A stretch of DNA of 64,000 bases from Candidatus Levyibacteriota bacterium. Lineage in GTDB: Bacteria > Patescibacteriota > Microgenomatia > Levybacterales > UBA12049. The DNA lies in assembly GCA_016182235.1 (NCBI GenBank), contig JACOXT010000003.1, positions 2,209 to 66,208 on the forward strand, written 5' to 3'. This document shows positions 1 through 64,000 of the stretch, piece after piece (within the stretch, counting starts at the first letter, position 1; the number at the start of each line of letters is the position of its first letter). Made by a program: the position numbers and the translations under genes. The notes beneath the pieces are model-generated. The model made no database searches. It was given only the letters and a program-made list of their open reading frames with translations, and was not told the origin of the DNA.

Positions 1-1
1 T

Positions 2-631
2 GGTCTGTCGCCTCTTAACGCTGGATTGTGGTCTGTTCCTTCAGCACTTGGTTTTACAATTGGATCTAATATCGCTCCAAGACTTGTTCGAAGATTTCGT
101 CCCCAACAAATTATCAGTTCAAGTCTAGGCTTAGCTGCGATTGGACTAGCGGTACTAAGTCAAGTTGGAGTTGTAAATGGACTTATAATAGTTGTAATTG
201 CCTCAGTCATAATTTCTTTGGGACTTGGTCCCGTATTTGGGTTAACAACCGAACTTATTGTTGGATCGGCTCCTCCTGAAAAAGCCGGTGCGGCATCTGG
301 AATTTCAGAGACTGCTTCGGAATTGGGAGGCGCACTTGGCATTTCGATCTTGGGCAGTATTGGTGTAGCAATCTACAGAAGCAGATTAGCTGATTTACTG
401 CCCAAAGAAATTCCGCCTAATGTTGCGGAAATTGCCAAAGATACACTTGGCGCTGCTGTTGGTATCGCAAAAGAGCTGCCAAATGAACTTAGTATGACAC
501 TTCTTGAAACTGCCCGAAGCGCATTCGTTCAAGGAGTGCAGATAGCAGCTGTCATTAGCGCTATCGTTGCAATTGCTGCCGCATTTCTTACCGCAAAAAT
601 GCTTCGAAAGGTAGGAAAGAGTTCTTTGTGA
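2..631 (+). CDS. MFS-type transporter, C-terminal part (5' end outside window)
   Basis: The frame is open from base 2, upstream of the TTG at 26. The product is a run of Gly/Ala/Ile-rich TM helices with a short basic tail, as in drug/H+ antiporter-type MFS C-termini. TGA stop at 629-631. Confidence 0.6.
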   Translation, partial: GLSPLNAGLWSVPSALGFTIGSNIAPRLVRRFRPQQIISSSLGLAAIGLAVLSQVGVVNGLIIVVIASVIISLGLGPVFGLTTELIVGSAPPEKAGAASGISETASELGGALGISILGSIGVAIYRSRLADLLPKEIPPNVAEIAKDTLGAAVGIAKELPNELSMTLLETARSAFVQGVQIAAVISAIVAIAAAFLTAKMLRKVGKSSL

Positions 632-772
632 TATAAAGATCCCGACAATAACATATGATAAGTCACAAACTAATTATAGGTTTAAAGCTATTTAACCCCG
701 GTATTAGAAGCTAAAGATAAAATTACAATAGCCTAGCAAATCTTCCCTAGAAGTTCTAGAATTGTACTTAAG

Positions 773-1270
773 ATGAGAGTCTTAATTTTTGGTTCTTCAG
801 GATCAGGAAAGACTTACGTTTCAACTGAACTTAGGAAATTAGGAATTAATGCTGTTGATGCGGATTCGGTTGAAGGACTATCTTCTTGGTTTGATGGCTC
901 AGGAAACAAAATGCCTTATAAGGAAGATGCAGATGAGGAGTTTTTGAACAATCACTCCTTTCTTTGGGATAGGAAATTCTTGGAAGAGTACTTAAAAGAA
1001 AATCCAAACATTTATTTATTTGGAGCATCTGGAAATATCTTTGGGATGTTGGATCTTTTTGACAAAGTCTATTTTTTAAAAGTTAATCCTGGTTTACAAA
1101 AGGAAAGACTAGTGCACCAGTCAAGAGAAAATCCTATGGGTAACACTGAGTATCAAAGAGAAAACGCTGTAAGATGGGGTAGAGAATTAGAGAAGAAAGC
1201 TAAAGCTTTGGGAATTGGATTTATTGATGCCACACTTACTCCAGAGGAAATATTTAAGCTAATTAGATAG
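773..1270 (+). CDS. P-loop NTPase (small kinase/AAA-like ATPase)
   Basis: N-terminal Walker A motif MRVLIFGSSGSGKTYVS. At 165 aa it is the size of nucleoside/nucleotide-kinase-like proteins. Confidence 0.55.
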   Translation: MRVLIFGSSGSGKTYVSTELRKLGINAVDADSVEGLSSWFDGSGNKMPYKEDADEEFLNNHSFLWDRKFLEEYLKENPNIYLFGASGNIFGMLDLFDKVYFLKVNPGLQKERLVHQSRENPMGNTEYQRENAVRWGRELEKKAKALGIGFIDATLTPEEIFKLIR

Positions 1271-1327
1271 TTGCTGGGAAGTTATGGATTAGGTTCTGAG
1301 AGGGTGTTTTTGGAGCCATTCTTTTAC

Positions 1328-1558
1328 TTAAATAGTTGCAAAGCCGCGGACATGAAGAATTTCATTTTTTGCCATTGGGCGGATATCTTTATGAATTAAA
1401 GTAAGTACGGCGATAGTTTTACCAGAAGCGGCCACAAATTCTACCTCCATGGCTTTTTCATCACCATATAAATGGACAATTGTACCTAAATCACCCTTTT
1501 TTAGTCCATACTCTTTTATGGCATGGGTAAGAACCACCATATCTAATTCGTCAAACAT
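1328..1558 (-). CDS. DUF4926 domain protein
   Basis: 76 aa. The pattern LDMVVLTHAIKEYGLKKGDLGTIVHLYGDEKAMEVEFV..GKTIAVLTL matches the DUF4926 family as I remember it. It is paired with the DUF6883 gene 22 nt upstream. Confidence 0.65.
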   Translation of the reverse strand: MFDELDMVVLTHAIKEYGLKKGDLGTIVHLYGDEKAMEVEFVAASGKTIAVLTLIHKDIRPMAKNEILHVRGFATI

Positions 1559-1580
1559 AATGCATTTCTCCTAAATTGTA

Positions 1581-1913
1581 TTATACAGGATATGCAGTAA
1601 CGAATCTAGGAGCTTTTTGATCTGGCTCCAGAATCCAGATTGATCTTATTTTTACAATTTTCTTACTTGGTGTGTTAATTTTTCCCTCTATAACATATTT
1701 GTTTCCATGAATGGACCCAGAAACATCTTTAACTTCTTGTGTAATAGCAATACTAAGTAGAAACTTTTCCAATAAAGAGGTATTAGTTTCATTAAAACCA
1801 ACAGATCTGAAAAATTTAGCCTTTGACTTGCCTCCCGAATGTGTTTCTGAAAGTATATAATCTGTTAATTTCTCTTTCGGGATATATGCATTTTTGCGAT
1901 TAGGAAGCTTCAT
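1581..1913 (-). CDS. DUF6883 domain protein
   Basis: 110 aa. MKLPN....IPKEKLTDYILSETHSGGKSKAKFF..VGF ... RSIWILEPDQKAPRFVTAYP matches the DUF6883 family pattern. Confidence 0.65.
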   Translation of the reverse strand: MKLPNRKNAYIPKEKLTDYILSETHSGGKSKAKFFRSVGFNETNTSLLEKFLLSIAITQEVKDVSGSIHGNKYVIEGKINTPSKKIVKIRSIWILEPDQKAPRFVTAYPV

Positions 1914-2036
1914 CTAATCAATTATAGCACCGGGAAAACTAAAAAATCGGGTTACTGAATTTACCCCAAATGCAAAAAAGCGAATAAGTCGCGATACATG
2001 TAGGCGTGGCGTTTTTACTTCTGTTATAATTCAGCT

Positions 2037-2693
2037 ATGAGATTGCTGCTAACTTCTTCTGGAATTACCAATAAATCAATTGAGAAAGCATTGTTGGAAC
2101 TTCTTGGAAAACCTTTTGATAAGTCCAATTTGACCTTCGTTCCAACTGCCGCAAATGTTGAGGAAGGTGATAAAACATGGCTGGTTGATGACATGAATAA
2201 TTTCAGGAAATTAAACTTTGTGTCTTTTGACATTATTGACATCTCTGCTGTGTCAAAAGATATATGGATTCCCAGTTTTGAAAAAGCTGATATTTTGGTT
2301 TTTGGAGGCGGTAATGTTCACCATTTACTGACGTGGATAAAAAGATCAGGATTAGTCAAGCTACTCCCCAAGTTTTTAGAAAATAAAGTATATGTTGGCA
2401 TAAGCGCAGGAAGCATGGTCACTGCAAAGAACTTTTCTCTTTCTACCACAAACATTTTATACTATGAAAAGAATAAAAGTTTAAAAAATACAAAAGGATT
2501 AGGATTTGTAGATTTTGAGATAAGACCCCATCTTAATTCAAAATGGTTTCCAAAAGTAAGACTTAACTATCTTGAAAAGCTGGAAAAAGAAGCCCCGAAT
2601 ACTTTTTACGCAATTGATGATGGTACTGCTATTAAGGTTATAGATAAGAGGGTTACTATTGTTTCAGAAGGTATGTGGAAAAAATTTAATTAA
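2037..2693 (+). CDS. Peptidase E-like / type 1 glutamine amidotransferase-like (S51) protein
   Basis: MRLLLTSSG..., FGGGNVHHLL and GISAGSMV (nucleophile Ser context) are typical of the S51 dipeptidase E family. Confidence 0.6.
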   Translation: MRLLLTSSGITNKSIEKALLELLGKPFDKSNLTFVPTAANVEEGDKTWLVDDMNNFRKLNFVSFDIIDISAVSKDIWIPSFEKADILVFGGGNVHHLLTWIKRSGLVKLLPKFLENKVYVGISAGSMVTAKNFSLSTTNILYYEKNKSLKNTKGLGFVDFEIRPHLNSKWFPKVRLNYLEKLEKEAPNTFYAIDDGTAIKVIDKRVTIVSEGMWKKFN

Positions 2694-2891
2694 TGTGAAA
2701 TTTGAAATAACAGCTTCTGATCCTTTTAAGATCCTCTCTTCCACCAAATTTGCGATGGAAAACGCAAAACGTGTAAGACTTAGTCAAAAAGCAGTGGAGC
2801 AGATTGGGCATGCCATTTGGCTTATGAGTCAAGATCAAGCTTTACAATCACGGATTAAGCCGTATCATAGAACATATACAACATTTTATTA

Positions 2892-3623
2892 ATGGAGATT
2901 TTATTTTTTGTAGCAGCTTTTTTATCCGAAATTGTTGGGACAGTTGCTGGTTTTGGTTCTTCAACAATATTTTTGCCCCTCGCATTAATCTTTTTTGACT
3001 TTAAGACCGCGTTAGTCCTCGTAGCATTACTTCATATTTTCGGTAATATCGGAAGGATTAGCTTTTTTAGACATGGATTGGATAAGAAAACTCTTTTAGT
3101 TTTTGGCATTCCAAGTATTGTTATGACGCTCATAGGGGCATTGTTAGTGGCATATGTTCAACAAGATGTATTAAAAGGTATATTGGGAGTATTTTTAGTT
3201 ATCTATGCCGGGGTTTTCTTTTGGAAGGAAGACTTCAAAGTAAAGCCGACATTATTTAGTTCTATAACAGGCGGAGGATTATCTGGTTTTCTTGCTGGTC
3301 TTATAGGGACAGGTGGAGCTTTACGAGGAGCATTTTTGACAGGTTTTGGATTATCCAAAGAAAGATATATCGCAACAGCTGCCACTATAGCCTTGATGGT
3401 AGACATAACTAGAATTCCTGTTTACTTCGCGCAAGGCTTCTTGGAAAGTGAATATTACTGGTTTATTCCATTACTTTTAGTTATTGCTTTCTTGGGCTCA
3501 TTTACAGGAAAGCAGATAGTAAAACGTGTTCCTCAAAACAAGTTTAAAAAAATCGTTTTGTTGGCAATATTATTGATAGGCTTGAAGTTTATTTATGATT
3601 GGATCTGGGGGTTGATGTTATAA
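2892..3623 (+). CDS. TauE/SafE-family anion exporter-like membrane protein
   Basis: 243 aa, about 7-8 TM helices, with duplicated Gly-rich helices (VAGFGSSTIFLPLAL; GLIGTGGALRGAFL). Confidence 0.55.
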   Translation: MEILFFVAAFLSEIVGTVAGFGSSTIFLPLALIFFDFKTALVLVALLHIFGNIGRISFFRHGLDKKTLLVFGIPSIVMTLIGALLVAYVQQDVLKGILGVFLVIYAGVFFWKEDFKVKPTLFSSITGGGLSGFLAGLIGTGGALRGAFLTGFGLSKERYIATAATIALMVDITRIPVYFAQGFLESEYYWFIPLLLVIAFLGSFTGKQIVKRVPQNKFKKIVLLAILLIGLKFIYDWIWGLML

Positions 3624-3630
3624 TGAATTT

Positions 3631-4950
3631 ATGATTGAAAAACAGGATGAGTTGTCAGGACAGCAAAGGCAGTCTGAGTCTCATGTACTAAAAATTAGTA
3701 CATGGAAGAAAATCTTGTCAAAGAGGATTGTTGTCTTTGCTGCTTTTCCCATGGTATTGCTTTTTCTCGTTGTTGTTTTAATGATATTAACATCCTCGCC
3801 TTCATCTACAAATCAAAACCAAACGGATCACTCTAGGTATAGTCAGGGTAAAGCCGGTCTATTCGGGCAACAATGTGAAGGTAAAGGCTATAATAAATTA
3901 AGTACATTTCCTCTTGATCCTGAGGAGATTGAGTTGATTGTTCCCATGGGGAGAGTGCAGGATTCGCATGTTACGCCAACAGATCATCAATATATTATCC
4001 CCAAAGAAACTAAAAGTGGATCTTTAGTAACAGACAATCCAAGAAAATACGATATAAAAGCTCCGGCAGATGGTTATATTATAAATATTGAGTTATTTAA
4101 AGAACCGGTTGAGGAGGCATATCGAAAAGATCCGTATCAGGAAAATTATCTGGTTGTATTTGAGCATTCTTGTGATTTTTACATCAGGCTTATTCACATC
4201 GATACCTTGTCAGAGAAAGTGCTCTCATCTTTTAAATTCAGTAATCCTCAAGATCAGCATCCTTCTGCGCAAACCAGAATTCCGGTTAAAGAAGGGGAAG
4301 TTATCGGGACTGTTGGCCCTCACTCTTTTGATTTCCAGATTATGGATACCATGCTTAAGAACAAAGATATTATAAGTCCGCAAAACATAGATTTTTTTAG
4401 CTCGTATACTGTTGATACGTTTGACTATCTATCTGAACCTCTAAGAAGCGAGCTTCTTAAGAAAAATTTAAGGGAAAAAGAGCCTTTTGGTGGGAAAATT
4501 GGTTATGATAAAGAAGGAACTCTTCTTGGAAATTGGTTTAGAGTAGGAAGAGACAAAAACAATAGGGAAGCATATTGGACGAATAATATAAGCATTGTTT
4601 ATGATCATATTGATGAAAGTCAGATTAGGATATCGTTTGGCAATTTTGACGGGTATCCCAAAGCTTACGCTGTCCGCGGCAACACGCCGGATCCCGCGAC
4701 AATAGACAAAAACGCTGGTTTAGTCAAATATGAACTGGTACAGTTTGATTATTTTGATGAAAAAGGCAACCGTTGGGACCAAATCCATTTTGCCCAAAAA
4801 TTAACTGCCAAAAATACAGAAGAAAGAAGGGGCGTAGTCCTATTTGAAATTCAGGATGACGGAGCACTTAAAGTTGAAGCTTTTCCGAAAGCAACAAGCG
4901 CAGAACAAGTCCCCGGATTTACCTCAAATGCCAAGATTTACGAAAGATAA
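3631..4950 (+). CDS. Hypothetical membrane-anchored exported protein
   Basis: Long ORF with an N-terminal TM anchor (VVFAAFPMVLLFLVVVLMIL). I recognise no family. Confidence 0.5.
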   Translation: MIEKQDELSGQQRQSESHVLKISTWKKILSKRIVVFAAFPMVLLFLVVVLMILTSSPSSTNQNQTDHSRYSQGKAGLFGQQCEGKGYNKLSTFPLDPEEIELIVPMGRVQDSHVTPTDHQYIIPKETKSGSLVTDNPRKYDIKAPADGYIINIELFKEPVEEAYRKDPYQENYLVVFEHSCDFYIRLIHIDTLSEKVLSSFKFSNPQDQHPSAQTRIPVKEGEVIGTVGPHSFDFQIMDTMLKNKDIISPQNIDFFSSYTVDTFDYLSEPLRSELLKKNLREKEPFGGKIGYDKEGTLLGNWFRVGRDKNNREAYWTNNISIVYDHIDESQIRISFGNFDGYPKAYAVRGNTPDPATIDKNAGLVKYELVQFDYFDEKGNRWDQIHFAQKLTAKNTEERRGVVLFEIQDDGALKVEAFPKATSAEQVPGFTSNAKIYER

Positions 4951-4980
4951 ACTATTGTAAGAATGTGATATAATGTTTAT

Positions 4981-5355
4981 ATGTTAAATTTTAATTCTAT
5001 AATGATAGGAACACATCAACCAAAGGTATTGGCTGATTTTTATGAAAAAGTTTTTGGCAAACCAGCTGATTGGAATGATGGAAGTTGGTATGGTTGGCAA
5101 GTGGGAAGTACTCATTTGACAATTGGCGAACATTCAGAAGTAAAAGGTAAAGCTAAAGAGCCACAAAGAATAATTCTAAATCTTGAGACGGAGGAAGTGA
5201 AAGGAGAATTTGATAGAATTAAAAAAGAGGCAAAAGCAAAAGTCATAAAAGAACCATACGAAATGCAGGGCGCGTGGATTGCAACTTTTGCCGATCCAGA
5301 CGGAAATTATTTTCAACTCATGTCCCCTTGGGAAAATGAAAGCCAAGCCAACTAA
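4981..5355 (+). CDS. VOC/glyoxalase-family protein
   Basis: 124 aa. The C-terminal FADPDGNYFQLM is typical of the glyoxalase/bleomycin-resistance fold. Confidence 0.6.
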   Translation: MLNFNSIMIGTHQPKVLADFYEKVFGKPADWNDGSWYGWQVGSTHLTIGEHSEVKGKAKEPQRIILNLETEEVKGEFDRIKKEAKAKVIKEPYEMQGAWIATFADPDGNYFQLMSPWENESQAN

Positions 5356-6046
5356 CATATTCTCCACCTTCAATAAGTTCCCCCACCTACTAATTGCTAT
5401 GTCTAAAAGAAAAGATGGGTCAATGAAGAACAGCTCTTTTAATAGACAAAAATTCTTAAGTCAGTTTAGAATTGACAATAAAGACACAGTAACAGCAGGT
5501 TTGGTGCATGGAAACAATATCAAACACGTCTCAAAATACGATCTGGGAAAATTTATTAAAAATACAGATTCTTTAATTACCAATGAAAAAGGAGTTTTTC
5601 TTACAATAACAACAGCAGATTGTTTACCAATATTATTATACGATCCGAAAAAAGAAGCAATTGGCTTAATTCATGCAGGATGGAGAGGGTTAGTGCTAAA
5701 TATTGTTGGTCATACAGTAAAACGCATGGGGAAAGATTTCGGAAGTAAAGCAAAAAATATAATTGCAGGAATCGGGCCGGGAATTAGCGTGTGCCATTTT
5801 GAGGTAAAAAAAGACATAGAAAAAAAATTTAAGAAATATCAGAAGGCAATAGAAAAAAGAAATGGCAAGATCCTTATTGATCTTAAAAAAATAGCTTTCT
5901 TACAATTACTGGAAGGAGGAGTAAAAAGAGAAAATATAGAAATAAACCCAGAGTGTACATTCCACAAAGAAATATACTTTTCCTTTAGAAGGGATAGAGT
6001 CTTGCCTCTAAAAGCCCAACTTGTGGTTATGGGATTGACTAAGTAA
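5336..6046 (+). CDS. pgeF: Purine nucleoside phosphorylase/laccase-domain protein YfiH/PgeF (DUF152)
   Basis: Motifs HGNNI, TADCLPILLYD and IHAGWRG are present. I chose the start at ATG 5336 so that the conserved N-terminal strand is included. The ORF-track start at 5279 overlaps the previous gene more. Confidence 0.65.
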   Translation: MKAKPTNIFSTFNKFPHLLIAMSKRKDGSMKNSSFNRQKFLSQFRIDNKDTVTAGLVHGNNIKHVSKYDLGKFIKNTDSLITNEKGVFLTITTADCLPILLYDPKKEAIGLIHAGWRGLVLNIVGHTVKRMGKDFGSKAKNIIAGIGPGISVCHFEVKKDIEKKFKKYQKAIEKRNGKILIDLKKIAFLQLLEGGVKRENIEINPECTFHKEIYFSFRRDRVLPLKAQLVVMGLTK

Positions 6047-6068
6047 TGCATGATGGTCTACTATAATA

Positions 6069-6467
6069 TTGATGCGGAACTATAAAATCGTTGAATGGAT
6101 TTTAAGAATCGCGGTATTTGGAGAATTTGTAGGGCATGGAGTTTTCGCACTTTTGGGAAAGAAAGATTGGCTTAACTGGATTTCCCAATTAACAGGGGCT
6201 TCAGATGTTTTGGCGGTTCAGCTCCTAACTCTTATTGGAATATCAGATATTTTAGTAGGTTTTATTGTGTTGATAAAGCCAATAAGAATTGTAGTTTTGT
6301 GGGCGGCAGTTTGGGGATTCTGGACAGCTATTATTAGGCCAATCGTTGGTGAGCCAATCTGGGATTTTGTTGAAAGATGGGCTAATTGGGGGGCGCCTCT
6401 TGCGCTCCTTTTTATCTTGGGTTTTCCCAAGTCACTGAAAGACTTGTGGAAATTAGGAAAAGACTAA
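6069..6467 (+). CDS. Small integral membrane protein (4 TM)
   Basis: 132-aa hydrophobic ORF with no recognised family. Confidence 0.45.
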   Translation: MMRNYKIVEWILRIAVFGEFVGHGVFALLGKKDWLNWISQLTGASDVLAVQLLTLIGISDILVGFIVLIKPIRIVVLWAAVWGFWTAIIRPIVGEPIWDFVERWANWGAPLALLFILGFPKSLKDLWKLGKD

Positions 6468-6487
6468 GTCTAGCAACACCTTATAAC

Positions 6488-7264
6488 TTAAGTAAATTCT
6501 AAGATCATGGGGCGGTGGTCGGAGATATTGATATTTGGAACTTCAAAGTTTATAACCTTAATCCCAGGAGAAACAAGAGTATAGTCCGCAAACTTATGCC
6601 TTCTTGTATAAAGACTAGTTCTCGTGGAAGATATATTATATTTCTTAATTAGGTTTGTTAAATGATTTTCCAGTATTTTGAGGCTTTTTGTATCAGGATC
6701 TAGATTGAGATCTCCTACAACAATTTTTTCACCATATTGTTTTTGAATAAATTGTTCTATTTTTCTTGATTGTCCTATTCTTTCTTCACTGTCTTTGTTA
6801 CCGCCAGAAGAATCCGGAGTCCATATTCCGTGCAAATTATAAACATTGAGTATTTTATTTTCTGACTTAACTTGCACAAATTGTAGTTTTCTTGAAGTTT
6901 CAAGATAATTCTTTCTCTTGATTATCCCTCCTTCAACATGATGAATAAATATATCTTCATAGAATGTAATATTAAAAGATTTTTTTACAAAAATTGCTAT
7001 GCCAAAATAGACTTCGAAATCAACAAACTTTGTCATATCATATCCTTTGAAAGTTCTGGCAAAATATCCTTTAAAATCTTTTAACGAGATACTAAGATCG
7101 CCAAAAATGTTCATTCTATATCCAGAGCTTTCAAAAATACCAGAATTGCTTTGGGATACTTCTTGAAAACAAAAAATATCAGTCGTTTCTGAATGTTTTT
7201 CTATAAATTCCACAAGAGGTTTATAAATTTTGCCTCCCCAGATATTTAAAGAAATAAGTTTCAT
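6488..7264 (-). CDS. Endonuclease/exonuclease/phosphatase (EEP) family protein
   Basis: MKLISLNIWGG, CFQEV, GDLNL and SDHRPM are the canonical EEP catalytic motifs. Confidence 0.65.
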   Translation of the reverse strand: MKLISLNIWGGKIYKPLVEFIEKHSETTDIFCFQEVSQSNSGIFESSGYRMNIFGDLSISLKDFKGYFARTFKGYDMTKFVDFEVYFGIAIFVKKSFNITFYEDIFIHHVEGGIIKRKNYLETSRKLQFVQVKSENKILNVYNLHGIWTPDSSGGNKDSEERIGQSRKIEQFIQKQYGEKIVVGDLNLDPDTKSLKILENHLTNLIKKYNISSTRTSLYTRRHKFADYTLVSPGIKVINFEVPNINISDHRPMILEFT

Positions 7265-7328
7265 ATTTTTTATAAAATTTTATTATCTATTGACTTTCTT
7301 AGGATAATACTTAATTATTGAATTATAT

Positions 7329-7835
7329 ATGAATACGGCGATGAAAGAGAAATTACCTCTCATTGTAGGCATAGTTCTTCCATTTTTTTTGATTCTATAT
7401 GTTGCGATTACTGCTTATGTTCCCTCATTTTTTGTAAAACCTAAATATAATTTTGTTTATACTAATAATTATAATAATGATTACAATATCAACGTAATCG
7501 ATGGCAGGATTAATTTCAATCTAAGATATATCGATAGCACAAACAGAAACTATGTTTCCAGAAGAGAGCCCACATTATTCTTATATGACGTAGCGGCAGA
7601 TAAGTCTACGCAAATTATACTTACTCAAGCTCAGGCATATATTTTAGATCCATCAAATAAATCACCAGATGGATTTACAGTTGGAAGAAGCGAATATAAC
7701 AGCTATTCATATTTTCCATTTTTCTTTGGTGGCAGCAACAGAGGAGTTTATCTTATGGGTAAGGGATTAAATAGGAAGATTACAGATCAAGATTCTTATT
7801 ATTTTAAGCTTGTGGGGTGGGTTGTAAATGAATGA
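7329..7835 (+). CDS. Hypothetical membrane-anchored protein
   Basis: 168 aa with an N-terminal TM helix. It overlaps the next gene by 8 nt (ATGAATGA), which suggests translational coupling. Confidence 0.45.
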   Translation: MNTAMKEKLPLIVGIVLPFFLILYVAITAYVPSFFVKPKYNFVYTNNYNNDYNINVIDGRINFNLRYIDSTNRNYVSRREPTLFLYDVAADKSTQIILTQAQAYILDPSNKSPDGFTVGRSEYNSYSYFPFFFGGSNRGVYLMGKGLNRKITDQDSYYFKLVGWVVNE

Positions 7836-8862
7836 ACAGGATAAACCTAAAGTCAATCAGGTCTTAACTGATCTGTCAACGCTTATTAAGAATAACCTGG
7901 TAACTGAAAAACAGGTTTTAGGCGTTATCAGGGAGGCTGAATTCAAATCTGAGCAACCCCATTCATTACAAGAGAAAATAAATCTTCAGAAAATATTGTA
8001 TTATATTGGCGGATTTATTGTTCTTTTAGGCATTACATTTTTCTTTTATCAAAATTGGGAGACAATGAACCAGGTTTCAAAAACCATTCTTACTCTTGGG
8101 GCAGCGGTTTCGGCTTATGCTCTTGGTTACTATTTTTTCAAAAATACCCCAAGTAAAGAATTTGGCCATGCTTTCTTAGTGATATCAGCGGCCTTATTCC
8201 CGCTTGGAGTTGGTACTTCTTTGGATGCTATTGGAGTGTCGGCAACCAGAAGTGGCGGAGTTTCGGTGAATTCTGCTGTACTTTTTATGATTTTCTTTGT
8301 TTCCTATTCAGTCTTAAGAGCTGCAATTTTCTTGCCTTTTTCAATAATAGCAGCATCAACTTTATTTTTCAGCCTTACAAATTTCTTATTAAAGGATGCA
8401 GGAGTTATACCCCATTTTTATGAATATCGAGTCTTGGTATTGGGGGTAACTTATATATTACTAGGTTATTATTTCTCCCAGACTAATAGAAAGTTCATGA
8501 TAAATTTGATGTATGTATTTGGTTTATTAATGTTTTTTGGCGTAAGCATGTCTTTACAGGGATATTCTCCTAGGGCCAATTTTTTTTGGCAGATTGCGTA
8601 TCCATTCTTATTAGTATTAGGATTTTGGGGAAGCATAAAGCTTCAAAGCAAGGCATTTTTACTAATGTCTACATTATTCACGTTTGGCGAAATACTTAAA
8701 TTGACTGCAGAGTATTTTAGCAAAAGTATCGGATGGCCGGTTTCTTTAATTATCGCTGGATTGATTATCATGGGAATTGGATATATGAGTTTTGAATTAA
8801 ACAAAAGGCTTATTATAAAATTAACAGATAACAAACAGTCGACAATTCGAAATACCTCTTGA
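7828..8862 (+). CDS. Polytopic membrane protein with soluble N-terminal segment
   Basis: 344 aa, with about 9 predicted TM helices after a roughly 55-aa polar N-terminus. Confidence 0.5.
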   Translation: MNEQDKPKVNQVLTDLSTLIKNNLVTEKQVLGVIREAEFKSEQPHSLQEKINLQKILYYIGGFIVLLGITFFFYQNWETMNQVSKTILTLGAAVSAYALGYYFFKNTPSKEFGHAFLVISAALFPLGVGTSLDAIGVSATRSGGVSVNSAVLFMIFFVSYSVLRAAIFLPFSIIAASTLFFSLTNFLLKDAGVIPHFYEYRVLVLGVTYILLGYYFSQTNRKFMINLMYVFGLLMFFGVSMSLQGYSPRANFFWQIAYPFLLVLGFWGSIKLQSKAFLLMSTLFTFGEILKLTAEYFSKSIGWPVSLIIAGLIIMGIGYMSFELNKRLIIKLTDNKQSTIRNTS

Positions 8863-8873
8863 GTTAAATTTGG

Positions 8874-9236
8874 ATGAAAATTATAAATATTGAAAAAGTT
8901 ACCAAACATCATCTTAATGCTCCATTATTTACCGGTAAGGTCACCAGGCAGTCTCCTGTTAAAGATGATGAGGGAAGCGATTTAAGTATAAATTATATAC
9001 ATTTTCCTAAAGGAGTCAGAAATAAGTTTCACAAACATTCAAACGACCAGGTTCTTATTGTTCTTAGGGGCAATGGGATTGTTGAGACAAAGAATAAAAC
9101 ATTCAAGGTTAAAAAAGGAGATGTCATCTGGACCAAGAGAGGCGAAGTGCACCGTCATGGAGCAGGCTCCAACTCTTCTTTCTCCCATATCTCTGTCACG
9201 AGATCCCACACCCAACTTACGCAGACAGAAAAATAG
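8874..9236 (+). CDS. Cupin domain protein
   Basis: HKHSNDQVLIVLRG.G......F.VKKGDVIWT..GEVHRHGA is the two-motif cupin His pattern. Confidence 0.6.
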   Translation: MKIINIEKVTKHHLNAPLFTGKVTRQSPVKDDEGSDLSINYIHFPKGVRNKFHKHSNDQVLIVLRGNGIVETKNKTFKVKKGDVIWTKRGEVHRHGAGSNSSFSHISVTRSHTQLTQTEK

Positions 9237-9257
9237 TGGTTTTGGTATAATCATGGT

Positions 9258-10118
9258 ATGGATGAAAGCTCAGAAGAAGTAGTTGAAGATTTAAGAAAAC
9301 CAGAATCCCTTGAGGGAAAAGTTTTTTTAGTTAAGAAGGCATTTGGAGTCGCATCCAAGCATTTTGAAGCCCGAGAAGGCAAAGAGAATCCTAGATATAG
9401 CCATCTAGAATCCGTTGTTGATCTTGGTCATGTTATCCAACTTAGTGATGAGGAAATGACAAAAACTCTTCGAAAATTTGGCTCTGATATTGAAAAAGCC
9501 CAAATTATCCCTGCGATTTATATAGGGGAAAGGGGCGGGGCATTAGTAGATGCAGTGGTCACAAGGGAAGGCGTTGACGTTAAGTCATTACTTCTACTTC
9601 ATGAGTTTGTACATCGCGCTGCTGCTCAAGGAGAAATACAAAAAAATAAGGAACCATTCGACGAGCAGATGTATCAAATACTTGATTTTCCTAAAGAGGA
9701 AAGAGAAAAGATGAAAAGAAATTCTCTAGAGGAATATCAAGCTGAACTTGAAAACAGAAAAGTAGTAATGCGCATTTTTAATGAGGGGATTACCCAGTGG
9801 GCCACTCTTTATCTTGCTAATAAAGTTGAACAATTTAATCCTCCAATTACAGAGGAAGTTTATGCTGACGAAGTTTCGGCAATTATTGAGTCATTTCAAT
9901 CATCTTTGTCTCATAGAGGATTGTCTACGGATCAAGTCGAAGATCTTATGCTTGATTTAGCACTGACAGGTGATTTTTCAAAGATTAGATCAGCCTTATC
10001 CGTGAGCGAAGATCGAAAACAAGATGGTTACAGCTCTGATTTTTATACTTGCTTACTATTAGGATCAGTACGCGATAACTATGTTCTCAAGACCCTTGAT
10101 CGCGCTTTTGGACAATAG
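9258..10118 (+). CDS. Hypothetical protein with HExxH motif (putative Zn-metallopeptidase-like)
   Basis: LLLLHEFVHR at aa 111-120 (HEFVH at nt 9600-9614), with NEGITQW about 60 aa downstream. Otherwise unrecognised. Confidence 0.45.
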   Translation: MDESSEEVVEDLRKPESLEGKVFLVKKAFGVASKHFEAREGKENPRYSHLESVVDLGHVIQLSDEEMTKTLRKFGSDIEKAQIIPAIYIGERGGALVDAVVTREGVDVKSLLLLHEFVHRAAAQGEIQKNKEPFDEQMYQILDFPKEEREKMKRNSLEEYQAELENRKVVMRIFNEGITQWATLYLANKVEQFNPPITEEVYADEVSAIIESFQSSLSHRGLSTDQVEDLMLDLALTGDFSKIRSALSVSEDRKQDGYSSDFYTCLLLGSVRDNYVLKTLDRAFGQ

Positions 10119-10142
10119 AGCTGGGTTTCATCGTAATTTCTC

Positions 10143-10715
10143 ATGAACAATCGTTTTGTTAGGCAAAATTATGAAAAGTTGCTGATAAGTATTTAGCAAA
10201 AAGACACAAATTCAAAAATGACAAGTGTCTTGAAAAGCTAATATATTTACTTCCTTCTAGCTCGACAATCCTTGACATTGGTTGCGGAGCAGGAATTCCG
10301 ATTGACAGTTTCTTAATTGTCAAAGGACGTAAAGTAATTGGGATTGATATTTCCAAGAGGCAATTTGCCCTTGCGAAAAAACTTATTCCGCAAGGACGAT
10401 CAGAAGTTAAATATGTCATATCTTAAAGAGAAAGAATACTTGGTTGATGCAGTAGTTTCATTTTATGCAATTTTCCATACTACTCGGGACGCCCATCAAG
10501 ATATTCTTAAAAAGATTTATTCGTTCTTAGGAAAAAATGGGTTTATTTTAATCACAATGGGCGCAAGTGAATGGGAAGAGAAAGAAGATAATTTTTTTGA
10601 AGGAGTAATGTATTGGAACCATTATGGCGCAAAGACAAAAAGAAGATTAGTTGAAAAAATAGGATTTAATGCGCTGTTGGATGAGATAGACGCATCTGGC
10701 GGCGAAAAACACTAA
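10143..10715 (+). pseudogene. Class I SAM-dependent methyltransferase disrupted by two frameshifts
   Basis: Three pieces in two frames. MNNRFVRQNYEK occupies 10143-10177. (V)ADKYLAKR...ILDIGCGAGIPID...VIGIDIS occupies 10178-10426 and ends at a TAA. MSYLKEKEYLVDAVVSFYAIFH...GFILIT occupies 10413-10715. Read together they make a normal methyltransferase. Confidence 0.6.
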
Positions 10716-10748
10716 GTAATCCTCGCACAGAGAGCTTGATACAAGTTT

Positions 10749-11366
10749 CTAACCAGTTTTATCATTGACCTGCCAGAGGATTGCGCAGGCATAGGTGCGA
10801 TATGGAGACCATTTTTTAGAGATTTTTTCAATTTGCTTTCGCGTTGGTTCTTTTCTAAAACCATAAAGTTTTTTGATTGCTTTCCGAAGCCCTAAGTCTC
10901 CATGAGAGAAAACATCTTGACGGGCAAGAGAGAACATAATAAACATTTCAGCTGTCCAAGGTCCAATACCTTTTATTTTTGTAAGTTCTCTTATTGCCTC
11001 TTCATCTGTCATGTTATCGAGTTTTTCAAATTCTAATTCTTTATTTACCACTTTTTGAGCTAAAGATTTTATAAATCTTGCTTTTGCATTTGATGTTCCG
11101 GCTGCTCTTATTTCTTCGTGTGTTAATTTTGTAGTATATTCGGGAGTTATTCTTCTGTCTGGATACAGTTTTTGGAATCTTTCATAAATTGTCGCACTTG
11201 CCTTATCTGAAAGCTGTTGATTTATGATTTCGCCGCAAAGCTTTTTGAAATAATCTTTTGAAGAAGCCTTTTCTAAAGGATAAAGATCTTTTATTGATGC
11301 ATAGAGAATAATATCAACTTTCTTGAAATGGTTTTTAATTTTTTGAAGAAGATGATTTTCTGCCAT
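10749..11366 (-). CDS. HhH-GPD DNA glycosylase (3-methyladenine DNA glycosylase II-like)
   Basis: LTKIKGIGPWTAEMFIMF and HGDLGLRKA are present. The start is set at MAENH (11366). The longer track ORF adds a non-homologous hydrophobic extension that runs through the divergent promoter. Confidence 0.65.
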   Translation of the reverse strand: MAENHLLQKIKNHFKKVDIILYASIKDLYPLEKASSKDYFKKLCGEIINQQLSDKASATIYERFQKLYPDRRITPEYTTKLTHEEIRAAGTSNAKARFIKSLAQKVVNKELEFEKLDNMTDEEAIRELTKIKGIGPWTAEMFIMFSLARQDVFSHGDLGLRKAIKKLYGFRKEPTRKQIEKISKKWSPYRTYACAILWQVNDKTG

Positions 11367-11369
11367 TTG

Positions 11370-11378
11370 TGGTATAAT
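11370..11378 (+). promoter_or_regulatory. Extended -10 element (TGgTATAAT) 7 nt upstream of the 11386 ATG
   Basis: tgg-tataat at 11370-11378. Only aacatat separates it from the start codon, and there is no SD. Confidence 0.4.
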
Positions 11379-11385
11379 AACATAT

Positions 11386-11640
11386 ATGACGCAAAAGAGC
11401 GAGGAAACATTTAAAGTAAAAGGCGAGAAACTTCTTGGGAAAGTGAAGGAATTGGTGCGTGAGGGGAATGTCAGAAGAATTATCATAAAAGACAAAAAAG
11501 GCAAGGTTTTGGTTGAGTTTCCCTTGACCTTAGGAGTTGTTGGAGCGGTCCTTGCTCCAATGCTAGCTGCAATTGGTGCGATCGCTGCACTAGTTACTGA
11601 GTGTTCAATAACAATTCAAAGAGAAGTGGAGAAAAAGTAA
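11386..11640 (+). CDS. DUF4342 domain protein
   Basis: EETFKVKGEKLLGKVKELVREGNVRRIIIKD.KGKVLVEFPLTLGVVGAVLAPMLAAIGAIAALVT matches the DUF4342 pattern. Confidence 0.6.
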   Translation: MTQKSEETFKVKGEKLLGKVKELVREGNVRRIIIKDKKGKVLVEFPLTLGVVGAVLAPMLAAIGAIAALVTECSITIQREVEKK

Positions 11641-11643
11641 TAT

Positions 11644-13011
11644 TTATTCTAAGTTGCTACATGCGATCTTTATCCCTTCGCTAAATGTTGGATACGCGTG
11701 AATCATCCTTGCAAGCGTTTCGGCTTTTACTCTTAGATTGATAGCTAAAGCAAGCTCATGGATCATCTCACCACCCCTCGGAGCAACAATTGATGCGCCA
11801 ATGATAACTCCTTTTTTATCAGTAATTACTTTCACAAATCCATCGAACTCTTCAGAGGTATTAGCACGTCCCAATATTGAGATTGCCGCAAGCCCCTTTT
11901 TAATTTTGATTCCCTTTTCTTTGGCCTGCGTTTCTGATAATCCAATAGAGGCAACTTCAGGAGTTATAAAAACACATCTTGGGATAGCCTTATAATCAAC
12001 TGAGATTTTATTGCGTGAGAAAGCGTTATGGGAAGCGATATAGCTTTGATATTCTCCAGAGTGAGTAAAAAGATATGGCCCAACTACGTCTCCTGCAGCA
12101 AAAATATTAGATGAGGTTGTTTGTAAATATTTATTTACTAGAATTCCAGAATGGTTAATTCGAACTTTCGCCTTTTCAAGACCAAGATCAAGATTAGGAG
12201 TTTTGCCTGTTGCGACAAGAATTTCTTTAACTTCGGTTGATTCATGCTTTCCTCCATAAACATAAGAGACAATTTTTTTACCATTGACTTTTTCAACTCT
12301 ATCCACAGTAACACCATTTAATACTGTTATTTTTCTATTTTCAAATAGAGCTTGCACCAGTTCAATTACCTCTTTATCCTCATTTGACAAAATGGTAGAT
12401 CTTGTTGCTATCGTCACTTTTGTTCCAAAAATTGAGAAAATTTGTGCAAATTCACATGCTACTGGCCCTCCGCCTATAATAAAAAGTGATTCCGGAGGTT
12501 TTTTTAAGTCTGAAGCTTCTTTAAAAGTAATATATTCTGATTCTTGAAGACCAATAATCTTTGGAATAAAGACTGAAGATCCTGATGCAATGATAAATTT
12601 GCGAGAACTAAAGCGTATTCCGATAGATTCAATTTCATAAGGAGAGACAAAAGTGGCCTTATGGGGAACTACATGGATTCCGTTTTTTTCAAAAACTTCT
12701 TTTCCATGCGCTGCACCGGTTCTTGAAACAACCAGATTTTTTCTCTTATGAATTTGTTCAAAGTCTACGGATAAATTTTTTACATTGATGCCAAAAGCTT
12801 GTGCGTTTTTTATAGTTTCAAGAATTTCTCCTGATTGTAAAAGCGCTTTTGTTGGAACGCAGGCAAAATTTGGACATTCTCCGCCAATTACTCCTTTTTC
12901 AAAAATTGCAACCTTTTTGCCAATTCGGGCGGCATAATGTGCCCCAACGCTTCCTCCGGCACCTGAACCAATAACAATAAGGTCGTAATCATGTTTTTTA
13001 AGTCTTAACAT
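11644..13011 (-). CDS. Class I FAD-dependent pyridine nucleotide-disulfide oxidoreductase (dihydrolipoamide dehydrogenase/glutathione reductase-like)
   Basis: It has the GxGxxG motif DLIVIGSGAGG, the redox-active disulfide GGECPNFACVPTK, and the C-terminal interface motif HAYPTFSEG. Confidence 0.8.
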   Translation of the reverse strand: MLRLKKHDYDLIVIGSGAGGSVGAHYAARIGKKVAIFEKGVIGGECPNFACVPTKALLQSGEILETIKNAQAFGINVKNLSVDFEQIHKRKNLVVSRTGAAHGKEVFEKNGIHVVPHKATFVSPYEIESIGIRFSSRKFIIASGSSVFIPKIIGLQESEYITFKEASDLKKPPESLFIIGGGPVACEFAQIFSIFGTKVTIATRSTILSNEDKEVIELVQALFENRKITVLNGVTVDRVEKVNGKKIVSYVYGGKHESTEVKEILVATGKTPNLDLGLEKAKVRINHSGILVNKYLQTTSSNIFAAGDVVGPYLFTHSGEYQSYIASHNAFSRNKISVDYKAIPRCVFITPEVASIGLSETQAKEKGIKIKKGLAAISILGRANTSEEFDGFVKVITDKKGVIIGASIVAPRGGEMIHELALAINLRVKAETLARMIHAYPTFSEGIKIACSNLE

Positions 13012-13017
13012 TTTTCA

Positions 13018-13722
13018 TTAACCGAAATTTATCGTCCCATTTGCTATAAGAATCAAAAGCCAGCCAAGACCAATCAACATGAGTCCAATCATCAGACGCA
13101 TATAGCCTTTGCTTCCTTCTTTCCAATTTTGTATTGCGCTTATTTTTGTTCCTCCTGCGACAAGGAATAAAATAACAACTAATGGAAGTACAAAAATTAT
13201 ATTGTATAGAATTAGAAGGAGGAAGGCCGCGAAATTAAAATTTAACGAAAGAACAGTGATGATTGCCAAGTAAGGTGCTCCGGTACAGGGTAATTCAACT
13301 CCTGCAATGAACGCTCCCAAAAATATAACTCCTGGAATTGTTAGGTTTTTAGAAAACTTGTGAATCTTATTTGAGAAATATGAGGGTATTTGAAGAGAAA
13401 AACCTTTTCCATACCAGTAAAAATCTTTTATCTCAAGAAGGCCAGCCAGAATGATAATGCCTCCAACAACAAGAGCCAAATATTCTGCGACAAATAATGG
13501 TATACTTGCTAAGAAATAAATTAGCCCGAGACCTGCCAATAAATATGTGAGAAAAATAGCAAATATATATAATCCTCCCAAAGTCAAAAGTCTTCTTACC
13601 GATCCTTTGCCTCCCATTACAACAGATACCATAAGAATCAAAACTCCTATTGCGCAAGGATTTATCGAGTCAATTGCGGCAGATATGACAACTAACGATA
13701 GCGTTGGCAACTCAATTCCCAT
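13018..13722 (-). CDS. CcdA/DsbD-family thiol-disulfide transporter-like membrane protein
   Basis: 234 aa with about 6 TM helices and two membrane-embedded Cys motifs (DSINPCAIG and ELPCTGAPY). Confidence 0.6.
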   Translation of the reverse strand: MGIELPTLSLVVISAAIDSINPCAIGVLILMVSVVMGGKGSVRRLLTLGGLYIFAIFLTYLLAGLGLIYFLASIPLFVAEYLALVVGGIIILAGLLEIKDFYWYGKGFSLQIPSYFSNKIHKFSKNLTIPGVIFLGAFIAGVELPCTGAPYLAIITVLSLNFNFAAFLLLILYNIIFVLPLVVILFLVAGGTKISAIQNWKEGSKGYMRLMIGLMLIGLGWLLILIANGTINFG

Positions 13723-14458
13723 ATTTTAGTCCTCTTATTTTTCCTAAAGCTTCCTGGACCTTAAAGCTTCTGCAAAGTTTGTCGGTTTTGTTTTTAAACT
13801 CACCGAATTCAATAATAATACAGTCTCCTGGTGGTACATTTGTATGGGGAGAAATGACGTAGTTTGCCGGATCATCAATTTTCTCTTGATAAAAAATTCC
13901 GTTTTGAGTTTTGTATACAAAAACCTGAAGCTGTCCTATGGCTCCATTTTGGCACATATAGTTGGATTTTAATGTAAGGGGTCCATTGTGAGTTCGAATA
14001 GATAATGAATTTGGAGTTATATAACCTCCTAATTCCTCGAAAAAATTGCCAAGGCTTGCGCTAAGATTGTCCACAACAACCCCCTCAAGATGAATTCTGG
14101 AGTCATTATGTTCATGAAGGGTAGATGTACCAACTTTATTTTCTAAACCTTCCGGATCTTCAAGTTCAATTTCTTCTCCGCAATTCCAAATTTCAAAATC
14201 AGCATGGTAATGAACAGGACCCTTACTCAAAGATACGGTATTGAGATAAATAGTGGAACCCATCAAAAATAATGTTACAGAAATTACAATTGCTACAATA
14301 GAAAAGAATAAGATTTTTTTAAGAGAATTGGACAATTTTTTGCTTGCCAAAGAAATAAATACAAGAATTAGCAATAAAATCGAGCCATAAATTGTGACTT
14401 GTATGGAATAGGAAGAAATTATTGTGTCAATTTGCATAACTATATCCACTATATGCAA
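13712..14458 (-). CDS. Membrane-anchored exported protein with paired His motifs
   Basis: N-terminal TM helices are followed by HYHADFEIWNCGEEIEL...TLHEHNDSRIHLEG. Function is unknown. It is tightly packed between the ATPase and CcdA-like genes. Confidence 0.5.
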   Translation of the reverse strand: MHIVDIVMQIDTIISSYSIQVTIYGSILLLILVFISLASKKLSNSLKKILFFSIVAIVISVTLFLMGSTIYLNTVSLSKGPVHYHADFEIWNCGEEIELEDPEGLENKVGTSTLHEHNDSRIHLEGVVVDNLSASLGNFFEELGGYITPNSLSIRTHNGPLTLKSNYMCQNGAIGQLQVFVYKTQNGIFYQEKIDDPANYVISPHTNVPPGDCIIIEFGEFKNKTDKLCRSFKVQEALGKIRGLKYGN

Positions 14459-14461
14459 TTT

Positions 14462-17161
14462 TTATGTTTGGGGCAAGTGGTATTTGTACGTTAAACTTAG
14501 AAGCCTTAAGATTGACTTAAATACGATCCACAATACGAAACACGATAAGATAATATATATAGACTCAAATAATCTTAAATTTTCTATCTTAAAAAGATTG
14601 GAGACAAAGGGGACATAGGCAATTAAAGCTTGAATAGCAACCGTTACAAAAACAGCAAGAACAAGCCACACATTTGAAAAAAAAGAAGTTTTGAAGCGTG
14701 AGCGAATGATATAAAGCATAATAAGCTCAAGCATAACTATTGCTGTAAACGCTGAAGCCCGAGCTTGAGAGGTCCCCTCATTAATGCTTATCGAAAATAT
14801 TCCAAGTACGGCTATAGTCATAAGCAGTCCGTATATGAACATCTCTGCCAAGAGTTTTTTATTAATGATTTTTCCTTGAAATAATTTTGGAGAATGATTT
14901 AAAATTCCCTTTTCGGGAGGATCAAGTCCCAAGGCAACTGCCGGCAGCCCGTCTGTAACCACATTTATCCACAAAAGCATAGTTGCGGTCAAGGGAAGTT
15001 TTTGGAAAATCATTAACCCGATAAAAACTACCAAAACTTCTCCGATATTACATGAAAGAAGATAATTTACGAATTTAGAAATATTTTGAAATATTCCGCG
15101 TCCTTCCTCAATCGCAGAGACGATTGTTGAGAAATGATCATCCAAAAGAACCATGTCTGAGGCTTCTTTCGCGACATCAGTTCCAGAGATTCCCATTGCA
15201 ATTCCAATATCTGCTCTTTTTAGAGCGGGAGCATCATTTACTCCGTCTCCAGTCATGGCAACAATATGGCCTTTTTTCTTAAGCGCATCAACTATTCTCA
15301 TTTTTACGCTAGGATTTACCCGTGCATAAATACTTATATTCTCAACTTTATCTTCAAATTCCTGATCAGTCATTTTGTCTAAGTCGTCTCCAGTTAGAGT
15401 ACTGCCTGTAATTCCAACGTCTTTCGCAACTGCTTGTGCTGTCAGACTATGATCGCCAGTAATCATAATCACACGAATACCAGAATTATCCAGATTCTCG
15501 ATAAGGCTTTTTACTTCTGCTCTCGGAGGGTCAATCATGCCCTGGATTCCAACAAATGTGAGGTCTTTCTCAAGATTTTTTTCATCTTTCAATTGTTCTT
15601 TATACTCCGCTTCAGTCAGTTTTTTATATCCAAATCCAAGGCTCCTTAAGGCTTTGGAGGACATCTCTTCATTGATTTTCAGGATATTTTTTCTATCCTC
15701 CCTTGTAATCGTTGGTTCTTTTTCTTTTTTTAATACATAAGAACACTTTGCTAAGATAATTTCCGGGGCGCCTTTTGTGTAGATAAGATAAGTTTCTCTA
15801 TCTCTTAGAACTATAGACATAAGTTTTCTTTCACTCGTGAATGGAATTTCGTGTACACGGTCTAGATTGGTATTGACTTCTCCTTTTTTTGCACTCACAA
15901 GAAGGGCTATTTCCGTAGGGTCTCCTATTTTATTTTCAGAAGACAAAGAAGCGTTGTTGCACAAAAGGCCAATTTCAAGAAGGAGTTTAAATATGTTCGG
16001 ATTGACCTTTTTATTCCTCAAGCTAAATTCCCCAGAAGTTTCGTATCCAACGCCAGAAACCTCGTAATTTAGGCCATCATAATAAATATTGCGAACTGTC
16101 ATCTCCCCGCGAGTTAAAGTGCCTGTTTTATCAGAGCAAATAATATCAGTTGAGCCAAGAGTCTCGACAGAGTTTAGCTTTCTAATAAGCGCATTTTTTT
16201 TAAGCATTCTTTGTGTGCCAAAAGCTAAAGAAATAGTTACAACCGCTGCCAATCCTTCAGGGACTGCAGCAACAGCCAAAGCAACGGAGGCTATAAAAGA
16301 GTGTATAATCCGCTGAGTAAGAGACAGTGTATTAAAGTCTTTGGCAAGAAACACAATAAAGACAAAAACAAGAAGACATATTCCTAAAATAATATATCCA
16401 ATCATTTTTCCAACCTCATCTAATCTTTTTTGGATTGGTGTTTGGTCCTCTTTTGTCTCGGAGACATCCCTCGCGATCTTGCCGATTATTGTTTGGTTTC
16501 CTGTTGTTATTACAATTCCCATTCCGCGTCCTGAGGCAACCGAAGTACCAGAGAAGACCATATTTTTCTGATCAGCGATTTGTTTGTTTCCTGTTAAAAC
16601 ATTTACTTCTTTTCCAACAGGATTGGATTCTCCGGTAAGAGGCGCTTCGTTTACTCTTAAGCTAAATGCTTTAATTATCCTTATATCTCCCGGTATTTTT
16701 GCTCCTTCTTCAAGAACCACAATATCTCCCGGAACAAGATATTTTACGTCTATTTCCTGTGTTTTACCTTGTCTTACCACTTTTGTTTTATATGCAAGAA
16801 TTTTTTTAAGTGCTTCTATTGCCTTTTCCGCCTTGAACTCCTGGACAAATCCCAAAATAGTCGTCATCAAAATAATTGCAAGTATTAATCCTGCCTCGAT
16901 AAGATTTGAGGCATCACGATCTCCAAGAAAATAAATAAAAAAAATTAGGAAAGTTGCGGCAAGAAGAATAATGGTTAAAGTGTTCTTGAATTGTTTTAAA
17001 TAGAGGGAAATAAGTGATGCTTTTTTTGGAGGCTTAAGTTGATTTAACCCGTACTCTTTAAGTCGTTTTTCTGCCTCATCATTTGACAATCCAGATTCAG
17101 TCGTGTTAAGTTTTTCTAAAATGCTTTCTATCGGTTGAGAATAAGGGTTTTGTAACTGCAT
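14462..17161 (-). CDS. P-type cation-transporting ATPase (P2/Ca2+-ATPase-like)
   Basis: Motifs LTGES, ICSDKTGTLT, PEGLAAVVTISLA, MITGDH and MTGDGVNDAPALK are present. 899 aa. Confidence 0.9.
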   Translation of the reverse strand: MQLQNPYSQPIESILEKLNTTESGLSNDEAEKRLKEYGLNQLKPPKKASLISLYLKQFKNTLTIILLAATFLIFFIYFLGDRDASNLIEAGLILAIILMTTILGFVQEFKAEKAIEALKKILAYKTKVVRQGKTQEIDVKYLVPGDIVVLEEGAKIPGDIRIIKAFSLRVNEAPLTGESNPVGKEVNVLTGNKQIADQKNMVFSGTSVASGRGMGIVITTGNQTIIGKIARDVSETKEDQTPIQKRLDEVGKMIGYIILGICLLVFVFIVFLAKDFNTLSLTQRIIHSFIASVALAVAAVPEGLAAVVTISLAFGTQRMLKKNALIRKLNSVETLGSTDIICSDKTGTLTRGEMTVRNIYYDGLNYEVSGVGYETSGEFSLRNKKVNPNIFKLLLEIGLLCNNASLSSENKIGDPTEIALLVSAKKGEVNTNLDRVHEIPFTSERKLMSIVLRDRETYLIYTKGAPEIILAKCSYVLKKEKEPTITREDRKNILKINEEMSSKALRSLGFGYKKLTEAEYKEQLKDEKNLEKDLTFVGIQGMIDPPRAEVKSLIENLDNSGIRVIMITGDHSLTAQAVAKDVGITGSTLTGDDLDKMTDQEFEDKVENISIYARVNPSVKMRIVDALKKKGHIVAMTGDGVNDAPALKRADIGIAMGISGTDVAKEASDMVLLDDHFSTIVSAIEEGRGIFQNISKFVNYLLSCNIGEVLVVFIGLMIFQKLPLTATMLLWINVVTDGLPAVALGLDPPEKGILNHSPKLFQGKIINKKLLAEMFIYGLLMTIAVLGIFSISINEGTSQARASAFTAIVMLELIMLYIIRSRFKTSFFSNVWLVLAVFVTVAIQALIAYVPFVSNLFKIENLRLFESIYIILSCFVLWIVFKSILRLLSLTYKYHLPQT

Positions 17162-17189
17162 AATTTAACTATACGTAAAACGCTTAACC

Positions 17190-17219
17190 TTGACAAGCAG
17201 TTTTATAGCATGTTACTAT
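17190..17219 (+). promoter_or_regulatory. Sigma70-type promoter (TTGACA-N18-TGtTACTAT)
   Basis: ttgaca at 17190-17195 and tgt-tactat at 17211-17219, with the ATG at 17230. Confidence 0.45.
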
Positions 17220-17229
17220 CCGAAACATT

Positions 17230-17904
17230 ATGACAATGGAGTATTTGAAAGGAGAATTGTTAAAAACTGGTAACCCGAGTGATTCAGAATATGCAAAGGG
17301 GATTGCTGATATGCTTAGATCAAGAGGTGCAGATATTCCTTTACCTTCAGAATTTCGTCAATTTACAGATCGAGAAAAAGAATCTTTAAAAAACGATGGA
17401 GCAATTATTTATGAATTAAATGGAGAAACAATTTTAGATCAAATGAATAAAGGAAGATTATTTGGGTATGTAGCGCGTGGAGGAAATAGATTGCTAAGGG
17501 TACCATCATTGAGAACTCAGGTGGCTATTTATCTTGATCCAGAAAAATTCTTTATATCAAATAGCAATAAAGAGTTATTGGCTCAGGAAAAATTAGCTGA
17601 GAGGGATAGTCAAGAATTAAGAGATAAATTGGGTTTTGATAGTTTAACTGTAATTATTCCAAATCAAGCATCTACTCTTACAGAATTAGCTTTTAAACAT
17701 TTAGATGAAACAGGAGTTTGGTTATTTGGGAGAGGCTATAGTTATCTTTATGGTAGAACTAACAATCCAGTAAATGAAACTGGATCTAATGTTGCTCATG
17801 TTGGCAACTCCAACCCTAGTAATGGTATCAGCATCGGTTACTGGCCGAGTCGCAATGGCAGTCGCTGGGTTTACGTTGTTCGACTAATTGTGGCAATAAG
17901 ATAG
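17230..17904 (+). CDS. Hypothetical protein
   Basis: 224-aa ORF downstream of a consensus promoter. No family recognised. Confidence 0.45.
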   Translation: MTMEYLKGELLKTGNPSDSEYAKGIADMLRSRGADIPLPSEFRQFTDREKESLKNDGAIIYELNGETILDQMNKGRLFGYVARGGNRLLRVPSLRTQVAIYLDPEKFFISNSNKELLAQEKLAERDSQELRDKLGFDSLTVIIPNQASTLTELAFKHLDETGVWLFGRGYSYLYGRTNNPVNETGSNVAHVGNSNPSNGISIGYWPSRNGSRWVYVVRLIVAIR

Positions 17905-17953
17905 ACAGAATCTAATCCTTGACAAATGGCCTTGTAATTTTTTAAAGTAAATT

Positions 17954-18073
17954 ATGGGGATTTTTGGTTTGATGTCGGGAAAGAAAAAGAGCAGTAAAAA
18001 GGCGATAGCTCGTAAAATTATTCGTTCAAAAAGAAAGCAAAGAAAAAAGTCCAACAACTGCGAATTCTGCTAA
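17954..18073 (+). CDS. Possible 39-aa highly basic peptide (MGIFGLMSGKKKSSKKAIARKIIRSKRKQRKKSNNCEFC)
   Basis: It is below the ORF-track cutoff. TTGACA (17919-17924)-N18-TAAAGT (17943-17948) lies 5 nt upstream of the ATG. Confidence 0.3.
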   Translation: MGIFGLMSGKKKSSKKAIARKIIRSKRKQRKKSNNCEFC

Positions 18074-18084
18074 AATCCATTCCT

Positions 18085-18648
18085 TTACGCCTTAAATATG
18101 ATTACTGAGGCGATGGAGAAGTAAATAAGAAGACTAATTAGGTCTTGAATTGCAGTTGTAAAGGGCCCGGAACCAACCGCCGGATCTTTGTGTTCTTTCT
18201 GGAGAATTGTTGGCATAATAAGAGATACCGCTGGTGCAATGGCCATACTTATGAACATAGCAAGTCCTACAGTGAGAGAAATAGGAAAAGATTTAAACCA
18301 AATTAGAGCAAAAACTCCTAAGCATATTCCAAATATTAGACCGAGAAACAATCCCAATAGCAGTTCCTTAAAGAGATATTTTACAAAGCTAATTCTCTCC
18401 TTTCCTAAATTTCTAATATATACTTCTTCTGTTTGGTGTCCTACGGCATCAGCCATATAGACAATAACAGGAATAAAGTACGCGAGATCTAAATTTTGTA
18501 ATAGCACTTTTTCAAACTGAGAAGCGAAAATGGCGGCAATCATTCCTCCTGTTAATCCGACAAAAAGCCATGGGACTCTATGTCTAATCAAGAGCGAAAC
18601 ACGTTCTTTGGCGTCATCTTCTAATTGCGAAGACTGAAGTGTTGCCAT
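18085..18648 (-). CDS. MgtE-family divalent cation transporter, TM domain only
   Basis: PVIVYMADAVGHQTE and GSGPFTTAIQDLISLLIYF are MgtE membrane-domain motifs. At 187 aa there is no room for the N-terminal or CBS domains. Confidence 0.6.
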   Translation of the reverse strand: MATLQSSQLEDDAKERVSLLIRHRVPWLFVGLTGGMIAAIFASQFEKVLLQNLDLAYFIPVIVYMADAVGHQTEEVYIRNLGKERISFVKYLFKELLLGLFLGLIFGICLGVFALIWFKSFPISLTVGLAMFISMAIAPAVSLIMPTILQKEHKDPAVGSGPFTTAIQDLISLLIYFSIASVIIFKA

Positions 18649-19312
18649 ATAAGTTTATATTTATCATATCAGATTTTTTATTTTGCCTTAACATCTTTTT
18701 TATTGGCGCATAGGATTTACGGTGGATTGGGGAGATTCCATGTTTTTTTAATGCTTCTTGATGCGCTTTAGTTCCATAGCCAACATTTTTGGAAAAATAA
18801 TAATATGGGTATTTTCTCGCAAGTTTTTTCATGATTCTATCTCTTGTAACTTTAGCCAAAACCGATGCGGCAGAGATTGAATAGTGAAATAATCCTCCTT
18901 TTTTAATTCTTCTTGATTTATATTTATAAAGTCTTAGAGTTTTTCCTCCATCGACCAAAACAAGTGAAATATCTATTCCGAAATTTGCTTTTAAATTTTC
19001 CAAAGACAAAAACATTGCTTTTCGAACTCCTTTTTGGATTCCAAGAACATCAATATCTCTTTCGCTAACAATTCCTATGCCATATCCAGAAGATTTTTTG
19101 CAAATCTTATGATAGGCTTTCTCTCTTTGACTTTTAGTCATTTTTTTACTATCCCGAACGCCGGCAACTATCTGATTTTCCGAGTGGATAACAACAGAGG
19201 CAGCAGTTACAGGACCGGCCCACGGGCCGCGTCCTGCTTCGTCAACGCCCGCGATATTTTTAAACCCTTTTTCCCAAAGCGATTTTTCCAAAAATAATGT
19301 AGGAGTGATCAT
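18614..19312 (-). CDS. rnhB: Ribonuclease HII
   Basis: GVDEAGRGPWAGPV and the SAASVLAK context are present. Typical length. Confidence 0.85.
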   Translation of the reverse strand: MITPTLFLEKSLWEKGFKNIAGVDEAGRGPWAGPVTAASVVIHSENQIVAGVRDSKKMTKSQREKAYHKICKKSSGYGIGIVSERDIDVLGIQKGVRKAMFLSLENLKANFGIDISLVLVDGGKTLRLYKYKSRRIKKGGLFHYSISAASVLAKVTRDRIMKKLARKYPYYYFSKNVGYGTKAHQEALKKHGISPIHRKSYAPIKKMLRQNKKSDMININLYGNTSVFAIRR

Positions 19313-19851
19313 GTAACATCGTTCTTAAATTCTTTTAAAAGTTTTTGAATTTTTGGATTTATTACTATTTGGCAATAGGCAGATGTTTGATTTTTTTCAT
19401 AGAAACTTTGATGGTATTCTTCCGCTTTGTAGAAGGTCGAAAAAGGGAGTATCTCCGTTACGATTTTTGAATTGAATTTTGCGGATTTCTCTAATTTTTC
19501 CTTAGACTCTTCGGCTGATTGTTTCTGCTTTGCAGAATGGTAAAAAATTATAGATCTATATTGCGTTCCAATATCTGCCCCTTGGCGATTAAGTGTTGTT
19601 GGGTCATGCGTTGCGAAGAATACGTCAAGAATTTTCTCATAGGAAATAATAGAAGGATCAAATTTTATTTGAATAGATTCAGCATGTCCCGTTGTACCCA
19701 TCGAAACTTGATCATAAGACGGATTGGAATTTTCTCCTCCCGTACCTCCTGCGTAGCCGGACATAACAGATACAACGCCTTTTAATCTTTTAAATATCGC
19801 CTCCGTGCACCAAAAGCAACCCCCTCCTAAAGTCGCAGTTTCAAGATTCAT
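19309..19851 (-). CDS. msrA: Peptide-methionine (S)-S-oxide reductase
   Basis: GGGCFWCTEA active site and the HDPT..NRQG.D.G.QYRS motif. Confidence 0.9.
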   Translation of the reverse strand: MNLETATLGGGCFWCTEAIFKRLKGVVSVMSGYAGGTGGENSNPSYDQVSMGTTGHAESIQIKFDPSIISYEKILDVFFATHDPTTLNRQGADIGTQYRSIIFYHSAKQKQSAEESKEKLEKSAKFNSKIVTEILPFSTFYKAEEYHQSFYEKNQTSAYCQIVINPKIQKLLKEFKNDVT

Positions 19852-19929
19852 AAGTCTATTTTATCAGATTATTCTATTGACTTTTGGATCTTTTAATGAA
19901 ACACTAATTATTGGAAGGGGGTGATAAAA

Positions 19930-20097
19930 ATGGATGCAAAAATGAAGGCATGCTTTACTCCACACGCCATGATGCACGGTTTATTTGGTATTGGTTTGGG
20001 AATAATTTTGGTATCGCTTATCCCGGGGCTTAATTCGCTGTGGCTGGGAGTGGTGGTCGCGGCCGTTGCTTTGGCCGTGGACATGATGCGTAAATAG
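19930..20097 (+). CDS. Small (55 aa) two-TM membrane protein, not in ORF track
   Basis: A strong SD, GAAGGGGGTGAT, lies 4-5 nt upstream of the ATG. The product is MDAKMKACFTPHAMMHGLFGIGLGIILVSLIPGLNSLWLGVVVAAVALAVDMMRK. Confidence 0.45.
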   Translation: MDAKMKACFTPHAMMHGLFGIGLGIILVSLIPGLNSLWLGVVVAAVALAVDMMRK

Positions 20098-20130
20098 ATT
20101 GCTGTAATATTTTTACGGATTTAATCGACG

Positions 20131-20373
20131 TTGTATATGATGAGTGAGCCTTATCACGAGTTTGGACTGGCTCAACAGCCCCAAAAAAAGATCAGTATTC
20201 ATTGGATTGCTCAGGAGATACCAGATGTAGTTTCAACTATTCTCGGTATAGTGATTGTTATAATAGTTGCTATAGTGTCCTATAACTTAGGAGCAATAAA
20301 AGGTCAGCCGATAATTAGAGTTATCGGCGGATCAAGTCAAGTTTGCCAATACGATCAAGCTCTGAGAAAATAG
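20131..20373 (+). CDS. Hypothetical small membrane protein
   Basis: 80-aa ORF with one TM helix. The real start is probably ATG 20137 or 20140. Confidence 0.35.
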   Translation: MYMMSEPYHEFGLAQQPQKKISIHWIAQEIPDVVSTILGIVIVIIVAIVSYNLGAIKGQPIIRVIGGSSQVCQYDQALRK

Positions 20374-21057
20374 TTACTTTGTGGTAATGTGAATTCTTGC
20401 CTGGTCAAGTATTGCGGGAGCTTTAAGCTGGGTTTTCATTTGCACTTTATATAATTTGTTTCCCTGATCTAATGTAATTGGTTTTGAAACCAAAAATTGA
20501 GGTGTTCCTCCTTCCATAGATACCTCTGAAAACCACACGGGATGTTTGTCTGTTTCATTGAAAAGTCTCACATAGGCAACTTGATTTCCCGTAGGTATTC
20601 TAACCGATGCCTCAAAAACAACGCTCTTGATTGATGGATATTGGGAACTGTCAATATACGCCTTTAGGCCGCCTACATCTTCCCAGTCTTCAGCAGAACT
20701 TGATCCTGATCCAAAAGGCACAAAAAACTCCTTTGTTTGAGAAGTTGCATTACTGGCTGAAACAGGAGATTTTGTTGGTGTCGCATTTTTTTCGCTGGAT
20801 GGCGAAGCTAGCTTAACCGATGATGTCGCTTCATAAATTGCCGCAATACAACTATTTGGACAAATTTGAGACGGTTCTCCCTGGTTTGCTGTGTTTTGGG
20901 CAGGAGTAACTAGAGTATTTTCCTTTCCGGAAGATTTATTAAGATCTCTAAAGTATACAAAATCCAGATAAGCCAGGTTGATAAGTATTATAAGTAGTAC
21001 TATCAAATTAAGTATTTTAAAGGAGAATATGGTGTTAGGGTTTTGGTTATTTTCCAT
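20374..21057 (-). CDS. Hypothetical membrane-anchored exported protein
   Basis: 227 aa with an N-terminal TM helix, a Ser/Thr/Pro-rich linker and a beta-rich C-terminal domain. Confidence 0.45.
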   Translation of the reverse strand: MENNQNPNTIFSFKILNLIVLLIILINLAYLDFVYFRDLNKSSGKENTLVTPAQNTANQGEPSQICPNSCIAAIYEATSSVKLASPSSEKNATPTKSPVSASNATSQTKEFFVPFGSGSSSAEDWEDVGGLKAYIDSSQYPSIKSVVFEASVRIPTGNQVAYVRLFNETDKHPVWFSEVSMEGGTPQFLVSKPITLDQGNKLYKVQMKTQLKAPAILDQARIHITTK

Positions 21058-21101
21058 AAGATGTATATTCTATACTTAACTGTAATTTAAATTTTAAACA
21101 T

Positions 21102-21503
21102 TTGCAAATTCTCAAGATAATGATTTTTGTATGTTATACTTGGATTGTGAGCAACCAAAATCTTCCTTCTTTTTTGATAAGAATGGGACTGGCTTTTGTT
21201 TTTCTATATGCCGCTGTCTATATGACCTTTGCTCCTGAAAAATATATCATTTATTTTCCTGATTTTATGAGGACCTTGGTTCCGGGGAATCCGTTACTTC
21301 ATATATTCGCTATTTTCGAAGTGGTCCTTTCAGTCTTTCTTATTATCGGAAGATTTACTTTTATCGCCGCGATTATTTCTTTTTTGACAATGTTGGCATT
21401 AACAGTTGTTAATTTAGATAAATTTTCTGTTCTTTTCAGAAACGTTTCGATAATCCTTTCCGCCCTTGCCCTCGTTATCCTAAGTAAAAAGAATGAACAA
21501 TAA
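21102..21503 (+). CDS. Small integral membrane protein (DoxX-like topology)
   Basis: Four hydrophobic helices. The track start is a TTG, and ATG 21120 is an alternative. Confidence 0.4.
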   Translation: MQILKIMIFVCYTWIVSNQNLPSFLIRMGLAFVFLYAAVYMTFAPEKYIIYFPDFMRTLVPGNPLLHIFAIFEVVLSVFLIIGRFTFIAAIISFLTMLALTVVNLDKFSVLFRNVSIILSALALVILSKKNEQ

Positions 21504-21544
21504 TTTTAATAGACTAAGCAATATATTGATGTCTTTTGTCCTAA

Positions 21545-21573
21545 TTGACAAGCTATTCGAAAAAGATTAATCT
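21545..21573 (+). promoter_or_regulatory. Sigma70-type promoter (TTGACA-N17-TAATCT) for the TasA-like/vWA gene
   Basis: ttgaca at 21545-21550 and taatct at 21568-21573. The ORF-track 'start' at 21545 is the TTG of this -35 box. Confidence 0.45.
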
Positions 21574-21625
21574 GATTGCGGCATCAACAAGAAGTACCCG
21601 GGCAGGAATCAAAAAGATTTTTAAG

Positions 21626-23038
21626 ATGTCAAAAGCAATCAATACTCGGATAATACTTTCCTTTGTAACACTGCTTTTAGCGGCTTCTGTTATAATCGGC
21701 GGAACTATAGCCTTCTTCTCCGACACCGAAACATCGAAAGAAAATGAAATCGCGGCAGGAGCAATAGATCTTAAGATTGATAACACAAGCTATCTCAACC
21801 ACGCCACGTCTTCGGCAACCACATGGGAGCTTAAAGATCTTACCCCAAACGACTTATTTTTTAACTTTACCGATATAAAACCAGGCGATGAGGGCGAAGA
21901 TACCATAAGCATTCATGTTGATGATAATGACGCGTGGGCGTGCATGGATATGACGCTTACCAAAGATGATGATGTTGACTGTACAGAGCCTGAACTTCTC
22001 GATGATCCAACGTGTTCAGAAAATGATGACTTAAATGATGGAGAACTTGGGGGCTTACTTAGTTTTCTTTTCTGGACGGATGACGGAGACAATGTATTTG
22101 AGACTCACGAATCCGTTATTGCGTCAGGATCGGCGTCGAGTGTTTTGGATAGCAATATTGTTTTGGCAGACGCGGTTACAAACAATGTCGGCGGCCTTCC
22201 TGGAAATCCTTTGACTGGAGGTCAGACATACTATATTGGCAAAGCGTGGTGTTTTGGCACGCTTACTCAAAATCCAGTTGCCGACAATAATGGAATAAGT
22301 CCTATTGTTGATTCAGGAGTACTCTGCGATGGGTCACTCTTGGACAATGCTTCGCAGACAGATTCGGTTATGGGAGACATAAGTTTTAGCGCGGTGCAAT
22401 ACAGAAATAACCCAAGCTTTACTTGCGATGGGACAGAGCCCTCAATTACTCCAACCCCTACACTTACAGCCTGTTTACAGGCAGATGTGATGCTTGTCTT
22501 GGACCGCTCCGGCAGTATCAATTCGGGAGAGCTAGGACAGCTTAAAACCGCGGCAAAAGATTTTGTTGACGCTTTAGGGCTTACCCCACTTGGTATCCAT
22601 GCAGGGCAAACAAGCTTTGCGACAAACGGCAGTCTTGACCATATTCTGAGTTCCAATTCGGTGACTCTTAAGGCGGCAATAGACGCTCTTGTCTCAGGCG
22701 GATTCACAAATCTAAAATCAGGCATTGATTTGGCAACAGGAGAGCTAGCGGGAGTTAACGATAGAGCGGACATAACATCTCCTGACAAGATGATAATTAT
22801 TACAGACGGACATCCAAATAGACCGTTTCCTTCAGCCACCGCTCCTGTCGCGGCAAAATCTTCAGCAGATATAGCAAAGCTGGCAGGAACTGAGATATTT
22901 GTAGTCGGAGTCGGAAGCGATGTCAATACTTCCTATCTGGAGGATGACATCGCGAGTCCCGGACCCGGACATTATTTCCCGGTTAGCGATTACTCGGATC
23001 TGGAAACAGCTTTAGAAAACCTAGACATTTGCGAATAA
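21626..23038 (+). CDS. TasA/camelysin-family N-terminal domain fused to von Willebrand factor A domain, SipW-cognate signal peptide
   Basis: The signal is MSKAINTRIILSFVTLLLAASVIIGGTIAFFSDTETS..AAGAIDL. Blocks are shared with the 23491 paralogue (DIKPGDEGEDTIS, WTDDGDNVFE, YYIGKAWCFG, TQTDS..DISFSAVQYRNN). The C-terminal vWA domain has the MIDAS motif DVMLVLDRSGSI and ITDGHPN. Confidence 0.75.
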   Translation: MSKAINTRIILSFVTLLLAASVIIGGTIAFFSDTETSKENEIAAGAIDLKIDNTSYLNHATSSATTWELKDLTPNDLFFNFTDIKPGDEGEDTISIHVDDNDAWACMDMTLTKDDDVDCTEPELLDDPTCSENDDLNDGELGGLLSFLFWTDDGDNVFETHESVIASGSASSVLDSNIVLADAVTNNVGGLPGNPLTGGQTYYIGKAWCFGTLTQNPVADNNGISPIVDSGVLCDGSLLDNASQTDSVMGDISFSAVQYRNNPSFTCDGTEPSITPTPTLTACLQADVMLVLDRSGSINSGELGQLKTAAKDFVDALGLTPLGIHAGQTSFATNGSLDHILSSNSVTLKAAIDALVSGGFTNLKSGIDLATGELAGVNDRADITSPDKMIIITDGHPNRPFPSATAPVAAKSSADIAKLAGTEIFVVGVGSDVNTSYLEDDIASPGPGHYFPVSDYSDLETALENLDICE

Positions 23039-23058
23039 ACAAGTAATAAGTATAAAGG

Positions 23059-23433
23059 ATGAAGTATGAAGTTAAACCGGAAGATATTAGACAAAGAACA
23101 TTTAAATTTGGACTTAGAATAATCGCACTTTGTAAAGAATTACCAAGAAACGAAGTTAATAGGATTTTAATAAACCAAGTGTTAAGATCCGGGACATCAA
23201 TCGGAGCGAATTTGGAAGAGGCAACAGGCGCGCATACTAAATCGGAGTTTATTAATTGTACGAATATTGCAAGAAGAGAGGCGCGGGAAACGCATTATTG
23301 GCTGAAGTTGATTTATGAAATAAGTAATCAAATGATTAAAAATAAGATGAAAGATTTGATAAATGAGTCTAACGAAATCGTAAGTATACTTGTCGTTTCA
23401 GTTAAAAATTTGCAAAGAAATAACAAAAAGTGA
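23059..23433 (+). CDS. Four-helix-bundle protein (23S rRNA intervening-sequence protein family)
   Basis: 124 aa. RTFKFGLRII...NQVLRSGTSIGANLEEA......EFI....IARREARETHYWL is the family signature. Confidence 0.75.
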   Translation: MKYEVKPEDIRQRTFKFGLRIIALCKELPRNEVNRILINQVLRSGTSIGANLEEATGAHTKSEFINCTNIARREARETHYWLKLIYEISNQMIKNKMKDLINESNEIVSILVVSVKNLQRNNKK

Positions 23434-23437
23434 AAAA

Positions 23438-23472
23438 TTCATACTTCGAAGTTCATAATTCGAAGTTCTGAG
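23438..23472. repeat. Degenerate heptamer array (ttcatac ttcgaag ttcataa ttcgaag ttctgag)
   Basis: Five 7-nt units with constant TTC, ending 19 nt before the 23491 ATG. It is related to the array at 41728-41755. Confidence 0.7.
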
Positions 23473-23490
23473 AAGGGGGGTGATAAAATT

Positions 23491-24402
23491 ATGTTACAGG
23501 CAATTAATACAAAAGTTTTACTAAGCGCAGTAACCATACTCGCGGCAGCAGCAATTGCAATCGGCGCGACATTCGCTTTCTTTAGCGACACCGAAACATC
23601 AACAGGCAATGTCCTAGCCGCCGGCGCAATTGATCTGAAGGTTGACAACACATGTTACTACAACGGTAACGCTTGTGTTCATGGTGAATTTGAAGGTACA
23701 GACACGCGATGTTCTTGTACTTGGGAACCGACTGATCTATCTGAAGAGCATTTGTTCTTTGACCTTTCTGATATTAAACCAGGAGATTGGGAAGAAGATA
23801 CTATTAGCTTGGCAGTCGAGAATAACGAAGCTTGGCTTTGTGCTGATGTTACGCTTACGAGCGATGATGACAATAGCATCACAGAACCAGAAGCAGAAGA
23901 TGGAGACCCTGATACCGCACCAGGAATTGGACTAGGTGAGTTAGCAGACGCTGTTAACTTCTACTGGTGGGCTGATGATGGAGACAATGTCTTCGAGTGT
24001 GTAATGGAACAAACATCTGAAGGCTTAGTGTGTAATCCAGACGCAGAAGGCTCAGAACATCTTTTACCAGCAGGTCCCATGGGGAACCTTGATGTAGACG
24101 AAACAGCAACAGTTGCCCTAGCTGATTCTGATGAAAATATCTGGGGATTACCAGGACCTATTCCTCAAGGAGGGGAAACTTTTTATATCGGTAAGGCCTG
24201 GTGTTTTGGAGACTCGGATATGACTCCTTATCCTCAGGGTGAGCAGAGTGGTCCTGATGAAAGACCAGTAACGTGTGATGGTTCTGATGTGAATAATATT
24301 ACTCAGACCGATAGCTTCACAGCTGATATAGCATTCAGAGCTGTTCAGGCAAGGAACAATGATGAGTTCCAATGTGAGGTTCCAACACCAACCCCATCAT
24401 AA
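23491..24402 (+). CDS. TasA/camelysin-family secreted protein with SipW-cognate signal peptide
   Basis: MLQAINTKVLLSAVTILAAAAIAIGATFAFFSDTETS..AAGAIDLKVDN. It is a paralogue of the N-terminal half of the 21626 gene. The SD is GAAGGGGGGTGAT. Confidence 0.75.
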   Translation: MLQAINTKVLLSAVTILAAAAIAIGATFAFFSDTETSTGNVLAAGAIDLKVDNTCYYNGNACVHGEFEGTDTRCSCTWEPTDLSEEHLFFDLSDIKPGDWEEDTISLAVENNEAWLCADVTLTSDDDNSITEPEAEDGDPDTAPGIGLGELADAVNFYWWADDGDNVFECVMEQTSEGLVCNPDAEGSEHLLPAGPMGNLDVDETATVALADSDENIWGLPGPIPQGGETFYIGKAWCFGDSDMTPYPQGEQSGPDERPVTCDGSDVNNITQTDSFTADIAFRAVQARNNDEFQCEVPTPTPS

Positions 24403-24486
24403 TTTAATCAGTGGTTGGTTTTAGAACAAAGGGAGGTTGCTGAAGTACAAAGCGCCTCCCCGGGACCCTGCGAGAGGTGAAGTTTG

Positions 24487-24575
24487 AATTGCGAAGTGCG
24501 AATTATGAAATCCAAAGAACTTCCGTATACCTCATAGCTCATACTTCATAATTCATAATTCATAATTCATAATTC
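24487..24575. repeat. Heptamer arrays upstream of sipW (aattgcg aagtgcg aattatg ... catagct catactt cataatt x4)
   Basis: 24487-24507 and 24533-24575. The two halves are partly reverse-complementary (gaattatgaa versus ttcataattc). The last unit ends 7 nt before the ATG at 24582. Confidence 0.7.
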
Positions 24576-24581
24576 TTTTCT

Positions 24582-25916
24582 ATGCGTACGATATTCAAAT
24601 GGATAAATATCCTTCTTTCGGTTGGGATTTTTTTTGTAGCATTGGGAGTGCTCTATGTTGCCATTCCGTATTTTGGCAATCAGGCTTTAGTAGTCCGTTC
24701 GGGATCAATGAGTCCAGCAATTGACGCCGGTTCAATTGTTGTTGTCCGCGCGGGCCGGGATTTCATTTCCCCAATTGCTTCTGCTCCTATATACAACACA
24801 GGCGATATTATTGCTTTCCGCTCTGATAAAAATCAAAATACCATCATAACTCACAGAATTGTCGGTACCAAGGCAGAAGCATCCGGCGTTGTTTACAAGA
24901 CAAAAGGAGACGCGAACAAAGACGTTGATGGTTGGGTAGTCAAAGAAGAAAATGTTTTGGGAAAAGCTTCTTTTAATTTACCGCAGTTTGGATATGTTTT
25001 GGCTTTTGCGAGATCAAATTTAGGATTTCCGCTTCTTATTATAGTGCCAGCTTTATTTGTGATCTTGTTGGAGCTTTATAATATTACTAAGACTATAAGA
25101 GAGGCAACAAGTGTAAAAAAGATAAAAATTGTAAGAGAGATAAGAAGCCATCTGCATCATCCGCTTCACCTATCAGGAATTAAGACTTTTGTTCCGATTC
25201 TCTTGATTGGTTTGGCAATCCCAATCGCTTTCGCGTTTCCAAGCGATACGGAAACAAGTTCCAACAATGTCTTTACCGCCGCGGAGGATTTTTTTGTAGA
25301 TTCATCTACAACTCCAACCCCACCGCCTCCTCCGACCGCGTTTGGAATCGCGGATCATATCGTGATCAGCGAGGTACAGATTGCCACTTCCGGCGCAACC
25401 ACTAGTGATTTTGTTGAACTTTATAATCCTACATCTTCCAGTATCAATTTAAGTGGATTCCATTTAGTAAAACGCACATCAACAGGAACTTCTTCTGCAA
25501 ATCTGAAAGCATTTTCTTCCTCTGATATTATTCCAGCTCACGGTTTTTATTTGTGGGCTAGTACAGACGGAGGGTATGCCACGCAAATTGGGGCAGATGT
25601 AAGTACAGGAGAAAACATTACAAGCAATAACAGCGTTGCCCTTTTAGATTCTTCCGATGTAATAGTTGATGCTGTTGCTTGGGGAAGTGGCCATACAGCT
25701 CCTCTTATTGAGGGAAGCGCTTTTTCAATAAATCCTGGTGCAAATCAAAGCATGGAAAGAAAAGCATTGTCAACATCAACAGTTGCTACAATGGATATTG
25801 GAGGCGCGGATGAGTTTAAGGGAAACGGTTTTGACTTGGATGATAATTCAACAGATTTTATTCTAAGAACTCTTTCTCAGCCGCAGAATAGCGGAAGTTT
25901 GATAGAAATGCCCTAA
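24582..25916 (+). CDS. sipW: SipW-type (ER/archaeal-type S26B) signal peptidase I fused to a lamin-tail domain
   Basis: The peptidase boxes are VRSGSMSPAI, IITHRIV and KGDANKDVD, followed by a C-terminal TM helix. After that come a second TM helix, AFAFPSDTETSSNNVFTA (nt 25242-25259 = SDTETS) and a Pro/Thr linker. The LTD pattern is IVISEVQ...SDFVELYNPTSSSINLSGFHL...NNSVALLDSSDVIVDAVAWG. Confidence 0.8.
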   Translation: MRTIFKWINILLSVGIFFVALGVLYVAIPYFGNQALVVRSGSMSPAIDAGSIVVVRAGRDFISPIASAPIYNTGDIIAFRSDKNQNTIITHRIVGTKAEASGVVYKTKGDANKDVDGWVVKEENVLGKASFNLPQFGYVLAFARSNLGFPLLIIVPALFVILLELYNITKTIREATSVKKIKIVREIRSHLHHPLHLSGIKTFVPILLIGLAIPIAFAFPSDTETSSNNVFTAAEDFFVDSSTTPTPPPPPTAFGIADHIVISEVQIATSGATTSDFVELYNPTSSSINLSGFHLVKRTSTGTSSANLKAFSSSDIIPAHGFYLWASTDGGYATQIGADVSTGENITSNNSVALLDSSDVIVDAVAWGSGHTAPLIEGSAFSINPGANQSMERKALSTSTVATMDIGGADEFKGNGFDLDDNSTDFILRTLSQPQNSGSLIEMP

Positions 25917-25917
25917 T

Positions 25918-26272
25918 GTCATTCTGGGGAGTTCCGCTTAGCGGGACGACTCCAGAATCAGAGAAATATGAAGCAAATGTTTGTTTATATTATGGCAAAT
26001 CATAGGCCCACTCTATATACAGGCGTGACAAACAATCTGATCAAGAGAGTTTGGCAGCATAAGCAAGAATTGATTGAGGGTTTTACGAAAAAATACCATT
26101 TACATAAGCTTGTTTATTACGAAACTGTAGAAGGAGAATTACAAGCGATTGTTAGAGAAAAACAAATAAAGGATATGAATAGACAAAGCAAACTGAAAAT
26201 GATTTGGAAGTTCAATCCAGACACGCATGATTTATATGAATCAATTTCGGATTCTGGACAAGCCAGAATGAC
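25918..26272 (+). mobile_element. GIY-YIG gene cassette bounded by 10-bp terminal inverted repeats and terminal hairpins
   Basis: gtcattctgg at 25918-25927 and ccagaatgac at 26263-26272 are exact reverse complements. Each end folds on ATTCTGG/CCAGAAT stems (25921-25958 and 26251-26269). A 77-bp derivative lies at 42536-42612. Confidence 0.7.
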
Positions 26273-26276
26273 ATAG
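25968..26276 (+). CDS. GIY-YIG nuclease family protein
   Basis: FVYIMANHRPTLYTGVTNNLIKRVWQHK.....GFTKKY.LHKLVYYE.......AI.REKQIK is the GIY-YIG/UPF0213-type signature. The last 4 codons lie in the right TIR. Confidence 0.8.
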   Translation: MKQMFVYIMANHRPTLYTGVTNNLIKRVWQHKQELIEGFTKKYHLHKLVYYETVEGELQAIVREKQIKDMNRQSKLKMIWKFNPDTHDLYESISDSGQARMT

Positions 26277-26284
26277 GGAAAAAT

Positions 26285-27112
26285 ATGAAAAAGTTAGTCA
26301 GAATTTTAGTTTTGCTTCTTGTCATAGGTTTACTACTTAGGTTTTCAGGCGTGGAGCTTTTTAGGCCTTCGACAGTTCGCGCTGTTGGAAATTTGGTTGT
26401 TGATTTTCATGTTCCGGAAGGGGATCCTATTTTTACTGTTAACGACTTCAAGCCCTGCGACGTTGAAGAACGTACGGTTGATATTACGAATAATTACGAC
26501 GAGCCTAAGCAAATTAGCATTATTGGAGTAAATACAGAAGAAACAGGAGAAATAGCAAATGTTATCCAGTTTGCAATCTCAAACGGCAGCGCCGATATTT
26601 ACGGCGGGGCAACGGGCACAAAAACCCTAAAAGATTTTTTTGAAGACTCTGAGGATCCTTCGGGAGTTGTTTTGGCAATCCTAGATCAAAATCAGTCTCA
26701 AAATTTTTTCTTTACAGCTACTTTTGAGTGCGATAGCGGAAATGAATTTCAGGAGAAAAAAGTGGTCTTTGATCTTAGAATTGGTGTTTTAGTTGACTTT
26801 GGAGAATGTCCTGATGTTGAAGGGACTATAAAGGTATATTATCCTGAAGGTTGGCACGCGATTGTCGGGATGGACGAAAATCAGTATGGGGCAGACAAGG
26901 TATTTGATATAGGAGGAAATAATTTTGTTCAGTGTTATTTCCCGCCATCTGGCAACGAAGGAATCCAGACAAATTGGCTGGCAGCCGCGGATTTTATAGA
27001 GTCGCAAATTAGTGAGTTTATTGCCGATGGATGGACTTTTATCACCAATGGATTCGACTGGGGTTTGCCAATTCAAGAATATCTCGCCAAAAACTTCCTC
27101 TTTACGTTCTAA
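26285..27112 (+). CDS. Exported protein, probable third TasA/camelysin-fold paralogue with extra C-terminal domain
   Basis: It has a signal anchor, FTVNDFKPCDVEERTVDITNN, and GNEFQEKKVVFDLRIG, which resembles the camelysin/TasA C-terminal strand motif. The assignment is weaker than for the other two paralogues. Confidence 0.45.
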   Translation: MKKLVRILVLLLVIGLLLRFSGVELFRPSTVRAVGNLVVDFHVPEGDPIFTVNDFKPCDVEERTVDITNNYDEPKQISIIGVNTEETGEIANVIQFAISNGSADIYGGATGTKTLKDFFEDSEDPSGVVLAILDQNQSQNFFFTATFECDSGNEFQEKKVVFDLRIGVLVDFGECPDVEGTIKVYYPEGWHAIVGMDENQYGADKVFDIGGNNFVQCYFPPSGNEGIQTNWLAAADFIESQISEFIADGWTFITNGFDWGLPIQEYLAKNFLFTF

Positions 27113-27149
27113 TCCTACCAATTTTGCCGGATGTGGGACATGGCGTAGT

Positions 27150-28700
27150 CTAGATCTCCAAAAACTTTTTTTCGCGGATTAAATATGTTGTTTGGATCAA
27201 AAATCTTTTTTGTTTGTGCTCTCCGGTGATTGACCCTTTGTATTTTGAGATAATTGGATAGACCTGATTTGAGATTTCCGGTATTGCTTTTATCACTTTA
27301 GGATCGGCAATATCAACTAAAGGAATAATATGAAAATTACCGTTCCCTATATGTCCGGCAACAGTGTAAATAAATTCCGGATACTTCTTGAGAATGTTTG
27401 TTACTTGTAAAAGCACCTCATTAATGTATTCAGGTTTTATAACGAAATCATCTATAAATGGAACCGTATGCTTGTTTCTAATTTTTTTACGAAGAAGATT
27501 AAAGCTCTCGCGTCTTACAAGCCAGTATTTTTTTTCCTGGTTTCCTTCGGCAATTTGAATTAGAGGATGTAAGGGTTTAAGTTTCTCGCGAAGGATTGTC
27601 AATTTTTGATCTATTTCTTCCCTGTTGTTACTGGTAAAATCAACCTGCAAAACGAGTTTTGGAAGACTTCTCCCAAGGAACATGGAAAGAAAAGCAGGGA
27701 GAAAAGCAAGTCCTGCCTGAATCATGCCAACAGGTCCCAATTGTCTCATAAATTCTGGAAAATACTTAAGAGCAAGTTTTAATGTGTTGTCATCATATGA
27801 TTCGAAACTTTCCGGTTTAAGAGCTGAAACTTCATTTATAATTTGTCCAAGATGAGACATATCCTTAAGATATATGATTAACATTCCCCGATGTTTGTGT
27901 ATGGGAACAAGCTCCAAATCTCCTTCCAGAAGCATTCCAAGCGTTCCTTGAGCGCCAGTCCAAAGCTGAGATAAATCAAACGTATTCCTCTTTTTGTCTA
28001 TAACATTCCAGAGAAAGTAGCCCGCTGAATTTTTGGTGACATCTGGTTTTGCTTTCATGATTAGCTCGTAATTTTCTGTAATAAGATGATGTATTTTTTT
28101 ATAAATCTCCCCCTCAAAATCTTTTTGTATTAGTTTTTTTTCAAGTTCCTCTTTTGATAGGGGTTTTAACTCATAAGTATTTCCATCACTTAGAACCACT
28201 TTTACTCTTTTTACATATTTCTCTGTTTTGCCATATTGAAGAGACTTTTCTCCGCCTGAATTGTTGTTGATAATTCCGCCCATTGCGCAAATCTCACGGC
28301 TGGCAGGGTAGGAAGGAAAAATAAGATTGTGTTTTAGAGTTTCTATTTCAAAATCGCGATAATAAACTCCGGGCTCTGTGGTCGCGGTATTGTTATTTAT
28401 TTTTGGTGTGTGGTTAAAATATTTGGCAAATTCAACGATAATGGAATCATTTATTGACCCACCAGACATATCTGTTCCTGCCGATCTTGCGGTTAGAGAA
28501 AGGGTAGGATTGTTTTTTTTATTTTCGCTTACTAATTTTACAAGTACCTTAACATCTTCTTCACCTTTTGGAAAAACAACTACCTGTGGTTTTATTTCAA
28601 AAAGAGAAGCATCATGACTGTATTCTTTTAGAGTTTCCTCATCGGTTAGAACATCGCCCTTTACGGTTTCTTTTAGCTGTATGAGTAGGTTGCCGTCCAT
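27150..28700 (-). CDS. FAD-linked oxidase (GlcD/D-lactate dehydrogenase-like), C-terminus aberrant
   Basis: The PCMH-type FAD-binding N-terminal domain is present (VVFPKGEEDV..LV, ARSAGTDMSGG, GGIINNNSGG) along with GSITGEH. The conserved terminal FDPNNIFNPRK motif is only found in another frame. Confidence 0.7.
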   Translation of the reverse strand: MDGNLLIQLKETVKGDVLTDEETLKEYSHDASLFEIKPQVVVFPKGEEDVKVLVKLVSENKKNNPTLSLTARSAGTDMSGGSINDSIIVEFAKYFNHTPKINNNTATTEPGVYYRDFEIETLKHNLIFPSYPASREICAMGGIINNNSGGEKSLQYGKTEKYVKRVKVVLSDGNTYELKPLSKEELEKKLIQKDFEGEIYKKIHHLITENYELIMKAKPDVTKNSAGYFLWNVIDKKRNTFDLSQLWTGAQGTLGMLLEGDLELVPIHKHRGMLIIYLKDMSHLGQIINEVSALKPESFESYDDNTLKLALKYFPEFMRQLGPVGMIQAGLAFLPAFLSMFLGRSLPKLVLQVDFTSNNREEIDQKLTILREKLKPLHPLIQIAEGNQEKKYWLVRRESFNLLRKKIRNKHTVPFIDDFVIKPEYINEVLLQVTNILKKYPEFIYTVAGHIGNGNFHIIPLVDIADPKVIKAIPEISNQVYPIISKYKGSITGEHKQKRFLIQTTYLIREKKFLEI

Positions 28701-28794
28701 AATTTGAAATTTTCAATTTTTAATGAATTTTTAATATTTAAAATTTAAATTTTCATTTCAAATTTCGAATTTTAAATTGAAAATTATAGTTTAC
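28701..28794. repeat. AT-rich heptamer-periodic array filling the whole intergenic space
   Basis: aatttga aattttc aattttt aatgaat ttttaat atttaaa atttaaa ttttcat ttcaaat ttcgaat tttaaat tgaaaat. It is related to the arrays at 46500-46548 and 53007-53086. Confidence 0.7.
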
Positions 28795-29790
28795 CTATTG
28801 ATTCTTTCTGGCAATTACTTTTCTTACCGTATCTTTTATTGCTTTTGTTCCCATTCCGTATTTTTCTAATAATTCTTTGGGTTTTCCTGATTCCGCGAAT
28901 GTATCTTGAAGGCCAATAAATTCAATTGGCGTTGGCTTTGTTTTCGCCAGGCATTCCGCGATTGCCCCGCCCAAGCCTCCCATTACCTGGTGGTCTTCAA
29001 CAGTGACGAATGCACGTGAGTCTTGGGCAAGACTCAAGATTGTTCCCTCGTCCAGAGGTTTAATGCTCGCGACATTGGCGACTGCTGTTTTTACTCCTTC
29101 CTGTTCTAATTCTTTTGCGGCAACTAGTGCGTAGTAAGTCATGTATCCTGTTGATAGGATCGTTACGACTGGATTCTCGCTAGTCCAAAAGATCTGGATT
29201 TTTCCTATTTCAAATGGAGTTTCAATAGTTGTCATAACAGGTGTTTTGTCTCGGGTGAGACGGATATAGACCGGACCGTCAATATTCGAGATCTTTTCGG
29301 TTGCTTTTTGTGCTTCCAGTGAATCGCAGGGGACTATAACTTTGATCCACGGCCAGGAGCGGGTCATAGCAATATCTTCTGTTGCCTGGTGCGTTGCGCC
29401 ATCAGGCCCTGTCATAATGCCCGCGTGGTGACCGGCAATTTTAACATTTGATTGGTTATAAATAATAGTTGTTCGGATGGTCTCCCAGTTTTTGCCTGGA
29501 GAAAAAGTGGCGTATGAGGACATAAAAGGTATTTTTCCGCTGACTCCAAGTCCCGCGGCAATCGCGGCCATATTTTGCTCGGCTACTCCGCATTCGAAAA
29601 ATCTGTCAGGAAACTTTTCCTGGAATTTGTTTGCCTTTGTTGACTCTGAGAGATCCGCGGTAAGCGCCACAACATTTGGGTTTTTTATGCCTGCCTCCAA
29701 AAGCCCGTCTCCGTAACCTTCACGCGTGGCTTTTTGCTCAACATCGTCATCGAATAATTTTGGATTAAGTTTTAAGTCAGGATTAAGCAT
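28795..29790 (-). CDS. Transketolase, C-terminal (pyrimidine-binding) subunit
   Basis: FFECGVAEQNMAAIAAGL and GPDGATHQATEDIA are present. At 331 aa it is the split-transketolase type. Confidence 0.85.
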   Translation of the reverse strand: MLNPDLKLNPKLFDDDVEQKATREGYGDGLLEAGIKNPNVVALTADLSESTKANKFQEKFPDRFFECGVAEQNMAAIAAGLGVSGKIPFMSSYATFSPGKNWETIRTTIIYNQSNVKIAGHHAGIMTGPDGATHQATEDIAMTRSWPWIKVIVPCDSLEAQKATEKISNIDGPVYIRLTRDKTPVMTTIETPFEIGKIQIFWTSENPVVTILSTGYMTYYALVAAKELEQEGVKTAVANVASIKPLDEGTILSLAQDSRAFVTVEDHQVMGGLGGAIAECLAKTKPTPIEFIGLQDTFAESGKPKELLEKYGMGTKAIKDTVRKVIARKNQ

Positions 29791-29791
29791 A

Positions 29792-30658
29792 TTATTGGTG
29801 TTCGCTTTCTATTTTCCCCTGCAAAGTTCTTAATTCTTCAAGTGCTTTTTTTGCCTGTTCGGGGTTTGGAGGAATTCCATGCCATTCAAACCTATTCTCC
29901 ATAAAATCTACGCCTAACCCGGGAATAGTATGGGCAATAATAACTGTTGGTTTTTCAAATACGGCTCTTGCTATTTTGACCGCGTCAACAAATGCACGAA
30001 TATTATTTCCGTCAACTTCCAAAACTTCCCAATTAAAAGCCTCATATTTTGCTCTTAATGGTTCAAGCGGCATGACGTTTTCCGTGAATCCGTCAATTTG
30101 AATATTATTTCTGTCAATTATCACGGTTAAATTATTGATTTTATACTTACCGGCAAACATCGCGGCTTCCCAAGTATTGCCTTCTTGCTGTTCACCATCG
30201 GATGCTACGCAATAGATGTGATGTCTTTTGCTGTTTAATTTTGCAGCCAATGCCATGCCAATTGCCTGAGAAATTCCTTCCCCCAAAGGACCAGATGTTG
30301 TTTCAACTCCAGGAAGAGCAGTTCTATGAGGATGTCCTTGGAGACGGGAGTTTATCTTGCGAAGTGTTTTTAATTCTTCAATTGGGAAATATCCGGACAA
30401 AGCCATCGTGGCATATCTTACCGGGCAGATATGGCCATTTGACAAAACCAGTCTATCTCTGTCTTCCCAATTTGGATTTTTCGGTTCATGCTTTAGGATA
30501 TGAAAATAAAAAGCCGTAAAAATATCAGCCATTCCCAGAGGTCCTGCGGAGTGTCCTGATCCTGCCTCAACCAGCATTTCTATAATAAGCTTCCTAATTT
30601 TGACTGCTTTTATCTCAAGATCTTTTAATTTTTCGTCATGCAGTTCCGCTATCATCAA
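29792..30658 (-). CDS. Transketolase, N-terminal (TPP-binding) subunit
   Basis: GSGHSAGPLGMADI, SNGH and ASDGEQQEGNTWEAA are present. 288 aa. It lies 1 nt from the C-terminal subunit gene. Confidence 0.85.
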   Translation of the reverse strand: MMIAELHDEKLKDLEIKAVKIRKLIIEMLVEAGSGHSAGPLGMADIFTAFYFHILKHEPKNPNWEDRDRLVLSNGHICPVRYATMALSGYFPIEELKTLRKINSRLQGHPHRTALPGVETTSGPLGEGISQAIGMALAAKLNSKRHHIYCVASDGEQQEGNTWEAAMFAGKYKINNLTVIIDRNNIQIDGFTENVMPLEPLRAKYEAFNWEVLEVDGNNIRAFVDAVKIARAVFEKPTVIIAHTIPGLGVDFMENRFEWHGIPPNPEQAKKALEELRTLQGKIESEHQ

Positions 30659-30694
30659 TTCATCTTAACACTTACTTCAGTTGATTTTCAATGC

Positions 30695-31972
30695 TTATTT
30701 TCTTAGGACAATCATTAGGTCCGAGACATTGGAGGGTAGGCGGCCCGTATTTATTCCATCGCCGACTTTTTCAAAGAATGGAAATGTATTATTGTTTTGC
30801 AGGAACTCTTCAAGATTTAAATTGAGTCTTTTTGCTTTTTCAAGAGTTTTATAATCTCCAACTGCTCCTGCAAAGGCAGAATTATCCCAACCATCAGAAT
30901 CAAAAGAGGAAATGACGACATCATTTGAAACAGTTCTTAGCGCATTTAGCACAAGCTCTTGATTTCTGCCTCCTTGTCCTTGTCCTTTTACTTTTAGAGT
31001 AGTTTCTCCAGCTGCCAAAAGTATGGTATGAGGAGGTGTTTTTTCAATAAGCATTTTTCCAATTGTTTGTGCGTCTGCCTGTAATTTGTCTGATTCAATA
31101 AGTATTTTATATCCGAAGTTTTTGGCTTTTTTTTCCATTGTCTCTAATGCAGTTTTATTGCTAGATATGAGAATATTAGAGATATTTCTAAAATACATAT
31201 CTTCTTTTGGTGTTTCCAAAAGTTCATCAATAGAAAGACTAAGTGTTTCCCAGAGATTATATTTTTTTAAGATGTCAAAAGCATCCTCTTTTGTAGTTAC
31301 ATCTTTCACTGTTGGTCCAGAGGCAATAGTTGAAAGATCATTTCCTGGGACGTCTGATGCAATTAAAGTCACTAGGCGAGCAGGATAAAGAATTTTCGCC
31401 AGTCCTCCGCCTTTGACTAGATCAAGATGTTTCCTCACAACATTCATTTCAGAAATAGTTGCTCCGGATCTCAAAAGCATTTTGTTTGTCTCGATTAATT
31501 TTTCTAAAGAGATATTATAGGGATTAACAAGTAATGCCGATCCGCCTCCGGCAATTACAACTATAACAAGGTCAGTAATTGTTAGATTGTTAAATTGTTG
31601 TATTGTTTTTCGAGTGAATAATAGGTTTTTTTCTGATGGCAATGGATGAGTGCCAATCGTATACTCTATTTTTTTAAAATGTTCGGGAACAAGGTCAATT
31701 ACAAAGCCCTTGATCAGATGATTTATTAATAACTGTTCAATATAATAGGAGAGTTTTGCTGAGCCTTTACCAAAACCAAGAAGAAATATTCTATGAAATT
31801 CATTGAGGTCAATCGTTAGATTTTGTATTGTAAGTCTATTATTAGAGATGGAAACATTTTTTTTAATGACTTTATCTGGCTGAATGGAAGATAAAGCAGT
31901 TTCTACTAGCTCTAAACACATCTTTCTTTCTGGAGTTTTGTTTAAAGCATCGAAATTTTTAACAAGTCTCAT
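30695..31972 (-). CDS. Glycerate 2-kinase (DUF4147/MOFRL family)
   Basis: AAGETTLKVKGQGQGGRNQELVL and GTDGWDN-like SFDSDGWDNSAFAGA are present. 425 aa. Confidence 0.7.
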   Translation of the reverse strand: MRLVKNFDALNKTPERKMCLELVETALSSIQPDKVIKKNVSISNNRLTIQNLTIDLNEFHRIFLLGFGKGSAKLSYYIEQLLINHLIKGFVIDLVPEHFKKIEYTIGTHPLPSEKNLLFTRKTIQQFNNLTITDLVIVVIAGGGSALLVNPYNISLEKLIETNKMLLRSGATISEMNVVRKHLDLVKGGGLAKILYPARLVTLIASDVPGNDLSTIASGPTVKDVTTKEDAFDILKKYNLWETLSLSIDELLETPKEDMYFRNISNILISSNKTALETMEKKAKNFGYKILIESDKLQADAQTIGKMLIEKTPPHTILLAAGETTLKVKGQGQGGRNQELVLNALRTVSNDVVISSFDSDGWDNSAFAGAVGDYKTLEKAKRLNLNLEEFLQNNNTFPFFEKVGDGINTGRLPSNVSDLMIVLRK

Positions 31973-32415
31973 TAACTTTCAATTTTTTTGATTTTCTCGA
32001 TTCTTCTAACATGACGTTCTTCGTTTGAAAAAGGGGTTTCCAAGAAAGTTTTAACTAGCTCTTTGGCTGGGTTTTCTTCTACAAATGCACTGCCTAAAGA
32101 CAAAACATTTGCATCATTATGAAGTCTGGAAAGCTCAACATTCTCTTTATTAAAACCAAGTATTGCTCTTATGCCTTTTATTTTGTTTGCTACAATACAT
32201 TCTCCGGCTCCAGATTTGCCAAATACAATTCCTTTTGAATCTGGATTACTAGAAACACCAATTGCAGCTTTTGAAATAAAATCCGGATAATCATCATTTT
32301 TATCGAACTCGAATGCACCACAATCTTCAACTTCGTATCCTTGTTCTTTAAGAAAAGCTTTAATTTGTTCTTTTAATTCAAACCCCGCATGGTCTGTTCC
32401 TAAATAGACTTTCAT
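31972..32415 (-). CDS. rpiB: Ribose-5-phosphate isomerase B
   Basis: MKVYLGTDHAGFELK and GAGECIVANKIKGIRA are present. 147 aa. Confidence 0.85.
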   Translation of the reverse strand: MKVYLGTDHAGFELKEQIKAFLKEQGYEVEDCGAFEFDKNDDYPDFISKAAIGVSSNPDSKGIVFGKSGAGECIVANKIKGIRAILGFNKENVELSRLHNDANVLSLGSAFVEENPAKELVKTFLETPFSNEERHVRRIEKIKKIES

Positions 32416-32420
32416 AAATA

Positions 32421-32452
32421 CTGTTGTTACATTGTTAAATTGCTATATTGTT
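32421..32452. repeat. Octamer-periodic repeat (ctgttgtt acattgtt aaattgct atattgtt)
   Basis: Four 8-nt units with constant TTGYT. They lie between the DUF2090 stop and the rpiB start, 5 nt from the ATG. Homologous arrays are at 31576-31607 and 53797-53836. Confidence 0.65.
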
Positions 32453-33293
32453 ACGACCTGCCTAGTTGAAAAATATCGTAAAAATGTTTGAAATTATTTG
32501 CAATTTGGCTGATTGTTTCTTCTCTTGATATCTTACCACTTTTAAATTCAATAAGAGGTTTCGAGAATACAGTTCTTCCTATAGCAAAACCTATGACTCC
32601 CTTAATCAACCTTCCAGCATTTATCCATTGTTCTACTTTTTCCTTATTTTCTCCACGTCCTAAAATTACAAGTTCGACATTTATTCTTTCGTCCTCCTGA
32701 ATTTTTTCAATGACTGCCTCATACTCGTTTTTGTTTTCCATTCCTTCCAATTTCCAAACATCAGGCTCAATTCTTTTTTGCCTAAGTTCATTTATTATGC
32801 TTATTAAACTTTCACTTTTGACAATATCTAACCCGCTTAACACTTCTAATAAGAATTTATAATTATTTTTATGGCAATAATCTGAAAGAATTTTTAATTT
32901 GGTCCAATCCGCATTTTGCTTGTATCTAATAAGTGCTTTTGCAAAAGTAGGTTTATATTTTTCAATATGCTCACCAAATTGATCTTCATACTCAAAATCA
33001 AATGTAGGATTGCCGCTTTTTTCTGTAGTTAGTATTGTAGTAAATCCCTGATCTTTAGCATCTTTAAGGATTGCGTCTCCATACTCTTCATCTACCAAAA
33101 TTGCAGATTCGTCTTTTGAGATTCCTTGTAAAATAGATTTTTTAAAAGCTTCATAAATAATTTGCTTACAAGACTTTATATAATCTTTTTCTTCATCAGA
33201 TAAGTTTACAAATCCAAACATTTTTGCAAAAGATGCACGGTGGTCAAAAGGAAGGATAAAAAGTTTTTTGTTGTAACCAAGATTATTGTTCAT
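32451..33293 (-). CDS. DUF2090-type aldolase-like protein (as in the C-terminal domain of long IolC proteins)
   Basis: KKLFILPFDHRASFAKMFG resembles the DUF2090 N-terminal motif. I prefer ATG 33293 over the TTG at 33317. Confidence 0.5.
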   Translation of the reverse strand: MNNNLGYNKKLFILPFDHRASFAKMFGFVNLSDEEKDYIKSCKQIIYEAFKKSILQGISKDESAILVDEEYGDAILKDAKDQGFTTILTTEKSGNPTFDFEYEDQFGEHIEKYKPTFAKALIRYKQNADWTKLKILSDYCHKNNYKFLLEVLSGLDIVKSESLISIINELRQKRIEPDVWKLEGMENKNEYEAVIEKIQEDERINVELVILGRGENKEKVEQWINAGRLIKGVIGFAIGRTVFSKPLIEFKSGKISREETISQIANNFKHFYDIFQLGRS

Positions 33294-34221
33294 AAAGAAG
33301 ACCTGTTTGAGCACCAACTTTACTAATCACCGACGTTGCGTTTCTTGCTCCATATAACATTGCTTCTTTTACTGATTTATTATGTAGAATTGCAGAGAGA
33401 AAACCTGAAGAATAGGCATCACCTGCTCCAGTTTTTTCTACAATTTTTGCTTCAATTATTCCCTGTTGAAAGAAATTCCCATTTTCTTCCAGTGCATATG
33501 ATCCATTTTTCCCATCAGTAATAACCACAATTTTCGGTCCAAGCTTTTGCAAAGCTCTTAAAGCTTCTTTTATACTTGATACTCTATACTTATTACTTAA
33601 TACTTTTTCCGCTTCTTCTTTATTTAGAAAAAGAATATCCGCAATAGACATTTGTTTTTGAATATCTTTAAAATCTCCGTTAATTTGCAAAGTTCCGGGA
33701 TTAAAAGCAAGCTGGCAATTTGTTTTCTCCACAAATTCGTAAGTTTTGTCATATGTATTCTTCCATTCTTCACCAAGAGATGTTAAATAAATCCATTTTG
33801 TTTGGATACTATTGAAATTGAAATCATGATCTCTTTTTACGTGTTCTGAAAAAATAGTTCTTTCACCTTGAAAATTTATAATTGTGGAAAATGATGAATT
33901 CTGACCTTTTGTTTGTTTAAGAAATGAAGTTGAAACATTTTCTTTTTTGAGGGTATTTATTATTTTCTGTGCAAATTCATCATTTCCTAGTTCTGCCATA
34001 AGTCCTACTTTTAAACTCATTCTAGAAAGTCCAACGCTTACATTTGCAGCATTTCCTCCAACTAAAAGATCAACTTTGTCAACCGTAATTTTTTCACCAA
34101 ATTTTATGCAAAGCTCGTTTGTTTCTGGAAGAAATCTGAGGTATTTTTTTGCTTCTTTAAGGGTCAAAAATGCATCGACTGTAGCATTTCCAACACATAC
34201 CATGTCGAAATTTTGAGGCAT
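33283..34221 (-). CDS. PfkB-family carbohydrate kinase
   Basis: VGGNAANV and TGAGDAYSSGFLSA (ATP/anion-hole motif) are present. 312 aa. Confidence 0.75.
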   Translation of the reverse strand: MPQNFDMVCVGNATVDAFLTLKEAKKYLRFLPETNELCIKFGEKITVDKVDLLVGGNAANVSVGLSRMSLKVGLMAELGNDEFAQKIINTLKKENVSTSFLKQTKGQNSSFSTIINFQGERTIFSEHVKRDHDFNFNSIQTKWIYLTSLGEEWKNTYDKTYEFVEKTNCQLAFNPGTLQINGDFKDIQKQMSIADILFLNKEEAEKVLSNKYRVSSIKEALRALQKLGPKIVVITDGKNGSYALEENGNFFQQGIIEAKIVEKTGAGDAYSSGFLSAILHNKSVKEAMLYGARNATSVISKVGAQTGLLYEQ

Positions 34222-34269
34222 GTTTGTATACTATCGAAAAGTCTTTATTTTTGCAAGAAAATATCTTTG

Positions 34270-34298
34270 TTGACATAGCTTTATATAAGTACTAATAT
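34270..34298 (+). promoter_or_regulatory. Sigma70-type promoter (TTGACA-N17-TAATAT) for sodN
   Basis: ttgaca at 34270-34275 and taatat at 34293-34298. The ATG at 34308 is only 9 nt downstream, and there is no SD. Confidence 0.5.
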
Positions 34299-34307
34299 AA
34301 ATTTGTA

Positions 34308-34832
34308 ATGAAAATCAACAGTCTTTTTTTAGATTTTCTGAAGTTTTTTCCGACTAAAGTTGCATATGCTCATTGTGATATTCCTTGTGGGATTTATGAT
34401 CCCCATATGGCTCAAATGGCATCGCATACTGTTATCAGAATGACGCAGATGTTAAATGATTTAACTGCAGAAAAAGATATTCCATTTGAAGAAAGAAAAA
34501 AAATTATCCATCAAATCGCAAGACTAACTAAAGTTAAAGAAGAGCATGCAGAGCTTGTTAAGCATGAAATAAGAGTTTTATGGGCAGATTATTTTAAGGA
34601 AGAACATCTTAAAAAGTATCCGGATCTTCATAGTCTTATATTTAAAATACTAAAACTTGCTTCCAAAGCTAGACAAGAAATCAATATGGATGCTGCAAAT
34701 GAACTTTTGGAGAATGTGCAAAAAATGGCAGAGATATTTTTTGAAACAAAAGGATTAAAATCAGTACGCGTTAAATCACCTTATCCCACAGGCGGGGAAA
34801 TTGTGTTACAGGACGTCAGACGTCCCCAGTAA
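34308..34832 (+). CDS. sodN: Nickel superoxide dismutase precursor
   Basis: A 21-aa leader is followed by HCDIPCGIYDP, the Ni-hook motif (His-Cys-x-x-Pro-Cys-Gly-x-Tyr). Confidence 0.85.
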   Translation: MKINSLFLDFLKFFPTKVAYAHCDIPCGIYDPHMAQMASHTVIRMTQMLNDLTAEKDIPFEERKKIIHQIARLTKVKEEHAELVKHEIRVLWADYFKEEHLKKYPDLHSLIFKILKLASKARQEINMDAANELLENVQKMAEIFFETKGLKSVRVKSPYPTGGEIVLQDVRRPQ

Positions 34833-34836
34833 ATAA

Positions 34837-35130
34837 ATGCTCCTTTCAATCTTTAAGATTTCCGGCCACAGTATGGAACCTGCGATTAGAGATGGTCAGA
34901 ATGTTTTTGTAAGTGGCATTTCTTACTTATTTTCTAAGCCAAAAGCTGGAGACATAGTAGCTTTTAGAAAGAATGAAAAAGTATTTGTAAAAAGAATTGC
35001 TAAAATTAATAATGATAATTATTTCGTAAGAGGAGATAATAGGGAAGACAGTCTGGATAGTAGGAAAATTGGGTGGATAAATAGAAAAGAAATTTTAGGG
35101 AAAGTAATTTTCAAAATTTCTAATTACTAA
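34837..35130 (+). CDS. sodX: NiSOD maturation protease (S26-like)
   Basis: 97 aa with SGHSMEPAI, VFVKRI and RGDNREDSLDSR. It lies immediately downstream of sodN. Confidence 0.7.
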   Translation: MLLSIFKISGHSMEPAIRDGQNVFVSGISYLFSKPKAGDIVAFRKNEKVFVKRIAKINNDNYFVRGDNREDSLDSRKIGWINRKEILGKVIFKISNY

Positions 35131-35204
35131 TTCCTAATTGACCTAACCAAATCCCAATTCCAAAATTCTTAGAAATTAGATCAATTAGGTTAATTAGGTC
35201 AATT
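35120..35204. repeat. Heptamer-periodic array with internal inverted repeat
   Basis: ctaatta ctaattc ctaattg ... ttagaaa ttagatc aattagg ttaatta. aattgacctaa (35136-35146) is the reverse complement of ttaggtcaatt (35194-35204). The array spans the sodX stop and reaches to 10 nt before the next ATG. Confidence 0.65.
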
Positions 35205-35213
35205 TATGTAGGT

Positions 35214-35738
35214 ATGTTTTTTTGGATTTTCAATATAGCAATACTTCTAATAATTATTATTTTATTTATACTCCTTTCTTGGTTCTGGCCTCCTGATAGT
35301 CCATGGGCGCCATGGTGGAGGACAAATAAGAAAACCGCAAGAGCAATATGCCTTTTGGCAAGGGTTGGAAAAAAAGATATTGTTTATGATTTGGGGTCAG
35401 GAGATGGAACTGCACTTATTGTTGCTAGTAAAGAATTTGGAGCTAAAGGTGTTGGAATAGAAATAGACCCATTAAGGTTTTTAATTTCAAAAGTCAGAAT
35501 TAAATTAAATGGCCTTGATAAGAACATAAGCATTGTTAAAAATAACTTTTATAATAAAAAAATTTCAGATGCGACAGTTGTTTTTGTTTATCTTGTCCCA
35601 AGAGTTCTTAGAAAACTAAAACCCAAATTCCTCAAAGAATTAAAAAAGGGGACGAGAATTGTGAGCTTAAGATATAAGATTGATTTGCCTTTAAGAAAAT
35701 ACGATAAAGAAAATCAGATTAGGATGTATGTGATTTAG
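35214..35738 (+). CDS. Class I SAM-dependent methyltransferase with N-terminal TM helix
   Basis: VYDLGSGDGTALIVA....GAKGVGIEIDP (motif I and post-I). Confidence 0.6.
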   Translation: MFFWIFNIAILLIIIILFILLSWFWPPDSPWAPWWRTNKKTARAICLLARVGKKDIVYDLGSGDGTALIVASKEFGAKGVGIEIDPLRFLISKVRIKLNGLDKNISIVKNNFYNKKISDATVVFVYLVPRVLRKLKPKFLKELKKGTRIVSLRYKIDLPLRKYDKENQIRMYVI

Positions 35739-35745
35739 TTTTGAT

Positions 35746-36579
35746 CTAGAGAGTTGTTATTGGTCTTGATTGTACTATCCAAACTTTAGACTTATCATCA
35801 ATTGCCCATTCTATGTCTTGAGGATTACCAAAATGTTTCTCTATCTTTATTGCCATTTTAGCTAATTCTACAACTTCATCATTGGATATCGCTTGCTTAT
35901 TTCTTTTACTCTCCGGTACAGGTATTTCTTTATTTTGCCCGTCTTTAAAAACCAGCATATTTTCCTGAGATTGAATATCACGACTTTTTATCCTAAAAGT
36001 CTTTTTATCAACGATAAAATTGTTAGGAGTTATAAATCCCTGCACTAACATCTCTCCCAAACCATAACCGGCTTCTAACATAATCTCATTCCTATCTTTA
36101 CTAATTGGATTAGCCGTAAACATTACTCCAGATGCGGCACTTTCTACCATTTTCTGCACAATTACAGCAACTATCATTTTATCTTCTGACAAGTCTTGTT
36201 GGGCGGCGTACGATAGCATCCTTTCTGATTTGATAGAATTCCAACATTTTCTGACATTTTCAATGAGATTGTCTTTAGTAACGTTTAGATAAGTTTCAAG
36301 CTGTCCTGCCCACGATGCAGATGATGAATCTTCCGCGACAGCAGATGAACGCACAGCCACTCTTTTCGCATCAAGCTCATCAAAAGCTTTAAGAATTTTT
36401 TCTTCAACATCAACTGGTAATTCTTGATTATAGAACTGTTGATAGGCATACGTGGTGATAACAAAGCCTGAAGGAACTGGAAATCCGGCATTTGACAATT
36501 CGCCAAGAGATGCTCCTTTACCGCCAACTGTTGTTATATCATTGATATTTATTTCATTAAAATTCTTGATGAATTTCAT
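35746..36579 (-). CDS. Stand-alone PPDK_N-type ATP-grasp (PEP/pyruvate-binding family nucleotide-binding) protein
   Basis: VGGKGASLGEL, VAVRSSAVAEDS, AVIVQKMV..AASGVMFT, EAGYGLGEMLVQG and PQDIEWAID....WIVQSRPITT are present. At 277 aa it carries no swivel or TIM-barrel domain. Confidence 0.8.
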   Translation of the reverse strand: MKFIKNFNEININDITTVGGKGASLGELSNAGFPVPSGFVITTYAYQQFYNQELPVDVEEKILKAFDELDAKRVAVRSSAVAEDSSSASWAGQLETYLNVTKDNLIENVRKCWNSIKSERMLSYAAQQDLSEDKMIVAVIVQKMVESAASGVMFTANPISKDRNEIMLEAGYGLGEMLVQGFITPNNFIVDKKTFRIKSRDIQSQENMLVFKDGQNKEIPVPESKRNKQAISNDEVVELAKMAIKIEKHFGNPQDIEWAIDDKSKVWIVQSRPITTL

Positions 36580-37643
36580 TCTTTTAATCTTTTAATTTCT
36601 CCACTTTTACCATTCATCTCTATAAAGTCATCGTCTTTTAAAACTTTTAAGGCATTGTTTATCCCCACAATGCATGGAATTTTGAGCTCCCTTGATACAA
36701 TGGCAGCATGAGAAAGTATTCCTCCACTTTCAGTTATTACTCCTGAGACTTTTCCTAGAATCACAGTCCATGAAGGATCTGTATGAGCACAGACTAAAAT
36801 ATCACCTTTTCTGATTTTTTTGATTGCATCTTTTACCCATGGGCAAATTTTGACTTTCCCTTTAGTTTTTCCAGGAGAAACACCTAAGCCTTTTAATTCT
36901 TGTGACTTTCTCTTTCTTGCCGGGAATGTAAAGTAATTTTTTGGAGTATCGGTATATTTTATATTCACAGTGAAAATATTTGGTATAGGCTGTTTGAATC
37001 TAAATATACCAGGATGTTTATAAAGAAGCTGTAAGACTGAATTGTGCATTAGCTCAGTAAAGTCTTTAAATCCAAATATTCTCTTAATTTCTTTTTGATA
37101 ACTTCTTTTTACAATGTGCTTATTTAACCAGACCACTTTTTTCATTTCGGTCATTATTTCATTTAATATCTCATAAAGATCGATTCCTTCATATTCCTTT
37201 GCGCAATTATATTTAACTTTCTCTAAGGTTTTAAGTTTTTCTTGAAGGACTGAACTTTCCAGATTGAATCCCGGAGGGGGACAATCAATAATTGATTCAT
37301 ATATAAAGTTTTCGCGATCAGTCGAGAAATAAGCATGAGTTAATGCAAAACCAAAAGCTATTTTTTCTTCATCATCTAAAGTCTTCCATTTGTCTTTGAA
37401 TAAAGATTCTATTTTTCTTAAATCACTTATTGCATTTCTAATTCCTTCCTTTCCCAATTTCTCATATTTTTTTGGATAGGATAAAAATGAATTTACAAAA
37501 TCTTCAACATTTATTGGTTTGAGGTTGAAATAGTAGCTGTAAAACATTTGCACATCTTCAAATTTTTCAGGCATCCCATAAAATGTTCTATACGGAATAG
37601 CCTTTAATGTAGGAAAATTGAAAGAAGTATTTATTGTTTTCAT
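36576..37643 (-). CDS. Unknown N-terminal domain + PEP-utilizer phosphohistidine swivel domain (paralogue C)
   Basis: C-terminal GVSPGKTKGKV...GDILVCAHTDPSW...ITESGGILSHAAIVSRELKIPCIVG. It overlaps the ATP-grasp gene by 4 bp. Confidence 0.7.
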   Translation of the reverse strand: MKTINTSFNFPTLKAIPYRTFYGMPEKFEDVQMFYSYYFNLKPINVEDFVNSFLSYPKKYEKLGKEGIRNAISDLRKIESLFKDKWKTLDDEEKIAFGFALTHAYFSTDRENFIYESIIDCPPPGFNLESSVLQEKLKTLEKVKYNCAKEYEGIDLYEILNEIMTEMKKVVWLNKHIVKRSYQKEIKRIFGFKDFTELMHNSVLQLLYKHPGIFRFKQPIPNIFTVNIKYTDTPKNYFTFPARKRKSQELKGLGVSPGKTKGKVKICPWVKDAIKKIRKGDILVCAHTDPSWTVILGKVSGVITESGGILSHAAIVSRELKIPCIVGINNALKVLKDDDFIEMNGKSGEIKRLKE

Positions 37644-37651
37644 GATTGGTA

Positions 37652-39049
37652 TTAATTTTCTTGATTTATAATCTTTACAATTCCTTTATTCGCATCTACT
37701 TCTACCAAATCGCCGTCTTTTAATACGTCTGTTGCGATATGCGTGCCGACCATGCAAGGAATTTTTAGTTCCCTTGATACTATTGCGGCGTGAGAGGTAA
37801 CTCCTCCATAGTTTGCAACAATCGCTACACAACGCCTGATTGCAGGCATTAAGTCAGGGCGTGTATTATTTGCAACAATAATATCTCCGTTTTTAACTTT
37901 ATCAATATCTTTAACGCCTTTTACGATTTTCGCTATGCCACGAACACAACCCAAAGACGCAGTCGTCCCTTTGAAACTTTTTACTGGTTTAGTTTTTTCA
38001 AGATTTAATATCTTCATTATCTTGTTAAAGTTTTTCTTTCCATAAAAAACGCCAATTTTTCCGTTTATTTGCGCCATAACTCTGAATTGTTTTCTCTGGC
38101 TCAAATCGGGATTACTAAGCTTGGCATTTTTTCTCACTAAAGACTCAAGTTCAGAAAAAGTGTACCAACCAAGTTCTTTAAAAAGAATTCTATGACTTTT
38201 GGATAATAGCTCTTGAAATAGGAAGTCAATTCTTTCATACAAATCTGATGCGTAATTATCAATATAGAGATGTTTGTTAATTAAGCTCAACAGAAGTAGG
38301 TTGTCTTTATTCAAAAAAGATTTAGTTTTTTTACTTATTTTGGGCAAGATATTTGAAAAGTTATTATATGGGGTTAATTCTTTCAGTTCTTCTTGGTAAT
38401 CATTTATTGAAGCTGGTTTGGTATCTATATCAGATGTTGTAAGGAAGCTATATTTTTCTTGATGTTTTTTTAACAATTTTATAATAGTTTTAGGTAGTAA
38501 ATCTGAAGTTATATCTTTAATTTTTCTAAGATCTTTTTCTTCTTTTTGATACGCTAATGGCTTATGCGGCACAAGATAATAGTTTTTAATTTCCTCAACT
38601 TGTTTTTTTGATAAATTTTTCTTACTTAAAATCTTATCAATTCTCTCTCCAAGGTATTTGCCTATGTCGGCCAAAAACACATACCACAATCCCATTAGAG
38701 TTTTTTTAATTAAAATAAAGCTTTTGAAATCAATCTGTGAAATATTTTCTATTCGCTTAAGAGTGGTTTCTGCCTGAAAAATATAACTTTCTGAATCCGA
38801 TATTAATTTCTGGAAAAATTCTGAACCTAAGTCAGCAGCTTTTATTTGGTCTTCGTCCCATTTTTTACAGACGTTAATCTCGTAGAACCACTGTGTATTA
38901 GTTGCTAGAGAGTCAAGCCCTTGAGTTATAAAAGACTTAGTGAGTGGATTGAAATGAAAACCTAAAAAGCATTGTTCTGTGCTATACCATTTCTCAAACC
39001 ATTCTTCACCTTTTTGCCATCTGTTTTTTTGTATTTCGGAGATTTCCAT
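37652..39049 (-). CDS. Unknown N-terminal domain + PEP-utilizer phosphohistidine swivel domain (paralogue B)
   Basis: C-terminal TASLGCVRGIAKIV...GDIIVANNTRPDL...VANYGGVTSHAAIVSRELKIPCMVG. Confidence 0.7.
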   Translation of the reverse strand: MEISEIQKNRWQKGEEWFEKWYSTEQCFLGFHFNPLTKSFITQGLDSLATNTQWFYEINVCKKWDEDQIKAADLGSEFFQKLISDSESYIFQAETTLKRIENISQIDFKSFILIKKTLMGLWYVFLADIGKYLGERIDKILSKKNLSKKQVEEIKNYYLVPHKPLAYQKEEKDLRKIKDITSDLLPKTIIKLLKKHQEKYSFLTTSDIDTKPASINDYQEELKELTPYNNFSNILPKISKKTKSFLNKDNLLLLSLINKHLYIDNYASDLYERIDFLFQELLSKSHRILFKELGWYTFSELESLVRKNAKLSNPDLSQRKQFRVMAQINGKIGVFYGKKNFNKIMKILNLEKTKPVKSFKGTTASLGCVRGIAKIVKGVKDIDKVKNGDIIVANNTRPDLMPAIRRCVAIVANYGGVTSHAAIVSRELKIPCMVGTHIATDVLKDGDLVEVDANKGIVKIINQEN

Positions 39050-39051
39050 TA

Positions 39052-40371
39052 CTAGCTTAAAATTTCAATAGTTCCTTTATCTGCATTTACTTCAACTAAG
39101 TTGCCAGTTTTTAAAACTTTTGTTGCGTTTTTGGTCCCAACTATACAAGGTATTCCTAGCTCTCTTGAAATAATCGCCGCATGGGAAGTAATCCCTCCAA
39201 GATTAGTAACAATTGCGCTGCATTTTCTAATGGCGCTCATAAAATCAGGAGAAGTCATAAAAGTCACTAGAATTTCACCAGCTTTTAATTTAGCATTTTC
39301 TCTTGCATTCAAAAGTACTCTTACTCTTCCTCTTACTCTTCCTTTTGACGCACAATTACCCTTAATAACTCGTGTTTTGTTTACTTTTGGTGCTAATATC
39401 TCACTCCATTTTTTTGCTTTGTTTCCAATTAAGATTAGAGGTGCTTTTGCTTTTGTTTTCCAAACAACAAGACATTCTCTCCTTCTTTTATTTATAAAAT
39501 CCTCAGTTGTATTACCTTTTAAAATATCTTCAATTTCTTGAGGAAAAGTATCTCTTATTGCATGAAGGCTAATATTTGATCTTTTTCCTATCTCTTTTAA
39601 TAGAATTTCTAAATAGTGTAGATAAACAAGGATATTTCTTTTTCTCTCGTCTTGATAAAGCGCAAAGTTCCTTAGAAGCTCTACAAGTCTTTGTCCTTCA
39701 TTGTTTAAATTTGAGTGTGGTTTCCTAGTAGATAATTTAGTTAATTTAATATGAGCCAATCTTTCCTTAACGTCTCTTTTTGATAAAACTTTAGTCTCAA
39801 AATAATTATTATCTAACCAATAATATTTTTTAATGAAATCCTCAATATTTTTTGTTTGTAGAAGATAATTTTCCGCTTCTTGGATATAAGAAAGTTTATT
39901 AGGGATAGTTAAACTGGCAATCTTTTCGCTACTTAAACTACCAATATTTTTTAATTCTATCTCAGCCTCCATAGCTAAAGGTTCTTGGATTGCCCCGATT
40001 CCATAATAGTTAACAAAAGTGTCATGAAGTTTAAAATATAAGTTTATTAGATCACTACTTTCTAAATCAGAAATAGGAGCTTTGTCTATTTTTTTCTCAA
40101 CTTTTCTTAAAATCTTTAATCTTTTAGAAGTTTCTTTTACCATTTGTTTTTCTTTTTGAGGGTCAGTATAAATTTTTAATAGTCTGGAGCCAAGTCCGTA
40201 AAATTCTTTCTCTTTTACACACCAAGTAACTACACCGTTTCTAAAAATTAAAATTGTAGTTGGGAATCCGAAACCAGAAAATCTTTCAAGAGGGCTCATC
40301 GAGCCTTCAAGAGTTGGAAATAGCAAATGGATTGTTGCCTCTCTTTCCCATCTAAACCATTCATCTTTCAT
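39052..40371 (-). CDS. Unknown N-terminal domain + PEP-utilizer phosphohistidine swivel domain (paralogue A)
   Basis: C-terminal CASKGRVRGRVRVL...GEILVTFMTSPDF...VTNLGGITSHAAIISRELGIPCIVG. Confidence 0.7.
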   Translation of the reverse strand: MKDEWFRWEREATIHLLFPTLEGSMSPLERFSGFGFPTTILIFRNGVVTWCVKEKEFYGLGSRLLKIYTDPQKEKQMVKETSKRLKILRKVEKKIDKAPISDLESSDLINLYFKLHDTFVNYYGIGAIQEPLAMEAEIELKNIGSLSSEKIASLTIPNKLSYIQEAENYLLQTKNIEDFIKKYYWLDNNYFETKVLSKRDVKERLAHIKLTKLSTRKPHSNLNNEGQRLVELLRNFALYQDERKRNILVYLHYLEILLKEIGKRSNISLHAIRDTFPQEIEDILKGNTTEDFINKRRRECLVVWKTKAKAPLILIGNKAKKWSEILAPKVNKTRVIKGNCASKGRVRGRVRVLLNARENAKLKAGEILVTFMTSPDFMSAIRKCSAIVTNLGGITSHAAIISRELGIPCIVGTKNATKVLKTGNLVEVNADKGTIEILS

Positions 40372-40391
40372 AGTCGAATTGTATGGTATTG

Positions 40392-41012
40392 TCAGATCCT
40401 AAAGATATCATTAGGACTTAAACCAAGTTCCTCTCTTACTTTCTTGATTCTATTAACATATTCCTTAAAAATATATTCGGGTTTATGAATTCTGTAAAAT
40501 CCTTCAGCGCCTTTGTACAAAGAGCAATCAAAAACATCTACATCCTTAACTAATTCTACATAGGGGTTGTTTGAATATATTTCTTTTTCGCTGTGATGGG
40601 CAACGGCATTGGTAATTATAGTTATTTCCTTATTGGAAAAACCGCCTATTTCTTCCAAGAGCTTTTTAGCAATCGGAGCACCAAGTTTTGCATGATCTTT
40701 ATATGTTCCATTAATAATTACATAAATGTCATGAAGTGTAGTAGCATTATCTGCAATTTCTGTATTTAATTTTCTTTTTTGTGCCAAGATTCTTGCAATT
40801 TGAGTGCAACCTGACGCATGTTTGAATTCAAACACAATTGAGTCTTCTCTTTGGCTATCCGGAATTTTTGAGGAAAGTATTAGCTCTATAACCTTTCTTT
40901 CTACCTTTTCGAATCGCGTAAGATTACTGCCTTTATAGTGATGGAAATCTTTTAATATTTGTTTTTGGATTTTCACAGCTTGATTATTACAAAAAGATAT
41001 AACCCGTGTCAA
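40392..41012 (-). CDS. HD-domain phosphohydrolase-like protein
   Basis: H(ASGCTQIA)...TTLHDIY gives the H...HD pattern, and there is a later AVAHH. 206 aa. Confidence 0.5.
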   Translation of the reverse strand: MTRVISFCNNQAVKIQKQILKDFHHYKGSNLTRFEKVERKVIELILSSKIPDSQREDSIVFEFKHASGCTQIARILAQKRKLNTEIADNATTLHDIYVIINGTYKDHAKLGAPIAKKLLEEIGGFSNKEITIITNAVAHHSEKEIYSNNPYVELVKDVDVFDCSLYKGAEGFYRIHKPEYIFKEYVNRIKKVREELGLSPNDIFRI

Positions 41013-41020
41013 AACATAAG

Positions 41021-42007
41021 TTATCTAATGGAGTTTTTCATCTTCAGTAAGAACCAGCGGAGCTTGTCGACTATTTTATAAATTTCGTAGAAAAAGGGAT
41101 CGATGACAAGATCATAACTTCCGACAAACTCAACGAGTTCTCCTCCGTAGCCTTGTTTAAATCTATGAAATCCATACCACGGATCTTTAGGATCGGGATT
41201 TGGGCCAAGTGCGCCCCACATATCTAATTTTTTAAGTCCTAATTTTTTTCCAAAACGAATTGTTTCCCACATCATTAGGTTTGACGCCATTGTTTCGCGG
41301 TGTTCAGTGCTAGATGCGCCATAAGGATAGTAAAGAGTATCTTTGTAGACGAATACTATCCAGGCGACTAGAGTTTTTCCTTGATAGTTTGCAAGTAATA
41401 AATGTGAGGATAGTTGATTTATGATTAATGATTTATGATTAATGATTTTATGGGGAAAGGAGCTCCAGTGCAGCCTATGGTAGTTTTCGGTGTGGGCATA
41501 AAAACCCTGTCTTTTGGTTGTTTCTTGAGTAAGTTTGAGATAAGTTTCAAAAGCCTCATCAGAATTATCTTCGACAACTATAACTTTATGTTTTTGGGCA
41601 ACTTTTATATTGTAACGAGTCTTGGGGTGCATGTTTTTGAGTAATTCATCTTCTGATTTTGTCAGATCGAGGACGAAAGTATACTTGGTGAATAATGGAT
41701 GAAAAGAATTGCGAATTGCGAATTGCGAATTAAGTTCATAGTTCTGAGTTCTTTGGACATTTGGTTCAAGCTGGATGAAAATACATTTTTCTATTTTTCC
41801 AATCTCTTTAAGCTTGGAGAGCATTTCTTTAGTTGGCAATGGCCCTTTTGGTATATACCCAATAGTAAAAGGAGTATGAGGAATTTTATGGATAGTTATT
41901 AGTAAGTCATTTTCTCTTATTACTTTAACGCCTGTTTTTTTGCGAAACTCACCCCATTCTACAGACTGGAGAGGATGCACGGAAAGGTTGTTTGTATTCA
42001 TAACCAT
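41021..42007 (-). CDS. FemAB-family peptidoglycan bridge-formation aminoacyltransferase
   Basis: HPLQSVEWGEFRKKTG and GFHRFKQGYGG are present. It contains two heptamer-repeat segments (41414-41448 and 41707-41755). Confidence 0.7.
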   Translation of the reverse strand: MVMNTNNLSVHPLQSVEWGEFRKKTGVKVIRENDLLITIHKIPHTPFTIGYIPKGPLPTKEMLSKLKEIGKIEKCIFIQLEPNVQRTQNYELNSQFAIRNSFHPLFTKYTFVLDLTKSEDELLKNMHPKTRYNIKVAQKHKVIVVEDNSDEAFETYLKLTQETTKRQGFYAHTENYHRLHWSSFPHKIINHKSLIINQLSSHLLLANYQGKTLVAWIVFVYKDTLYYPYGASSTEHRETMASNLMMWETIRFGKKLGLKKLDMWGALGPNPDPKDPWYGFHRFKQGYGGELVEFVGSYDLVIDPFFYEIYKIVDKLRWFLLKMKNSIR

Positions 42008-43908
42008 TCTGATATTTTGCCTTCTGTCCTATTAAATGGTTTGAGATTTTGGCTTAAGACATTTTCTGGAAGCTCTAACAAAAAGCGAGAAACCGTATTG
42101 GATATTTTTTGGCCAAAAAATAGTCTTCTTGTGGCGTATGTTAAGAAAAGTTTTTGTTTGGCGCGAGTCATGCCAACATAACAAAGCCTTCTTTCTTCCT
42201 CGAGTTCATTTTTATCCATAAGAGATCTTGAGTGCGGAAAAAGTCCTTCTTCCATGCCAATCATAAATACATACGAGAATTCAAGCCCTTTTGCCGCATG
42301 AAGAGTCATTAAAGTTACAGCATTTTTTTTAAGCTCGCCGTTGGGTTTATCTGGCATATATTCCTGCTCAACTAATGAGACATTTTCCAAAAACTTCGTA
42401 AGATCGGAAAAATTAAGAGCAACGGAGCGAAGCTCTTTTATATTCTCAAGCCTTTGCCTCTCTTCCTCATCCTTTTCGTCATACATGGTAAGATAATCAG
42501 TTTCTTTTATCACTCTGTCCAAAAGTTCTAAAGTCGTCATTCTGGCTTGCCCAGAAGCTCCAATCGTTTTAAGAGATTCTGGATGCACTCGTTTCTCGCT
42601 TACCAGAATGACGCCTTGTTGAAATTCAAGAAATTTTTGTAGACGTCTTTTTCCCAATTTCTCAATCCTTTTTAAAGAAATTTTGTCTTTTTTGTTACTT
42701 AAGACTCTGAGAAACGCGAGTATATCTTTGATCTCTTTTCTTTCATAAAATCTTGTCCCGCCAATAAGAACATAAGGAATGCTATTATGCAGGAGGATTT
42801 CCTCTAAAACCCTTGATTGAGCATTGGTTCTATATAGTATTGAGATATCGGAGAGATTTAAATTATGATTAAGATTTAAGATTTGGTTTATAATATATTC
42901 GACTTCATCCTGCTCATTTCTTGCCTCATAAATTTCTACATCCTCGCCATGAGAATTCTCTGTCCAAAGTTTTAAGACCGGATGAGTTGTATTTTTGGAT
43001 ATCACTGAGGAGGCAGCATCTAGAATGTTTTGTGTTGAGCGATAATTTTGAGAAAGAGAAAATGTTTTTGTATTTTTGAAGTCGTCTTTAAATTTATTGA
43101 GATTGGTAAAATCTGCGCCGCGCCAGGAATAAATGCTTTGAGAAAAATCTCCAACGACACAGATATTATTCCATTTTTTTGCCAATAATTTTGTCAAAGC
43201 ATATTGCGCATGGTTAGTGTCTTGGTACTCATCGATAAGAATATATCTAAATTTGTTTTGGTATTTATCCAATACTTCACTGTATTTTTCAAAAAGATAG
43301 ACTGTTTTTAGCAGCAAATCATCAAAGTCAAGCGCGTGATTTTCCGCTAAAATTTTTTGATAGACTGGATAGACTTTGGCGACTTTTTCTTGAAAGTTAC
43401 CTCTGGCAAAACTTAAATACATAGAATCCGTTATAAGTTCGTTTTTCGCTTGCGATATGCTGACCAGGATAGATGATGGCTTGTAATCTTTTGTAGAGAT
43501 GTTGAGTATTTTCATAGCTTCTTTTATTGCGTCTAACTGATCTTGGGTATCGTATATCGTAAAATCCGAAGATATGCCAATATATTTACCATCAATCCTT
43601 AGTATTTTTGCGCAAAGAGAATGAAAAGTGGATATAGTTGGCTGTTGACTATTGGTTGTTAGTCGTTGGCTGTTGACTAGATATTTTTGGACGCGTTCTT
43701 TCATTTCCGAAGCCGCTTTATTCGTAAATGTGACCATAAGAATATTAAAAGGGTCTATATGTTTCTCTAAAATTAGATACATAACTTTGTATGTAAGAAC
43801 CCTTGTTTTGCCGGAACCTGCGCCAGCTAAAATTATATTTGGTCCCTCTGTTTGCAAAACCGCAAGTTTCTGCTCGGAATTTAAGTCCTTGAAGATATCT
43901 TTGTTCAT
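41998..43908 (-). CDS. pcrA: ATP-dependent DNA helicase PcrA/UvrD family
   Basis: LNSEQKLAV....GPNIILAGAGSGKTRVLT, TFTNKAA.EMKERV, TFHS, LIDEYQDTN, QNYRS and LMTLHAAKGLEF...VGMTRA are present. I prefer the start MNKDIF (43908) over the track start at 43944. Confidence 0.85.
   Translation of the reverse strand: MNKDIFKDLNSEQKLAVLQTEGPNIILAGAGSGKTRVLTYKVMYLILEKHIDPFNILMVTFTNKAASEMKERVQKYLVNSQRLTTNSQQPTISTFHSLCAKILRIDGKYIGISSDFTIYDTQDQLDAIKEAMKILNISTKDYKPSSILVSISQAKNELITDSMYLSFARGNFQEKVAKVYPVYQKILAENHALDFDDLLLKTVYLFEKYSEVLDKYQNKFRYILIDEYQDTNHAQYALTKLLAKKWNNICVVGDFSQSIYSWRGADFTNLNKFKDDFKNTKTFSLSQNYRSTQNILDAASSVISKNTTHPVLKLWTENSHGEDVEIYEARNEQDEVEYIINQILNLNHNLNLSDISILYRTNAQSRVLEEILLHNSIPYVLIGGTRFYERKEIKDILAFLRVLSNKKDKISLKRIEKLGKRRLQKFLEFQQGVILVSEKRVHPESLKTIGASGQARMTTLELLDRVIKETDYLTMYDEKDEEERQRLENIKELRSVALNFSDLTKFLENVSLVEQEYMPDKPNGELKKNAVTLMTLHAAKGLEFSYVFMIGMEEGLFPHSRSLMDKNELEEERRLCYVGMTRAKQKLFLTYATRRLFFGQKISNTVSRFLLELPENVLSQNLKPFNRTEGKISEWL
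42536..42612 (-). mobile_element. 77-bp gene-less derivative (MITE-like) of the GIY-YIG cassette, in frame within pcrA
   Basis: It has the same 10-bp TIRs (gtcattctgg 42536-42545, ccagaatgac 42603-42612) and the same internal ccagaatc / ttctggRcaagccagaat hairpin arms as 25918-26272. It is read through as VILVSEKRVHPESLKTIGASGQARMT. Confidence 0.7.
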
Positions 43909-43990
43909 AAGTATAATGAATGAGTCGTTTTGTAATTGTACCACATGATCTTTCGACTTTGCTCAGGATCATACTGAGGCAGTCGAACGT

Positions 43991-44680
43991 ATGAAAAAAG
44001 TTTTTATAGTTGCCAACTGGAAGTCGAATAAGATTACAAAAGAAGCCCGTAAGTGGATTGAAGATTTGTCGAATTCAAATTTTAATTTTATGGATTTTAA
44101 AGAAATTATTATATGTCCGTCATTTTCTCTTCTAAGTAGTGTTAAACTGGGAATCCAAGAGATCATAGGTCAAAAGTTAAAAATTAAAGTTGGAGCGCAG
44201 GATATTTCTCAGTTTGATGAAGGCGCATATACGGGAGGAGTTAATGGCAGGCAGATTAAAGAACTCGCTGATTATGTGATAGTTGGCCATTCAGAAAGAA
44301 GAAATAATTTTGGAGAAGACGGGAAGATAGTTAATGAAAAAATTTCTAAAGCGTTGAAATATAATTTAATTCCTATTCTTTGCGTTTCAGATATGAAGCA
44401 AATTCATGATTCTAGGTTAGTGATTCATAATTCAAATTTTATTGTCGCGTACGAGCCAACTTTCGCAATAGGAACGGGTACGCCTGACACGCCAGAAAAT
44501 GCAGATAAGATGGCAAAGAATATTAAAGAGATTTTAGGTGAGATACCAGTATTATATGGGGGAAGTGTAAGCAAGTTCAATATTAAAAGTTTTACTCAAA
44601 TGTCATACATAGATGGAGCGTTGGTTGGAAGGGCTAGTCTTGATGTCAAAGAGTTCGCAACGATCATTCAGAATGCGTAA
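43991..44680 (+). CDS. tpiA: Triose-phosphate isomerase
   Basis: VANWKSN, VGHSERR and YEPTFAIGTG are present. Confidence 0.85.
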   Translation: MKKVFIVANWKSNKITKEARKWIEDLSNSNFNFMDFKEIIICPSFSLLSSVKLGIQEIIGQKLKIKVGAQDISQFDEGAYTGGVNGRQIKELADYVIVGHSERRNNFGEDGKIVNEKISKALKYNLIPILCVSDMKQIHDSRLVIHNSNFIVAYEPTFAIGTGTPDTPENADKMAKNIKEILGEIPVLYGGSVSKFNIKSFTQMSYIDGALVGRASLDVKEFATIIQNA

Positions 44681-45761
44681 AAAAGTAATAGTAATAGTGC
44701 TTCTTTCCCTTTTTGTTGTTTTTTTTGGGAGACTTATCTTTGAGGCTATCAAATGGACACCAGTTTTACTTCAGTATTTCTTTCAAAAAGAAATTAACCT
44801 CAAAAAGACACAGGAAAGGGTAAATATACTATTTCTAGGCATTGGAGGAGGCAAACATGACGGTCCACTTCTAACTGATACTATCATTTATGCCTCGATT
44901 GACAAAGGACAACAAAAGGTAACGCTTATCTCGATTCCACGAGATTTATGGATTCCAGATTTAAAGGCAAAAATTAATACTGCCTATGCATTTGGCGAAG
45001 AGAGGAAGAAAAACGGCGGACTTATTCTTGCTAAAACAATTGTAGAAAGAATTTTCAATCAGCCTGTTGATTATATATTGCGCATTGATTTCAATGGGTT
45101 TATAAAGGCGATAGATATGATTGGAGGAATAGAGGTAGACGTTGAGAGGAATTTTGAAGATCGTGAGTATCCAATTTCTGGAAAAGAAACCGATACGTGT
45201 GGGTTTTCTGGTGAAGAATTTGAGCAGAGAGCAACGTCGTCAGCTATATTTGAGGCATTTCCATGTAGATATGAGCACATTGTATTTCAAGGAGGAATAC
45301 AACATATGAATGGAGAGACTGCCTTGAAGTTTGTCCGCTCACGTCATGCTCAGGGAACGGAAGGAACAGATTTCGCAAGAAGCAAACGTCAAGAAAAAGT
45401 AATTGAGGCATTCAAAGATAAAATGTTTTCCCTACCAACTCTTCTTAATCCTGGAAAACTCATAAGTTTGTACGATGTATTCCAAGATAGCATTCATACC
45501 GACATGCAGCAAAATGAATACGATGATTTCGTGAAGCTTGCAAAGGACTTGCAAGATGCAAAAATCAACAGCGTTTTATTTTTTTATACTGATCAATATT
45601 CAGAGGATCAAGGAATTTTTGTTAACCCACCAACATCAGAAATTTACAAAAATCAATGGGTTTTAATTCCTCGTAAAGGGTCTAATGACTTTTCAGAGAT
45701 TCAGAAGCTTGTGGATTGCGAGATAAATATTGGAAATTGCAACATAACCCCAACTCCTTAG
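44673..45761 (+). CDS. LytR-CpsA-Psr (LCP) family cell-envelope transferase
   Basis: A TM anchor is followed by VNILFLGIGGG......LTDTIIYASID......LISIPRDLWIP and RSRH. The start at MRKKV overlaps the tpiA stop by 8 nt. Confidence 0.7.
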   Translation: MRKKVIVIVLLSLFVVFFGRLIFEAIKWTPVLLQYFFQKEINLKKTQERVNILFLGIGGGKHDGPLLTDTIIYASIDKGQQKVTLISIPRDLWIPDLKAKINTAYAFGEERKKNGGLILAKTIVERIFNQPVDYILRIDFNGFIKAIDMIGGIEVDVERNFEDREYPISGKETDTCGFSGEEFEQRATSSAIFEAFPCRYEHIVFQGGIQHMNGETALKFVRSRHAQGTEGTDFARSKRQEKVIEAFKDKMFSLPTLLNPGKLISLYDVFQDSIHTDMQQNEYDDFVKLAKDLQDAKINSVLFFYTDQYSEDQGIFVNPPTSEIYKNQWVLIPRKGSNDFSEIQKLVDCEINIGNCNITPTP

Positions 45762-45765
45762 AATG

Positions 45766-48039
45766 TTAGTTGATTTTATAGATTTTTGTTTGATCACTTG
45801 AATAGACTATCTGCCCAAGTTTACTAAATTTTTCTTCAGAAAGAGTATATTTTTGTTTTTCTAGATCACCCACAAAAACTAAAGAAATCTTATATTTATC
45901 AATCAGTTTTTTTGCGATTTGCGAATCAACTGTTTCATAGAGAGTTTGAACTTCTTCGATTCTTGGCGATGGAATATCATAAGTTCCTCGCCAAAGCCAT
46001 TCATGGACGGACCATCCTAAAACTGTCGGAAGTCCAGTGTTTGTGGATACTCTGCCATAATCCGTATAAGAGTCACCTTGAGCTTCGAGAATTACGGGCT
46101 GTCCTTTGATATTTTTGTTTATCCATAAAATTGCTTCATAATCAGTTGGATACAGCGATTTAAGATATTTTGTTCCGTCAAGTCCGTGATAGGTTTTTAA
46201 ATCTCCAAAATAAGAATTGATTGCAAAGTAAGGATACACAAATACCAGAAATAATCCAATACTACCAATAACCCAATAAACAAATTTCCAATGAATAAAT
46301 TTACGATTTACGAATAGACGAATGATAGTATAACCAGAGGATAAAGAAAGCATAATAAAGGCTTGGTATACGAGTTTAAACATGGTATTTGCCCGGTAAT
46401 GTGCAGGGTAAATGTCCTTTACGTATATGAATTCTGGAATGATAATAAGAAGAGTGGAGAAAAATATGAGGACTGAAATGAATAAGCCAGATGGGCTTAA
46501 ATTTTCAATTTTGAATTTGAAATTTTTAATGAAATTTAAACAATTAAAACTCTTAAGTTTTTGAATTTTATTTTTGAAATTGAAACGAAGGAGTATAAAT
46601 ACAATCGCCCAAAAGTAAAAAAATCCATAAAGAATAAATAACTGCCAAATGGGCGAACGCTGACAATGATCTTTTTCGAAAAGAAAAGGACCAAGTCTTT
46701 CGATTTTTGTTAAGAATTCAGGTGCGCATAAAATGCCGATTCCGGAAGCAAAGGGCTTGAAGTTTAGATTAAATGGAAGAGAGAATAGAAAGAAACCAAA
46801 AACCAAAAACAAAATACTTAATACATAATATTTAATGCGCTTTGGATTTGAAGAATTGGTTGTGGATCTTAATTGAACAGTAAAGATTACAATTGCAGTA
46901 AGTAAAAGATAAATAAGTCCGTCCCATGCATTGGTCATGTACATGATTGCTAGAATGAATCCTAGCAATAAAATCCTAAATCCAAAATTAGAAATTCTAA
47001 ATAAATTCAAATAACCAAAACTATAATTATCAAAACGTTTTGAGCTTTGAAAATTTGAGCTTATTTGTGATTTGTGATTTGTGATTTGTGATTTTAAAAC
47101 TAGTGATAAAAGTATTGTTATGGTAAGTAGAACAAAAGGTATATCAAGTACGTGTCCATGTAAATCAGATACAACAAAGGAATATATTGGGAATTCATGA
47201 ATAGTATTTTCAATAAAACGAGTAGCATTAGGGTACCAGTAAGAATTTGGGAATTTATCTAGGGAGAATATTAATTGCCAGAATGGTACCGGCGATTCGT
47301 TTTCATAGGGCTTAAAAAAAGTGTAGACAGAGTGGAGATTGCCAGCAAAGGTAATTAGAAGCGCAGATAATAGACCTCCAATGAAAACTCTAAATCCGAG
47401 TTTCGATTTTAATAAAAATATTAAATTAGCTCCGATTGAAAATGCGCCTGCGAATGTAAATCCCGATATTGCAGCAAGCATAAGATTATATGTAATATTT
47501 GGTGGAAGGCTGGATAACTTAGTTAATACTGCTGTTGTCAAATGTCCAAAATAGTAGTAATTAATATATAGAGGCGTTAGCCACATGTCGGAAGGAGGGA
47601 AATACTCACTTCGCAGGATTGAATTTATAAAGCCAAAGTCCATATATTTTTCAAGACCATGAATATCGGGTCCATGGGCGTGAATATAAGACCAAAATAT
47701 TAGAACTGACAAAAAGATAATTTCTTCAAAGACAAATATCCTGAAAAAATACCCTAAAGATTTTATGAGATTAGAATATTTGAATACTAGGAAAATGTTT
47801 AAGATTAAGAATCCAACAATGGTTAATAAAATAGTAAGTACAGTAAAAGGTTGGATTCTCAAGATGCCTAAGATGAAAATTACATAACTGAGAAGGGCAA
47901 TACCTATTATTTTTGAAAATATATATCCCCTATCGGAGAGTGAATGAAATATTATACCTGTTAAGGGGAGAAAAATAATGCCAATAATAAAAATAATTAA
48001 CCACCATTGAAATATGTACAGCAAATCGGAAAAAGGCAT
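45766..48039 (-). CDS. DUF2298 / 'YYY' GT-C-like polytopic membrane protein
   Basis: GLEKYMDFGFINSILRSEYFPPSDMWL...INYYYFGH is the DUF2298 signature as I remember it. 757 aa. It carries three heptamer-repeat segments. Confidence 0.65.
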   Translation of the reverse strand: MPFSDLLYIFQWWLIIFIIGIIFLPLTGIIFHSLSDRGYIFSKIIGIALLSYVIFILGILRIQPFTVLTILLTIVGFLILNIFLVFKYSNLIKSLGYFFRIFVFEEIIFLSVLIFWSYIHAHGPDIHGLEKYMDFGFINSILRSEYFPPSDMWLTPLYINYYYFGHLTTAVLTKLSSLPPNITYNLMLAAISGFTFAGAFSIGANLIFLLKSKLGFRVFIGGLLSALLITFAGNLHSVYTFFKPYENESPVPFWQLIFSLDKFPNSYWYPNATRFIENTIHEFPIYSFVVSDLHGHVLDIPFVLLTITILLSLVLKSQITNHKSQISSNFQSSKRFDNYSFGYLNLFRISNFGFRILLLGFILAIMYMTNAWDGLIYLLLTAIVIFTVQLRSTTNSSNPKRIKYYVLSILFLVFGFFLFSLPFNLNFKPFASGIGILCAPEFLTKIERLGPFLFEKDHCQRSPIWQLFILYGFFYFWAIVFILLRFNFKNKIQKLKSFNCLNFIKNFKFKIENLSPSGLFISVLIFFSTLLIIIPEFIYVKDIYPAHYRANTMFKLVYQAFIMLSLSSGYTIIRLFVNRKFIHWKFVYWVIGSIGLFLVFVYPYFAINSYFGDLKTYHGLDGTKYLKSLYPTDYEAILWINKNIKGQPVILEAQGDSYTDYGRVSTNTGLPTVLGWSVHEWLWRGTYDIPSPRIEEVQTLYETVDSQIAKKLIDKYKISLVFVGDLEKQKYTLSEEKFSKLGQIVYSSDQTKIYKIN

Positions 48040-48040
48040 A

Positions 48041-48580
48041 TTAGGAAAACATGTCGGGAAGGACTTTAATTGCGAATAGATTTTTTTCGATTTTGCTTCT
48101 AACTTTCTTATTCAACCAGAAGAATTTTGTCTTAGGATTCTTTTTCGCCAAATATTTCAAAAGCTCTCGATCATCATCAACATAAAGATCAATTTTAAGT
48201 CTTTGGATAATATCATTTTTAAATAGATGGGTTTGTTGGTTACCGAAATTAAAGTATAAACCCTCAAAGAGTTTATACAGTTCGTGTTTCTGGACAAGTT
48301 TCTGGGTTTTGTTTTTTAGAAATCCAAACCTACCTGAGATTAAATAATGTTTATGCGTATTTTGCGACGCTAACTTTTTCATAAAATCAATGTTTGTTTT
48401 TATTGGCTGACGAAGTAATGGATGATGAATGAGTAAGCGAAGCAACTGTTCGGGTTTTTTAGGAATTCGATAAGAAAGTTTTCCGTTTGCTTTTTTCTTG
48501 TAAAACCTATCAATGATAAAATCCGGGAGAAAAAAGGGATAATCGATAAAGACTTTATCTAAGTCAAATCCAATATTCAT
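48041..48580 (-). CDS. HAD-like hydrolase (tentative)
   Basis: MNIGFDLDKV is a DxDx(T/V)-type motif I, and there is a late YVDDD. The assignment is weak. Confidence 0.4.
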   Translation of the reverse strand: MNIGFDLDKVFIDYPFFLPDFIIDRFYKKKANGKLSYRIPKKPEQLLRLLIHHPLLRQPIKTNIDFMKKLASQNTHKHYLISGRFGFLKNKTQKLVQKHELYKLFEGLYFNFGNQQTHLFKNDIIQRLKIDLYVDDDRELLKYLAKKNPKTKFFWLNKKVRSKIEKNLFAIKVLPDMFS

Positions 48581-48639
48581 AGAAATTATTTACTCTTGTA
48601 TTATAACTTGATTATAGATAAGATTGTAACACTATTTTC

Positions 48640-49680
48640 ATGAGAATTCTCATAACAGGCGGGGCAGGTTTTTTAGGTTTGCATCTTACTTCTTATCTTT
48701 CCAGAAAAAATCACAAACTTACTTTAGTAGACATCCAGGAATTTAGCAAAAATGAATATACAGCAGATTCCAAGAAAGAAGTTTGCGATGTGAGAAGCAA
48801 AAGACAGCTGGACAGCTTGATTAAAGGTCAAGATATTATTATTCATGCAGCTGCAGCTCTTCCGCTTTGGAAAAAAGAAGATATTTATACTACGAATATT
48901 GATGGAACAAAAAATGTTTTGGAGTTGGGGAAAAAACATAAAATAAAACGAGTTATTTATATTTCCTCAACTGCTGTCTATGGTGTTCCCAAAAAACATC
49001 CGATTTTGGAAGATGATCCAAGAGTTGGTGTTGGAGCTTATGGAAAAACAAAAATCTTGGCAGAAGATCTTTGTTTCGGAGAAATTAAAAAAGGATTGAA
49101 AGTAACTATCATCAGGCCTAAAACTTTTGTCGGAACCGGACGTTTGGGGGTTTTTGAGATTCTTTTTGATTGGATTCACGATGGAAAAAAAATTCCCGTT
49201 CTTGGAAATGGGGGAAATAGATATCAATTGTTAGATGTTGATGATTTGGTTGAGGCAATTTATCTATTTTCTCTAAATAATAAAAATTCATATAATGGTG
49301 CTTTTAATATTGGTGCTGAAAAGTTTGAAACAGTGAAAGCAGACCTTGAGGAGCTGTTTAGATTCGCAAAGTCGGGATCAGGAATTTTTCCAACCCCTGC
49401 TTTTATAGTAAAAAAAGCGCTATGGTTTTTTGAGAAGATCGGAGTTTCCCCTTTGTATCAGTGGGTTTATGATACAGCCGATAAAGATTCGTTTGTATCA
49501 ATAGAGAAGATTAAAAAAACACTAAATTGGAAACCAAGATATTCTAATACTGAAGCTTTGATTAAATCATATAGTTGGTATTTGAAAAATTACAAAAAAA
49601 TAAAATCAAGAACTACAGGAGTAACCCATACCACTGGATGGAAACAGGGGATACTAGCATTGTTTAAACGCTTTGCATAG
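48640..49680 (+). CDS. NAD-dependent epimerase/dehydratase (extended SDR)
   Basis: ILITGGAGFLG Rossmann motif, the YGKTK catalytic YxxxK, and SST upstream. Confidence 0.8.
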   Translation: MRILITGGAGFLGLHLTSYLSRKNHKLTLVDIQEFSKNEYTADSKKEVCDVRSKRQLDSLIKGQDIIIHAAAALPLWKKEDIYTTNIDGTKNVLELGKKHKIKRVIYISSTAVYGVPKKHPILEDDPRVGVGAYGKTKILAEDLCFGEIKKGLKVTIIRPKTFVGTGRLGVFEILFDWIHDGKKIPVLGNGGNRYQLLDVDDLVEAIYLFSLNNKNSYNGAFNIGAEKFETVKADLEELFRFAKSGSGIFPTPAFIVKKALWFFEKIGVSPLYQWVYDTADKDSFVSIEKIKKTLNWKPRYSNTEALIKSYSWYLKNYKKIKSRTTGVTHTTGWKQGILALFKRFA

Positions 49681-49684
49681 CAAT

Positions 49685-51250
49685 TTAATGTTTGACAAAT
49701 TTTCCTATAAAAATTTCTGCATTTCCATTGGGAATATAGATATTTTTTTGCTTAATAAATAAAAAATCGTCATATAGAGTTTTTGCCTCAGCAATGTCAT
49801 CTTGTCTAAGGGCAAAAAGTTGTCGTTTGTAAGAGTCAATAGATATGGGGTTTGTCATGACCACACATTTTTTACAATCGTGACTCACGTTATAAAAATT
49901 GAGAAGTTCTTCTCCACGGTTAAATCGATGAGTAATGAGGAGCTGATCATATTGACCTTCTTGCTTTTTAAATTCTTCCAAAATACTTCTATATCCATAT
50001 TGCCATCCCCAATAATCGGAAGAATATAAAGGATATTTTGTAAAATATAAGTGGAGATAATATATAGAAGAAAAAACAATGATTATTAATATACCAAGTG
50101 TTATAATGCGATTAAAGAGTTTTCTAATTCTTGAGAGGAAACTAAATATATAAAATAGTCCTACCGCTGAAATAATTTGGAAAGGAACTACGCCAACAAT
50201 AGATCGCGTTGCCTGAGCACTTTCGGCTATAGTAAACATACTTCCAACGGGATACAGAATTAACCATAGCATAAGCGTAGAGATGAGCCTTTTTTCTGGT
50301 TTAAAGGAAAGATATATAAAACCAAGAATTAGTAAGGGTAATTGAAAAAGATGCATTTCGCCTAATCCTCTGACAGAATGCCTTGCGATAAATTGTCCTG
50401 GCATGTCTATATCGCCTTTTAAAAAAAGGAAATCTAAAGAAAAATGACTCAAGTAATTGTTTAAAATATGAGAAACTATAGTGTGATCTTGGGGTGGTTG
50501 AGAGAATATGCTTACTTGTTGCCAACGTGAAAGAATTGGAGAGGCGAAGAGATTATAAATAAATGGCAGTAATGAAAAAAGTGCCAATAGAGCACATAAG
50601 AATATTATTCTTTTAGTCTTTAGAAAAGTTTTATCATAAATCATGAATAGCAAACTCATAAAAACAGCTATAAAGATTTTTGCAGCACTATAGCTATAGA
50701 ATGCAGTCGCAAAAAGAAGAATACTTAGGAATAGTAATTTTAGATTTACTCTCGATTTGATAAAAAAATAAAGACCTGCGGTTGTAAAAAATACAAACGG
50801 AGATTGCTCAAAAGCAATCCTACTAATATGTACATGCCAGGGAGAGATTGCAAGAAAAAAAGAAGAGAAAACAGCCATCTCCTTTTTATGTTTATTGGCG
50901 TTAAGTAGTTTTTTTGTTAATAAATAAATAAAAATTATAGTACCTGTTCCGTATAGCGCAGCAGGCAATCTAGTGGAAAATTCATTTAATCCAAAAATAT
51001 AAATAAAAGGGATTGCTGAGTAAATATATACTGGGCCTTTATAGTCATCAAGAGATCGGAAGAAAAAAGGAAATGATTTGCGATATTCATCTTTTCCTGT
51101 TGCAAGAACAGAATATGCATTAAATCCAATTGATGCTTCATCCGCAAAAAATCCAGAAGGAACTTCGGCGAGACGATACACACGCAGCGAGAGACCTAAA
51201 AATACTATAAATATTAAAAGTATAGTGTGGAAATTAATATGATATCTCAC
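49685..51250 (-). CDS. GT-C fold membrane glycosyltransferase (GT39/ArnT/PMT-like)
   Basis: 521 aa and polytopic. The first-loop acidic motif is GFFADEAS, and a soluble C-terminal domain is present. Confidence 0.6.
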   Translation of the reverse strand: MRYHINFHTILLIFIVFLGLSLRVYRLAEVPSGFFADEASIGFNAYSVLATGKDEYRKSFPFFFRSLDDYKGPVYIYSAIPFIYIFGLNEFSTRLPAALYGTGTIIFIYLLTKKLLNANKHKKEMAVFSSFFLAISPWHVHISRIAFEQSPFVFFTTAGLYFFIKSRVNLKLLFLSILLFATAFYSYSAAKIFIAVFMSLLFMIYDKTFLKTKRIIFLCALLALFSLLPFIYNLFASPILSRWQQVSIFSQPPQDHTIVSHILNNYLSHFSLDFLFLKGDIDMPGQFIARHSVRGLGEMHLFQLPLLILGFIYLSFKPEKRLISTLMLWLILYPVGSMFTIAESAQATRSIVGVVPFQIISAVGLFYIFSFLSRIRKLFNRIITLGILIIIVFSSIYYLHLYFTKYPLYSSDYWGWQYGYRSILEEFKKQEGQYDQLLITHRFNRGEELLNFYNVSHDCKKCVVMTNPISIDSYKRQLFALRQDDIAEAKTLYDDFLFIKQKNIYIPNGNAEIFIGKFVKH

Positions 51251-53006
51251 GTTTAAAAATCATCACTTTTGGATGGTCATAAACTGTAAAAGATTCATCG
51301 GCGCCTTGGTCATTAATTGGAATATTTAATAATGGGATTGTTGGATAGATGGCAAATTCAGCAACTTTTTTAAATCCTAACTCACTATTGAAAAGTCTTT
51401 CGTAATAATCTGCAGTTTGAGCATAACATCTTCCTGATGGAAGGTTATTGCAATTTGTTAATTTTTGTAAAGGTACATAAAGACGATTAGAAGCGACGAT
51501 GATATAGTCTGTTGTTTCAAGTTTCTGACTAATTCCTCCCCATTTTTCTTGCGTATCCGGATCATACAAAGGAAGACTTATTATATTATATTTTTCTCCT
51601 CCAAAAAGAGGAAGACCGTCGTCCCAATGTTCAATTGCTAATGTTTTTCCATTTGGTAGATTTTGGTTTATCCAATTTGAAGCTAAGACTCGAGTGTTGG
51701 GTTTGGTATAAATATTCATAAAGGATAAAGTCCAAAGCATTACAGAAGTATAAAGTATTAAGTATAAAGTATTAAGTATAGATTTGTTCTTTATAAAAGA
51801 TTTAAGTTTTGGATTAATTAAATTTACTGCAAATATAGCTGCAAAAAGACAGAACAGTGGATAGAGGGGGAGCATGTAGCGCATCCAGCCAACTGCAAAT
51901 TTCCCAACGATGAAAAAATAGGTAAAAAGAAAAACGAGAAGGATTAGTTTTTGATTCCATTTTCTGTCCACCTCGGAGGAGTCGAAGTCGTTGCTTCGCC
52001 ACCATCCGAGGTGTTTACGTATTGAACTAAAACTAATATATACGATCCCCAAAAGAGAAAGTGTCGCAAGCAAGGGTCCTTGGCCCCAGAGGAATACATT
52101 TTTTAATTCATGGAAATATGGGATTTTGCCGACGTACTGCAAGGTGTATGGAAATGTAAAGGCGTCGTATGTCATCTGCCGCTGCTGCATGCTTTGACGC
52201 CAAAATTCTTGAAAATCAATAATTGCGTAAGGTTGGAGAATAACAAACGTAATAATGGTCGCAACTGCAATTGTAATTCCATCGAAAATGAGCCGTTTAA
52301 GAAATCTAGGAATATGCGGAAACCAGATATGGGGCTTATGAGGTTGTTTTATGAAAATAAGTATAAAATCAACAGTAATGGCGACAAGAATTGCGATGAT
52401 AAGAGGAATAGCGCTTATTTTTGTTACTAATGATAATCCAAAAAATACCCCGACCAAAATTGCGTTGGGGAAAGAAGGCTTCTCGTAAAATCTTAGCAAT
52501 TGATAAAGAGTAAGTAGAATAAAAAATGTCAATAGAGTATCAACAGCATAAAAATGCGCTGCTTGAATTGGGAATACGGAAATTGCATAGAAAAAAGAAG
52601 CAATAAGCCCTGCGGTTTGGTTCATGAGTTTTTTCGTAAGTATGAAAACTACAAAAATAGTTCCAATGTCGGCGATCGCCGAAATAGCTCTTCCAACTAG
52701 ATTTATTTTTTCGTACGAGATGTATAAAGGATCAAAATTTGCTAAAAAAGAGGCGACAGCTTTAAGAAGATAAAGTGGAAAATTCCCATAGGCAAAAAAA
52801 TGAGGATTTAAAGGACTTGATGGGCTTAAAAATTCATCGAAACTTTTGGGAAATTCTATAGGTGTTGCAAACATGACAATTGCCCGTTCATCCGGATGCA
52901 GGTGGTGGGCTTGGTCCCAGTTAATGCCATAAAATCTTAGAAGTCCTCCTATAACAATTATTGTGAGTAAATACAACAAGTGTGGTTTTTTAAATAAAGT
53001 CATCAT
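51234..53006 (-). CDS. GT-C fold membrane glycosyltransferase (GT39-like), paralogue 2
   Basis: 590 aa. The first loop is HLHPDERAIV and the C-terminus is ESFTVYDHPKVMIF. It is a paralogue of 53087-54847. Confidence 0.6.
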   Translation of the reverse strand: MMTLFKKPHLLYLLTIIVIGGLLRFYGINWDQAHHLHPDERAIVMFATPIEFPKSFDEFLSPSSPLNPHFFAYGNFPLYLLKAVASFLANFDPLYISYEKINLVGRAISAIADIGTIFVVFILTKKLMNQTAGLIASFFYAISVFPIQAAHFYAVDTLLTFFILLTLYQLLRFYEKPSFPNAILVGVFFGLSLVTKISAIPLIIAILVAITVDFILIFIKQPHKPHIWFPHIPRFLKRLIFDGITIAVATIITFVILQPYAIIDFQEFWRQSMQQRQMTYDAFTFPYTLQYVGKIPYFHELKNVFLWGQGPLLATLSLLGIVYISFSSIRKHLGWWRSNDFDSSEVDRKWNQKLILLVFLFTYFFIVGKFAVGWMRYMLPLYPLFCLFAAIFAVNLINPKLKSFIKNKSILNTLYLILYTSVMLWTLSFMNIYTKPNTRVLASNWINQNLPNGKTLAIEHWDDGLPLFGGEKYNIISLPLYDPDTQEKWGGISQKLETTDYIIVASNRLYVPLQKLTNCNNLPSGRCYAQTADYYERLFNSELGFKKVAEFAIYPTIPLLNIPINDQGADESFTVYDHPKVMIFKREISY

Positions 53007-53086
53007 TAATTTATAATTTTAAATTTACAATTTTCATTGAATTTTCAATTACTTAATTTTCAAATTTCAAATTGAAATTTTTTAGA
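53007..53086. repeat. AT-rich heptamer-periodic array with 17-nt perfect palindrome
   Basis: It fills the gap between two GT-C genes. aatttcaaattgaaatt at 53063-53079 is a perfect palindrome. The tttcaaatttc..aaattgaaa core is shared with 28755-28785. Confidence 0.65.
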
Positions 53087-54847
53087 TTAAATCTCGAGGA
53101 ATCTTGCATATTCTTCTCTGTTTAATTGTTTCTTTTTCTCAAAAGTCCTAATAACTGGGTGGTCAAAAACGCTCCATGTTTCCTCAGCTCCTTCGTCGGG
53201 AAACTCTATATTAAATCCAAATAAAGACAATTTTGGATACGAATGGAATTCTTCGATTTGTTCAAAGCCCAGTTGTCCATTAAATAACGCGTCGTAGAAT
53301 CGCGCGGTTTTTGGATAAAGGTTCCGGAGCCTCTGATGATTGTAGAATATTCGTCTGCTTTGTACAAGAAAATAATCTGATGAGTATAAAGCGTCGACAA
53401 CTTTTTCTCTTATTGAGGAATTTTCCTCTAAGGCATAAAAATCAATCGATGTCCGCTGAAAGTTTCCATGAAGAGGCAAATCAACAGTGTTGCCTCCCTC
53501 TACTAAAAAATTTGAATCTGGTTTGACATGAGATTCAAGCCATTTGGATGCAGTTATACGAATATCCGGATTTGTATAGACTGAAAAAAAAGCCATTGCC
53601 CAAAGCATTGTGAATAAGATTATTATAGCTGTTGCTAAATAAGTAAAAACTTTCATTTTGTTTGTCAGCTCATATAGGAAATAGGCTGCAAATATAGAAA
53701 AAAATGGAAATGTTGGAGCAATAAACCTAGTCCATTTCGCAAACAGGAAAGCGCTGGGAATAAATAGGGAAAGAAATGCAACTATAAGAAGGACATAAAT
53801 TGTTTTATTGTTAAATTGCTTCATTGTTTCATTACTAACTTCTCTACTACTCGTATGTGGAGAAACGCTTGAATGATATAAAATTTTAATGGCTTTTATG
53901 ACAAGATGGATAAACCCTAAGACTCCAAATATAAAAAGACTAGGCCCTAAGGCGTAAGGAAAAATCTTCTCAAATTGAAATAAAACCGGAGCAGTGTCAA
54001 TAAATTGCCTTGTGTAGAAAACTGAGATTTTTCCAATAGCCAGTCCTCCTTCATAATCTAGGTTTGATTTGAAGGCTTGGTAGTCAAGAAAAACATATTG
54101 TGCCACAAGGGCAAAGGTAACAACAGCAACGATCAGACTTATTAGTATTAATCCGATAAATTTTAATATAGATCTAAAAGTGCTTTTTAAGCGCGAAGAG
54201 TTTCTAGAATATGATTTAAGTAGAATTGCTACTGTTAACGGAAAAAGAAAAACTATAGAGCTTATCTTTACTCCTAGGGAAAACCCTAAAGCAATAGAAG
54301 TTGATACTAGATAGAGAATTATATTATATCTAATAAATTTCATCATAAAAAAAAGAGATAGGAATAGAAAGAAGATTAGCGCTGACTCAGGAGTGGCAAA
54401 ATGAGCTTGCTGGATGAGTCCAGGAGTAAGAACGACAAAAAAAGCTGCAAGATACGAAAATCGCTTGTTCATTAAGACTCTTGAGATCTTATAGATGAGT
54501 AGAATAGTTAGGGTAGAAAATAATGCAGAATAAAACCGACCTATCAGGAAAGAGCTAGGAACTATAAACTGCGAACTAAGAACTGAGGACGCGGATTTTA
54601 ATAACTCTTGCGTAAAATAAATTAAATAGATTGTTACTGTTCCATACGAGAAAAAATGCGGATGCATTTGAGACGGGTATGATAGCTGATTAACAGCGGA
54701 TACGATATGATATTCATCGGGATGACTGTACAATCCTTCTCCCCAATCGAGTTTATAGAAACGAAGAATTCCGCTAAAAGCTACAAGGAGGATTAATAAA
54801 ATATATATCTCGTATCTTTTAAAGAATTGCATGATCGCAATAGCCAA
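53087..54847 (-). CDS. GT-C fold membrane glycosyltransferase (GT39-like), paralogue 3
   Basis: 586 aa. The first loop is YSHPDEYHIV and the C-terminus is ETWSVFDHPVIRTF. Confidence 0.6.
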   Translation of the reverse strand: MAIAIMQFFKRYEIYILLILLVAFSGILRFYKLDWGEGLYSHPDEYHIVSAVNQLSYPSQMHPHFFSYGTVTIYLIYFTQELLKSASSVLSSQFIVPSSFLIGRFYSALFSTLTILLIYKISRVLMNKRFSYLAAFFVVLTPGLIQQAHFATPESALIFFLFLSLFFMMKFIRYNIILYLVSTSIALGFSLGVKISSIVFLFPLTVAILLKSYSRNSSRLKSTFRSILKFIGLILISLIVAVVTFALVAQYVFLDYQAFKSNLDYEGGLAIGKISVFYTRQFIDTAPVLFQFEKIFPYALGPSLFIFGVLGFIHLVIKAIKILYHSSVSPHTSSREVSNETMKQFNNKTIYVLLIVAFLSLFIPSAFLFAKWTRFIAPTFPFFSIFAAYFLYELTNKMKVFTYLATAIIILFTMLWAMAFFSVYTNPDIRITASKWLESHVKPDSNFLVEGGNTVDLPLHGNFQRTSIDFYALEENSSIREKVVDALYSSDYFLVQSRRIFYNHQRLRNLYPKTARFYDALFNGQLGFEQIEEFHSYPKLSLFGFNIEFPDEGAEETWSVFDHPVIRTFEKKKQLNREEYARFLEI

Positions 54848-54881
54848 GTATTCTAATTAGATTTAGAAAAAGTTGCAATTT

Positions 54882-56207
54882 TCATAGGAATTTTCTTGAG
54901 GCAGTAAGTAGAAATAATATTACACCGACAATGGTTATCGCAAAAGCCAAGATGCCAAAAAACAGAATATTTGGATCGCCGGTTGGCGGAATTTGATTTA
55001 TTAAGACAGTATCTGGTGTTGGGGTAGGCGTTGGCGTAGCGGTTGGAGTAATCGTGACAGAGATGGATTCAAGTGACTTAGGCGTAGGAGTTGGATCTGT
55101 TTCTGCATATACAATAAACGATTGAGTTATGGTTTTGATTGCTCCAAACGCATCTTTTGTTTGGATGGTGAAAGTATGAGATCCAGGAGTTAAACTTTCT
55201 CCCGGAACAAATACCCAATTTCCGTTGCTATCAGCTGTAATCTCTGCGGTTATAGCATGAGACGAGTGGATGGTGATATTAACTTTCTCATTGGGTAATG
55301 ATTTACCGCGAAATTCAGGTTGCGGATCAGAAAAGGTCTCACCTTTTTCTGGAGTCAAAATTACAGGAGTATGTGTTGCAGCGTTTTTCAAGAGAGCGGG
55401 GGAAGGAAGGACTTCTCGAAATCCTCCTATACCTCCCGAGGCTGTTGCGGTTGGAAAACTGTTATCTAAAGTGAAATCAAAGTCATTGGGCAAACTTATT
55501 GTTGGGAGAGGATTTGTCTTGGAATACGAACTAAGAACGCGTGAAATAAAAAAATCATTAACAAACGTTATCTTTATATTAGGATCCTTATCGAGGCTGA
55601 ATGGGGTAGATAGGTCATCTGAACGAAGAGAATCTAACTGAAAAATAAAACTCCCATCGTTATTAACTAGGGTAGACAATGTTTGTGCTCCTAGAATTGT
55701 CAAATAAGCAATTGTCGTTGTTGGAATACTTGCGTTTGGAAGAATGACTCTGCCGCTTATCGAAGTCTGTGTGGTAGAGGGAGAGATACTTGGTCCGGTA
55801 GTTACCTCAAATGGCGCATTATTATTTAGAAATGTGGTTTGTCCGGAATTAATTACATAGTAATATTTCGTATTTGAGGTAAGATTTTTTAACGTTGTAG
55901 AGTGAATTATACGAGGAGAAATTGTACCTTTTTCGCGGTCTAAATCTTCTATTTCTGTGAATCCAAGATTTATATCTTTACCAAAGCTTATTGTACCCGT
56001 AATACTTTCCTCCGTTGTATAGGAGATATTAAAAGATGTGTCAGAAGTATTGGTTATTGTTATGTTTTGAGGATCCTCTGTGGTTATAGCGCTACTTTTG
56101 AAAATGGTTCTATCTCTTATGAAAAATGACATGAGGATTACACTAAACGCTACTAAACTAATTCCCAAAAGTGTTGGAATACGTTTGTCCAATAGTCTAT
56201 TGATCAT
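54882..56207 (-). CDS. Cell-surface protein with FN3/Ig-like domains and C-terminal sortase-type sorting signal (IPPTG)
   Basis: It has an N-terminal signal anchor, beta-rich repeats and a PT linker. It ends with IPPTGD, then a 22-aa hydrophobic segment, then the basic tail SRKFL. Confidence 0.55.
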   Translation of the reverse strand: MINRLLDKRIPTLLGISLVAFSVILMSFFIRDRTIFKSSAITTEDPQNITITNTSDTSFNISYTTEESITGTISFGKDINLGFTEIEDLDREKGTISPRIIHSTTLKNLTSNTKYYYVINSGQTTFLNNNAPFEVTTGPSISPSTTQTSISGRVILPNASIPTTTIAYLTILGAQTLSTLVNNDGSFIFQLDSLRSDDLSTPFSLDKDPNIKITFVNDFFISRVLSSYSKTNPLPTISLPNDFDFTLDNSFPTATASGGIGGFREVLPSPALLKNAATHTPVILTPEKGETFSDPQPEFRGKSLPNEKVNITIHSSHAITAEITADSNGNWVFVPGESLTPGSHTFTIQTKDAFGAIKTITQSFIVYAETDPTPTPKSLESISVTITPTATPTPTPTPDTVLINQIPPTGDPNILFFGILAFAITIVGVILFLLTASRKFL

Positions 56208-56542
56208 GGCAGTTCTTCTTGAGATGACTCTTCCGTATCTAGGTCAATATTCCCTGAAGAAGTTGCAACAGGAGAGGGAGTTGGCGTTTCAATAGCTGAT
56301 TCAAAGATGGGATTAACTGGTTTTCTTTTCTTAAGCTCATCAAGAGCTTTAGTATCAAAATTAGGATCTATGGGCAAGATCTCTTGGGCGGTAAGCTCAG
56401 ATATGGTAGATTTGTTTAAATTATGATATACGTTTCCTCCCACCCAAACTATAACAATGATTAGTAGTAAAACCAAAATTACAATTAATTTATTTTGTTT
56501 CATAAAATTATTCTTTAAAAAATGCGATTGCGTTAACATCAA
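56204..56542 (-). CDS. Hypothetical single-TM protein (pilus-operon associated)
   Basis: 112 aa. It overlaps both flanking genes, by 4 bp with the downstream gene (56204-56207) and 35 bp with the upstream gene (56508-56542). Confidence 0.4.
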   Translation of the reverse strand: MMLTQSHFLKNNFMKQNKLIVILVLLLIIVIVWVGGNVYHNLNKSTISELTAQEILPIDPNFDTKALDELKKRKPVNPIFESAIETPTPSPVATSSGNIDLDTEESSQEELP

Positions 56543-57128
56543 GGTCTAAGGACGAATTGCCTTGAGTTGCGGATCTTTCTACAGATAACACGTCAACGCT
56601 GACTATTCTTTTCATGCTTGAAAGGTCTGAGATAAATCGATTTATGTCCTCATAGGTTCCATTTCCTGCTATGGAGAATGTAAAAGAATAGTATTTTTTG
56701 TCTATTTTCTTGTCGTTGAAAAGTTCTACTTCAAAGTTTTGAATTTTTTTTATGTGAATATTGGAATCCAAAGCGATAGATTGTACCTGCGCGGTGAGAA
56801 GAGGAACATCTGCTTTTTTAGGCAAGGACTCAAATACAATTGGAAGGTCTTCTTGTAAAGTGGCGTATTGCACTTTAAGTCTATTGATATCTCCTATTTT
56901 TTGATTTAATTGGTTGTTGACAAACTCATTATCTTTAATTTCCTTTCTAAGTTTTGCAATGGTTGAAAATGTCGGATTCAAAGCGAAAGTACCAAAAAAT
57001 GATAAAGCAAAAAGGGTTAACATAATACCCGTTATCTTTTGCGCTTTTTCCTCCTTAAAAAAAGGTAACGAGCTTAGGTATTTATCCTTAAGGGTATCTT
57101 CGCCTTTATTACGTAATGCCATAGTCAT
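56508..57128 (-). CDS. PilO-like type IV pilus assembly protein
   Basis: The organisation (TM helix, coiled coil, then a ferredoxin-like C-terminal half) and the position after a PilN-like gene fit PilO. No sequence-level search was done. Confidence 0.45.
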   Translation of the reverse strand: MTMALRNKGEDTLKDKYLSSLPFFKEEKAQKITGIMLTLFALSFFGTFALNPTFSTIAKLRKEIKDNEFVNNQLNQKIGDINRLKVQYATLQEDLPIVFESLPKKADVPLLTAQVQSIALDSNIHIKKIQNFEVELFNDKKIDKKYYSFTFSIAGNGTYEDINRFISDLSSMKRIVSVDVLSVERSATQGNSSLDLDVNAIAFFKE

Positions 57129-57655
57129 TTAAATAAAGCTGTGATTGCAACAGATATTCCTACATTTGGTATATTCTCCACGTTATCTAGGCTTAGAGAT
57201 TTAGTTTGTGGATAGTTTCTAAGGGAATTTACAAATTCGGTTAAAGATGATACGGACAAAACATCTAAATCTATAGTCGCTTGATCATGTTTTAGGGATA
57301 GCTCTTTGAGCTTTAAGTCTTCGGGGGTGAAACTGACGATATCTTGAAAGCTTTTGTACACTTTGGCGCCATCCTTAGAAAAGTTGGACGCTAAAGAAAG
57401 TCGATCTTGTAGATTTCTGAAATTTTCTTCATCTTTTTTTAGGAGCGACAGTTGAGCTTGTTTTTGTCTTATTTCTCCATGGAGACGGACAAGCTTTTCA
57501 TCTAAGGAGAACCTATAAAGGAATGTTGCTATTGCAATTATTTCGGTAATAATAACAATCAAACGGCCTACACTTAAGGCCCAATCTATAAATTTGTCAA
57601 GAAAAGCTGGTTCTTTTTTTTTGACTAAATTTATAGAGGCAGAAGTATTTTCCAT
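57125..57655 (-). CDS. PilN-like type IV pilus assembly protein
   Basis: A short N-terminus (INLVKKK), a TM helix and a coiled coil fit PilN. It overlaps the PilO-like gene by 4 bp. Confidence 0.45.
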   Translation of the reverse strand: MENTSASINLVKKKEPAFLDKFIDWALSVGRLIVIITEIIAIATFLYRFSLDEKLVRLHGEIRQKQAQLSLLKKDEENFRNLQDRLSLASNFSKDGAKVYKSFQDIVSFTPEDLKLKELSLKHDQATIDLDVLSVSSLTEFVNSLRNYPQTKSLSLDNVENIPNVGISVAITALFK

Positions 57656-57715
57656 GACAAATTTAGTGTAAGCGTTTTTCCCAGCTTTGTCAAAGACCTT
57701 TTTGGAGTTGAGCTT

Positions 57716-58015
57716 TTAAATTTTGGTTTTTTTTGTCTTAGCGGTCACATTTTTCTGTCTTTCTTGAGTTCGGACTCCTTTTTTAGTCAGAAGTTTTGAT
57801 AATCTTGATTTAAGTCTTGAGGCTTTATTTTTATGAATTATGCCTTTTTTTGCACTTTTGTCAATAATACTTATTGCTTCCTGAATATTTTTTTGAGATG
57901 TCAATTTTTCGGCCTTTTTAATAGACGAGTTTAGAATTCTTTCAAGCCTCTCATTTAAAATTTTTCTTTTTTTATCAGCTCGCAGCTTTTTCTTAGCTGA
58001 TTTAATTATTGGCAT
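57716..58015 (-). CDS. rpsT: 30S ribosomal protein S20
   Basis: MPIIKSAKKKLRADKKRK.. and a basic helical 99-aa protein. Confidence 0.85.
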   Translation of the reverse strand: MPIIKSAKKKLRADKKRKILNERLERILNSSIKKAEKLTSQKNIQEAISIIDKSAKKGIIHKNKASRLKSRLSKLLTKKGVRTQERQKNVTAKTKKTKI

Positions 58016-58021
58016 TGTGAC

Positions 58022-58050
58022 ATTTTATCATGCTATACTTGTAAATACAA
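58022..58050 (-). promoter_or_regulatory. Putative rpsT promoter (TTGTAT-N17-TAAAAT) 6 nt from the ATG
   Basis: The minus strand reads ttgtat-ttacaagtatagcatga-taaaat-gtcaca-ATG, which implies a leaderless or near-leaderless mRNA. Confidence 0.4.
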
Positions 58051-58051
58051 T

Positions 58052-59716
58052 ATGCCCCAAAACCTTATAAGGAAAAGCATTGGCATCCTACTTGCCCGCC
58101 AAACAAATATTTTGTCCGCAGCTTTTATAATTATGACAACCATTATTCTCTCTCAGATGCTGGGTCTTGTGAGGCAAAGATTATTAGTTGGTATTTTTGG
58201 AGCTTCTAATACTTTAGGCGTTTACCTTGCTTCATCAAGGTTACCTGACCTTTTATTCCAGCTTATTGTGGCTTCTGCGTTGGTTTCGTCTTTTATTCCA
58301 GTTTTCTCGGATTATCTTTCAAAAAACAAGAGTGATGAGGCACATAAAATGGCATCCAGTCTTTTGGCAATTGGACTCGTAATCTTCTTCATTTTATCAA
58401 TCTTCCTTTTTGTTTTGGCACCGTTCTTCCTTCAAATTTTTAATCTTGGGTCTGGTTTCTCTGCCTCTCAAATGGCTCTCATGGCGGATTTAATGAGAAT
58501 AGTTATTTTGGGACAATTAGTGTTTATTATAGGAACATTTTTCTCAGCTCTTCTTCAATCGTACAATCATTTTTTTATTGCCGGAATTGCCGCGGTTTTC
58601 TATAATGTAGGAATTATTACTGGAATATTGCTTTTTTCTCGATCATTTGGCATCTTTGCGCCGGCTTACGGAATGATTATAGGGGCACTTCTTTTTATCT
58701 TGATTCAATTTCCTATGATCAGAAAAGTTGGATTTACCTTTAAGCCGACACTTTCTTTCGAGGTTCCGGGAGTCATGCACGTAATTAGGCTAATGTGGCC
58801 AAGAACTCTAACGCTTTCGGTTTTTCAACTGGGAACTCTTGCAACAGTTACTTTAATATCTTTTTTGTCTAATCCTGGCCGAAATTACGTTATTTTTGAT
58901 TATGCACAAACTCTTGCTTTTGCGCCAGTTGCTCTTTTTGGCCAGGCAATAGCGCAGGCTGCTTTTCCGGTTTTATCTCGTGAGAAAGAAAAGATGGAAG
59001 AATTCAAATTAACTTTTATAACGAGCTTCAACCAAATGCTTTATATAGTTTTACCCATCTCAGTACTTTTTCTTGTTCTTAGGATTCCTATCGTTAGGTT
59101 GATTTATGGAGCGTCCCTTTTCGATTGGCAAGCAACTGTACTTACAGGTAAAATGCTTGCTCTTTTTAGTATATCTATTTTTGCGCAATCTCTTATAGCC
59201 CTTATTTCTCGTGGATTTTATGCTCTGTTTGATACAAAGACTCCTCTTATTATAGGTACATTCACTACCGTCTTTTTTCTATGTGCTGGCTATATTTCTG
59301 TTTTGGTATTCAAATTGGGGGTTGAAAGTATTGCAGTTTCGTATTCCATAGGAGCAATTTTAAATCTAGTTATTTCTTTGCTTATTTTTTATAAAAAGAT
59401 AGGCGGATTCGGGGGAATTCAGTTATTTTTTCCGGTGTTTAAGATTTTTTTGGCCTCTTTTCTTACAGGTATCGCGCTTTATGTACCAATAAAGCTTCTT
59501 GATCAATTGGTATTTGATACTACTCGTACTATAAATTTAATATTCTTGACTGGTATATCAAGTTTGAGCGGATTAATTTTATACCTTTTTCTCACCTGGG
59601 CCTTTAATGTTAAAGAGGCTAAGACATTTTTATTGATCTTTAGAAAAATTGGAAATTGGAAAGAGATACTAAGCAGAAGCGATGAGATAATTGACGGCGC
59701 CCGCCTTAACCCTTAA
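58052..59716 (+). CDS. murJ: Lipid II flippase MurJ
   Basis: LGLVRQRLLVGIFGAS..LG.YLA.SRLPDLLFQLIV.SAL.SSFIPVFS is present. 554 aa with about 14 TM helices. Confidence 0.8.
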   Translation: MPQNLIRKSIGILLARQTNILSAAFIIMTTIILSQMLGLVRQRLLVGIFGASNTLGVYLASSRLPDLLFQLIVASALVSSFIPVFSDYLSKNKSDEAHKMASSLLAIGLVIFFILSIFLFVLAPFFLQIFNLGSGFSASQMALMADLMRIVILGQLVFIIGTFFSALLQSYNHFFIAGIAAVFYNVGIITGILLFSRSFGIFAPAYGMIIGALLFILIQFPMIRKVGFTFKPTLSFEVPGVMHVIRLMWPRTLTLSVFQLGTLATVTLISFLSNPGRNYVIFDYAQTLAFAPVALFGQAIAQAAFPVLSREKEKMEEFKLTFITSFNQMLYIVLPISVLFLVLRIPIVRLIYGASLFDWQATVLTGKMLALFSISIFAQSLIALISRGFYALFDTKTPLIIGTFTTVFFLCAGYISVLVFKLGVESIAVSYSIGAILNLVISLLIFYKKIGGFGGIQLFFPVFKIFLASFLTGIALYVPIKLLDQLVFDTTRTINLIFLTGISSLSGLILYLFLTWAFNVKEAKTFLLIFRKIGNWKEILSRSDEIIDGARLNP

Positions 59717-59799
59717 GTCAGGGTATTGTCAAGCGAGACAAATAGAATCGTGTATTATATATAGTAATTGTTATTATTATAATAATAACTCTAATTTAG

Positions 59800-61068
59800 A
59801 TGGTTGCTCTGGAAAGAGTTGTTGATAGGCCACACTTTGAATCTTCTTCTCGTGGAAGAGAGGCAAGAGATCTAGATAGAGAATTTCTTCTTGGACAGAT
59901 TAATAAAAGCGCTAGAATACTAATAAGAGAACAACATGATATTAGCCACCTATTTCCTGCTGCTGCTTCAGAAAAATCTGTAGAAAAAGATCATTATCAT
60001 CATAGCTGGGTACGAGACGGCGCTATGATTAAGCATGCTCTTTTGGATCCTATTTTTGGAAAAGTCGGAGACCCTAATTTAGTTAGGGAAGGCAGAAAAG
60101 CAGCTGTTAATGGAATTAAAAGTAGCCTTAGTTTATTTGCCAACGAACCTTGGAGTAGTGGATTTGGACAGAAGATAGAAGAAACAAAAGATGCCTACGG
60201 CCGAGATTGCACAAGACTTACACAAGATGCTCCCCCAATACATTTTATGATAGATGGGAAAAACTGTCCTTGGCCAACACAAAACCAGCCGGATTCCTGG
60301 GGAATCTTACTTACTGTTATAGATCAAGCAGTCAGGCAAAACATTTTAACGTTAACTGAGGAGGAAAAAGAAGTAGTAACTAAAATAAGTAATTTTTTAG
60401 GAAGGGCAAGAATAGGTACTCTTCAGCAATTTTCCATGTGGGAATGGGGAATAGTATACGAGCCTCCTCCTACTTCAACCCTTGCTCTTTGCTCTAGAGG
60501 ATTGGAGTTAGCAATTCCTATTGTTTTAGAGAATCAAAAAGAAGCAAATCGAAGGGCAGCAAGTACATTAAGAAAAGCTGTAGAAAGACAGTATCCTGAA
60601 GAATATACAGTGACAAATGGGCATGAGAGTAAGTCGGATATGGCTACACTTGTTGCAGCTCATATGGGAGCATTAGATGGACTTTCTCTTTATAGATTCT
60701 TCAGGATTGCACATCCGGAACTTGGTAATGGTCAGTATCCTGGAAAAAGGAGATTTCGTGGAGATCATTATTACAGAGTGGATGAAGAAGAAGCGATTTG
60801 GCCAATGGGAGCACTTCTTGAAGCAAACATATTTTTAGGAAAAGCACTTTTTCTTCGTAAGAATGATTCTTCATCTAAGCTCGCAGAAAGATTTGCGCGG
60901 TTGGGGTTAAAGAGTTTGCAAAAAGTACAAGATCTAACCGAAAAATGTGGATACATCCCTGAACTTTTACAAATTAAAAAAGAAGGATTATCTCCAAACG
61001 ATAACCACTTATTGTGGAATGAGGCACTTATGCTTCAAGCTTCTAGTAGAGCTTTTGCTCTTGTTTAG
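59800..61068 (+). CDS. Glycoside hydrolase family 15-like (glucoamylase-related) protein
   Basis: YHHSWVRDGAMI, QPDSWGILL and FSMWEW resemble GH15 (alpha/alpha)6-barrel motifs. Confidence 0.55.
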   Translation: MVALERVVDRPHFESSSRGREARDLDREFLLGQINKSARILIREQHDISHLFPAAASEKSVEKDHYHHSWVRDGAMIKHALLDPIFGKVGDPNLVREGRKAAVNGIKSSLSLFANEPWSSGFGQKIEETKDAYGRDCTRLTQDAPPIHFMIDGKNCPWPTQNQPDSWGILLTVIDQAVRQNILTLTEEEKEVVTKISNFLGRARIGTLQQFSMWEWGIVYEPPPTSTLALCSRGLELAIPIVLENQKEANRRAASTLRKAVERQYPEEYTVTNGHESKSDMATLVAAHMGALDGLSLYRFFRIAHPELGNGQYPGKRRFRGDHYYRVDEEEAIWPMGALLEANIFLGKALFLRKNDSSSKLAERFARLGLKSLQKVQDLTEKCGYIPELLQIKKEGLSPNDNHLLWNEALMLQASSRAFALV

Positions 61069-61097
61069 TTCCTTTGGTTTTCTTATACTACGTGATA

Positions 61098-62849
61098 ATG
61101 AATCAAGCACATATTCGGAATTTTGCGATTATTGCTCATGTGGATCATGGCAAATCAACTTTGGCAGATAGGCTTTTGGAATTGACCAATACTGTTTCAA
61201 GGGAGAAAATGGAAGAGCAATTTCTTGATCGAAATCCAATAAGCAGAAGACGAGGAATTACAATAAAACTCGCTCCTGTTCGCATGAACTATACGCTAGA
61301 CGCTAATAACTATACGCTAAACTTAATTGACACTCCCGGACATGTTGATTTTTCCTATGAGGTTTCTCGCACTCTAGCTGCATGTGAAGGCGCGATATTG
61401 CTGGTTGATGCAACCCAAGGAATTCAGGCGCAAACTGTTGCCCATTTTAGAGAAGCAAAAAGGGAAAATTTAACTTTCATACCAGTTATAAATAAAATTG
61501 ATTTACCAAGCGCTCAAACGGAATTGGTCGCTAATGAGCTAATTGAGACTTTTGGATTTAGGAAAGAGGAGATCTTTCGGATCTCTGCCAAGACCGGTAA
61601 AAATGTTGATCTGTTACTATCTGAAATTGTCAAAAGAATACCTTCACCCCTTGGGCAGAAAGAAAAACCCCTTAGATGTTTAATTTTTGATGCAGTTTAT
61701 GATGAATTCAAGGGTGTAGTTGCCTACGTTAGGGTTGTAGATGGAGAGCTTGGAAAAGGAGATAGAGTTAGATTTTACCAAAATAATTTGGAATCTGAAG
61801 TGACAGATCTTGGATATTTTTCTCCGCATTTAGTTTCATCCAACAATTTATCAACTGGTGAGATTGGCTATATTATTACAGGCGTCAAAGATATTAGGAA
61901 GGTACGTGTAGGCGACACCATCACTGCGGAAGATGGAAGATGGAAAGTGGAAAATTCGGAATTTGAGCCCCTGCCGGGATATGAGATTCCTAAGCCGATG
62001 GTGTTTTTCGGAATGTACCCTAAGAGCACAAATGATTATATTTATTTAAGGGAATCTTTAGGCAAACTTACTTTAAATGATACTGCACTGACATATACTG
62101 AAGAATATTCTTCTTATTTGGGGAGTGGATTTAGGGTAGGATTTTTGGGACTTTTGCATGCGGAGATTGTTAAAGAAAGGATAAAGCAAGAATTTAATTT
62201 AGATGTTTTATTAACTATGCCCCAAGTTCTATACGAAAAAAGGGATGATGGTGTAGTCACAGAGCCATATATGAAGCTTACTGTTTATACACCCAAAGAA
62301 TATGTCGGTCCGGTTATGAATATATGCCAGGGGAAATTAGGTATCCTTTTAGATTTGAATTATCATGAAAGTTTTGCTGTTTTGTCCTATGATATGCCCT
62401 TCTCTATGTTTGTTAGGGGACTTTCCTCTGATCTAAAATCGGTATCGAATGGCTTTGCGAGCATTGATTATATGTTGACTTCTTATAAAGAAGCGGATTT
62501 AGCTAAACTTGAAATAAGAGTAAACGACGTTCCTATAGATGTTTTATCAGAGCTTGTTTATAGAGATGAATCGATACATATTGCCCGAGAAAAAGTGGAG
62601 AGGCTTAAGAACTCACTCCCAAGACAGCAGTTTAGGCAAATTATACAAGGATTAGTTAATGGAGATATTGTTGCCCGATCCGAAATTCCGCCTTTTAGAA
62701 AAGATGTTTTGCAAAAAATGTCTGGAGGAGATCGTAGAAGGAAAGATAAGCTTTTGGAAGCTCAGAAAAAAGGAAAATCCCGCATGATCGCGCATGCCAA
62801 AATTTCCATTCCCCAAGAAGCCCTACTTTCGATGATAGAGGGGAATTGA
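61098..62849 (+). CDS. lepA: Translation elongation factor 4
   Basis: IRNFAIIAHVDHGKSTLADRLL, DTPGHVDF and NKID are present, and the LepA C-terminal domain ends KLLEAQKKGK. The start is at MNQAHIRNF. Confidence 0.9.
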   Translation: MNQAHIRNFAIIAHVDHGKSTLADRLLELTNTVSREKMEEQFLDRNPISRRRGITIKLAPVRMNYTLDANNYTLNLIDTPGHVDFSYEVSRTLAACEGAILLVDATQGIQAQTVAHFREAKRENLTFIPVINKIDLPSAQTELVANELIETFGFRKEEIFRISAKTGKNVDLLLSEIVKRIPSPLGQKEKPLRCLIFDAVYDEFKGVVAYVRVVDGELGKGDRVRFYQNNLESEVTDLGYFSPHLVSSNNLSTGEIGYIITGVKDIRKVRVGDTITAEDGRWKVENSEFEPLPGYEIPKPMVFFGMYPKSTNDYIYLRESLGKLTLNDTALTYTEEYSSYLGSGFRVGFLGLLHAEIVKERIKQEFNLDVLLTMPQVLYEKRDDGVVTEPYMKLTVYTPKEYVGPVMNICQGKLGILLDLNYHESFAVLSYDMPFSMFVRGLSSDLKSVSNGFASIDYMLTSYKEADLAKLEIRVNDVPIDVLSELVYRDESIHIAREKVERLKNSLPRQQFRQIIQGLVNGDIVARSEIPPFRKDVLQKMSGGDRRRKDKLLEAQKKGKSRMIAHAKISIPQEALLSMIEGN

Positions 62850-62870
62850 TTGAAAATAAACTATAGGTTC

Positions 62871-62899
62871 TTGACAAGACATTAGGTTTATTGTATAAG
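62871..62899 (+). promoter_or_regulatory. Sigma70-type promoter (TTGACA-N17-TATAAG) for groES-groEL
   Basis: ttgaca at 62871-62876 and tataag at 62894-62899. I see no CIRCE element. Confidence 0.5.
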
Positions 62900-62948
62900 T
62901 ATTTGCTGTCCATTTTCATTAATGTGTTTTTTTATTGAATAAATTTAT

Positions 62949-64000
<1,052 letters not shown>

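Follow-up and report, generated by a model that had tools for sequence, protein, structure and literature searches.

A gene module shared by CPR bacteria and DPANN archaea that probably keeps a cell-surface metal-binding site reduced

The window analysed here, a 64,000-nucleotide stretch of the genome of a tiny groundwater bacterium (Candidatus Levyibacteriota), contains four tightly packed minus-strand genes. An ORF scan of the window confirmed the reading frames listed in the initial annotation (14462-17161, 13712-14458, 13018-13722 and 11644-13011), and the spacings given there (3 nt, an 11-nt overlap and 6 nt) are correct for the ORFs as called. In order of transcription, these genes encode a P2A-like, Ca2+-type P-type cation ATPase (14462..17161; 899 aa), a membrane-anchored extracytoplasmic His/Cys protein (13712..14437; 241 aa), a six-TM, two-cysteine membrane protein homologous to CcdA/DsbD (13018..13722; 234 aa), and a class I pyridine-nucleotide disulfide oxidoreductase (11644..13011; 455 aa). 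For the His/Cys protein, the ATG at 14437 is the likeliest start, not the TTG at 14458 (which would yield 248 aa): the collection lists the protein at the resulting length of 241 aa (P0005), and its homologues open with M-Q-[IL]-D. With this start, 24 nt separate the gene from that of the ATPase. A 68-nt gap separates the ATPase gene from a divergent plus-strand ORF without an assigned family (17230-17904), and a promoter-like site within it (TTGTCA-17-TATAGT, 17168..17196, minus strand; 10/12 matches in a consensus scan), a few bases 5' of the ATPase start, is no more than suggestive. No terminator-like site was detected between the four genes in a scan of the window. The same plus-strand ORF intervenes between the ATPase and a minus-strand gene for a protein consisting only of an MgtE transmembrane domain (18085..18648; 187 aa; Pfam MgtE, 6.9e-26), whose match to TIGR00400 covers only positions 270-447 of 450.

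The pump includes the Pfam domains E1-E2_ATPase, Cation_ATPase_N/C, and Hydrolase, along with the motifs DKTGT and TGDGVNDAP and a conserved TM4 PEGL. Its best NCBIfam models, PMR1-type (674.7 bits) and SERCA-type (660.7 bits), both fell below their cut-offs, and the PMCA-type model scored just above its own (516.6, cut-off 507.05). Among solved chains, Listeria Ca2+-ATPase LMCA1 (6zhf, 613 bits) is the nearest, and the pump aligns with it over its full length. Unlike LMCA1, it keeps a Glu in TM5 (NIGE), Thr-Asp in TM6 (NVVTD), and a Glu in TM8 (MLELI), positions which we take to be the ligands of SERCA sites I and II (SERCA1a numbering). These residues suggest two SERCA-like ion sites. The pump is of Ca2+ type and P2A-like, not a soft-metal P1B ATPase.

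The membrane protein had been described as CcdA/DsbD-like, and profile-profile comparison identifies it as a true CcdA homologue, although Pfam files it under SfLAP (PF11139; 39.8 bits, cut-off 35) and returns no DsbD_TM match. Alignment to the DsbD_TM family with hhalign (96.1% probability, E 2.9e-9, 199 columns) superposed C23 (NPC) and C146 (ELPCTGAPY) on both CcdA cysteines; one lies in TM1 and the other in TM4, within P-C motifs, and each is closely preceded by an invariant acidic residue (D18 and E143, respectively). The top Foldseek match was also CcdA (5vkv), albeit a weak one (E 0.075, probability 0.85, 23% identity). Across CPR and DPANN, orthologues share 59-89% identity with it, while more distant relatives occur in thiol-redox contexts: a 40-43%-identical paralogue adjoins a VKOR-thioredoxin fusion in all three loci examined, and another, 30-35% identical, forms fusions with Redoxin and Glutaredoxin domains. 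Atlas neighbours of the protein include SfLAP, DsbD_TM, and DsbD_2, with Grx or Trx domains in some clusters.

The His/Cys protein matches no Pfam or NCBIfam family, yet has more than 523 homologues, with 537 clusters at 50% identity. In its AlphaFold model (pLDDT 94), a TM hairpin (3-31, 37-68) leads into a beta-rich domain. The two TM helices are joined by a KK-rich loop, a sign that this loop is cytoplasmic and the ectodomain external; the N-terminus likewise lies outside, and some homologues have an added signal peptide. By fold, the ectodomain matches 3u7z ('putative metal binding protein') best, but only weakly (Z 6.3). Invariant residues are H76, H78, D80, C86, H108, H110, D112, R114, H116, E118, C162, D205, C206, and C222, among which C86 and C162 co-conserve with H76, H78, H108, H110, H116, D112, and E118, whereas C206 and C222 are lost jointly in one sub-clade. 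Known CcdA clients have a thioredoxin fold and a CxxC motif, and both are absent from this protein.

The flavoprotein (Pfam Pyr_redox_2 and Pyr_redox_dim) falls in an uncharacterised clade between Lpd and MerA, for which no characterised member was found and whose members are named 'E3 component' in public automatic annotations. All NCBIfam equivalogs scored under their cut-offs (PRK06370.1-3, 379.5; Lpd, 374.3 against 408.8; MerA, 368.5). The initial annotation had considered it a dihydrolipoamide dehydrogenase/glutathione reductase-type enzyme on the basis of CPNFAC and HAYPTFSE; both motifs are present, with GGECPN[FWY]AC as the redox motif conserved among orthologues, but the enzyme is not Lpd/GR-like at its acid-base residue: alignment to solved Lpd and MerA places Y440 (the Tyr of HAY) at the catalytic-His position, where it aligns with the MerA Tyr and not the Lpd His, and where some orthologues have Phe. 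The top solved match is MerA (5x1y, 256 bits). However, the alignment reveals neither the C-terminal Cys-Cys tail of MerA nor its second Tyr (by our own count, G103 aligns with the Tyr of the 5x1y chain), and 27 of 29 full-length orthologues keep one C-terminal cysteine, C451. Judged by these motifs and scores, the flavoprotein is neither a lipoamide dehydrogenase nor a MerA.

The four genes belong to a module shared by ultra-small bacteria (CPR) and archaea (DPANN), for which a literature search found no paper. Conservation of the neighbourhood across CPR genomes, left as a check by the initial annotation, was borne out: the His/Cys and CcdA-like genes are adjacent and co-directional in 75 of 80 related loci (the remaining five, at contig ends, could not be resolved), are at most 30 nt apart in 65, and overlap in 49, usually by 11 nt as in the window. 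This arrangement is far from chance, and the invariant core of the module is this translationally coupled pair, i.e., a surface protein with a His cluster flanked by Cys86 and Cys162, and a CcdA homologue. Of 39 bacterial loci, 36 have the pump no more than three genes away from the pair, in either orientation (co-directional in 22 loci, divergent in 11), and in Microgenomates-type CPR a SERCA-like pump is almost always beside the pair, followed in a subset by the dedicated flavoprotein. The latter is a lineage-restricted add-on: 25 of the 39 bacterial loci have an orthologue after the pair, 1 of 22 archaeal-labelled loci carries one, and 35 of 61 assessable loci have the core pair without it; in five loci it abuts the CcdA-like gene within -77 to +9 nt, as in the window. 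A stand-alone ATP-cone gene comes after the pair in 47 related loci, the window being a variant without it. A short MgtE-type gene neighbours the pump in 16 loci, and recurring neighbours of the module are cation transporters (P-ATPase, MgtE, CorA, Na+/H+ exchanger).

Flavoprotein orthologues occur almost only near the module or the pump. Across 151 sampled genomes of the class, those with at least 58% identity were limited to genome G149, beside the module, and genome G058, beside the pump. In G058, pump and flavoprotein are adjacent with the pair absent between them, and the flavoprotein may thus be linked to the pump as much as to the CcdA-like protein. Membrane-protein orthologues with at least 72% identity were sparse: of 150 other genomes of the class only 4 had one, and the five same-family genomes had none.

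Complex prediction lends weak support to a pairing of the CcdA-like protein with its His/Cys partner. Based on alignments made in the present analysis, the predicted complex had an ipSAE of 0.54 (best control, 0.00), above a pass mark that let through 58 of 80 solved complexes along with 2 of 110 mismatched pairs, but in a range (≤0.60) including only 7 of the 80 solved complexes as well as both passing mismatches. Three runs agreed in at least 89% of contacts, with a partner pLDDT of at least 78.

Taken together, the function of the module is most likely to export reducing power to a Cys/His metal site, and it probably keeps this cell-surface site chemically reduced. We give about even chances to the full reading, in which the window holds an ATP-cone-less copy of the CPR/DPANN module whose CcdA-like carrier reduces the surface metal site of its partner, assisted by pump and flavoprotein. 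The carrier would transfer reducing equivalents from the cytoplasm to the outside by thiol-disulfide exchange and pass them to Cys86 and Cys162, which, once reduced, would keep the site able to bind or process metal. The flavoprotein may be an extra, module-specific feeder driven by NAD(P)H, or a reductase for the module's substrate, with Cys451 as a possible interchange thiol, and the pump would serve the same surface process by moving divalent cations of the Ca2+ type. This reading draws on the conserved core pair, the CcdA homology and the thiol-redox context of the paralogues, on the external placement of the partner's domain, on the co-conservation of C86 and C162 with the His cluster while C206 and C222 are jointly dispensable, on the weak complex prediction, and on a flavoprotein that is linked to the module and is not an E3. 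Against it count the partner without thioredoxin fold or CxxC motif, the flavoprotein lacking the disulfide-reductase catalytic His and MerA-like at that position, the two orthologues without C451, and the pair-less arrangement in G058.

The initial annotation had proposed a dedicated pathway from NAD(P)H through flavoprotein and CcdA to the periplasm that bypasses thioredoxin. Its CcdA component stands, and the flavoprotein is nearly restricted to the vicinity of the module, but it is an add-on present in 25 of 39 bacterial loci, and a bypass of thioredoxin lacks support: TrxB and thioredoxin were not found in this assembly, but the assembly is 83.6% complete (~16% missing), and TrxB was detected in all ten relatives tested, i.e., five of five same-family genomes and, along with thioredoxin, five of five relatives bearing the module or flavoprotein. 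As flavoprotein-bearing relatives retain this system, a special feeder is not obviously needed.

The invariant D18 and E143, along with the constant company of cation transporters, also fit metal transport, and an inward, mer-like route is the strongest alternative, if an unlikely one. Here, the surface protein would capture a thiophilic or redox-active metal, the CcdA-like cysteines with D18 and E143 would pass the ion inwards, the flavoprotein would reduce it with NADPH, and the pump would handle cation balance. The MerA-like Tyr440, the 5x1y match, and the pump-flavoprotein pairing in G058 agree with such a route, as does a genuine MerA elsewhere in the genome (TIGR02053, 514 bits, cut-off 454; ending SCCV), which comes immediately after a canonical CcdA and a protein resembling TlpA and has ArsR-type regulators close by. 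Actinomycete proteins with CcdA and TrxA domains are also annotated as mercury transporters (PMC12195606, Table 4). The flavoprotein of the window, however, lacks the C-terminal Cys pair and second Tyr of MerA and scores under the MerA cut-off, the core pair often occurs without it, the membrane protein has paralogues in straightforward thiol-redox settings, and the pump is of Ca2+ type.

Less likely still, the genes may merely co-travel as an accessory cation/envelope island and act independently, in which case the flavoprotein would reduce disulfides or oxidants in the cytoplasm generally and the pump would simply export Ca2+. The patchy distribution of the membrane protein, the two pump orientations, archaeal-labelled loci without pump and flavoprotein, and the retention of only these two genes in G058 would be expected from such an island, but the window's short spacings (≤24 nt), 11-nt overlap, and single promoter-like site without internal terminator-like sites would not, nor would the near-exclusive association of the flavoprotein with module or pump and a pump that stays close to the pair in bacterial loci despite rearrangements. 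Finally, despite the public 'E3 component' names and an Lpd score of 374 bits, an ordinary E3 serving a 2-oxoacid dehydrogenase or glycine-cleavage system elsewhere in the genome is highly improbable and close to refuted, as already doubted in the initial annotation, given the sub-cut-off Lpd score, the Tyr or Phe replacing the catalytic His, and searches of the genome (83.6% complete) that recovered no lipoyl domain, E2 core, or GcvH but matched all three families in control genomes.

Among the closest known systems are the transmembrane thiol-disulfide electron transporters CcdA, DsbD, and ScsB (CcdA structures 5VKV, PMC5805637, PMC7871232), an example being CcdA with ResA/StoA in Bacillus. 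The CcdA-like protein of the window shares with these a homologous membrane domain with TM1 and TM4 cysteines in P-C motifs, and its gene is paired with an extracytoplasmic membrane-anchored partner, paralogues being linked to thioredoxin-fold proteins. It differs in its Pfam family (SfLAP, not DsbD_TM), in the invariant Asp and Glu just before the cysteines, in a His/Cys beta-domain partner without known family that is not thioredoxin-like, in the ATP-cone protein usually added to the module and the class I flavoprotein encoded alongside, and in a genome context showing no link to cytochrome c maturation. In mercury resistance operons of actinobacterial type (PMC12195606 Table 4, PMC5312570), MerA is accompanied by 'mercury transporter' proteins with CcdA and TrxA domains and by an ArsR-type regulator. 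These operons and the window alike encode a MerA-related flavoprotein together with an exported partner and a membrane protein of the CcdA family, and the host genome carries a true copy of the operon type elsewhere. In contrast to these operons, the window has a non-thioredoxin-like partner, a flavoprotein without the C-terminal Cys pair and below the MerA cut-off, an attached Ca2+-type pump, and a core that is widespread without the flavoprotein. With MerA and high-Mr thioredoxin reductase, the flavoprotein shares two dinucleotide folds and a dimerisation domain, an FAD-adjacent CxxxxC redox disulfide, and a conserved Cys near the C-terminus, but its tail has a single Cys (IAC, 3-4 residues from the end) rather than Cys-Cys or Cys-Sec, and its motif (GGECPN[FWY]AC) and Tyr/Phe in place of the catalytic His set it apart. 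The pump, for its part, shares DKTGT, TGDGVNDAP, and TM4 PEGL with LMCA1 and SERCA while retaining the acidic and polar TM5, TM6, and TM8 residues that LMCA1 replaced, and is distinguished from bacterial P2A Ca2+-ATPases and SERCA by its genomic tie to a thiol-metal module.

On the minus strand of the window, four tightly packed genes encode a 899-aa P-type ATPase (the pump; 14462-17161), a surface protein carrying conserved His and Cys residues (the His-protein; 13712-14458), a CcdA-like membrane protein (13018-13722) and a flavoprotein (11644-13011), an arrangement already described in the initial annotation and confirmed here by ORF scan. For the His-protein, the ATG at 14437 is the most probable start: it yields 241 aa, in agreement with the gene call of the collection and with the way homologues begin. 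Counted from this start, the pump and His-protein genes are separated by 24 nt, the His-protein and CcdA-like genes overlap by 11 nt, and the CcdA-like and flavoprotein genes lie 6 nt apart. A promoter-like site was identified just upstream of the pump gene, the first of the four, and no terminator-like sites were found between them. The surrounding contig spans 600 kb of an 809-kb genome (five contigs, 83.6% complete), and the window region was found in four groundwater metagenome DNA runs, all from one study, with no RNA run listed for it. A short gene for an MgtE membrane domain (18085-18648) lies upstream of the pump, with a family-less 224-aa ORF on the plus strand between them (17230-17904); this ORF may be an insertion, since the MgtE-like gene and the pump adjoin and are co-directional in related loci. 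RNase HII (18614-19312, minus strand) lies just upstream of the MgtE-like gene and is followed, further upstream and with an overlapping end, by the methionine sulfoxide reductase MsrA (19309-19851, minus strand), both co-directional with it; MsrA adds a further thiol-dependent repair enzyme near these genes.

Searching species-representative genomes with a His-protein alignment returned 323 places, the best 80 of which were analysed. Adjacent His-protein and CcdA-like genes (hereafter the pair) were resolved in 75 of these 80 loci, with a gap of at most 30 nt in 65 and an overlap in 49. A stand-alone ATP-cone protein of ~90 aa (PF03477) follows the pair in 47/80 loci. Of the 39 bacterial loci, 36 have the pump no more than three genes from the pair: it is an immediate neighbour in the same orientation in 22 and a divergent neighbour in 11. 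A flavoprotein orthologue lies downstream in 25 of the 39. In 16 loci the pump is found together with the short MgtE membrane-domain gene. The pump and flavoprotein are almost entirely absent from archaeal-labelled loci, which often encode CorA and a Na+/H+ exchanger instead. Hence the neighbourhood is conserved across CPR genomes as a module composed of the pair and its usual companions, of which the window carries the cone-less, flavoprotein-bearing form found in 9 of 61 assessable loci: no ATP-cone orthologue was detected anywhere in this genome, and only the short spacer separates the CcdA-like and flavoprotein genes. All of the best 80 of 323 loci were labelled CPR or DPANN, save for implausible "Gammaproteobacteria" or "Methanosarcinales" metagenome-assembled genomes (MAGs). 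Many public module-bearing MAGs have such labels ("uncultured Gammaproteobacteria", "Lysobacterales", "Methanosarcinales"; e.g. loci L009, L010, L012, L044 and L053), which look like taxonomy errors, since the gene content is typical of Levybacteria or Woesearchaeota. Orthologues of the CcdA-like protein are 59-89% identical from Levybacteria to Woesearchaeota. Yet among 150 other genomes sampled from the class just four encode one, and five genomes of the same family have none. This distribution suggests accessory genes that are shared horizontally.

The CcdA-like protein (234 aa) is assigned by Pfam to SfLAP/GAP (PF11139; 39.8 bits, gathering threshold 35, with positions 1-208 of the 213-position profile matched), and a single-sequence Pfam scan returned SfLAP only, with no DsbD_TM match. 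The SfLAP name derives from mycobacterial glycolipid-addressing proteins, and the label is uninformative about function here. Profile-profile comparison (hhalign) of the family alignment with an alignment of 15 genuine DsbD_TM sequences from related genomes gave a probability of 96.1% (E 2.9e-9) over 199 columns, in which C23 (NPC) and C146 (LPC) coincide exactly with the two invariant CcdA cysteines. These residues, one in TM1 and one in TM4 and each preceded by Pro, show no variation in alignments of 40 and of 76 sequences. Both the homology and the aligned cysteines thus bear out the CcdA/DsbD-like identity first proposed for this protein. Its structural model (pLDDT 75) is helical throughout, and the top Foldseek match is CcdA itself (5vkv), a weak hit (E 0.075, TM 0.34); a PDB profile search with the family alignment gave no match. 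The wider family occurs in thiol-redox contexts. At each of the three loci examined (L035:1631-3193, L074:2224-3752 and L089:7152-8715), a member of a second subfamily, 40-43% identical to the window's protein, adjoins a VKOR-thioredoxin fusion, pairing oxidising and reducing membrane thiol components, and in L074 a DoxX-family gene comes after this set. Redoxin and Glutaredoxin domains are fused to a paralogue that is more distant still.

The partner protein belongs to a large family (more than 523 homologues at 90% clustering; 537 clusters at 50% identity, 168 of these at E < 1e-30) with no Pfam or NCBIfam match and no named family in Atlas. A confident model (pLDDT 94) comprises two TM helices with a Lys-rich loop between them, then a beta-rich domain; because of this topology, and of an extra signal peptide in some homologues, the beta-rich domain is predicted to lie outside the cell. 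Fourteen residues are invariant: H76, H78, D80, C86, H108, H110, D112, R114, H116, E118, C162, D205, C206 and C222. Across 133 representatives, C206 and C222 were lost jointly in one sub-clade while C86 and C162 were retained alongside the His cluster, a pattern which suggests that C206-C222 is a dispensable, probably structural pair and marks C86/C162 as a likely part of the functional site. Structural searches assigned no fold. A Foldseek search of the PDB had no hit with an E-value as low as 0.001, no solved chain was matched by sequence or Foldseek, a PDB profile search with the family alignment gave no match, and no thioredoxin fold or family was detected. Matches from a wide VIA search fell on the helical hairpin, and a VIA search with the ectodomain gave only weak beta-grasp-like matches, the best being 3u7z, a "putative metal binding protein" (Z 6.3), together with the transcobalamin beta domain (weak, Z about 5.5). 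Longer homologues of 400-485 aa were considered as fusions of the His-protein to the CcdA-like protein and rejected: they have no Pfam family, and P0180, the one compared, shows no similarity to the CcdA-like protein. Short His-domain paralogues occur near the module in DPANN loci (L040:9834-10418, L054:10845-11492, L046:1025-1477 and L078:14351-14974); these carry HWH...HTHD..H.E motifs without the C206/C222 pair, have no Pfam family, and in one case include an N-terminal C2H2-like zinc-finger motif.

Structure prediction weakly supports a complex between the two members of the pair. The ipSAE was 0.54 against 0.00 for the best control, with runs agreeing in at least 89% of contacts and a partner pLDDT of at least 78. 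In calibration, 58 of 80 solved complexes passed, as did 2 of 110 mismatched pairs, and only seven of those solved complexes, along with both passing mismatches, scored as low as 0.60 or below.

The pump, a P-type ATPase by Pfam, scored best with the PMR1-type NCBIfam model (674.7, cut-off 798.3) and next with the SERCA-type model (660.7, cut-off 703.4), falling below both cut-offs, and just passed that of the lower-scoring PMCA-type model (516.6 vs 507.05). The nearest solved chain is the Listeria Ca2+-ATPase LMCA1 (613 bits). In alignment with LMCA1, the P-type core motifs DKTGT and TGDGVNDAP are present, as are the conserved P2A Ca2+-site residues: PEGL (TM4), NIGE (TM5), NVVTD (TM6) and a TM8 Glu; the pump keeps the TM5 Glu, TM6 Thr and TM8 Glu, whereas LMCA1 lacks all three. 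The TM4, TM5, TM6 and TM8 residues are what we take to be the ligands of SERCA Ca2+ sites I and II. Since both ligand sets have counterparts, ion-site residues argue for a Ca2+-type, possibly Ca2+/Mn2+, pump.

The flavoprotein (455 aa) is a class I pyridine-nucleotide disulfide oxidoreductase by Pfam, with about equal scores, all below cut-off, for the Lpd (TIGR01350; 374.3 vs 408.8), MerA (TIGR02053; 368.5 vs 454.45) and PRK06370 models. It had been called Lpd/GR-type, a label that does not hold: besides the missed Lpd cut-off, Y440 (HAYPTFSE) occupies the position of the catalytic His of Lpd 1ebd and 2eq6, the His-Glu dyad (HPT..E) is absent, and across orthologues the residue aligned with Y440 is Tyr or Phe. 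The expectation that the genome has no 2-oxoacid complex for it to serve fared better, as the lipoyl domain, E2 core and GcvH (PF00364, PF00198 and PF01597) had no matches in the 83.6%-complete genome while control genomes matched all three. A role as E3 is thus very unlikely on the available sequence. The redox motif is GGECPN[FWY]AC, and near the C-terminus, five residues before the last, 27 of 29 full-length orthologues have one Cys. Uncultured organisms account for all of the more than 120 clusters that share at least 58% identity, and their automatic names run from "E3 component" to "mercuric reductase". Y440 aligns with a Tyr of the MerA structure 5x1y, but the protein lacks the C-terminal Cys-Cys of MerA, ending ...KIACSNLE where the genome's true MerA ends ...LSCCV.

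We give about even credence to a reading in which the module is a transmembrane thiol relay, from the CcdA homologue to the C86/C162-His site of the new surface protein, with the flavoprotein and Ca2+-type pump attached in this lineage. The main rival is a mer-like inward metal path, which we consider unlikely. This alternative is kept alive by a second locus of the same genome, ~113 kb beyond the window's end, where an actinobacterial-style mercury resistance region (L007:4406-10218, i.e. positions 179405-185217 of contig C4) encodes a TlpA/AhpC-like protein (WCPTC), a canonical CcdA (220 aa) and a Cys-rich 173-aa membrane protein (CASC, CESC) directly followed by MerA, with two ArsR-type regulators, an exported thioredoxin and DUF3179 nearby. 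That MerA (L007:8818-10218) passes the TIGR02053 cut-off (514.4), lacks the N-terminal metal-binding domain and ends SCCV. CcdA-domain and TrxA-domain proteins of actinomycetes have been tabulated as mercury transporters in a review (PMC12195606), so that a CcdA-family protein next to a MerA-type enzyme is a known inward-metal pattern.

Neither TrxB nor thioredoxin was found in this 83.6%-complete assembly, and the initial annotation had proposed a dedicated route from NAD(P)H through CcdA to the periplasm that bypasses thioredoxin. Comparison with relatives lends such a bypass no support: TrxB is present in 5/5 genomes of the same family, and TrxB and thioredoxin are both present in 5/5 relatives bearing the module or flavoprotein. 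The absence here may be an assembly gap, and the flavoprotein as a substitute for missing TrxB, with complementary distribution, was rejected on these counts. A mycoredoxin/NrdH-like glutaredoxin (99 aa, WCPDC), separated by 243 nt from a class I reductase of 443 aa downstream (L007:14778-16651, or C4:189777-191650), may together with it represent the general disulfide-reducing system of this genome, given that no TrxB or thioredoxin was found; otherwise, thioredoxin genes would lie in the missing ~16%. This reductase, a third flavoprotein paralogue, retains the His-Glu dyad, and Lpd/mycothione-reductase-type models give it its highest scores. Daviesbacteria-type loci (L031:2996-4542, L068:2832-4286 and similar) have, next to the pump and module, a TrxB/AhpF-like reductase of ~330 aa, below the TrxB cut-off, then a 185-aa membrane protein (fused to the reductase in L068, 484 aa) and a conserved 71-aa two-TM peptide. 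As a parallel reductase of the module this gene is only loosely linked, since its small membrane-protein neighbours are cysteine-free and it is missing in locus L036.

A fuller version of the scheme, which we regard as doubtful, is a thioredoxin-independent reductant-export chain. The MerA/Lpd-like flavoprotein would reduce the CcdA-type protein directly via its single C-terminal Cys, the CcdA-type protein would then drive the new His/Cys metal centre on the cell surface, and this centre would serve as an enzyme that reduces metals or oxidants outside the cell, with the adjacent Ca2+-type pump supplying or balancing its metal and the whole system having been exchanged between ultra-small bacteria and archaea. 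In the relative G058 (L088:4466-8545, i.e. C1:62465-66544), only 12 nt separate an orthologous pump gene from an orthologous flavoprotein gene downstream of it, with no pair between, so the flavoprotein is tied to the neighbourhood and not demonstrably to CcdA. That the module is a loose island of independently acting genes strikes us as rather improbable. Taken together, the gene arrangement first described stands, and its interpretation stands in part: the neighbourhood is conserved and no E3 partner was found, so it is overturned on neither ground, and the thioredoxin bypass is the part that lacks support.

We found no published description of the module in the literature on CcdA with ATP-cone proteins, DsbD in Patescibacteria, or CcdA in the candidate phyla radiation. 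Redox enzymes are very scarce in CPR bacteria and DPANN archaea, whose lifestyle is one of attachment to other cells. Few dedicated envelope chemistries are known in these groups, and if the proposed relay is real, the module would add one that is strongly conserved and horizontally shared, joining a CcdA-type thiol carrier to a new surface metal-binding family, a private flavoprotein and a calcium-type pump. Such a module would account for "orphan E3 / mercuric reductase" names that automatic pipelines give in genomes without lipoate-dependent complexes, and would extend the clients of CcdA/DsbD past thioredoxin-fold proteins: known DsbD/CcdA transporters pass electrons from a cytoplasmic thioredoxin to an extracytoplasmic thioredoxin-fold acceptor, and the searches showed neither a thioredoxin fold nor a thioredoxin family for the partner here.

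Follow-up and report, generated by a model that had tools for sequence, protein, structure and literature searches.

Heptamer repeat arrays in Levybacteria DNA, their inverted pairing and their association with four-helix-bundle genes

Tandem repeats of seven nucleotides were recognized in cyanobacteria in 1990, with those of Xanthomonas and Beggiatoaceae following later. The STRR heptanucleotide repeats of heterocystous cyanobacteria, which were reportedly described by Mazel et al. in 1990, have been presented as lying between genes and having no known function, and have served for fingerprinting. To our knowledge, there is no agreed function or origin for heptamer repeats, and polymerase slippage is the sole explanation offered for the number seven. 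Among small orphan families, that of the four-helix-bundle (4HB) protein, that is, the 23S-rRNA-intervening-sequence protein, is one of the most common in Cyanobacteria, Bacteroidota, CPR bacteria and other groups; the Avd protein of diversity-generating retroelements is a relative. We know of no catalytic domain or activity for the 4HB protein. Proteins of this family (PF05635) are said to be encoded by 23S rRNA intervening sequences of Leptospira, Coxiella and other bacteria, as described by Ralph and McClelland in 1993, and we are aware of no description of a heptamer periodicity in the stems of such sequences.

Three STRR heptanucleotides are present in Calothrix PCC 7601, GGGGAYT arrays occur in Nostoc PCC 7120, and the GGGAATC arrays of Xanthomonas include 70-75 close convergent (inverted) pairs of unknown function; most Xanthomonas heptamer arrays are conserved in position and variable in length (PMC4692102). 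TAACTGA direct repeats, which comprise 2-6 heptamer units and for which a post-transcriptional regulator has been proposed, are found in marine Beggiatoaceae, some Cyanobacteria and some Bacteroidetes (PMC4679880). As reported in PMC4692102 and PMC4679880, Mrazek et al. (2007) found heptanucleotide long SSRs to be over-represented in prokaryotes, invoked polymerase slippage, and expected units that are not a multiple of three to avoid coding regions. The family link of PF05635 to 23S rRNA intervening sequences has also been mentioned (PMC10053308). In the open-access full-text literature, we found no link of PF05635, TIGR02436 or the four-helix bundle to heptamer repeats (earlier subscription papers could hold one), and no report of such repeats in CPR/Patescibacteria.

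Here, we have analyzed a 64-kb stretch of Candidatus Levyibacteriota DNA (the window) together with 80 FemAB-centred loci (1.36 Mb) of related Candidatus Levybacteria. All heptamer strings quoted in a preliminary description of the window were found in the sequence, one of them (cgaattatgaa) at 24499-24509 instead of 24498-24508. These arrays and two further intergenic clusters are listed below.

23438-23472, plus strand: array ttcatac ttcgaag ttcataa ttcgaag ttctgag (TRF: 14-mer x2.2, 94% matches)
24487-24507: array aattgcg aagtgcg aattatg
24533-24575: array catagct catactt cataatt x4, ending 6-7 nt before the ATG at 24582
41706-41755: array gaattgc x3.7, then aagttcatagttctgag; minus-strand translation ..NSQFAIRNS..
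28701-28785: intergenic cluster of AATTTTC-type heptamers with a long hairpin (fold -16.6 kcal/mol, z -2.6)
35115-35204: intergenic inverted arrays of AATTNCT units and their complements (fold z -2.9 on the plus strand, -4.1 on the minus strand)

Compared with order-3 Markov simulations, the window contained seven strong period-7 arrays (0.08 expected), six period-14 arrays (0.05 expected) and three period-21 arrays (0.05 expected), and every other period from 4 to 22 was represented by 0-2 arrays. In the 80 Levybacteria loci, observed and expected numbers were 170 and 4 for period 7, 139 and 1 for period 14, and 64 and 0 for period 21, with all remaining periods at background. The period-7 signal, for which a tandem-repeat search had been suggested as a check, was far beyond chance in both data sets: arrays of period 7, 14 and 21 were about 100-fold enriched and no other period was. 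Such arrays are spread throughout the genome and the lineage, this locus not being unique, and their density drops with phylogenetic distance from the window. Array length showed a peak at 30-34 nt and a sharp cut-off beyond it, and 31 of 208 arrays had an inverted partner within 150 nt (about three expected). By their head-to-tail 7-nt units and their genome-wide, period-7-specific excess, the arrays belong to the heptanucleotide tandem repeats (STRR / long SSR). Within these, they form a class of structured repeats, in which about 3-5 heptamers (25-35 nt) follow one another in tandem and two such arrays commonly face each other in inverted orientation, with the potential for a long stem. A search of 22800-24800 for known RNA families gave nothing beyond chance-level snoRNA matches.

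Among the 208 arrays, 182 (87%) were located inside ORFs, 73 of these in DUF2298 orthologues and 54 in FemAB orthologues, so that the mainly intergenic location of repeats that are not a multiple of three was not observed; it should be noted that the sample was centred on FemAB and is therefore biased. Units were AT-rich and diverse. The nearest species-representative pairs were 83-86% identical, which makes their alignments too loose to prove stepwise slippage; their indels included whole-unit changes (for example, 21 nt in an (AAAAATC)n array). Like STRR, the arrays are built of 7-nt units in tandem, occur with several different unit sequences in one genome, and are dispersed and lineage-specific. 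However, the description of STRR, so far as we found, includes neither a 4HB link nor an inverted-pair architecture, and most Levybacteria arrays are instead translated in frame. The excess shares with the SSRs of Mrazek et al., as far as the two citing papers describe them, its restriction to period 7 and its variability between close relatives; the arrays here differ from those SSRs in having a capped length, inverted partners and a gene association, and in lying in frame inside genes. The Xanthomonas and Nostoc arrays are G-rich and have been read as quadruplex-forming, with no protein partner proposed (PMC4692102), whereas the window units are AT-rich with AATT or GAAGT cores.

The relatedness of the window arrays, which had been claimed from inspection, survived alignment statistics. 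Mutual local alignment scores of the three arrays in the 23438, 24485 and 41706 regions ranged from 13.5 to 19.1, compared with a null of about 7 (sd 1.2; random window segments; p<0.001), and the exact decamers GAATTGCGAA and TTCATAATTC were almost confined to these arrays. On the other hand, arrays from unrelated loci of other species gave scores as high as those among the window arrays. Thus, the likeness is that of a shared unit class, GAAKTNN / NNAMTTC, rather than proven common descent.

The preliminary description regarded the TasA-like gene at 23491-24402 as being bracketed by inverted copies. Inverted orientation indeed matters, and two true inverted pairings were found, but neither encloses that gene: 23048-23073 pairs with 23438-23472 around a 4HB gene, and 24485-24508 pairs with 24532-24555 in the tasA-sipW spacer. 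The 11-nt inverted match across the TasA-like gene is a by-product of two adjacent elements of one unit class. The first element and its neighbour are as follows.

23048-23073, plus strand: left (upstream) heptamer arm, AAGTATA AAGGATG AAGTATG AAGTT (TRF period 7, 3.6 copies at 23048-23072)
23059-23433, plus strand: 4HB gene, 124 aa, between the inverted arms (Pfam 23S_rRNA_IVP PF05635; NCBIfam TIGR02436)
23438-23472, plus strand: right (downstream) arm, the first array listed above (period 14 x2.2 at 23438-23468)
23491-24402, plus strand: TasA/camelysin-like secreted protein gene (Pfam Peptidase_M73, N-terminal region only), context and not the bracketed object

The left arm, which overlaps the 4HB start codon at 23059, is complementary to 23438-23451 (common core GAAGTATGAA/TTCATACTTC), and the duplex of the two arms has an energy of -13.6 kcal/mol. 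The right arm is also locally self-complementary (ACTTCGAA..TTCGAAGT; 8-bp stem at 23443-23466) and stops just short of the Shine-Dalgarno sequence of the TasA-like gene. Assignment of the 4HB protein was clear in Pfam (E 2.2e-20), TIGR02436 (E 8.6e-27) and the five-chain PDB entry 2RLD (E 1e-20). The cassette is inserted between two TasA-like genes, the one at 23491-24402 being a paralogue of 21545-23038, and the 4HB gene is missing at the homologous site in relatives L093 and L086. The same arm arrangement was found in orthologous cassettes (L089, L131, L146 and others), where it is clearer than in the window. Both window flanks are 7-periodic, though degenerate compared with cyanobacterial copies; their reverse-complement score of 10 is the weakest of 26 4HB loci (control median 8), and the fold of the whole window cassette was not significant (z -0.46).

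Like the 23S rRNA intervening sequences, this element carries a member of the same protein family in a loop between complementary, stem-forming ends. Those sequences are located inside the 23S rRNA gene and removed by RNase III, whereas the window cassette is not in a 23S rRNA gene helix and sits between two protein-coding genes. A diversity-generating retroelement was also considered and rejected: there is no adjacent reverse transcriptase, and the neighbours are a VWA-camelysin-like and a TasA-like gene. In REP/REPIN systems with RAYTs, a small gene also lies between inverted short repeats that are dispersed as gene-less inverted pairs too; however, RAYTs are transposases of the HUH type and the REP sequence itself is conserved (PMC3116915), whereas the 4HB arrays are conserved more in period and symmetry than in sequence.

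The second pairing lies in the tasA-sipW spacer, which has the following features.

24410-24462, plus strand: conserved motif AGTGGTTGGTTtTAGAACAAAGGGAGG with a GGGAGG..CCTCCC hairpin after the TasA-like stop codon; ancestral, outside the heptamer insert
24472-24479, plus strand: GAGAGGTG, probable ancestral sipW Shine-Dalgarno sequence, now about 100 nt from the ATG
24485-24508, plus strand: inverted heptamer pair without an ORF, left arm, tGAATTGC GAAGTGC GAATTATGA, pairing with 24532-24555
24532-24575, plus strand: right arm and extension, tCATAGCT CATACTT CATAATT x4 (period 7, 5.3 copies, 96%)
24582-25916, plus strand: SipW-like signal peptidase gene with a lamin-tail domain (Pfam Peptidase_S26 and LTD)

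The motif at 24410-24462 is kept in L086 and L091/L093, whose flanking genes have 55-58% protein identity, and its hairpin is present in the fold. In L086, a homologous GAGGGT is located 7 nt ahead of the homologous sipW ATG; judging from the alignment, GAGAGGTG is probably the old sipW Shine-Dalgarno sequence. No Shine-Dalgarno sequence is located within 20 nt of the ATG of the window sipW, whose N-terminus is homologous to those of relatives. The arrays sit in a lineage-specific insert of about 100 nt between the probable ancestral sipW ribosome-binding site and the ATG. L086 lacks this insert and L091 has a different one, and the homologous position has an unrelated heptamer, TTTTGAC, in one relative and no array in another. 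Regions 24485-24508 and 24532-24555, the latter covering the first three units of the right arm, form an imperfect hairpin of 21 pairs with a mismatch at about every seventh position (RNA fold -20.8 kcal/mol; z -3.6 for 24478-24562; 0 of 200 shuffles as stable), and the element matched itself on the opposite strand (nhmmer, E 0.0026). An nhmmer search of the window and 110 loci for a dispersed conserved element of this kind gave only weak matches confined to arrays. An assignment of 24485-24575 as a MITE or REPIN-type element was rejected: the inverted repeats and the hairpin are there, whereas many near-identical copies with defined ends are not.

Four Logan contigs with the TasA-like gene and one with sipW were identical to the window. 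Two of the former (L001 and L002) stop inside the CATAATT array and the sipW contig starts inside it (two samples), and the remaining two TasA-like contigs end upstream, in adapter sequence; thus, no unit counts could be obtained from them.

Arrays were also found in frame within several genes of the window.

41706-41755, minus strand: FemAB hot spot 1, coding strand AGAACTC AGAACTA TGAACTT AATTCGC x3 AATTCTT, encoding ..TQNYELNSQFAIRNS..
41415-41447, minus strand: FemAB hot spot 2, 14-mer TGATTTATGATTAA x2.4, encoding KIINHKSLIINQ
46960-47100, minus strand: DUF2298 composite of inverted arrays, CACAAAT x4.6 ... TNGGATT-type units, encoding KSQITNHKSQI...NLFRISNFGFRI
46480-46600, minus strand: second DUF2298 inverted-array insert, TTAAATT and related units (hairpin z -2.9)
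51746-51780, minus strand: PMT_2 glycosyltransferase array AAGTATA/AAGTATT x5, a further member of the period-7 class

Hot spot 1 of FemAB is a hypervariable loop, typically of 60 nt, between the conserved FIQLEPN and HPLF motifs, and species-specific heptamers occupy it in about 30 relatives. The proposed kinship of this array with those at 23438 and 24487 was borne out: the unit class is shared, and the differences are of complete 7-nt units. In sum, the relatedness, the inverted orientation and the FemAB kinship asserted by the preliminary description were supported, and its bracketing of the TasA-like gene and its phased -10 hexamers (see below) were not. The DUF2298 composite folds as DNA with z -3.2 (1 of 200 shuffles as stable), and distant DUF2298 orthologues have just a short loop at its position; the other window hairpins had z from -2.6 to -4.1. 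FemAB hot spot 1 showed no significant fold (z -0.37), which, like the degenerate arms of the window cassette, counts against a cassette model. An apparent UvrD frameshift in L053 was traced to an assembly gap of Ns.

We further examined the flanks of 26 4HB genes from CPR, Cyanobacteria, Chloroflexota, Spirochaetota and Bacteroidota. Complementary flanks were present at all 26, and at least one clearly 7-periodic flank was present at 21 loci; in the two Bacteroidota loci, the repeats were not cleanly 7-periodic. An inverted flank score of at least 10 was obtained for 26/26 4HB loci (median 15) and for 68/607 control small genes (median 8), and a period-7 signal in both flanks for 13/26 and 1/607, respectively, although independence cannot be assumed for these loci (a single CPR locus contributes eight orthologues, and several of the rest make up orthologous pairs). 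The strict 7-nt periodicity, the inverted pairing with its folding potential and the association with 4HB genes are all shown by these data. In cyanobacteria, the 4HB arrays are perfect, with a length of about 33 nt, and a 50-kb Nostoc plasmid contained 11 period-7 and 10 period-14 arrays and 0-1 of other periods; arrays in the cyanobacterial plasmids examined are of the same kind as those of the window, being about 33 nt long and arranged in inverted pairs. Gene and arms are inherited together, and the arrays are better conserved than the 4HB gene. Between Nostoc L116 and Dolichospermum L119, the coding sequences share 76% nucleotide identity and the 33-nt downstream arrays are identical; similarity ends exactly at the outer edge of the array, beyond which lie different neighbouring genes. 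Where the unit has changed, the change is found in every unit of the two arms, an example being the single-base difference between L116 and L130a; the unit class tracks the 4HB protein lineage. Inspection by eye of the outer ends of the arrays of L116 and L130 showed no target-site duplication, and no transposase was identified. Sense and antisense fold energies gave no consistent sign of an RNA-level rather than a DNA-level stem. Conversely, jackhmmer detected no 4HB gene near the arrays in the 1.36 Mb of Levybacteria DNA, which rules out a purely cis relation. The association therefore runs from 4HB genes to arrays; the majority of arrays must be explained in some other way or by an action in trans.

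Ordinary replication slippage has to be weighed against any such association. According to this explanation, seven is a slippage-prone register of the polymerase whose loops escape mismatch repair, the repeats are neutral and filtered by selection, and the 4HB link is incidental, for example due to 4HB genes landing in existing hairpins. In many bacteria, no other class of long SSRs is reported to be as abundant as the heptanucleotides, which have been attributed to polymerase slippage (Mrazek et al., 2007, cited in both PMC4692102 and PMC4679880). Slippage would also suit the diverse AT-rich units, the whole-unit indels between related species (such as the 21 nt in (AAAAATC)n), the many Levybacteria arrays without a nearby 4HB gene, and FemAB hot spot 1, where differing units keep to one register and one length of 60 nt, as turnover under a frame constraint would produce. 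However, slippage alone predicts neither an array length capped at about 34 nt with no tail-off, nor an excess of inverted partners, nor the bracketing of 26/26 4HB genes, nor an array that is 100% conserved beside a coding sequence only 76% identical, with unit changes in both arms. We regard this explanation as rather unlikely.

A cis-regulatory role for the tasA-sipW operon, in which CATAAT units would serve as phased -10 hexamers or regulator sites and unit number would tune expression, appears quite improbable to us. The last units of the right arm read TTCATA-N17-CATAAT (24545-24573), ending 8 nt ahead of the sipW ATG, and would start transcription approximately at that ATG, giving a leaderless mRNA for a gene that has no nearby ribosome-binding site; GTGAAA-N18-CATAAT is found at 23430-23459 upstream of the TasA-like gene, and several intergenic arrays in relatives end 1-16 nt ahead of start codons, which are longest-ORF calls too crude for ribosome-binding-site usage. 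The TAACTGA arrays of Beggiatoaceae are similarly placed, most of them ending about 1 nt upstream of start codons without a ribosome-binding site, although they have one dominant unit, are almost all intergenic and include only one reported inverted pair (PMC4679880). Nevertheless, the phased -10 hexamers proposed earlier amount to a consensus match only: promoter-like matches in the region numbered 3, compared with 4.2 +/- 2.4 in shuffles, and a promoter role of the arrays is unsupported. Moreover, relatives have the unrelated TTTTGAC unit or no array at the sipW position, 182/208 arrays are inside ORFs, and unit diversity is too high for one DNA-binding specificity. Even less probable, in our opinion, are contingency loci. 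Because seven is not a multiple of three, gain or loss of one unit would shift the frame and could switch FemAB, DUF2298 and other genes on or off (phase variation). Arrays do occur inside genes of envelope function, they are stop-free in all frames more often on the coding strand (104/182) than on the antisense strand (40/182), and the contigs from two samples that end within the CATAATT array could reflect length heterogeneity; but shared k-mers also explain such breaks, the arrays are short (usually no more than five units), and no frameshifted allele was found among the FemAB and DUF2298 orthologues examined.

The recurrence of a 4HB gene with inverted heptamer flanks in every phylum sampled leads us to favor, with some reservation, the reading that the paired, hairpin-capable arrays are the CPR counterpart of the cyanobacterial STRR heptamers and are tied to 4HB cassettes. 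In the window, one inverted pair would mark both ends of a small cassette that carries the 4HB gene, a member of the 23S-rRNA-intervening-sequence protein family, as its cargo; an ORF-less second pair of this unit class would lie in the sipW-leader insert, and a third copy would have survived in frame in the tolerant FemAB loop. The arms may form a duplex, either in the transcript or in single-stranded DNA, that resembles the terminal stem of a 23S rRNA intervening sequence, and the stem might be a site of RNase III-type processing or a stabilizing stem that insulates the inserted gene. Slippage by 7 nt, or conversion, could keep the arrays uniform, and copies within genes would persist only if stop-free, frame-preserving and in permissive loops. 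The effects at sipW (hairpin, displaced ribosome-binding site and promoter-like string) would then be a side-effect and not a purpose. The 170 Levybacteria arrays without a nearby 4HB gene, the lack of a target-site duplication and the lack of a conserved dispersed element in the nhmmer search are further points against the cassette model, as are the Bacteroidota repeats, the interdependence of the 26 loci, the inconsistent fold energies of the two strands and the lack of a known catalytic domain in the 4HB protein.

The analysis shows stem formation, whereas RNase III processing and binding by the 4HB protein are inferred. We may speculate, and put it forward only tentatively, that PF05635 4HB proteins are the missing partner of bacterial heptamer repeats. 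A pentameric ring would bind one array (about five units, ~33 nt), one unit per subunit, and each 4HB lineage would recognize its own unit; the nearest analogy is TRAP on triplet repeats. Flanking arrays would autoregulate the gene and mark the ends of a self-propagating cassette, and gene-less arrays, located before start codons such as that of sipW or in tolerant gene loops, would come under the influence of the same protein.

The insertion of arrays in frame into conserved CPR proteins (FemAB, DUF2298), and the breaks they cause in short-read assemblies, matter for annotation and binning. More generally, the bracketing of every 4HB gene examined, the conservation of the arrays and the unit changes shared by two arms join the puzzle of heptamer repeats with that of the 4HB family and make both testable. 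If the proposed partnership is true, a very abundant orphan family would gain a function, and the period of seven, the cap near 33 nt and the lineage distribution of the repeats would be explained.

Tandem arrays in the window (G+C content 35.7%) were counted against order-3 Markov simulations as the null model. Seven strong period-7 arrays were observed (0.08 expected), together with six of period 14 and three of period 21 (0.05 expected for each), and the remaining periods from 4 to 22 gave 0-2 arrays each. The array excess is real and specific to period seven, and the background check called for in the preliminary description found no comparable signal in simulated DNA. All strings quoted there were located at their positions except cgaattatgaa, which is present but lies at 24499-24509. 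Tandem Repeats Finder recovered the following arrays, and about 20 further period-7 arrays elsewhere in the window:

23438-23468, 14-mer x2.2, 94% matches
24539-24575, period 7 x5.3, 96% matches
41706-41731, period 7 x3.7, 100% matches

The same periodicity was found in 80 FemAB-centred Levybacteria loci (1.36 Mb in total), with 170 arrays of period 7 (4 in simulations), 139 of period 14 (1) and 64 of period 21 (0); other periods were at background level. Loci farther from the window's lineage had lower array densities (2.6, 1.4, 0.3 and 0.7 arrays per 10 kb by quartile). The units were AT-rich and varied, with prevailing AATT or AAAT cores, and array length peaked at 30-34 nt and then dropped steeply, only 11 of 208 arrays being longer than 34 nt.

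The genes concerned were assigned by Pfam as follows:

21545-23038, camelysin-type signal and VWA domain gene
23059-23433, four-helix-bundle (4HB) protein gene, 23S_rRNA_IVP (PF05635), also TIGR02436
23491-24402, TasA/camelysin-like gene
24582-25916, SipW-like S26 peptidase with lamin-tail domain
25968-26276, GIY-YIG gene
41021-42007, minus strand, FemAB gene
45766-48039, minus strand, DUF2298 gene

The TasA-like gene had been proposed as the gene bracketed by inverted copies. That the arrays are related to one another and that their inversion matters was borne out, but the bracketed gene is the 4HB gene: two mutually complementary arrays flank it, one at 23048-23073 overlapping its start codon and one at 23438-23472 just past its stop codon. 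The gene is missing at the corresponding site in two relatives (comparison loci L093 and L086). In L093, an 83-aa ORF (3612-3881) with the same beginning, ATGAAGTATG, and TATGAAG TGCGAAC TATGAAG upstream occupies this place; it had no NCBIfam hit and, judged by eye only, resembles GIY-YIG proteins. Small selfish genes may repeatedly land at this site. The four other 4HB genes in the fetched loci of candidate-phyla (CPR) bacteria also had inverted heptamer-periodic flanks, the unit varying by locus and the complementarity of the arms being retained. Close homologues (60-78% identity) again lay upstream of TasA-like genes, with units of the GAAGT type on their upstream side and of the ACTTC type on their downstream side. 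Different CPR genomes (L131, L143, L146, L089 and the window) have a gene of this 4HB lineage directly 5' of one for a TasA/camelysin-like protein, and in L134 and L142 it is flanked by a HemolysinCabind protein and a 203-aa gene. The gene could have been inserted long ago and passed on vertically, or it could work together with the secreted-protein operon.

The surrounding locus is a CPR version of the tapA-sipW-tasA type fibre locus. The products of 21545-23038 and 23491-24402 are TasA/camelysin-like paralogues, 46% identical over ~300 aa, the first with a C-terminal VWA domain; 3' of them follow the SipW-like peptidase-lamin-tail fusion and a conserved gene of 275 aa (26285-27112) for which Pfam gave no match. 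Immediately past the TasA-like stop codon, the motif AGTGGTTGG(T)TGAGAAC(A/G)AA precedes a G+C-rich hairpin (window 24410-24462; L091 about 735-790; L086 about 1830-1900), and both were kept in three relatives despite proteins only 46-58% identical. They may represent an attenuator, terminator or processing site of the tasA-sipW transcript. No Rfam family matched in the tasA-sipW region. In L086 (SipW 55% identical), GAGGGT comes straight after motif and hairpin, with 7 nt between it and the sipW ATG. In the window, motif and hairpin are followed by GAGAGGTG (24472-24479), which ~100 nt of heptamer arrays separate from the homologous ATG; the insert in L091 and L093 differs and includes (TTTTGAC)x3. 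The window's insert folds into an imperfect hairpin of 21 bp, or 25 bp with the four outer pairs 24478-24481/24559-24562, in which 24485-24508 and 24532-24555 pair and roughly every seventh position is mismatched (-20.8 kcal/mol; z, relative to shuffled sequence, -3.6; 0 of 200 shuffles equally stable). The element also matches itself on the opposite strand; therefore, one spacer array is a copy of the other in inverted orientation. Of the Logan contigs L001-L005 (SRR12113420 and SRR12113430), the one with sipW and the longest two with the TasA-like gene end or begin inside the CATAATT array and overlap by only 25 nt. Many contigs with close 4HB homologues are just 0.6-3 kb long. Such arrays appear to break up k-mer assemblies, or else array length may vary within populations.

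A tblastn search of PLSDB plasmids with the window's 4HB protein gave 31 records, mostly from Nostoc, Anabaena, Planktothrix and other cyanobacteria. All fourteen loci fetched were flanked by inverted heptamer arrays, the two Bacteroidota loci being less clean. The cyanobacterial arrays were often perfect and 31-34 nt long, and some directly adjoined the start or stop codon, for example in L126 and at the stop codon of L116 and L119 (Dolichospermum).

Heptamer units flanking 4HB genes in some of the fetched loci
L116 (Nostoc): (TAATTCG)x4.7 upstream, (AATTACG)x4.7 downstream
L117: (AATTCAA) upstream, (AATTTTG) downstream
L126: GATTTTA upstream, TCTAAAA downstream
L128: (ACTGGTC)x12.6 downstream
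L124 (Treponema): CTCTCCG arrays
L129 (Chlorohelix): ATGAAGG upstream, TCATAAT downstream (the window's own unit class)

An inverted-flank score of at least 10 was obtained for 26 of 26 4HB loci and 68 of 607 control small genes, and a period-7 signal in both flanks for 13 of 26 and 1 of 607, respectively; it should be noted that the loci are not all independent. In 50 kb of a plasmid from Nostoc flagelliforme, periods 7 and 14 alone stood out, both 4HB genes lay between perfect inverted arrays, and two gene-less inverted pairs occurred, one with a 34-bp perfect stem. On N. flagelliforme plasmid pNFSY06 (L130 36595-37707), the annotation splits a sigma-70 family gene into three fragments, with a gene-less inverted heptamer pair, (AAATTCA)x4.7 / (AATTTTG), between fragments two and three; a hairpin element seems to have been inserted into this gene. 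Several 4HB cassettes (gene plus inverted arms) lie inside defence operons, on plasmids of Nostoc sp. TCL26-01 (L118) and Anabaena cylindrica (L120) and in L122, L126, L129, L119 and L121. Some are on the opposite strand between cas2 and cas1; others have DUF1156 on one side and a Swt1-family HEPN gene on the other, or lie beside helicase-related and N6-methylase genes. The DUF1156-4HB-HEPN order is common to one Chloroflexota and one cyanobacterial plasmid, whose 4HB proteins are 69% identical and which both have the GATTTTA unit.

The unit class tracks the 4HB protein lineage. Between L116 and L119 the coding sequences share 76% nucleotide identity, whereas the 33-nt downstream arrays are identical; similarity stops exactly at the array's outer end, and the neighbouring genes differ. 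Between L116 and L130a, an N. flagelliforme 4HB locus (73% coding-sequence identity), a one-base unit difference is present in every unit of both arms. Gene plus arms therefore form the inherited or mobile unit, and the arrays are either more tightly constrained than the coding sequence or regenerated from one unit.

Within the FemAB-centred Levybacteria loci, 182 of 208 arrays were internal to ORFs, including 73 in DUF2298 and 54 in FemAB orthologues. In 104 of the 182 arrays, none of the three coding-strand frames contained a stop codon, compared with 40 for the antisense strand, and no frameshifted FemAB or DUF2298 orthologue was found among those examined. In an alignment of 40 FemAB homologues, the window's two FemAB arrays coincide exactly with two hypervariable spots, where relatives encode different 7-aa-periodic peptides, such as KMENGKWKMEN from (AAAATGG)n, KSQKSKVKSQK from (AAAGTCA)n and ILNSQFSILNS from (AATTCTC)n. 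The FIQLEPN-to-HPLF segment is 60 nt long in most relatives; it is non-repetitive in distant ones and carries species-specific heptamers in one register in closer ones (AAATTTC, GGATTTC, AAATGGC, CGAAATT, AGTTCAC and ACGCAAA). This comparison points to arrays homogenised at constant length rather than inserted independently. DUF2298 loops are short in distant orthologues, whereas closer ones have 30-50 aa inserts in which a spacer separates an array from a second, roughly inverted one, a region folding better than shuffles (z -3.2). Another dispersed palindromic element, translated in frame as ..HPE(F/L)(I/V)SGSP...MLKLVQHD..., occupies FemAB hot spot 1 in L008, L011 and proteins P0029, P0062 and P0064, and replaces the heptamer arrays in this loop in some Levybacteria.

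A different inverted repeat, tgtcattctgg...ccagaatgaca, brackets the GIY-YIG gene (window 25917-26276), which is missing at the corresponding position in L093 and L091. Its right arm encodes the protein C-terminus ..SGQARMT, and a second copy of the ccagaatgaca arm (42536-42552, minus strand) lies in frame in a UvrD-like helicase (..GASGQARMTT..). In other Levybacteria (P0084, P0111, P0114 and L021), the same peptide fills the FemAB hot spots.

The CATAAT units had also been read as phased -10 hexamers. Promoter-like strings occur at 23430-23459 and 24545-24573, at a frequency no higher than in shuffles, and a reading as promoter arrays around tasA is not supported. Instead, 23048-23073 and 23438-23472 are the two arms of the 4HB cassette, the sipW-leader arrays are an inserted inverted pair that shares this unit class but encloses no gene, and the FemAB array is an in-frame copy in a tolerant loop. 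Computational folding predicts that the arrays form stems. The 23S rRNA intervening sequence is the setting that named the 4HB protein family; the stem would act like its terminal stem, RNase III or the 4HB protein might act on it, and slippage or conversion could keep the arrays uniform. The closest solved structure to the 4HB protein, 2RLD, has five chains in the entry, and Avd, a related protein, is a pentamer; the match between five subunits and ~4.7 units of 7 nt is no more than suggestive. What speaks most strongly against the link between 4HB proteins and arrays is the absence of a 4HB gene in cis from most Levybacteria arrays. The protein would then have to act in trans, or general slippage builds arrays that 4HB cassettes merely use.

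Heptamer over-representation and a slippage hypothesis have already been described (PMC4692102, PMC4679880). Convergent heptamer-array pairs were seen in Xanthomonas and left unexplained (PMC4692102), and for Beggiatoaceae TAACTGA arrays, which lie just 5' of start codons without ribosome-binding sites, a post-transcriptional regulator of unknown identity was proposed (PMC4679880). PF05635 has been recognised as Avd-like (PMC10053308). In the open-access literature searched, we found no report linking this family to heptamer repeats and none of heptamer repeats in CPR bacteria. The heptamer observation is confirmed, and its link to an orphan protein family is unexpected and testable.

Follow-up and report, generated by a model that had tools for sequence, protein, structure and literature searches.

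Organization of the locus

The window analyzed here is the whole stretch of 64,000 nucleotides from a Candidatus Levyibacteriota bacterium, an ultra-small member of the Candidate Phyla Radiation (CPR), and all features described below are located on its + strand. One uninterrupted ORF of 444 aa was found at 24582..25916 (stop codon 25914-25916) with no break in frame, and a database entry under the name "signal peptidase I [Candidatus Levybacteria bacterium]" matches its product with 100% identity. The protein consists of a SipW/ER-type peptidase with two transmembrane (TM) helices, a basic loop, a short third hydrophobic helix (TM3) followed by AFA|FPSDTETSSNNVFTAA, which contains the motif, a Pro/Thr linker and a lamin-tail domain (LTD), in that order. 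The original prediction had described a complete SipW-type peptidase, a second TM helix, the motif and an LTD within a single ORF, and both the continuity of the ORF and the domain matches agree with this. It had also placed the hexapeptide SDTETS at nucleotides 25242-25259, and these coordinates are exact.

Only one in-frame start codon occurs after TM2 and before the motif, namely a TTG (codon 208) that lies inside TM3 and is not accompanied by an SD motif. An internal translation start was therefore rejected for this gene. In 7 of 23 relatives an SD-like motif was found ahead of an in-frame start, and internal initiation may occur there. A scan of nucleotides 21000-27400 gave promoter-like counts equal to chance and terminator-like counts within about 2 sd of chance, and the scan is thus silent on operon structure.

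The meaning of the fused gene is clear only together with the TasA-like genes upstream of it and the strand-less gene downstream. Immediately upstream, 23491..24402 encodes a TasA-like protein of 303 aa with a signal peptide, a donor strand and a body, which is predicted to be the major fiber subunit and a substrate of SipW. It scored 22.4 bits against TIGR04088 (cut-off 19), and matched Pfam M73 over residues 7-55, and hhalign aligned its residues 7-113 to full-length M73 paralogues at 99.7%. A PDB sequence search with this protein returned just weak, spurious matches to the interleukin-2 receptor, and the link to TasA was therefore made via paralogues of about 200 aa from related loci, which match both the solved TasA (E = 1e-8) and PF12389 over the full length. 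Further upstream, a 497-aa ORF (21545..23038) encodes a TasA-like subunit with a C-terminal VWA domain (TIGR04088, 30.9 bits, cut-off 19; Pfam M73 over residues 35-84; VWA, 2.3e-19). Comparison with the N-terminus of a paralogue indicates that its true start is likely M28, at nucleotide 21626. In both proteins PF12389 (TasA/camelysin) was matched only over the signal peptide and strand, and the support for a TasA-like nature is confined to the first ~110 residues.

Downstream of the fused gene, 26285..27112 encodes a 275-aa protein composed of a signal peptide, a TasA-like body beginning at VGNLVVDF and a Cys-containing C-terminal domain of about 105 aa. In an hhalign comparison with full-length M73 paralogues it reached 98.5% (E = 3.8e-15), and the alignment is gapped at the SDT.TS segment. 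The top PDB match of its AF2 model was the TasA fiber 8aur_A (E = 3e-4), with TM-scores that are modest (0.38 and 0.44). Foldseek also matched this model weakly to FimG, PapA and CfaB.

Peptidase domain, topology and the predicted internal cleavage site

The SipW/ER-type signal peptidase I domain comprises residues 1-165 (24582..25076). TIGR02228, the model for archaeal/SipW-type signal peptidase I, matched residues 9-163 with 88.4 bits (cut-off 51.85), and Pfam S26 matched the domain with 23.8 bits (cut-off 22.9). The Ser-His(-Asp) residues of boxes B, D, and E are all present, as S42 in SGSMSP (24705-24707), H91 in THRIV (24852-24854) and D110 in KGDAN (24909-24911), with His at the position where bacterial LepB-type enzymes have Lys, and all three are invariant in 61 homologues. 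Both profile and fold comparison identified SEC11A/C as the nearest solved relatives (profile match, E ~1e-14; Foldseek match of the model to 7p2q, E = 4e-6), and the AF2 pLDDT of the domain was mostly 85-95. The equivalog model for Bacillus SipW, NF046067, gave 109.6 bits, which is below its cut-off of 190, so that the peptidase is a homologue of Bacillus SipW and not an equivalog. The gene is nevertheless genomically linked to TIGR04088-positive genes, both in the window and in related loci. With an invariant triad and a SEC11-like fold, the domain is predicted to be an active enzyme.

Hydropathy revealed three hydrophobic segments in the fused protein, at about residues 9-31, 141-165, and 201-218. 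The first is TM1 (aa 9-31, 24606-24674) and the second, TM2 (aa 141-165, 25002..25076), is the peptidase's C-terminal membrane helix. From hydropathy, charge and the AF2 helices 2-27 and 148-178, these flank an extracytoplasmic catalytic domain. Stand-alone SipW proteins of loci where the two parts are encoded separately (split loci, below) terminate soon past the helix equivalent to TM2. TM2 is followed by a basic cytoplasmic loop (aa 166-200, 25077..25181), which corresponds to the C-terminal tail of SipW plus the n-region of an internal signal peptide. The loop contains 7 K/R and 2 D/E, which puts the motif on the outer face, where the active site is also located. It was net positive in 87 of 92 fused homologues, and pLDDT was below 50 for residues 182-197. 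The original prediction depended on the motif and the active site sharing one face of the membrane; hydropathy and loop charge put both on the outer one. Its view that an enzyme and its cognate substrate segment are present in one polypeptide, in an orientation fit for cleavage, is upheld.

TM3 (aa 201-218, 25182..25235) represents the h- and c-region of the internal signal peptide, ends in A216-F217-A218 and matches the signal peptide of the split loci. Cleavage is predicted between A218 and F219 (nucleotides 25235|25236). The uncharged run of TM3 is 17 residues (IQR 17-18 among fused homologues) and the AF2 helix covers just residues 198-212. For stand-alone LTD proteins the h-region length was not used, as a basic residue close to the cleavage site confounded the measure.

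We tallied the residues around the site in 118 fused representatives, counting positions without any pattern constraint. Position -1 was A, S, G or T in 117 of them and position -3 was T, S, A, V or G in all 118, while position -2 was variable. Pro was found at +1 in 0/118, Gly or Pro was frequent at -5, and +2 was Phe or Tyr, as in true substrates, in 98/118. Since the -3/-1 signature is kept in 117-118 of the 118 representatives, cleavage at the internal site and release of what follows it are probably retained. The predicted released fragment is 23.5 kDa, close to the previously estimated ~24 kDa. Its calculated pI is 4.1, and the part left with the peptidase would have 23.8 kDa and pI 9.9, out of 47 kDa for the full-length protein. 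SDTETS had been described as the end of the signal peptide and as common to the two neighboring TasA-like proteins; both neighbors do carry it, but the signal peptide ends at A-F-A and SDTETS opens the mature protein.

The motif, the lamin-tail domain and their relatives

The motif FPSDTETSSNNVFTAA occupies residues 219-234 (25236..25283), that is, +1 to +16 relative to the predicted cleavage site. The six-frame translation of the window (63,991 residues) contains SDTETS just three times, once in the fused gene and once in each of the two upstream TasA-like genes. When residues 177-444 or residues 188-241 were scanned by themselves, TIGR04088 gave no match up to E = 10. A profile was made from 48 TasA-like N-termini of other loci, with the fusion proteins and all sequences of the window excluded. 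It found the internal segment with E = 1.1e-6, as the third-best match in the window, the next having E = 0.2. The reverse profile, made from the fusion segments, matched TasA-like N-termini at 25-47 bits. The shared pattern consists of a hydrophobic region, small residues at -3 and -1, and F-S-D-T-E-T-S-x-x-N-x-F-x-A. Within it, N229 never varies, and conservation reaches 90% or more for D222 and S226.

Positions +8 to +16 of the motif align to S34-G42 of TasA, with the Phe at +13 aligned to F39. Residues 28-38 of TasA form the donor strand that polymerizes the fibers (PMC9674648), and the fiber is started by the homologous N-terminus of TapA, of which residues 44-57 are sufficient by themselves (PMC9674648, PMC10151520). 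The similarity between the modules (TM3-motif segments with what follows them) and TasA-like proteins spans -3 to +15. It ends at +16, where 35/35 TasA-like proteins have G and 24/25 modules have A or S. By the alignment to the solved TasA the motif covers the TasA-type N-terminal donor strand, and its original description as a cleavage motif is incomplete. Pro is found at +2 in the window protein vs. Phe in 32/35 TasA-like proteins. This position corresponds to F29 of TasA, a hydrophobic donor-strand contact, and binding may accordingly be weaker or aimed at a different partner. Within loci, the motif of the module and that of the TasA-like protein co-varied (9.08 compared to 8.0 ± 0.23, p ~5e-5), in a comparison that does not control for shared ancestry.

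In the AF2 model residues 214-252 are disordered between two confident domains and the pLDDT of the motif is below 50, which places the motif outside both folded domains. This resembles TapA, where a flexible N-terminus is ahead of a complete Ig fold. A flexible Pro/Thr-rich linker, EDFFVDSSTTPTPPPPPTAFGIAD, follows (aa 235-258, 25284..25355; pLDDT 30-46), and a P/T/S linker was found in homologues irrespective of their cargo. The LTD and a conserved C-terminal extension make up residues 259-444 (25356..25913). Pfam LTD (PF00932) matched residues 259-368 with 49.5 bits (cut-off 34.3; E 6.2e-13). In the monomer prediction the LTD is a self-contained domain with pLDDT 90-97, and Foldseek found it similar to the lamin B1 Ig fold 3jt0 (E = 6e-6) and to Ig domains of lamin A/C.

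The 275-aa family shows the opposite arrangement. The donor motif was found in 0/44 homologues, an A-x-A-type site is located right before [VIA]GDL in 36/36, and the body begins one residue ahead of the G at +16. In 34 of 39 loci the gene is located directly after the donor module. Judged from these alignments, the 275-aa protein is the mirror image of the module: a TasA-like body that starts where the strand ends, without the strand, and thus a putative acceptor-only protein.

Related loci were found with a 16-sequence alignment. Some are titled "Gammaproteobacteria" or "archaeon"; these match Patescibacteria relatives, and we took the titles as binning or labelling noise. The combination SipW-motif-LTD was present in 75 of the top 120 homologues. 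When cluster representatives at 50% identity were considered, 124 of the best 150 had SipW-TM3-motif, which makes at least 124 clusters. In 14 split loci a SipW of 164-246 aa was followed by a gene for a signal peptide, motif, linker and LTD (one of the 14 was without LTD), and in several the two genes overlapped by 4 nt. In these loci the second gene has TM3 as its regular signal peptide, which indicates that TM3 once belonged to a separate downstream gene. A crude NJ tree placed 24 fused loci in one large clade and three more at scattered positions. These relatives, fused and split, bear out the fusion put forward in the original prediction. We conclude from the comparison that two once neighboring genes, the dedicated sipW of a TasA-type fiber locus and a gene for a secreted, putatively donor-only protein, have truly fused and that the fusion is stable in evolution.

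The LTD had first been seen as a cargo domain, and the relatives do not support it as the conserved part. It is repeatedly absent or replaced in many fused relatives, and TM3 and the strand are kept every time. Across these homologues the conserved element is the peptidase with TM3 and the strand, and the LTD is replaceable. The cargo-less fused versions parallel TapA with its short self-sufficient segment.

A proposed fiber initiator joined to its own peptidase

With a probability of roughly 60%, we interpret the fused protein as a TapA-like, donor-only fiber initiator joined to its own peptidase. The protein would insert with its N-terminus inside, the catalytic domain outside, TM2 leading back in and TM3 out again, and TM3 would present A216-F217-A218|F219 on the outer face beside the active site. 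A SipW domain would cut there, in cis or in trans, leaving TM3 with the peptidase and freeing the 23.5-kDa fragment with the motif as its new N-terminus. As for TapA in B. subtilis, the strand would then enter the β-sandwich groove of a TasA-like subunit, the candidate acceptors being the 303-aa protein encoded upstream and the VWA-bearing 497-aa protein, and the fragment would start or cap one end of a donor-strand-exchange fiber. The LTD would itself be unable to accept a strand and would thus be an end-piece, either an anchor or an adhesin. The 275-aa protein would be the complementary acceptor-only cap. Cleavage, the binding of strand to groove, the partner subunit and the binding target of the LTD are each what we infer from these comparisons and from the analogy to TapA; the internal site could also be cut by another signal peptidase of the cell, or not be cut at all.

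If TM3 were never cut, it would be a permanent anchor; the strand after it would capture the first TasA-like subunit and the peptidase would tether the base of the fiber with the LTD dangling beside it. We find this improbable. It would account for a fusion to a membrane protein that is stable across deep divergence, and CPR genomes are without a TapA homologue, so that some anchor is needed. Cargo-less SipW-TM3-motif-short tail forms would serve as simple anchors, and the Pro at +2 in the subclade of the window protein could slow cleavage. However, an uncleaved anchor gives no reason for the preserved -3/-1, variable -2 and missing +1 Pro in 117-118/118 representatives. TM3 is also short (a 17-residue uncharged run; an AF2 helix of 15 residues), the strand begins at the first residue past the membrane with no spacer for docking of a subunit, and split relatives plainly secrete the same module. 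A second reading of low probability takes the original prediction literally and removes the fiber: the motif would be a recognition or cleavage determinant for SipW only, the LTD an ordinary secreted cargo, and the fusion a means of ensuring its processing. TIGR04088 does treat the region as a "SipW-dependent-type signal peptide", and the LTD is common as N-terminal module of many large CPR surface proteins without the motif (loci L039-L083). Type I signal peptidases recognize their substrates mainly via the h-region and -3/-1. Conservation out to +15 is left unexplained by recognition, and the conserved stretch is the structurally defined donor strand of TasA. Moreover, the LTD is dispensable and the strand is not, the downstream 275-aa family keeps an A-x-A site without the motif, and the donor-only gene has its acceptor-only complement next to it.

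It is very unlikely that the tethered motif acts as a pseudo-substrate, filling the substrate groove, being poorly cut and keeping the enzyme off until displaced. An enzyme and a substrate-like segment covalently joined on one membrane face, and the Pro at +2 of the window protein, would suit such a role, but most fused representatives (98/118) have Phe or Tyr at +2 and none has Pro at +1, split relatives are without any tether, and a cargo domain and linker would be needless. Least credible of all is a merger of two genes through an error in sequencing or assembly, or a pseudogene-like read-through of recent origin. The overlap in split relatives is just 4 nt, so a single indel could join the genes; yet the same fusion was found in many independent assemblies from different samples at 35-67% identity, the fused forms constitute one large NJ clade, the junction loop of ~35 residues is conserved in charge, and all domains are intact and under selection.

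The closest known counterpart of an initiator joined to its peptidase is the tapA-sipW-tasA operon of B. subtilis, where, like here, a dedicated ER-type signal peptidase is encoded together with subunits of the TasA/camelysin family. In TapA the homologous N-terminal strand precedes an Ig-like domain that is already complete, so that TapA can only donate, and the module with its LTD is predicted to be built likewise. The tapA and sipW stop and start codons overlap and the genes are translationally coupled, which was taken as a hint of functional association (PMC9674648, PMC10151520). In the window, by contrast, the peptidase carries the initiator-like module covalently at its C-terminus, sipW comes before the module and not after it as in tapA-sipW, the globular domain is an LTD or other cargo and not a TapA fold, and the host is a CPR bacterium. 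A strand-less TasA-like gene follows here, whereas B. subtilis is without such a gene. Pfam and NCBIfam gave S26 and LTD only for the fused protein, and TapA was not found among the PDB fold matches listed. From these searches and the model, the module is a TapA analogue and not a member of the TapA family.

In archaea, the AbpA/AbpB and AbpX/Tafi loci encode donor-strand filaments of the TasA superfamily, with the TapA-like AbpB as the proposed giver of the first strand (PMC9245690). Tip and minor subunits are also predicted in these loci, in many cases accompanied by a dedicated signal peptidase I, and the peptidase fusions mentioned for them concern a DUF5305 accessory protein or extra TM helices only (bioRxiv 10.64898/2026.01.04.697558). 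Peptidase and tip or initiator are separate genes in the archaeal bundling pili and none is fused to its substrate, unlike the situation here. Chaperone-usher pili (FimH-type tip adhesin, PapH-type terminator) share the logic of a donor-strand-exchange polymer with specialized ends, which are a groove-only subunit with an adhesin domain and a subunit that donates but does not accept. The proteins and the machinery are unrelated, neither chaperone nor usher is present here, and apart from the weak FimG/PapA/CfaB matches the likeness is functional only. Streptococcus pyogenes SipA is catalytically inactive and serves sortase-built pili, whereas the triad is intact here and the fiber would be TasA-type. 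What the two have in common is a membrane protein of signal peptidase fold devoted to one surface fiber (pilus polymerization for the SipA/LepA-type homologue, PDB 4n31). 4n31 was among the structural matches of the model of the fused protein, and the PDB entry calls SipA a signal peptidase homologue. Cleavage by signal peptidase after an internal N-in/C-out segment of a multi-spanning precursor, as proposed here, also occurs in viral polyproteins and in iRhom2, a non-canonical substrate (PMC7618786). Enzyme and substrate are separate polypeptides in those cases, while here the substrate segment is within the enzyme. We found no description of the fusion in the literature on SipW or signal peptidases with a lamin tail or on TasA/SipW in CPR, of which our coverage was incomplete.

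The fusion offers independent evolutionary evidence for a coupling, physical or functional, of SipW and initiator, which in B. subtilis is only hinted at by the overlapping genes, and this coupling is directly testable with one protein. It suggests that one membrane protein is the site of both cutting and fiber start. An enzyme with a cleavable substrate of its own is furthermore a compact model for cis vs. trans cleavage by ER-type signal peptidases, and for what becomes of a signal peptide that is unable to diffuse away. Rather speculatively, the fusion may be read as a "Rosetta stone" for TasA systems in general, where the signal peptidase would be the membrane platform at which the fiber starts. 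Each SipW would deliver one initiator strand by self-cleavage where freshly cut subunits emerge, and the signal peptide would stay on the enzyme as TM3 and could gate its activity. With the strand-less protein this would amount to a complete machine of initiator, subunits and terminator or tip in CPR, possibly for host attachment.

To our knowledge, little is known about the surface structures that CPR bacteria use to attach to their hosts. The genes described here predict a three-part CPR donor-strand fiber, in which subunits with both strand and body would be combined with a donor-only initiator and an acceptor-only cap. The variable cargo (LTD, none or other domains) behind a constant strand suggests a natural way to hang domains on the end of such a fiber.

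The fused reading frame and its distribution

The reading frame at 24582..25916 (+) was found to be uninterrupted and encodes a protein of 444 aa. Residues 9-163 match TIGR02228 (archaeal/SipW-type signal peptidase I) with 88.4 bits (cut-off 51.85), and residues 259-368 match the Pfam lamin-tail domain (LTD) with 49.5 bits vs. 34.3. Against the Bacillus SipW equivalog model the protein reached 109.6 bits, short of the cut-off of 190, and it therefore counts as a homologue and not an equivalog of Bacillus SipW. It is 100% identical to the database entry 'signal peptidase I [Candidatus Levybacteria bacterium]', which places the organism in the Candidate Phyla Radiation (CPR; Patescibacteria/Microgenomates), and such fusion proteins are named just 'signal peptidase I' in public databases. 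In 61 aligned fusion proteins S40, G41, S42, M43, P45, H91, G109, D110 and N112 are invariant, as is N229 of the SDTETS-containing motif (aa 219-234); D222 and S226 of the motif are conserved in at least 90%. A tandem repeat (TCATAAT x 5.3) is located at 24539-24575, directly 5' of the start codon, and 'cgaattatgaa'-like strings similar to it are found in the intergenic stretch before the upstream 303-aa gene (~23443-23466). The only other S26-type match in the window is unrelated to the fibre locus. It is a 97-aa soluble S26-like protease (34837-35130, +; SGHSMEP ... VKRI ... GDN) encoded directly after a 174-aa ORF (34308-34832, +) with HCDIPCG, a Ni-hook motif of the Ni-superoxide-dismutase type, and the two genes look like a sodN/sodX maturation pair.

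Hydropathy identified three hydrophobic segments (TM1 to TM3) at approximately aa 9-31, 141-165 and 201-218. The loop between the last two (aa 166-200) contains seven K/R vs. two D/E and is, because of this excess and the positive-inside rule, predicted to be cytoplasmic. The segment following TM3 would then be outside, so that motif and catalytic domain face the same side of the membrane, a point on which the original prediction of self-cleavage depended. An AlphaFold2 (AF2) model from the 61-sequence alignment (mean pLDDT 83) has two confident, independent domains, namely the peptidase (~1-178) and the LTD together with the extension C-terminal to it (256-444, pLDDT 90-97); aa 214-252 (cleavage site, strand and linker; pLDDT <50) belong to neither. 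Foldseek against the PDB returned SEC11C/A and the Ig domains of lamins, with S. pyogenes SipA as a weaker match.

A word-indexed search gave 255 homologues. The best 120 were classified as SipW-motif-LTD (75), SipW-motif-LTD-LTD (2), stand-alone motif-LTD (24), SipW-motif without cargo (10) and SipW-motif with other cargo (4). An exhaustive HMMER search with aa 100-260 only (box E, TM2, loop, TM3, motif and linker) found 279 proteins at E <= 1e-10 among 50%-identity cluster representatives. SipW-TM3-motif was present in 124 of the best 150 of these, followed by an LTD (67), another region of more than 90 aa (29) or a short tail (28). Given this recurrence, an assembly artefact, a concern raised with the original prediction, can in practice be discounted. 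Between TM2 and the motif the window gene offers no internal start codon that could be used: the sole in-frame candidate, TTG at codon 208, lies within TM3 and has no SD motif, which leaves the fusion as the only form in which the LTD part can be made. That the fusion is real is virtually certain, and it is old and widespread. Fusions with non-LTD cargo include P0080 (680 aa), P0078, P0090, P0101 and 29 more HMMER representatives, with a ~440-aa Gly/Asn/Thr-rich region or domains of ~110-150 aa, none of which has a Pfam match.

Origin and putative cleavage of the internal segment

The six-frame translation of the window (63,991 residues) contains SDTETS at just three places: at nt 25242-25259 in the fused ORF, as originally located, and once each in the upstream genes encoding TasA-like proteins of 497 aa (21545..23038, +) and 303 aa (23491..24402, +). 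Both neighbours pass TIGR04088 ('SipW-dependent-type signal peptide'); scanned alone, the segment internal to the fusion gave no score with this curated model. We therefore built two independent profiles. The first, made from the TM3 and motif segment of fusion proteins only, matches, with 25-47 bits, the signal peptides at the N-termini of TasA-like proteins encoded in related loci. The second was made from 48 TasA-like N-termini of other loci, leaving out fusion proteins and window sequences. Its matches in the window were the two TasA-like genes, at E = 3.6e-23 and 4.2e-19, and, at E = 1.1e-6, the segment inside the peptidase ORF; the match ranking fourth had E = 0.2. The observation that a peptidase ORF carries the motif of its two neighbours ahead of an LTD is thereby confirmed.

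Loci from reference genomes (79) and loci fetched by exact protein look-up were classified with profiles made from the window's own domains. The 43 non-redundant SipW loci comprised 25 fused (18 with and 7 without LTD), 14 split and 4 with no recognisable donor-only module, i.e., strand, linker and cargo. In split loci a SipW of 164-246 aa stops shortly beyond its C-terminal TM helix, and the gene after it, in several loci with a 4-nt overlap, encodes an ordinary signal peptide followed by the same motif, a P/T linker and LTD. In one of them (L001) SipW ends ...RKFSQP*, and the product of the second gene reads MKKLVFVLTFFIFLGGVRQSTGS|FLTDTEKAENNILSVA..., with the predicted cleavage point at the bar. 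By this gene structure TM3, originally described as a second TM helix following the peptidase, is the counterpart of the signal peptide of a formerly separate downstream gene, and it is very probably an internal signal peptide of that origin. A crude neighbour-joining tree of SipW domains placed 24 fused loci in one clade and three further fused loci elsewhere. Within the clade the LTD was lost several times and TM3 and the motif were always kept; the LTD had thus been misread as the point of the fusion. Some contigs with the Patescibacteria-type locus (L007, L009, L010, L014, L042, L051 and others) carry titles such as 'uncultured Gammaproteobacteria', 'Thermoplasmata archaeon', 'Nanoarchaeota' or 'Halobacteriota' and are probably mis-binned or mislabelled MAG contigs.

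The site at the end of TM3 was aligned in 118 fused representatives of at most ~50% mutual identity, anchored on mature-side residues only (D +4, N +11 and hydrophobic +13, counted from the predicted cut between A218 and F219). Position -1 was A in 70, S in 44, G in 2, T in 1 and E in 1, while position -3 was T in 63, S in 37, A in 15, V in 2 and G in 1. Position -2 was variable and often bulky, position -5 was G or P in 47, and Pro was never found at +1. Small residues at -3 and -1, a variable -2 and no Pro at +1 form the classical type I signal-peptidase signature. Were TM3 a permanent membrane anchor there would be no reason for this signature to persist. The uncharged run of TM3 is 17 residues (IQR 17-18, n = 92) vs. 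21 in TasA-like signal peptides, its AF2 helix spans aa 198-212 only, and the preceding loop is net positive in 87/92 fused homologues, all of which agrees with a cleavage site rather than a permanent anchor. We infer cleavage between A218 and F219, giving predicted fragments of 23.8 kDa (pI 9.9) and 23.5 kDa (pI 4.1), and internal cleavage has probably been retained.

The TasA donor strand and the neighbouring genes

In the cryo-EM structure of the TasA fibre, residues 28-38, which directly follow the point of SipW cleavage, make up a donor beta-strand that completes the next subunit's sandwich, F29, I32 and F39 providing hydrophobic contacts (PMC9674648). TapA has a homologous N-terminus before a complete Ig-type domain and initiates filaments by strand complementation, with residues 44-57 alone being sufficient in vivo (PMC10151520). 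Paralogues of ~200 aa in related loci match Pfam Peptidase_M73 over their full length, and their profile matches solved TasA over its full length (5of1, E = 1.1e-8; 8aur, E = 1.5e-8). The alignment places S-x-x-N-x-F-x-A-G-x-L-D-L on TasA S34...F39...G42-T43-L44-D45-L46, with F at +13 corresponding to F39 and G at +16 to G42, so that motif positions +1 to +15 cover the donor strand and the next few residues. Similarity between the module and TasA-like proteins extends from -3 to +15 and ends exactly at +16, which is G in 35/35 TasA-like proteins and A or S in 24/25 modules. The module therefore comprises the cleavage site and the donor strand in its entirety, and no part of the TasA body. By analogy to TasA and TapA, a donor-strand function of the motif is rather likely. 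Module motifs co-vary with TasA-like motifs of the same locus, the two sharing 9.08/15 identities vs. 8.0 +/- 0.23 after shuffling (p ~5e-5), a value to which shared ancestry may contribute.

There is partial evidence for TasA-like bodies in the 303-aa and 497-aa proteins. The C-terminal half of the latter holds a VWA domain whose metal-site motif is of the DxSxS type (LDRSGSINS), and a fibre could thereby display an adhesion-type domain along its length or at its end. The annotated TTG start of the 497-aa protein is probably too far upstream; starting at M28 (nt 21626) gives an N-terminus like that of its paralogue.

The first fibre-family gene after the fusion (26285..27112, +) encodes 275 aa. 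Its family adjoins the donor module 3' in 34/39 loci, frequently with a 4-nt overlap; in the window a gene for a GIY-YIG nuclease-domain protein (25968-26276, +) is inserted between the two. Between the TasA-like genes lies a gene of the '23S rRNA-intervening-sequence protein' family (23059-23433, +). Fibre clusters of relatives have adjacent or overlapping genes at both positions, and the two genes are possibly mobile insertions. Profile-profile comparison with full-length M73 paralogues matched residues 1-170 of the 275-aa protein (98.5% probability, E = 3.8e-15) with a gap at the SDT.TS segment. Its AF2 model, confident for ~35-170, fits best in the PDB to the TasA fibre 8aur_A (E = 3e-4, TM 0.38/0.44); the next matches are three donor-strand pilins, FimG, PapA and CfaB. 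An A/V/T-x-A site lies right before [VIA]-G-D-L-x-V-D-W in 36/36 anchored members, which puts the predicted mature N-terminus one residue before the G equivalent to +16. The donor motif was found in 0/44 members.

TasA-like genes thus encode signal peptide, strand and body, the peptidase-borne module TM3, strand, linker and LTD or other cargo, and the downstream family signal peptide, body and a C-terminal domain that varies between members (RTX repeats, LTD or a Cys-containing domain of ~105 aa). With the non-LTD cargo of some fusions in view, the strand seems to be a general adaptor for varied domains. Cargo domains move between the two end-piece genes: in L003, a locus syntenic to the window, the peptidase stops after the linker and the LTD is on the downstream protein instead, and P0138 and P0139 carry the Cys domain on the peptidase, with no SDTETS-type motif at the junction before it. 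The Cys domain (CP..G.I...Y..G.HAIVG...G.D.V..[LI]G.NN..QC[FY]CP..G..GIQTNW) is located at 26794-27109 in the window (aa 170-275 of the downstream protein) and in P0138-P0167; it has no Pfam match and low AF2 confidence. It also occurs as stand-alone secreted proteins of ~190 aa, several on the opposite strand beside related clusters. Loci L039-L083 (e.g., L042 6917-14533 and L058 6893-13306) encode the same LTD subtype with a conserved C-terminal extension ending ...SQPQNS. There it is the first domain after the signal peptide in many CPR surface proteins of very large size (up to 2,539 aa) that lack the donor motif, and the LTD may be a general envelope-anchoring or adhesion module in CPR organisms.

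Proposed assembly and relation to known systems

The sequence features suggest that the fusion protein would insert with its N-terminus inside: TM1 would lead out to the catalytic domain, TM2 back into the cytoplasm and TM3 out once more. The SipW domain, its own or a neighbour's, would cut after A218; TM3 would stay on the peptidase and the strand-linker-LTD fragment would be freed. By analogy to the B. subtilis and archaeal systems, the strand would complement the groove of a TasA-like subunit and start or cap the fibre as TapA does, and the strand-less downstream protein would take the last free strand and cap the other end. The other genes of the locus are consistent with a donor-strand fibre whose ends are specialised. 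Counting against this mechanism are the failure of TIGR04088 on the internal segment, the partial nature of the evidence for the TasA-like bodies, and Pro at +2 in the window protein (5/118 representatives), where TasA has the contact residue F29. We give the full mechanism a probability of about 0.6. Comparative evidence upholds the original reading of an enzyme with its own substrate, likely self-processing and releasing a ~24-kDa fragment; the motif as a mere cleavage tag is not upheld.

The closest system is tapA-sipW-tasA of B. subtilis, which the locus appears to resemble on every point testable from sequence. The module is, however, not a member of the TapA family, to which it has no sequence or fold homology, and its globular domain is an LTD. 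TasA homologues were noted in Patescibacteria (PMC9245690), and TasA-superfamily loci that also encode a signal peptidase and tip or minor subunits were described, as were peptidase fusions to a DUF5305 accessory protein (bioRxiv 10.64898/2026.01.04.697558). No signal peptidase joined to its own substrate or initiator turned up in the incomplete body of literature searched. We class the locus among those for TasA/SipW fibres, with a putative initiator joined to the peptidase and a dedicated, likewise putative acceptor-only cap.
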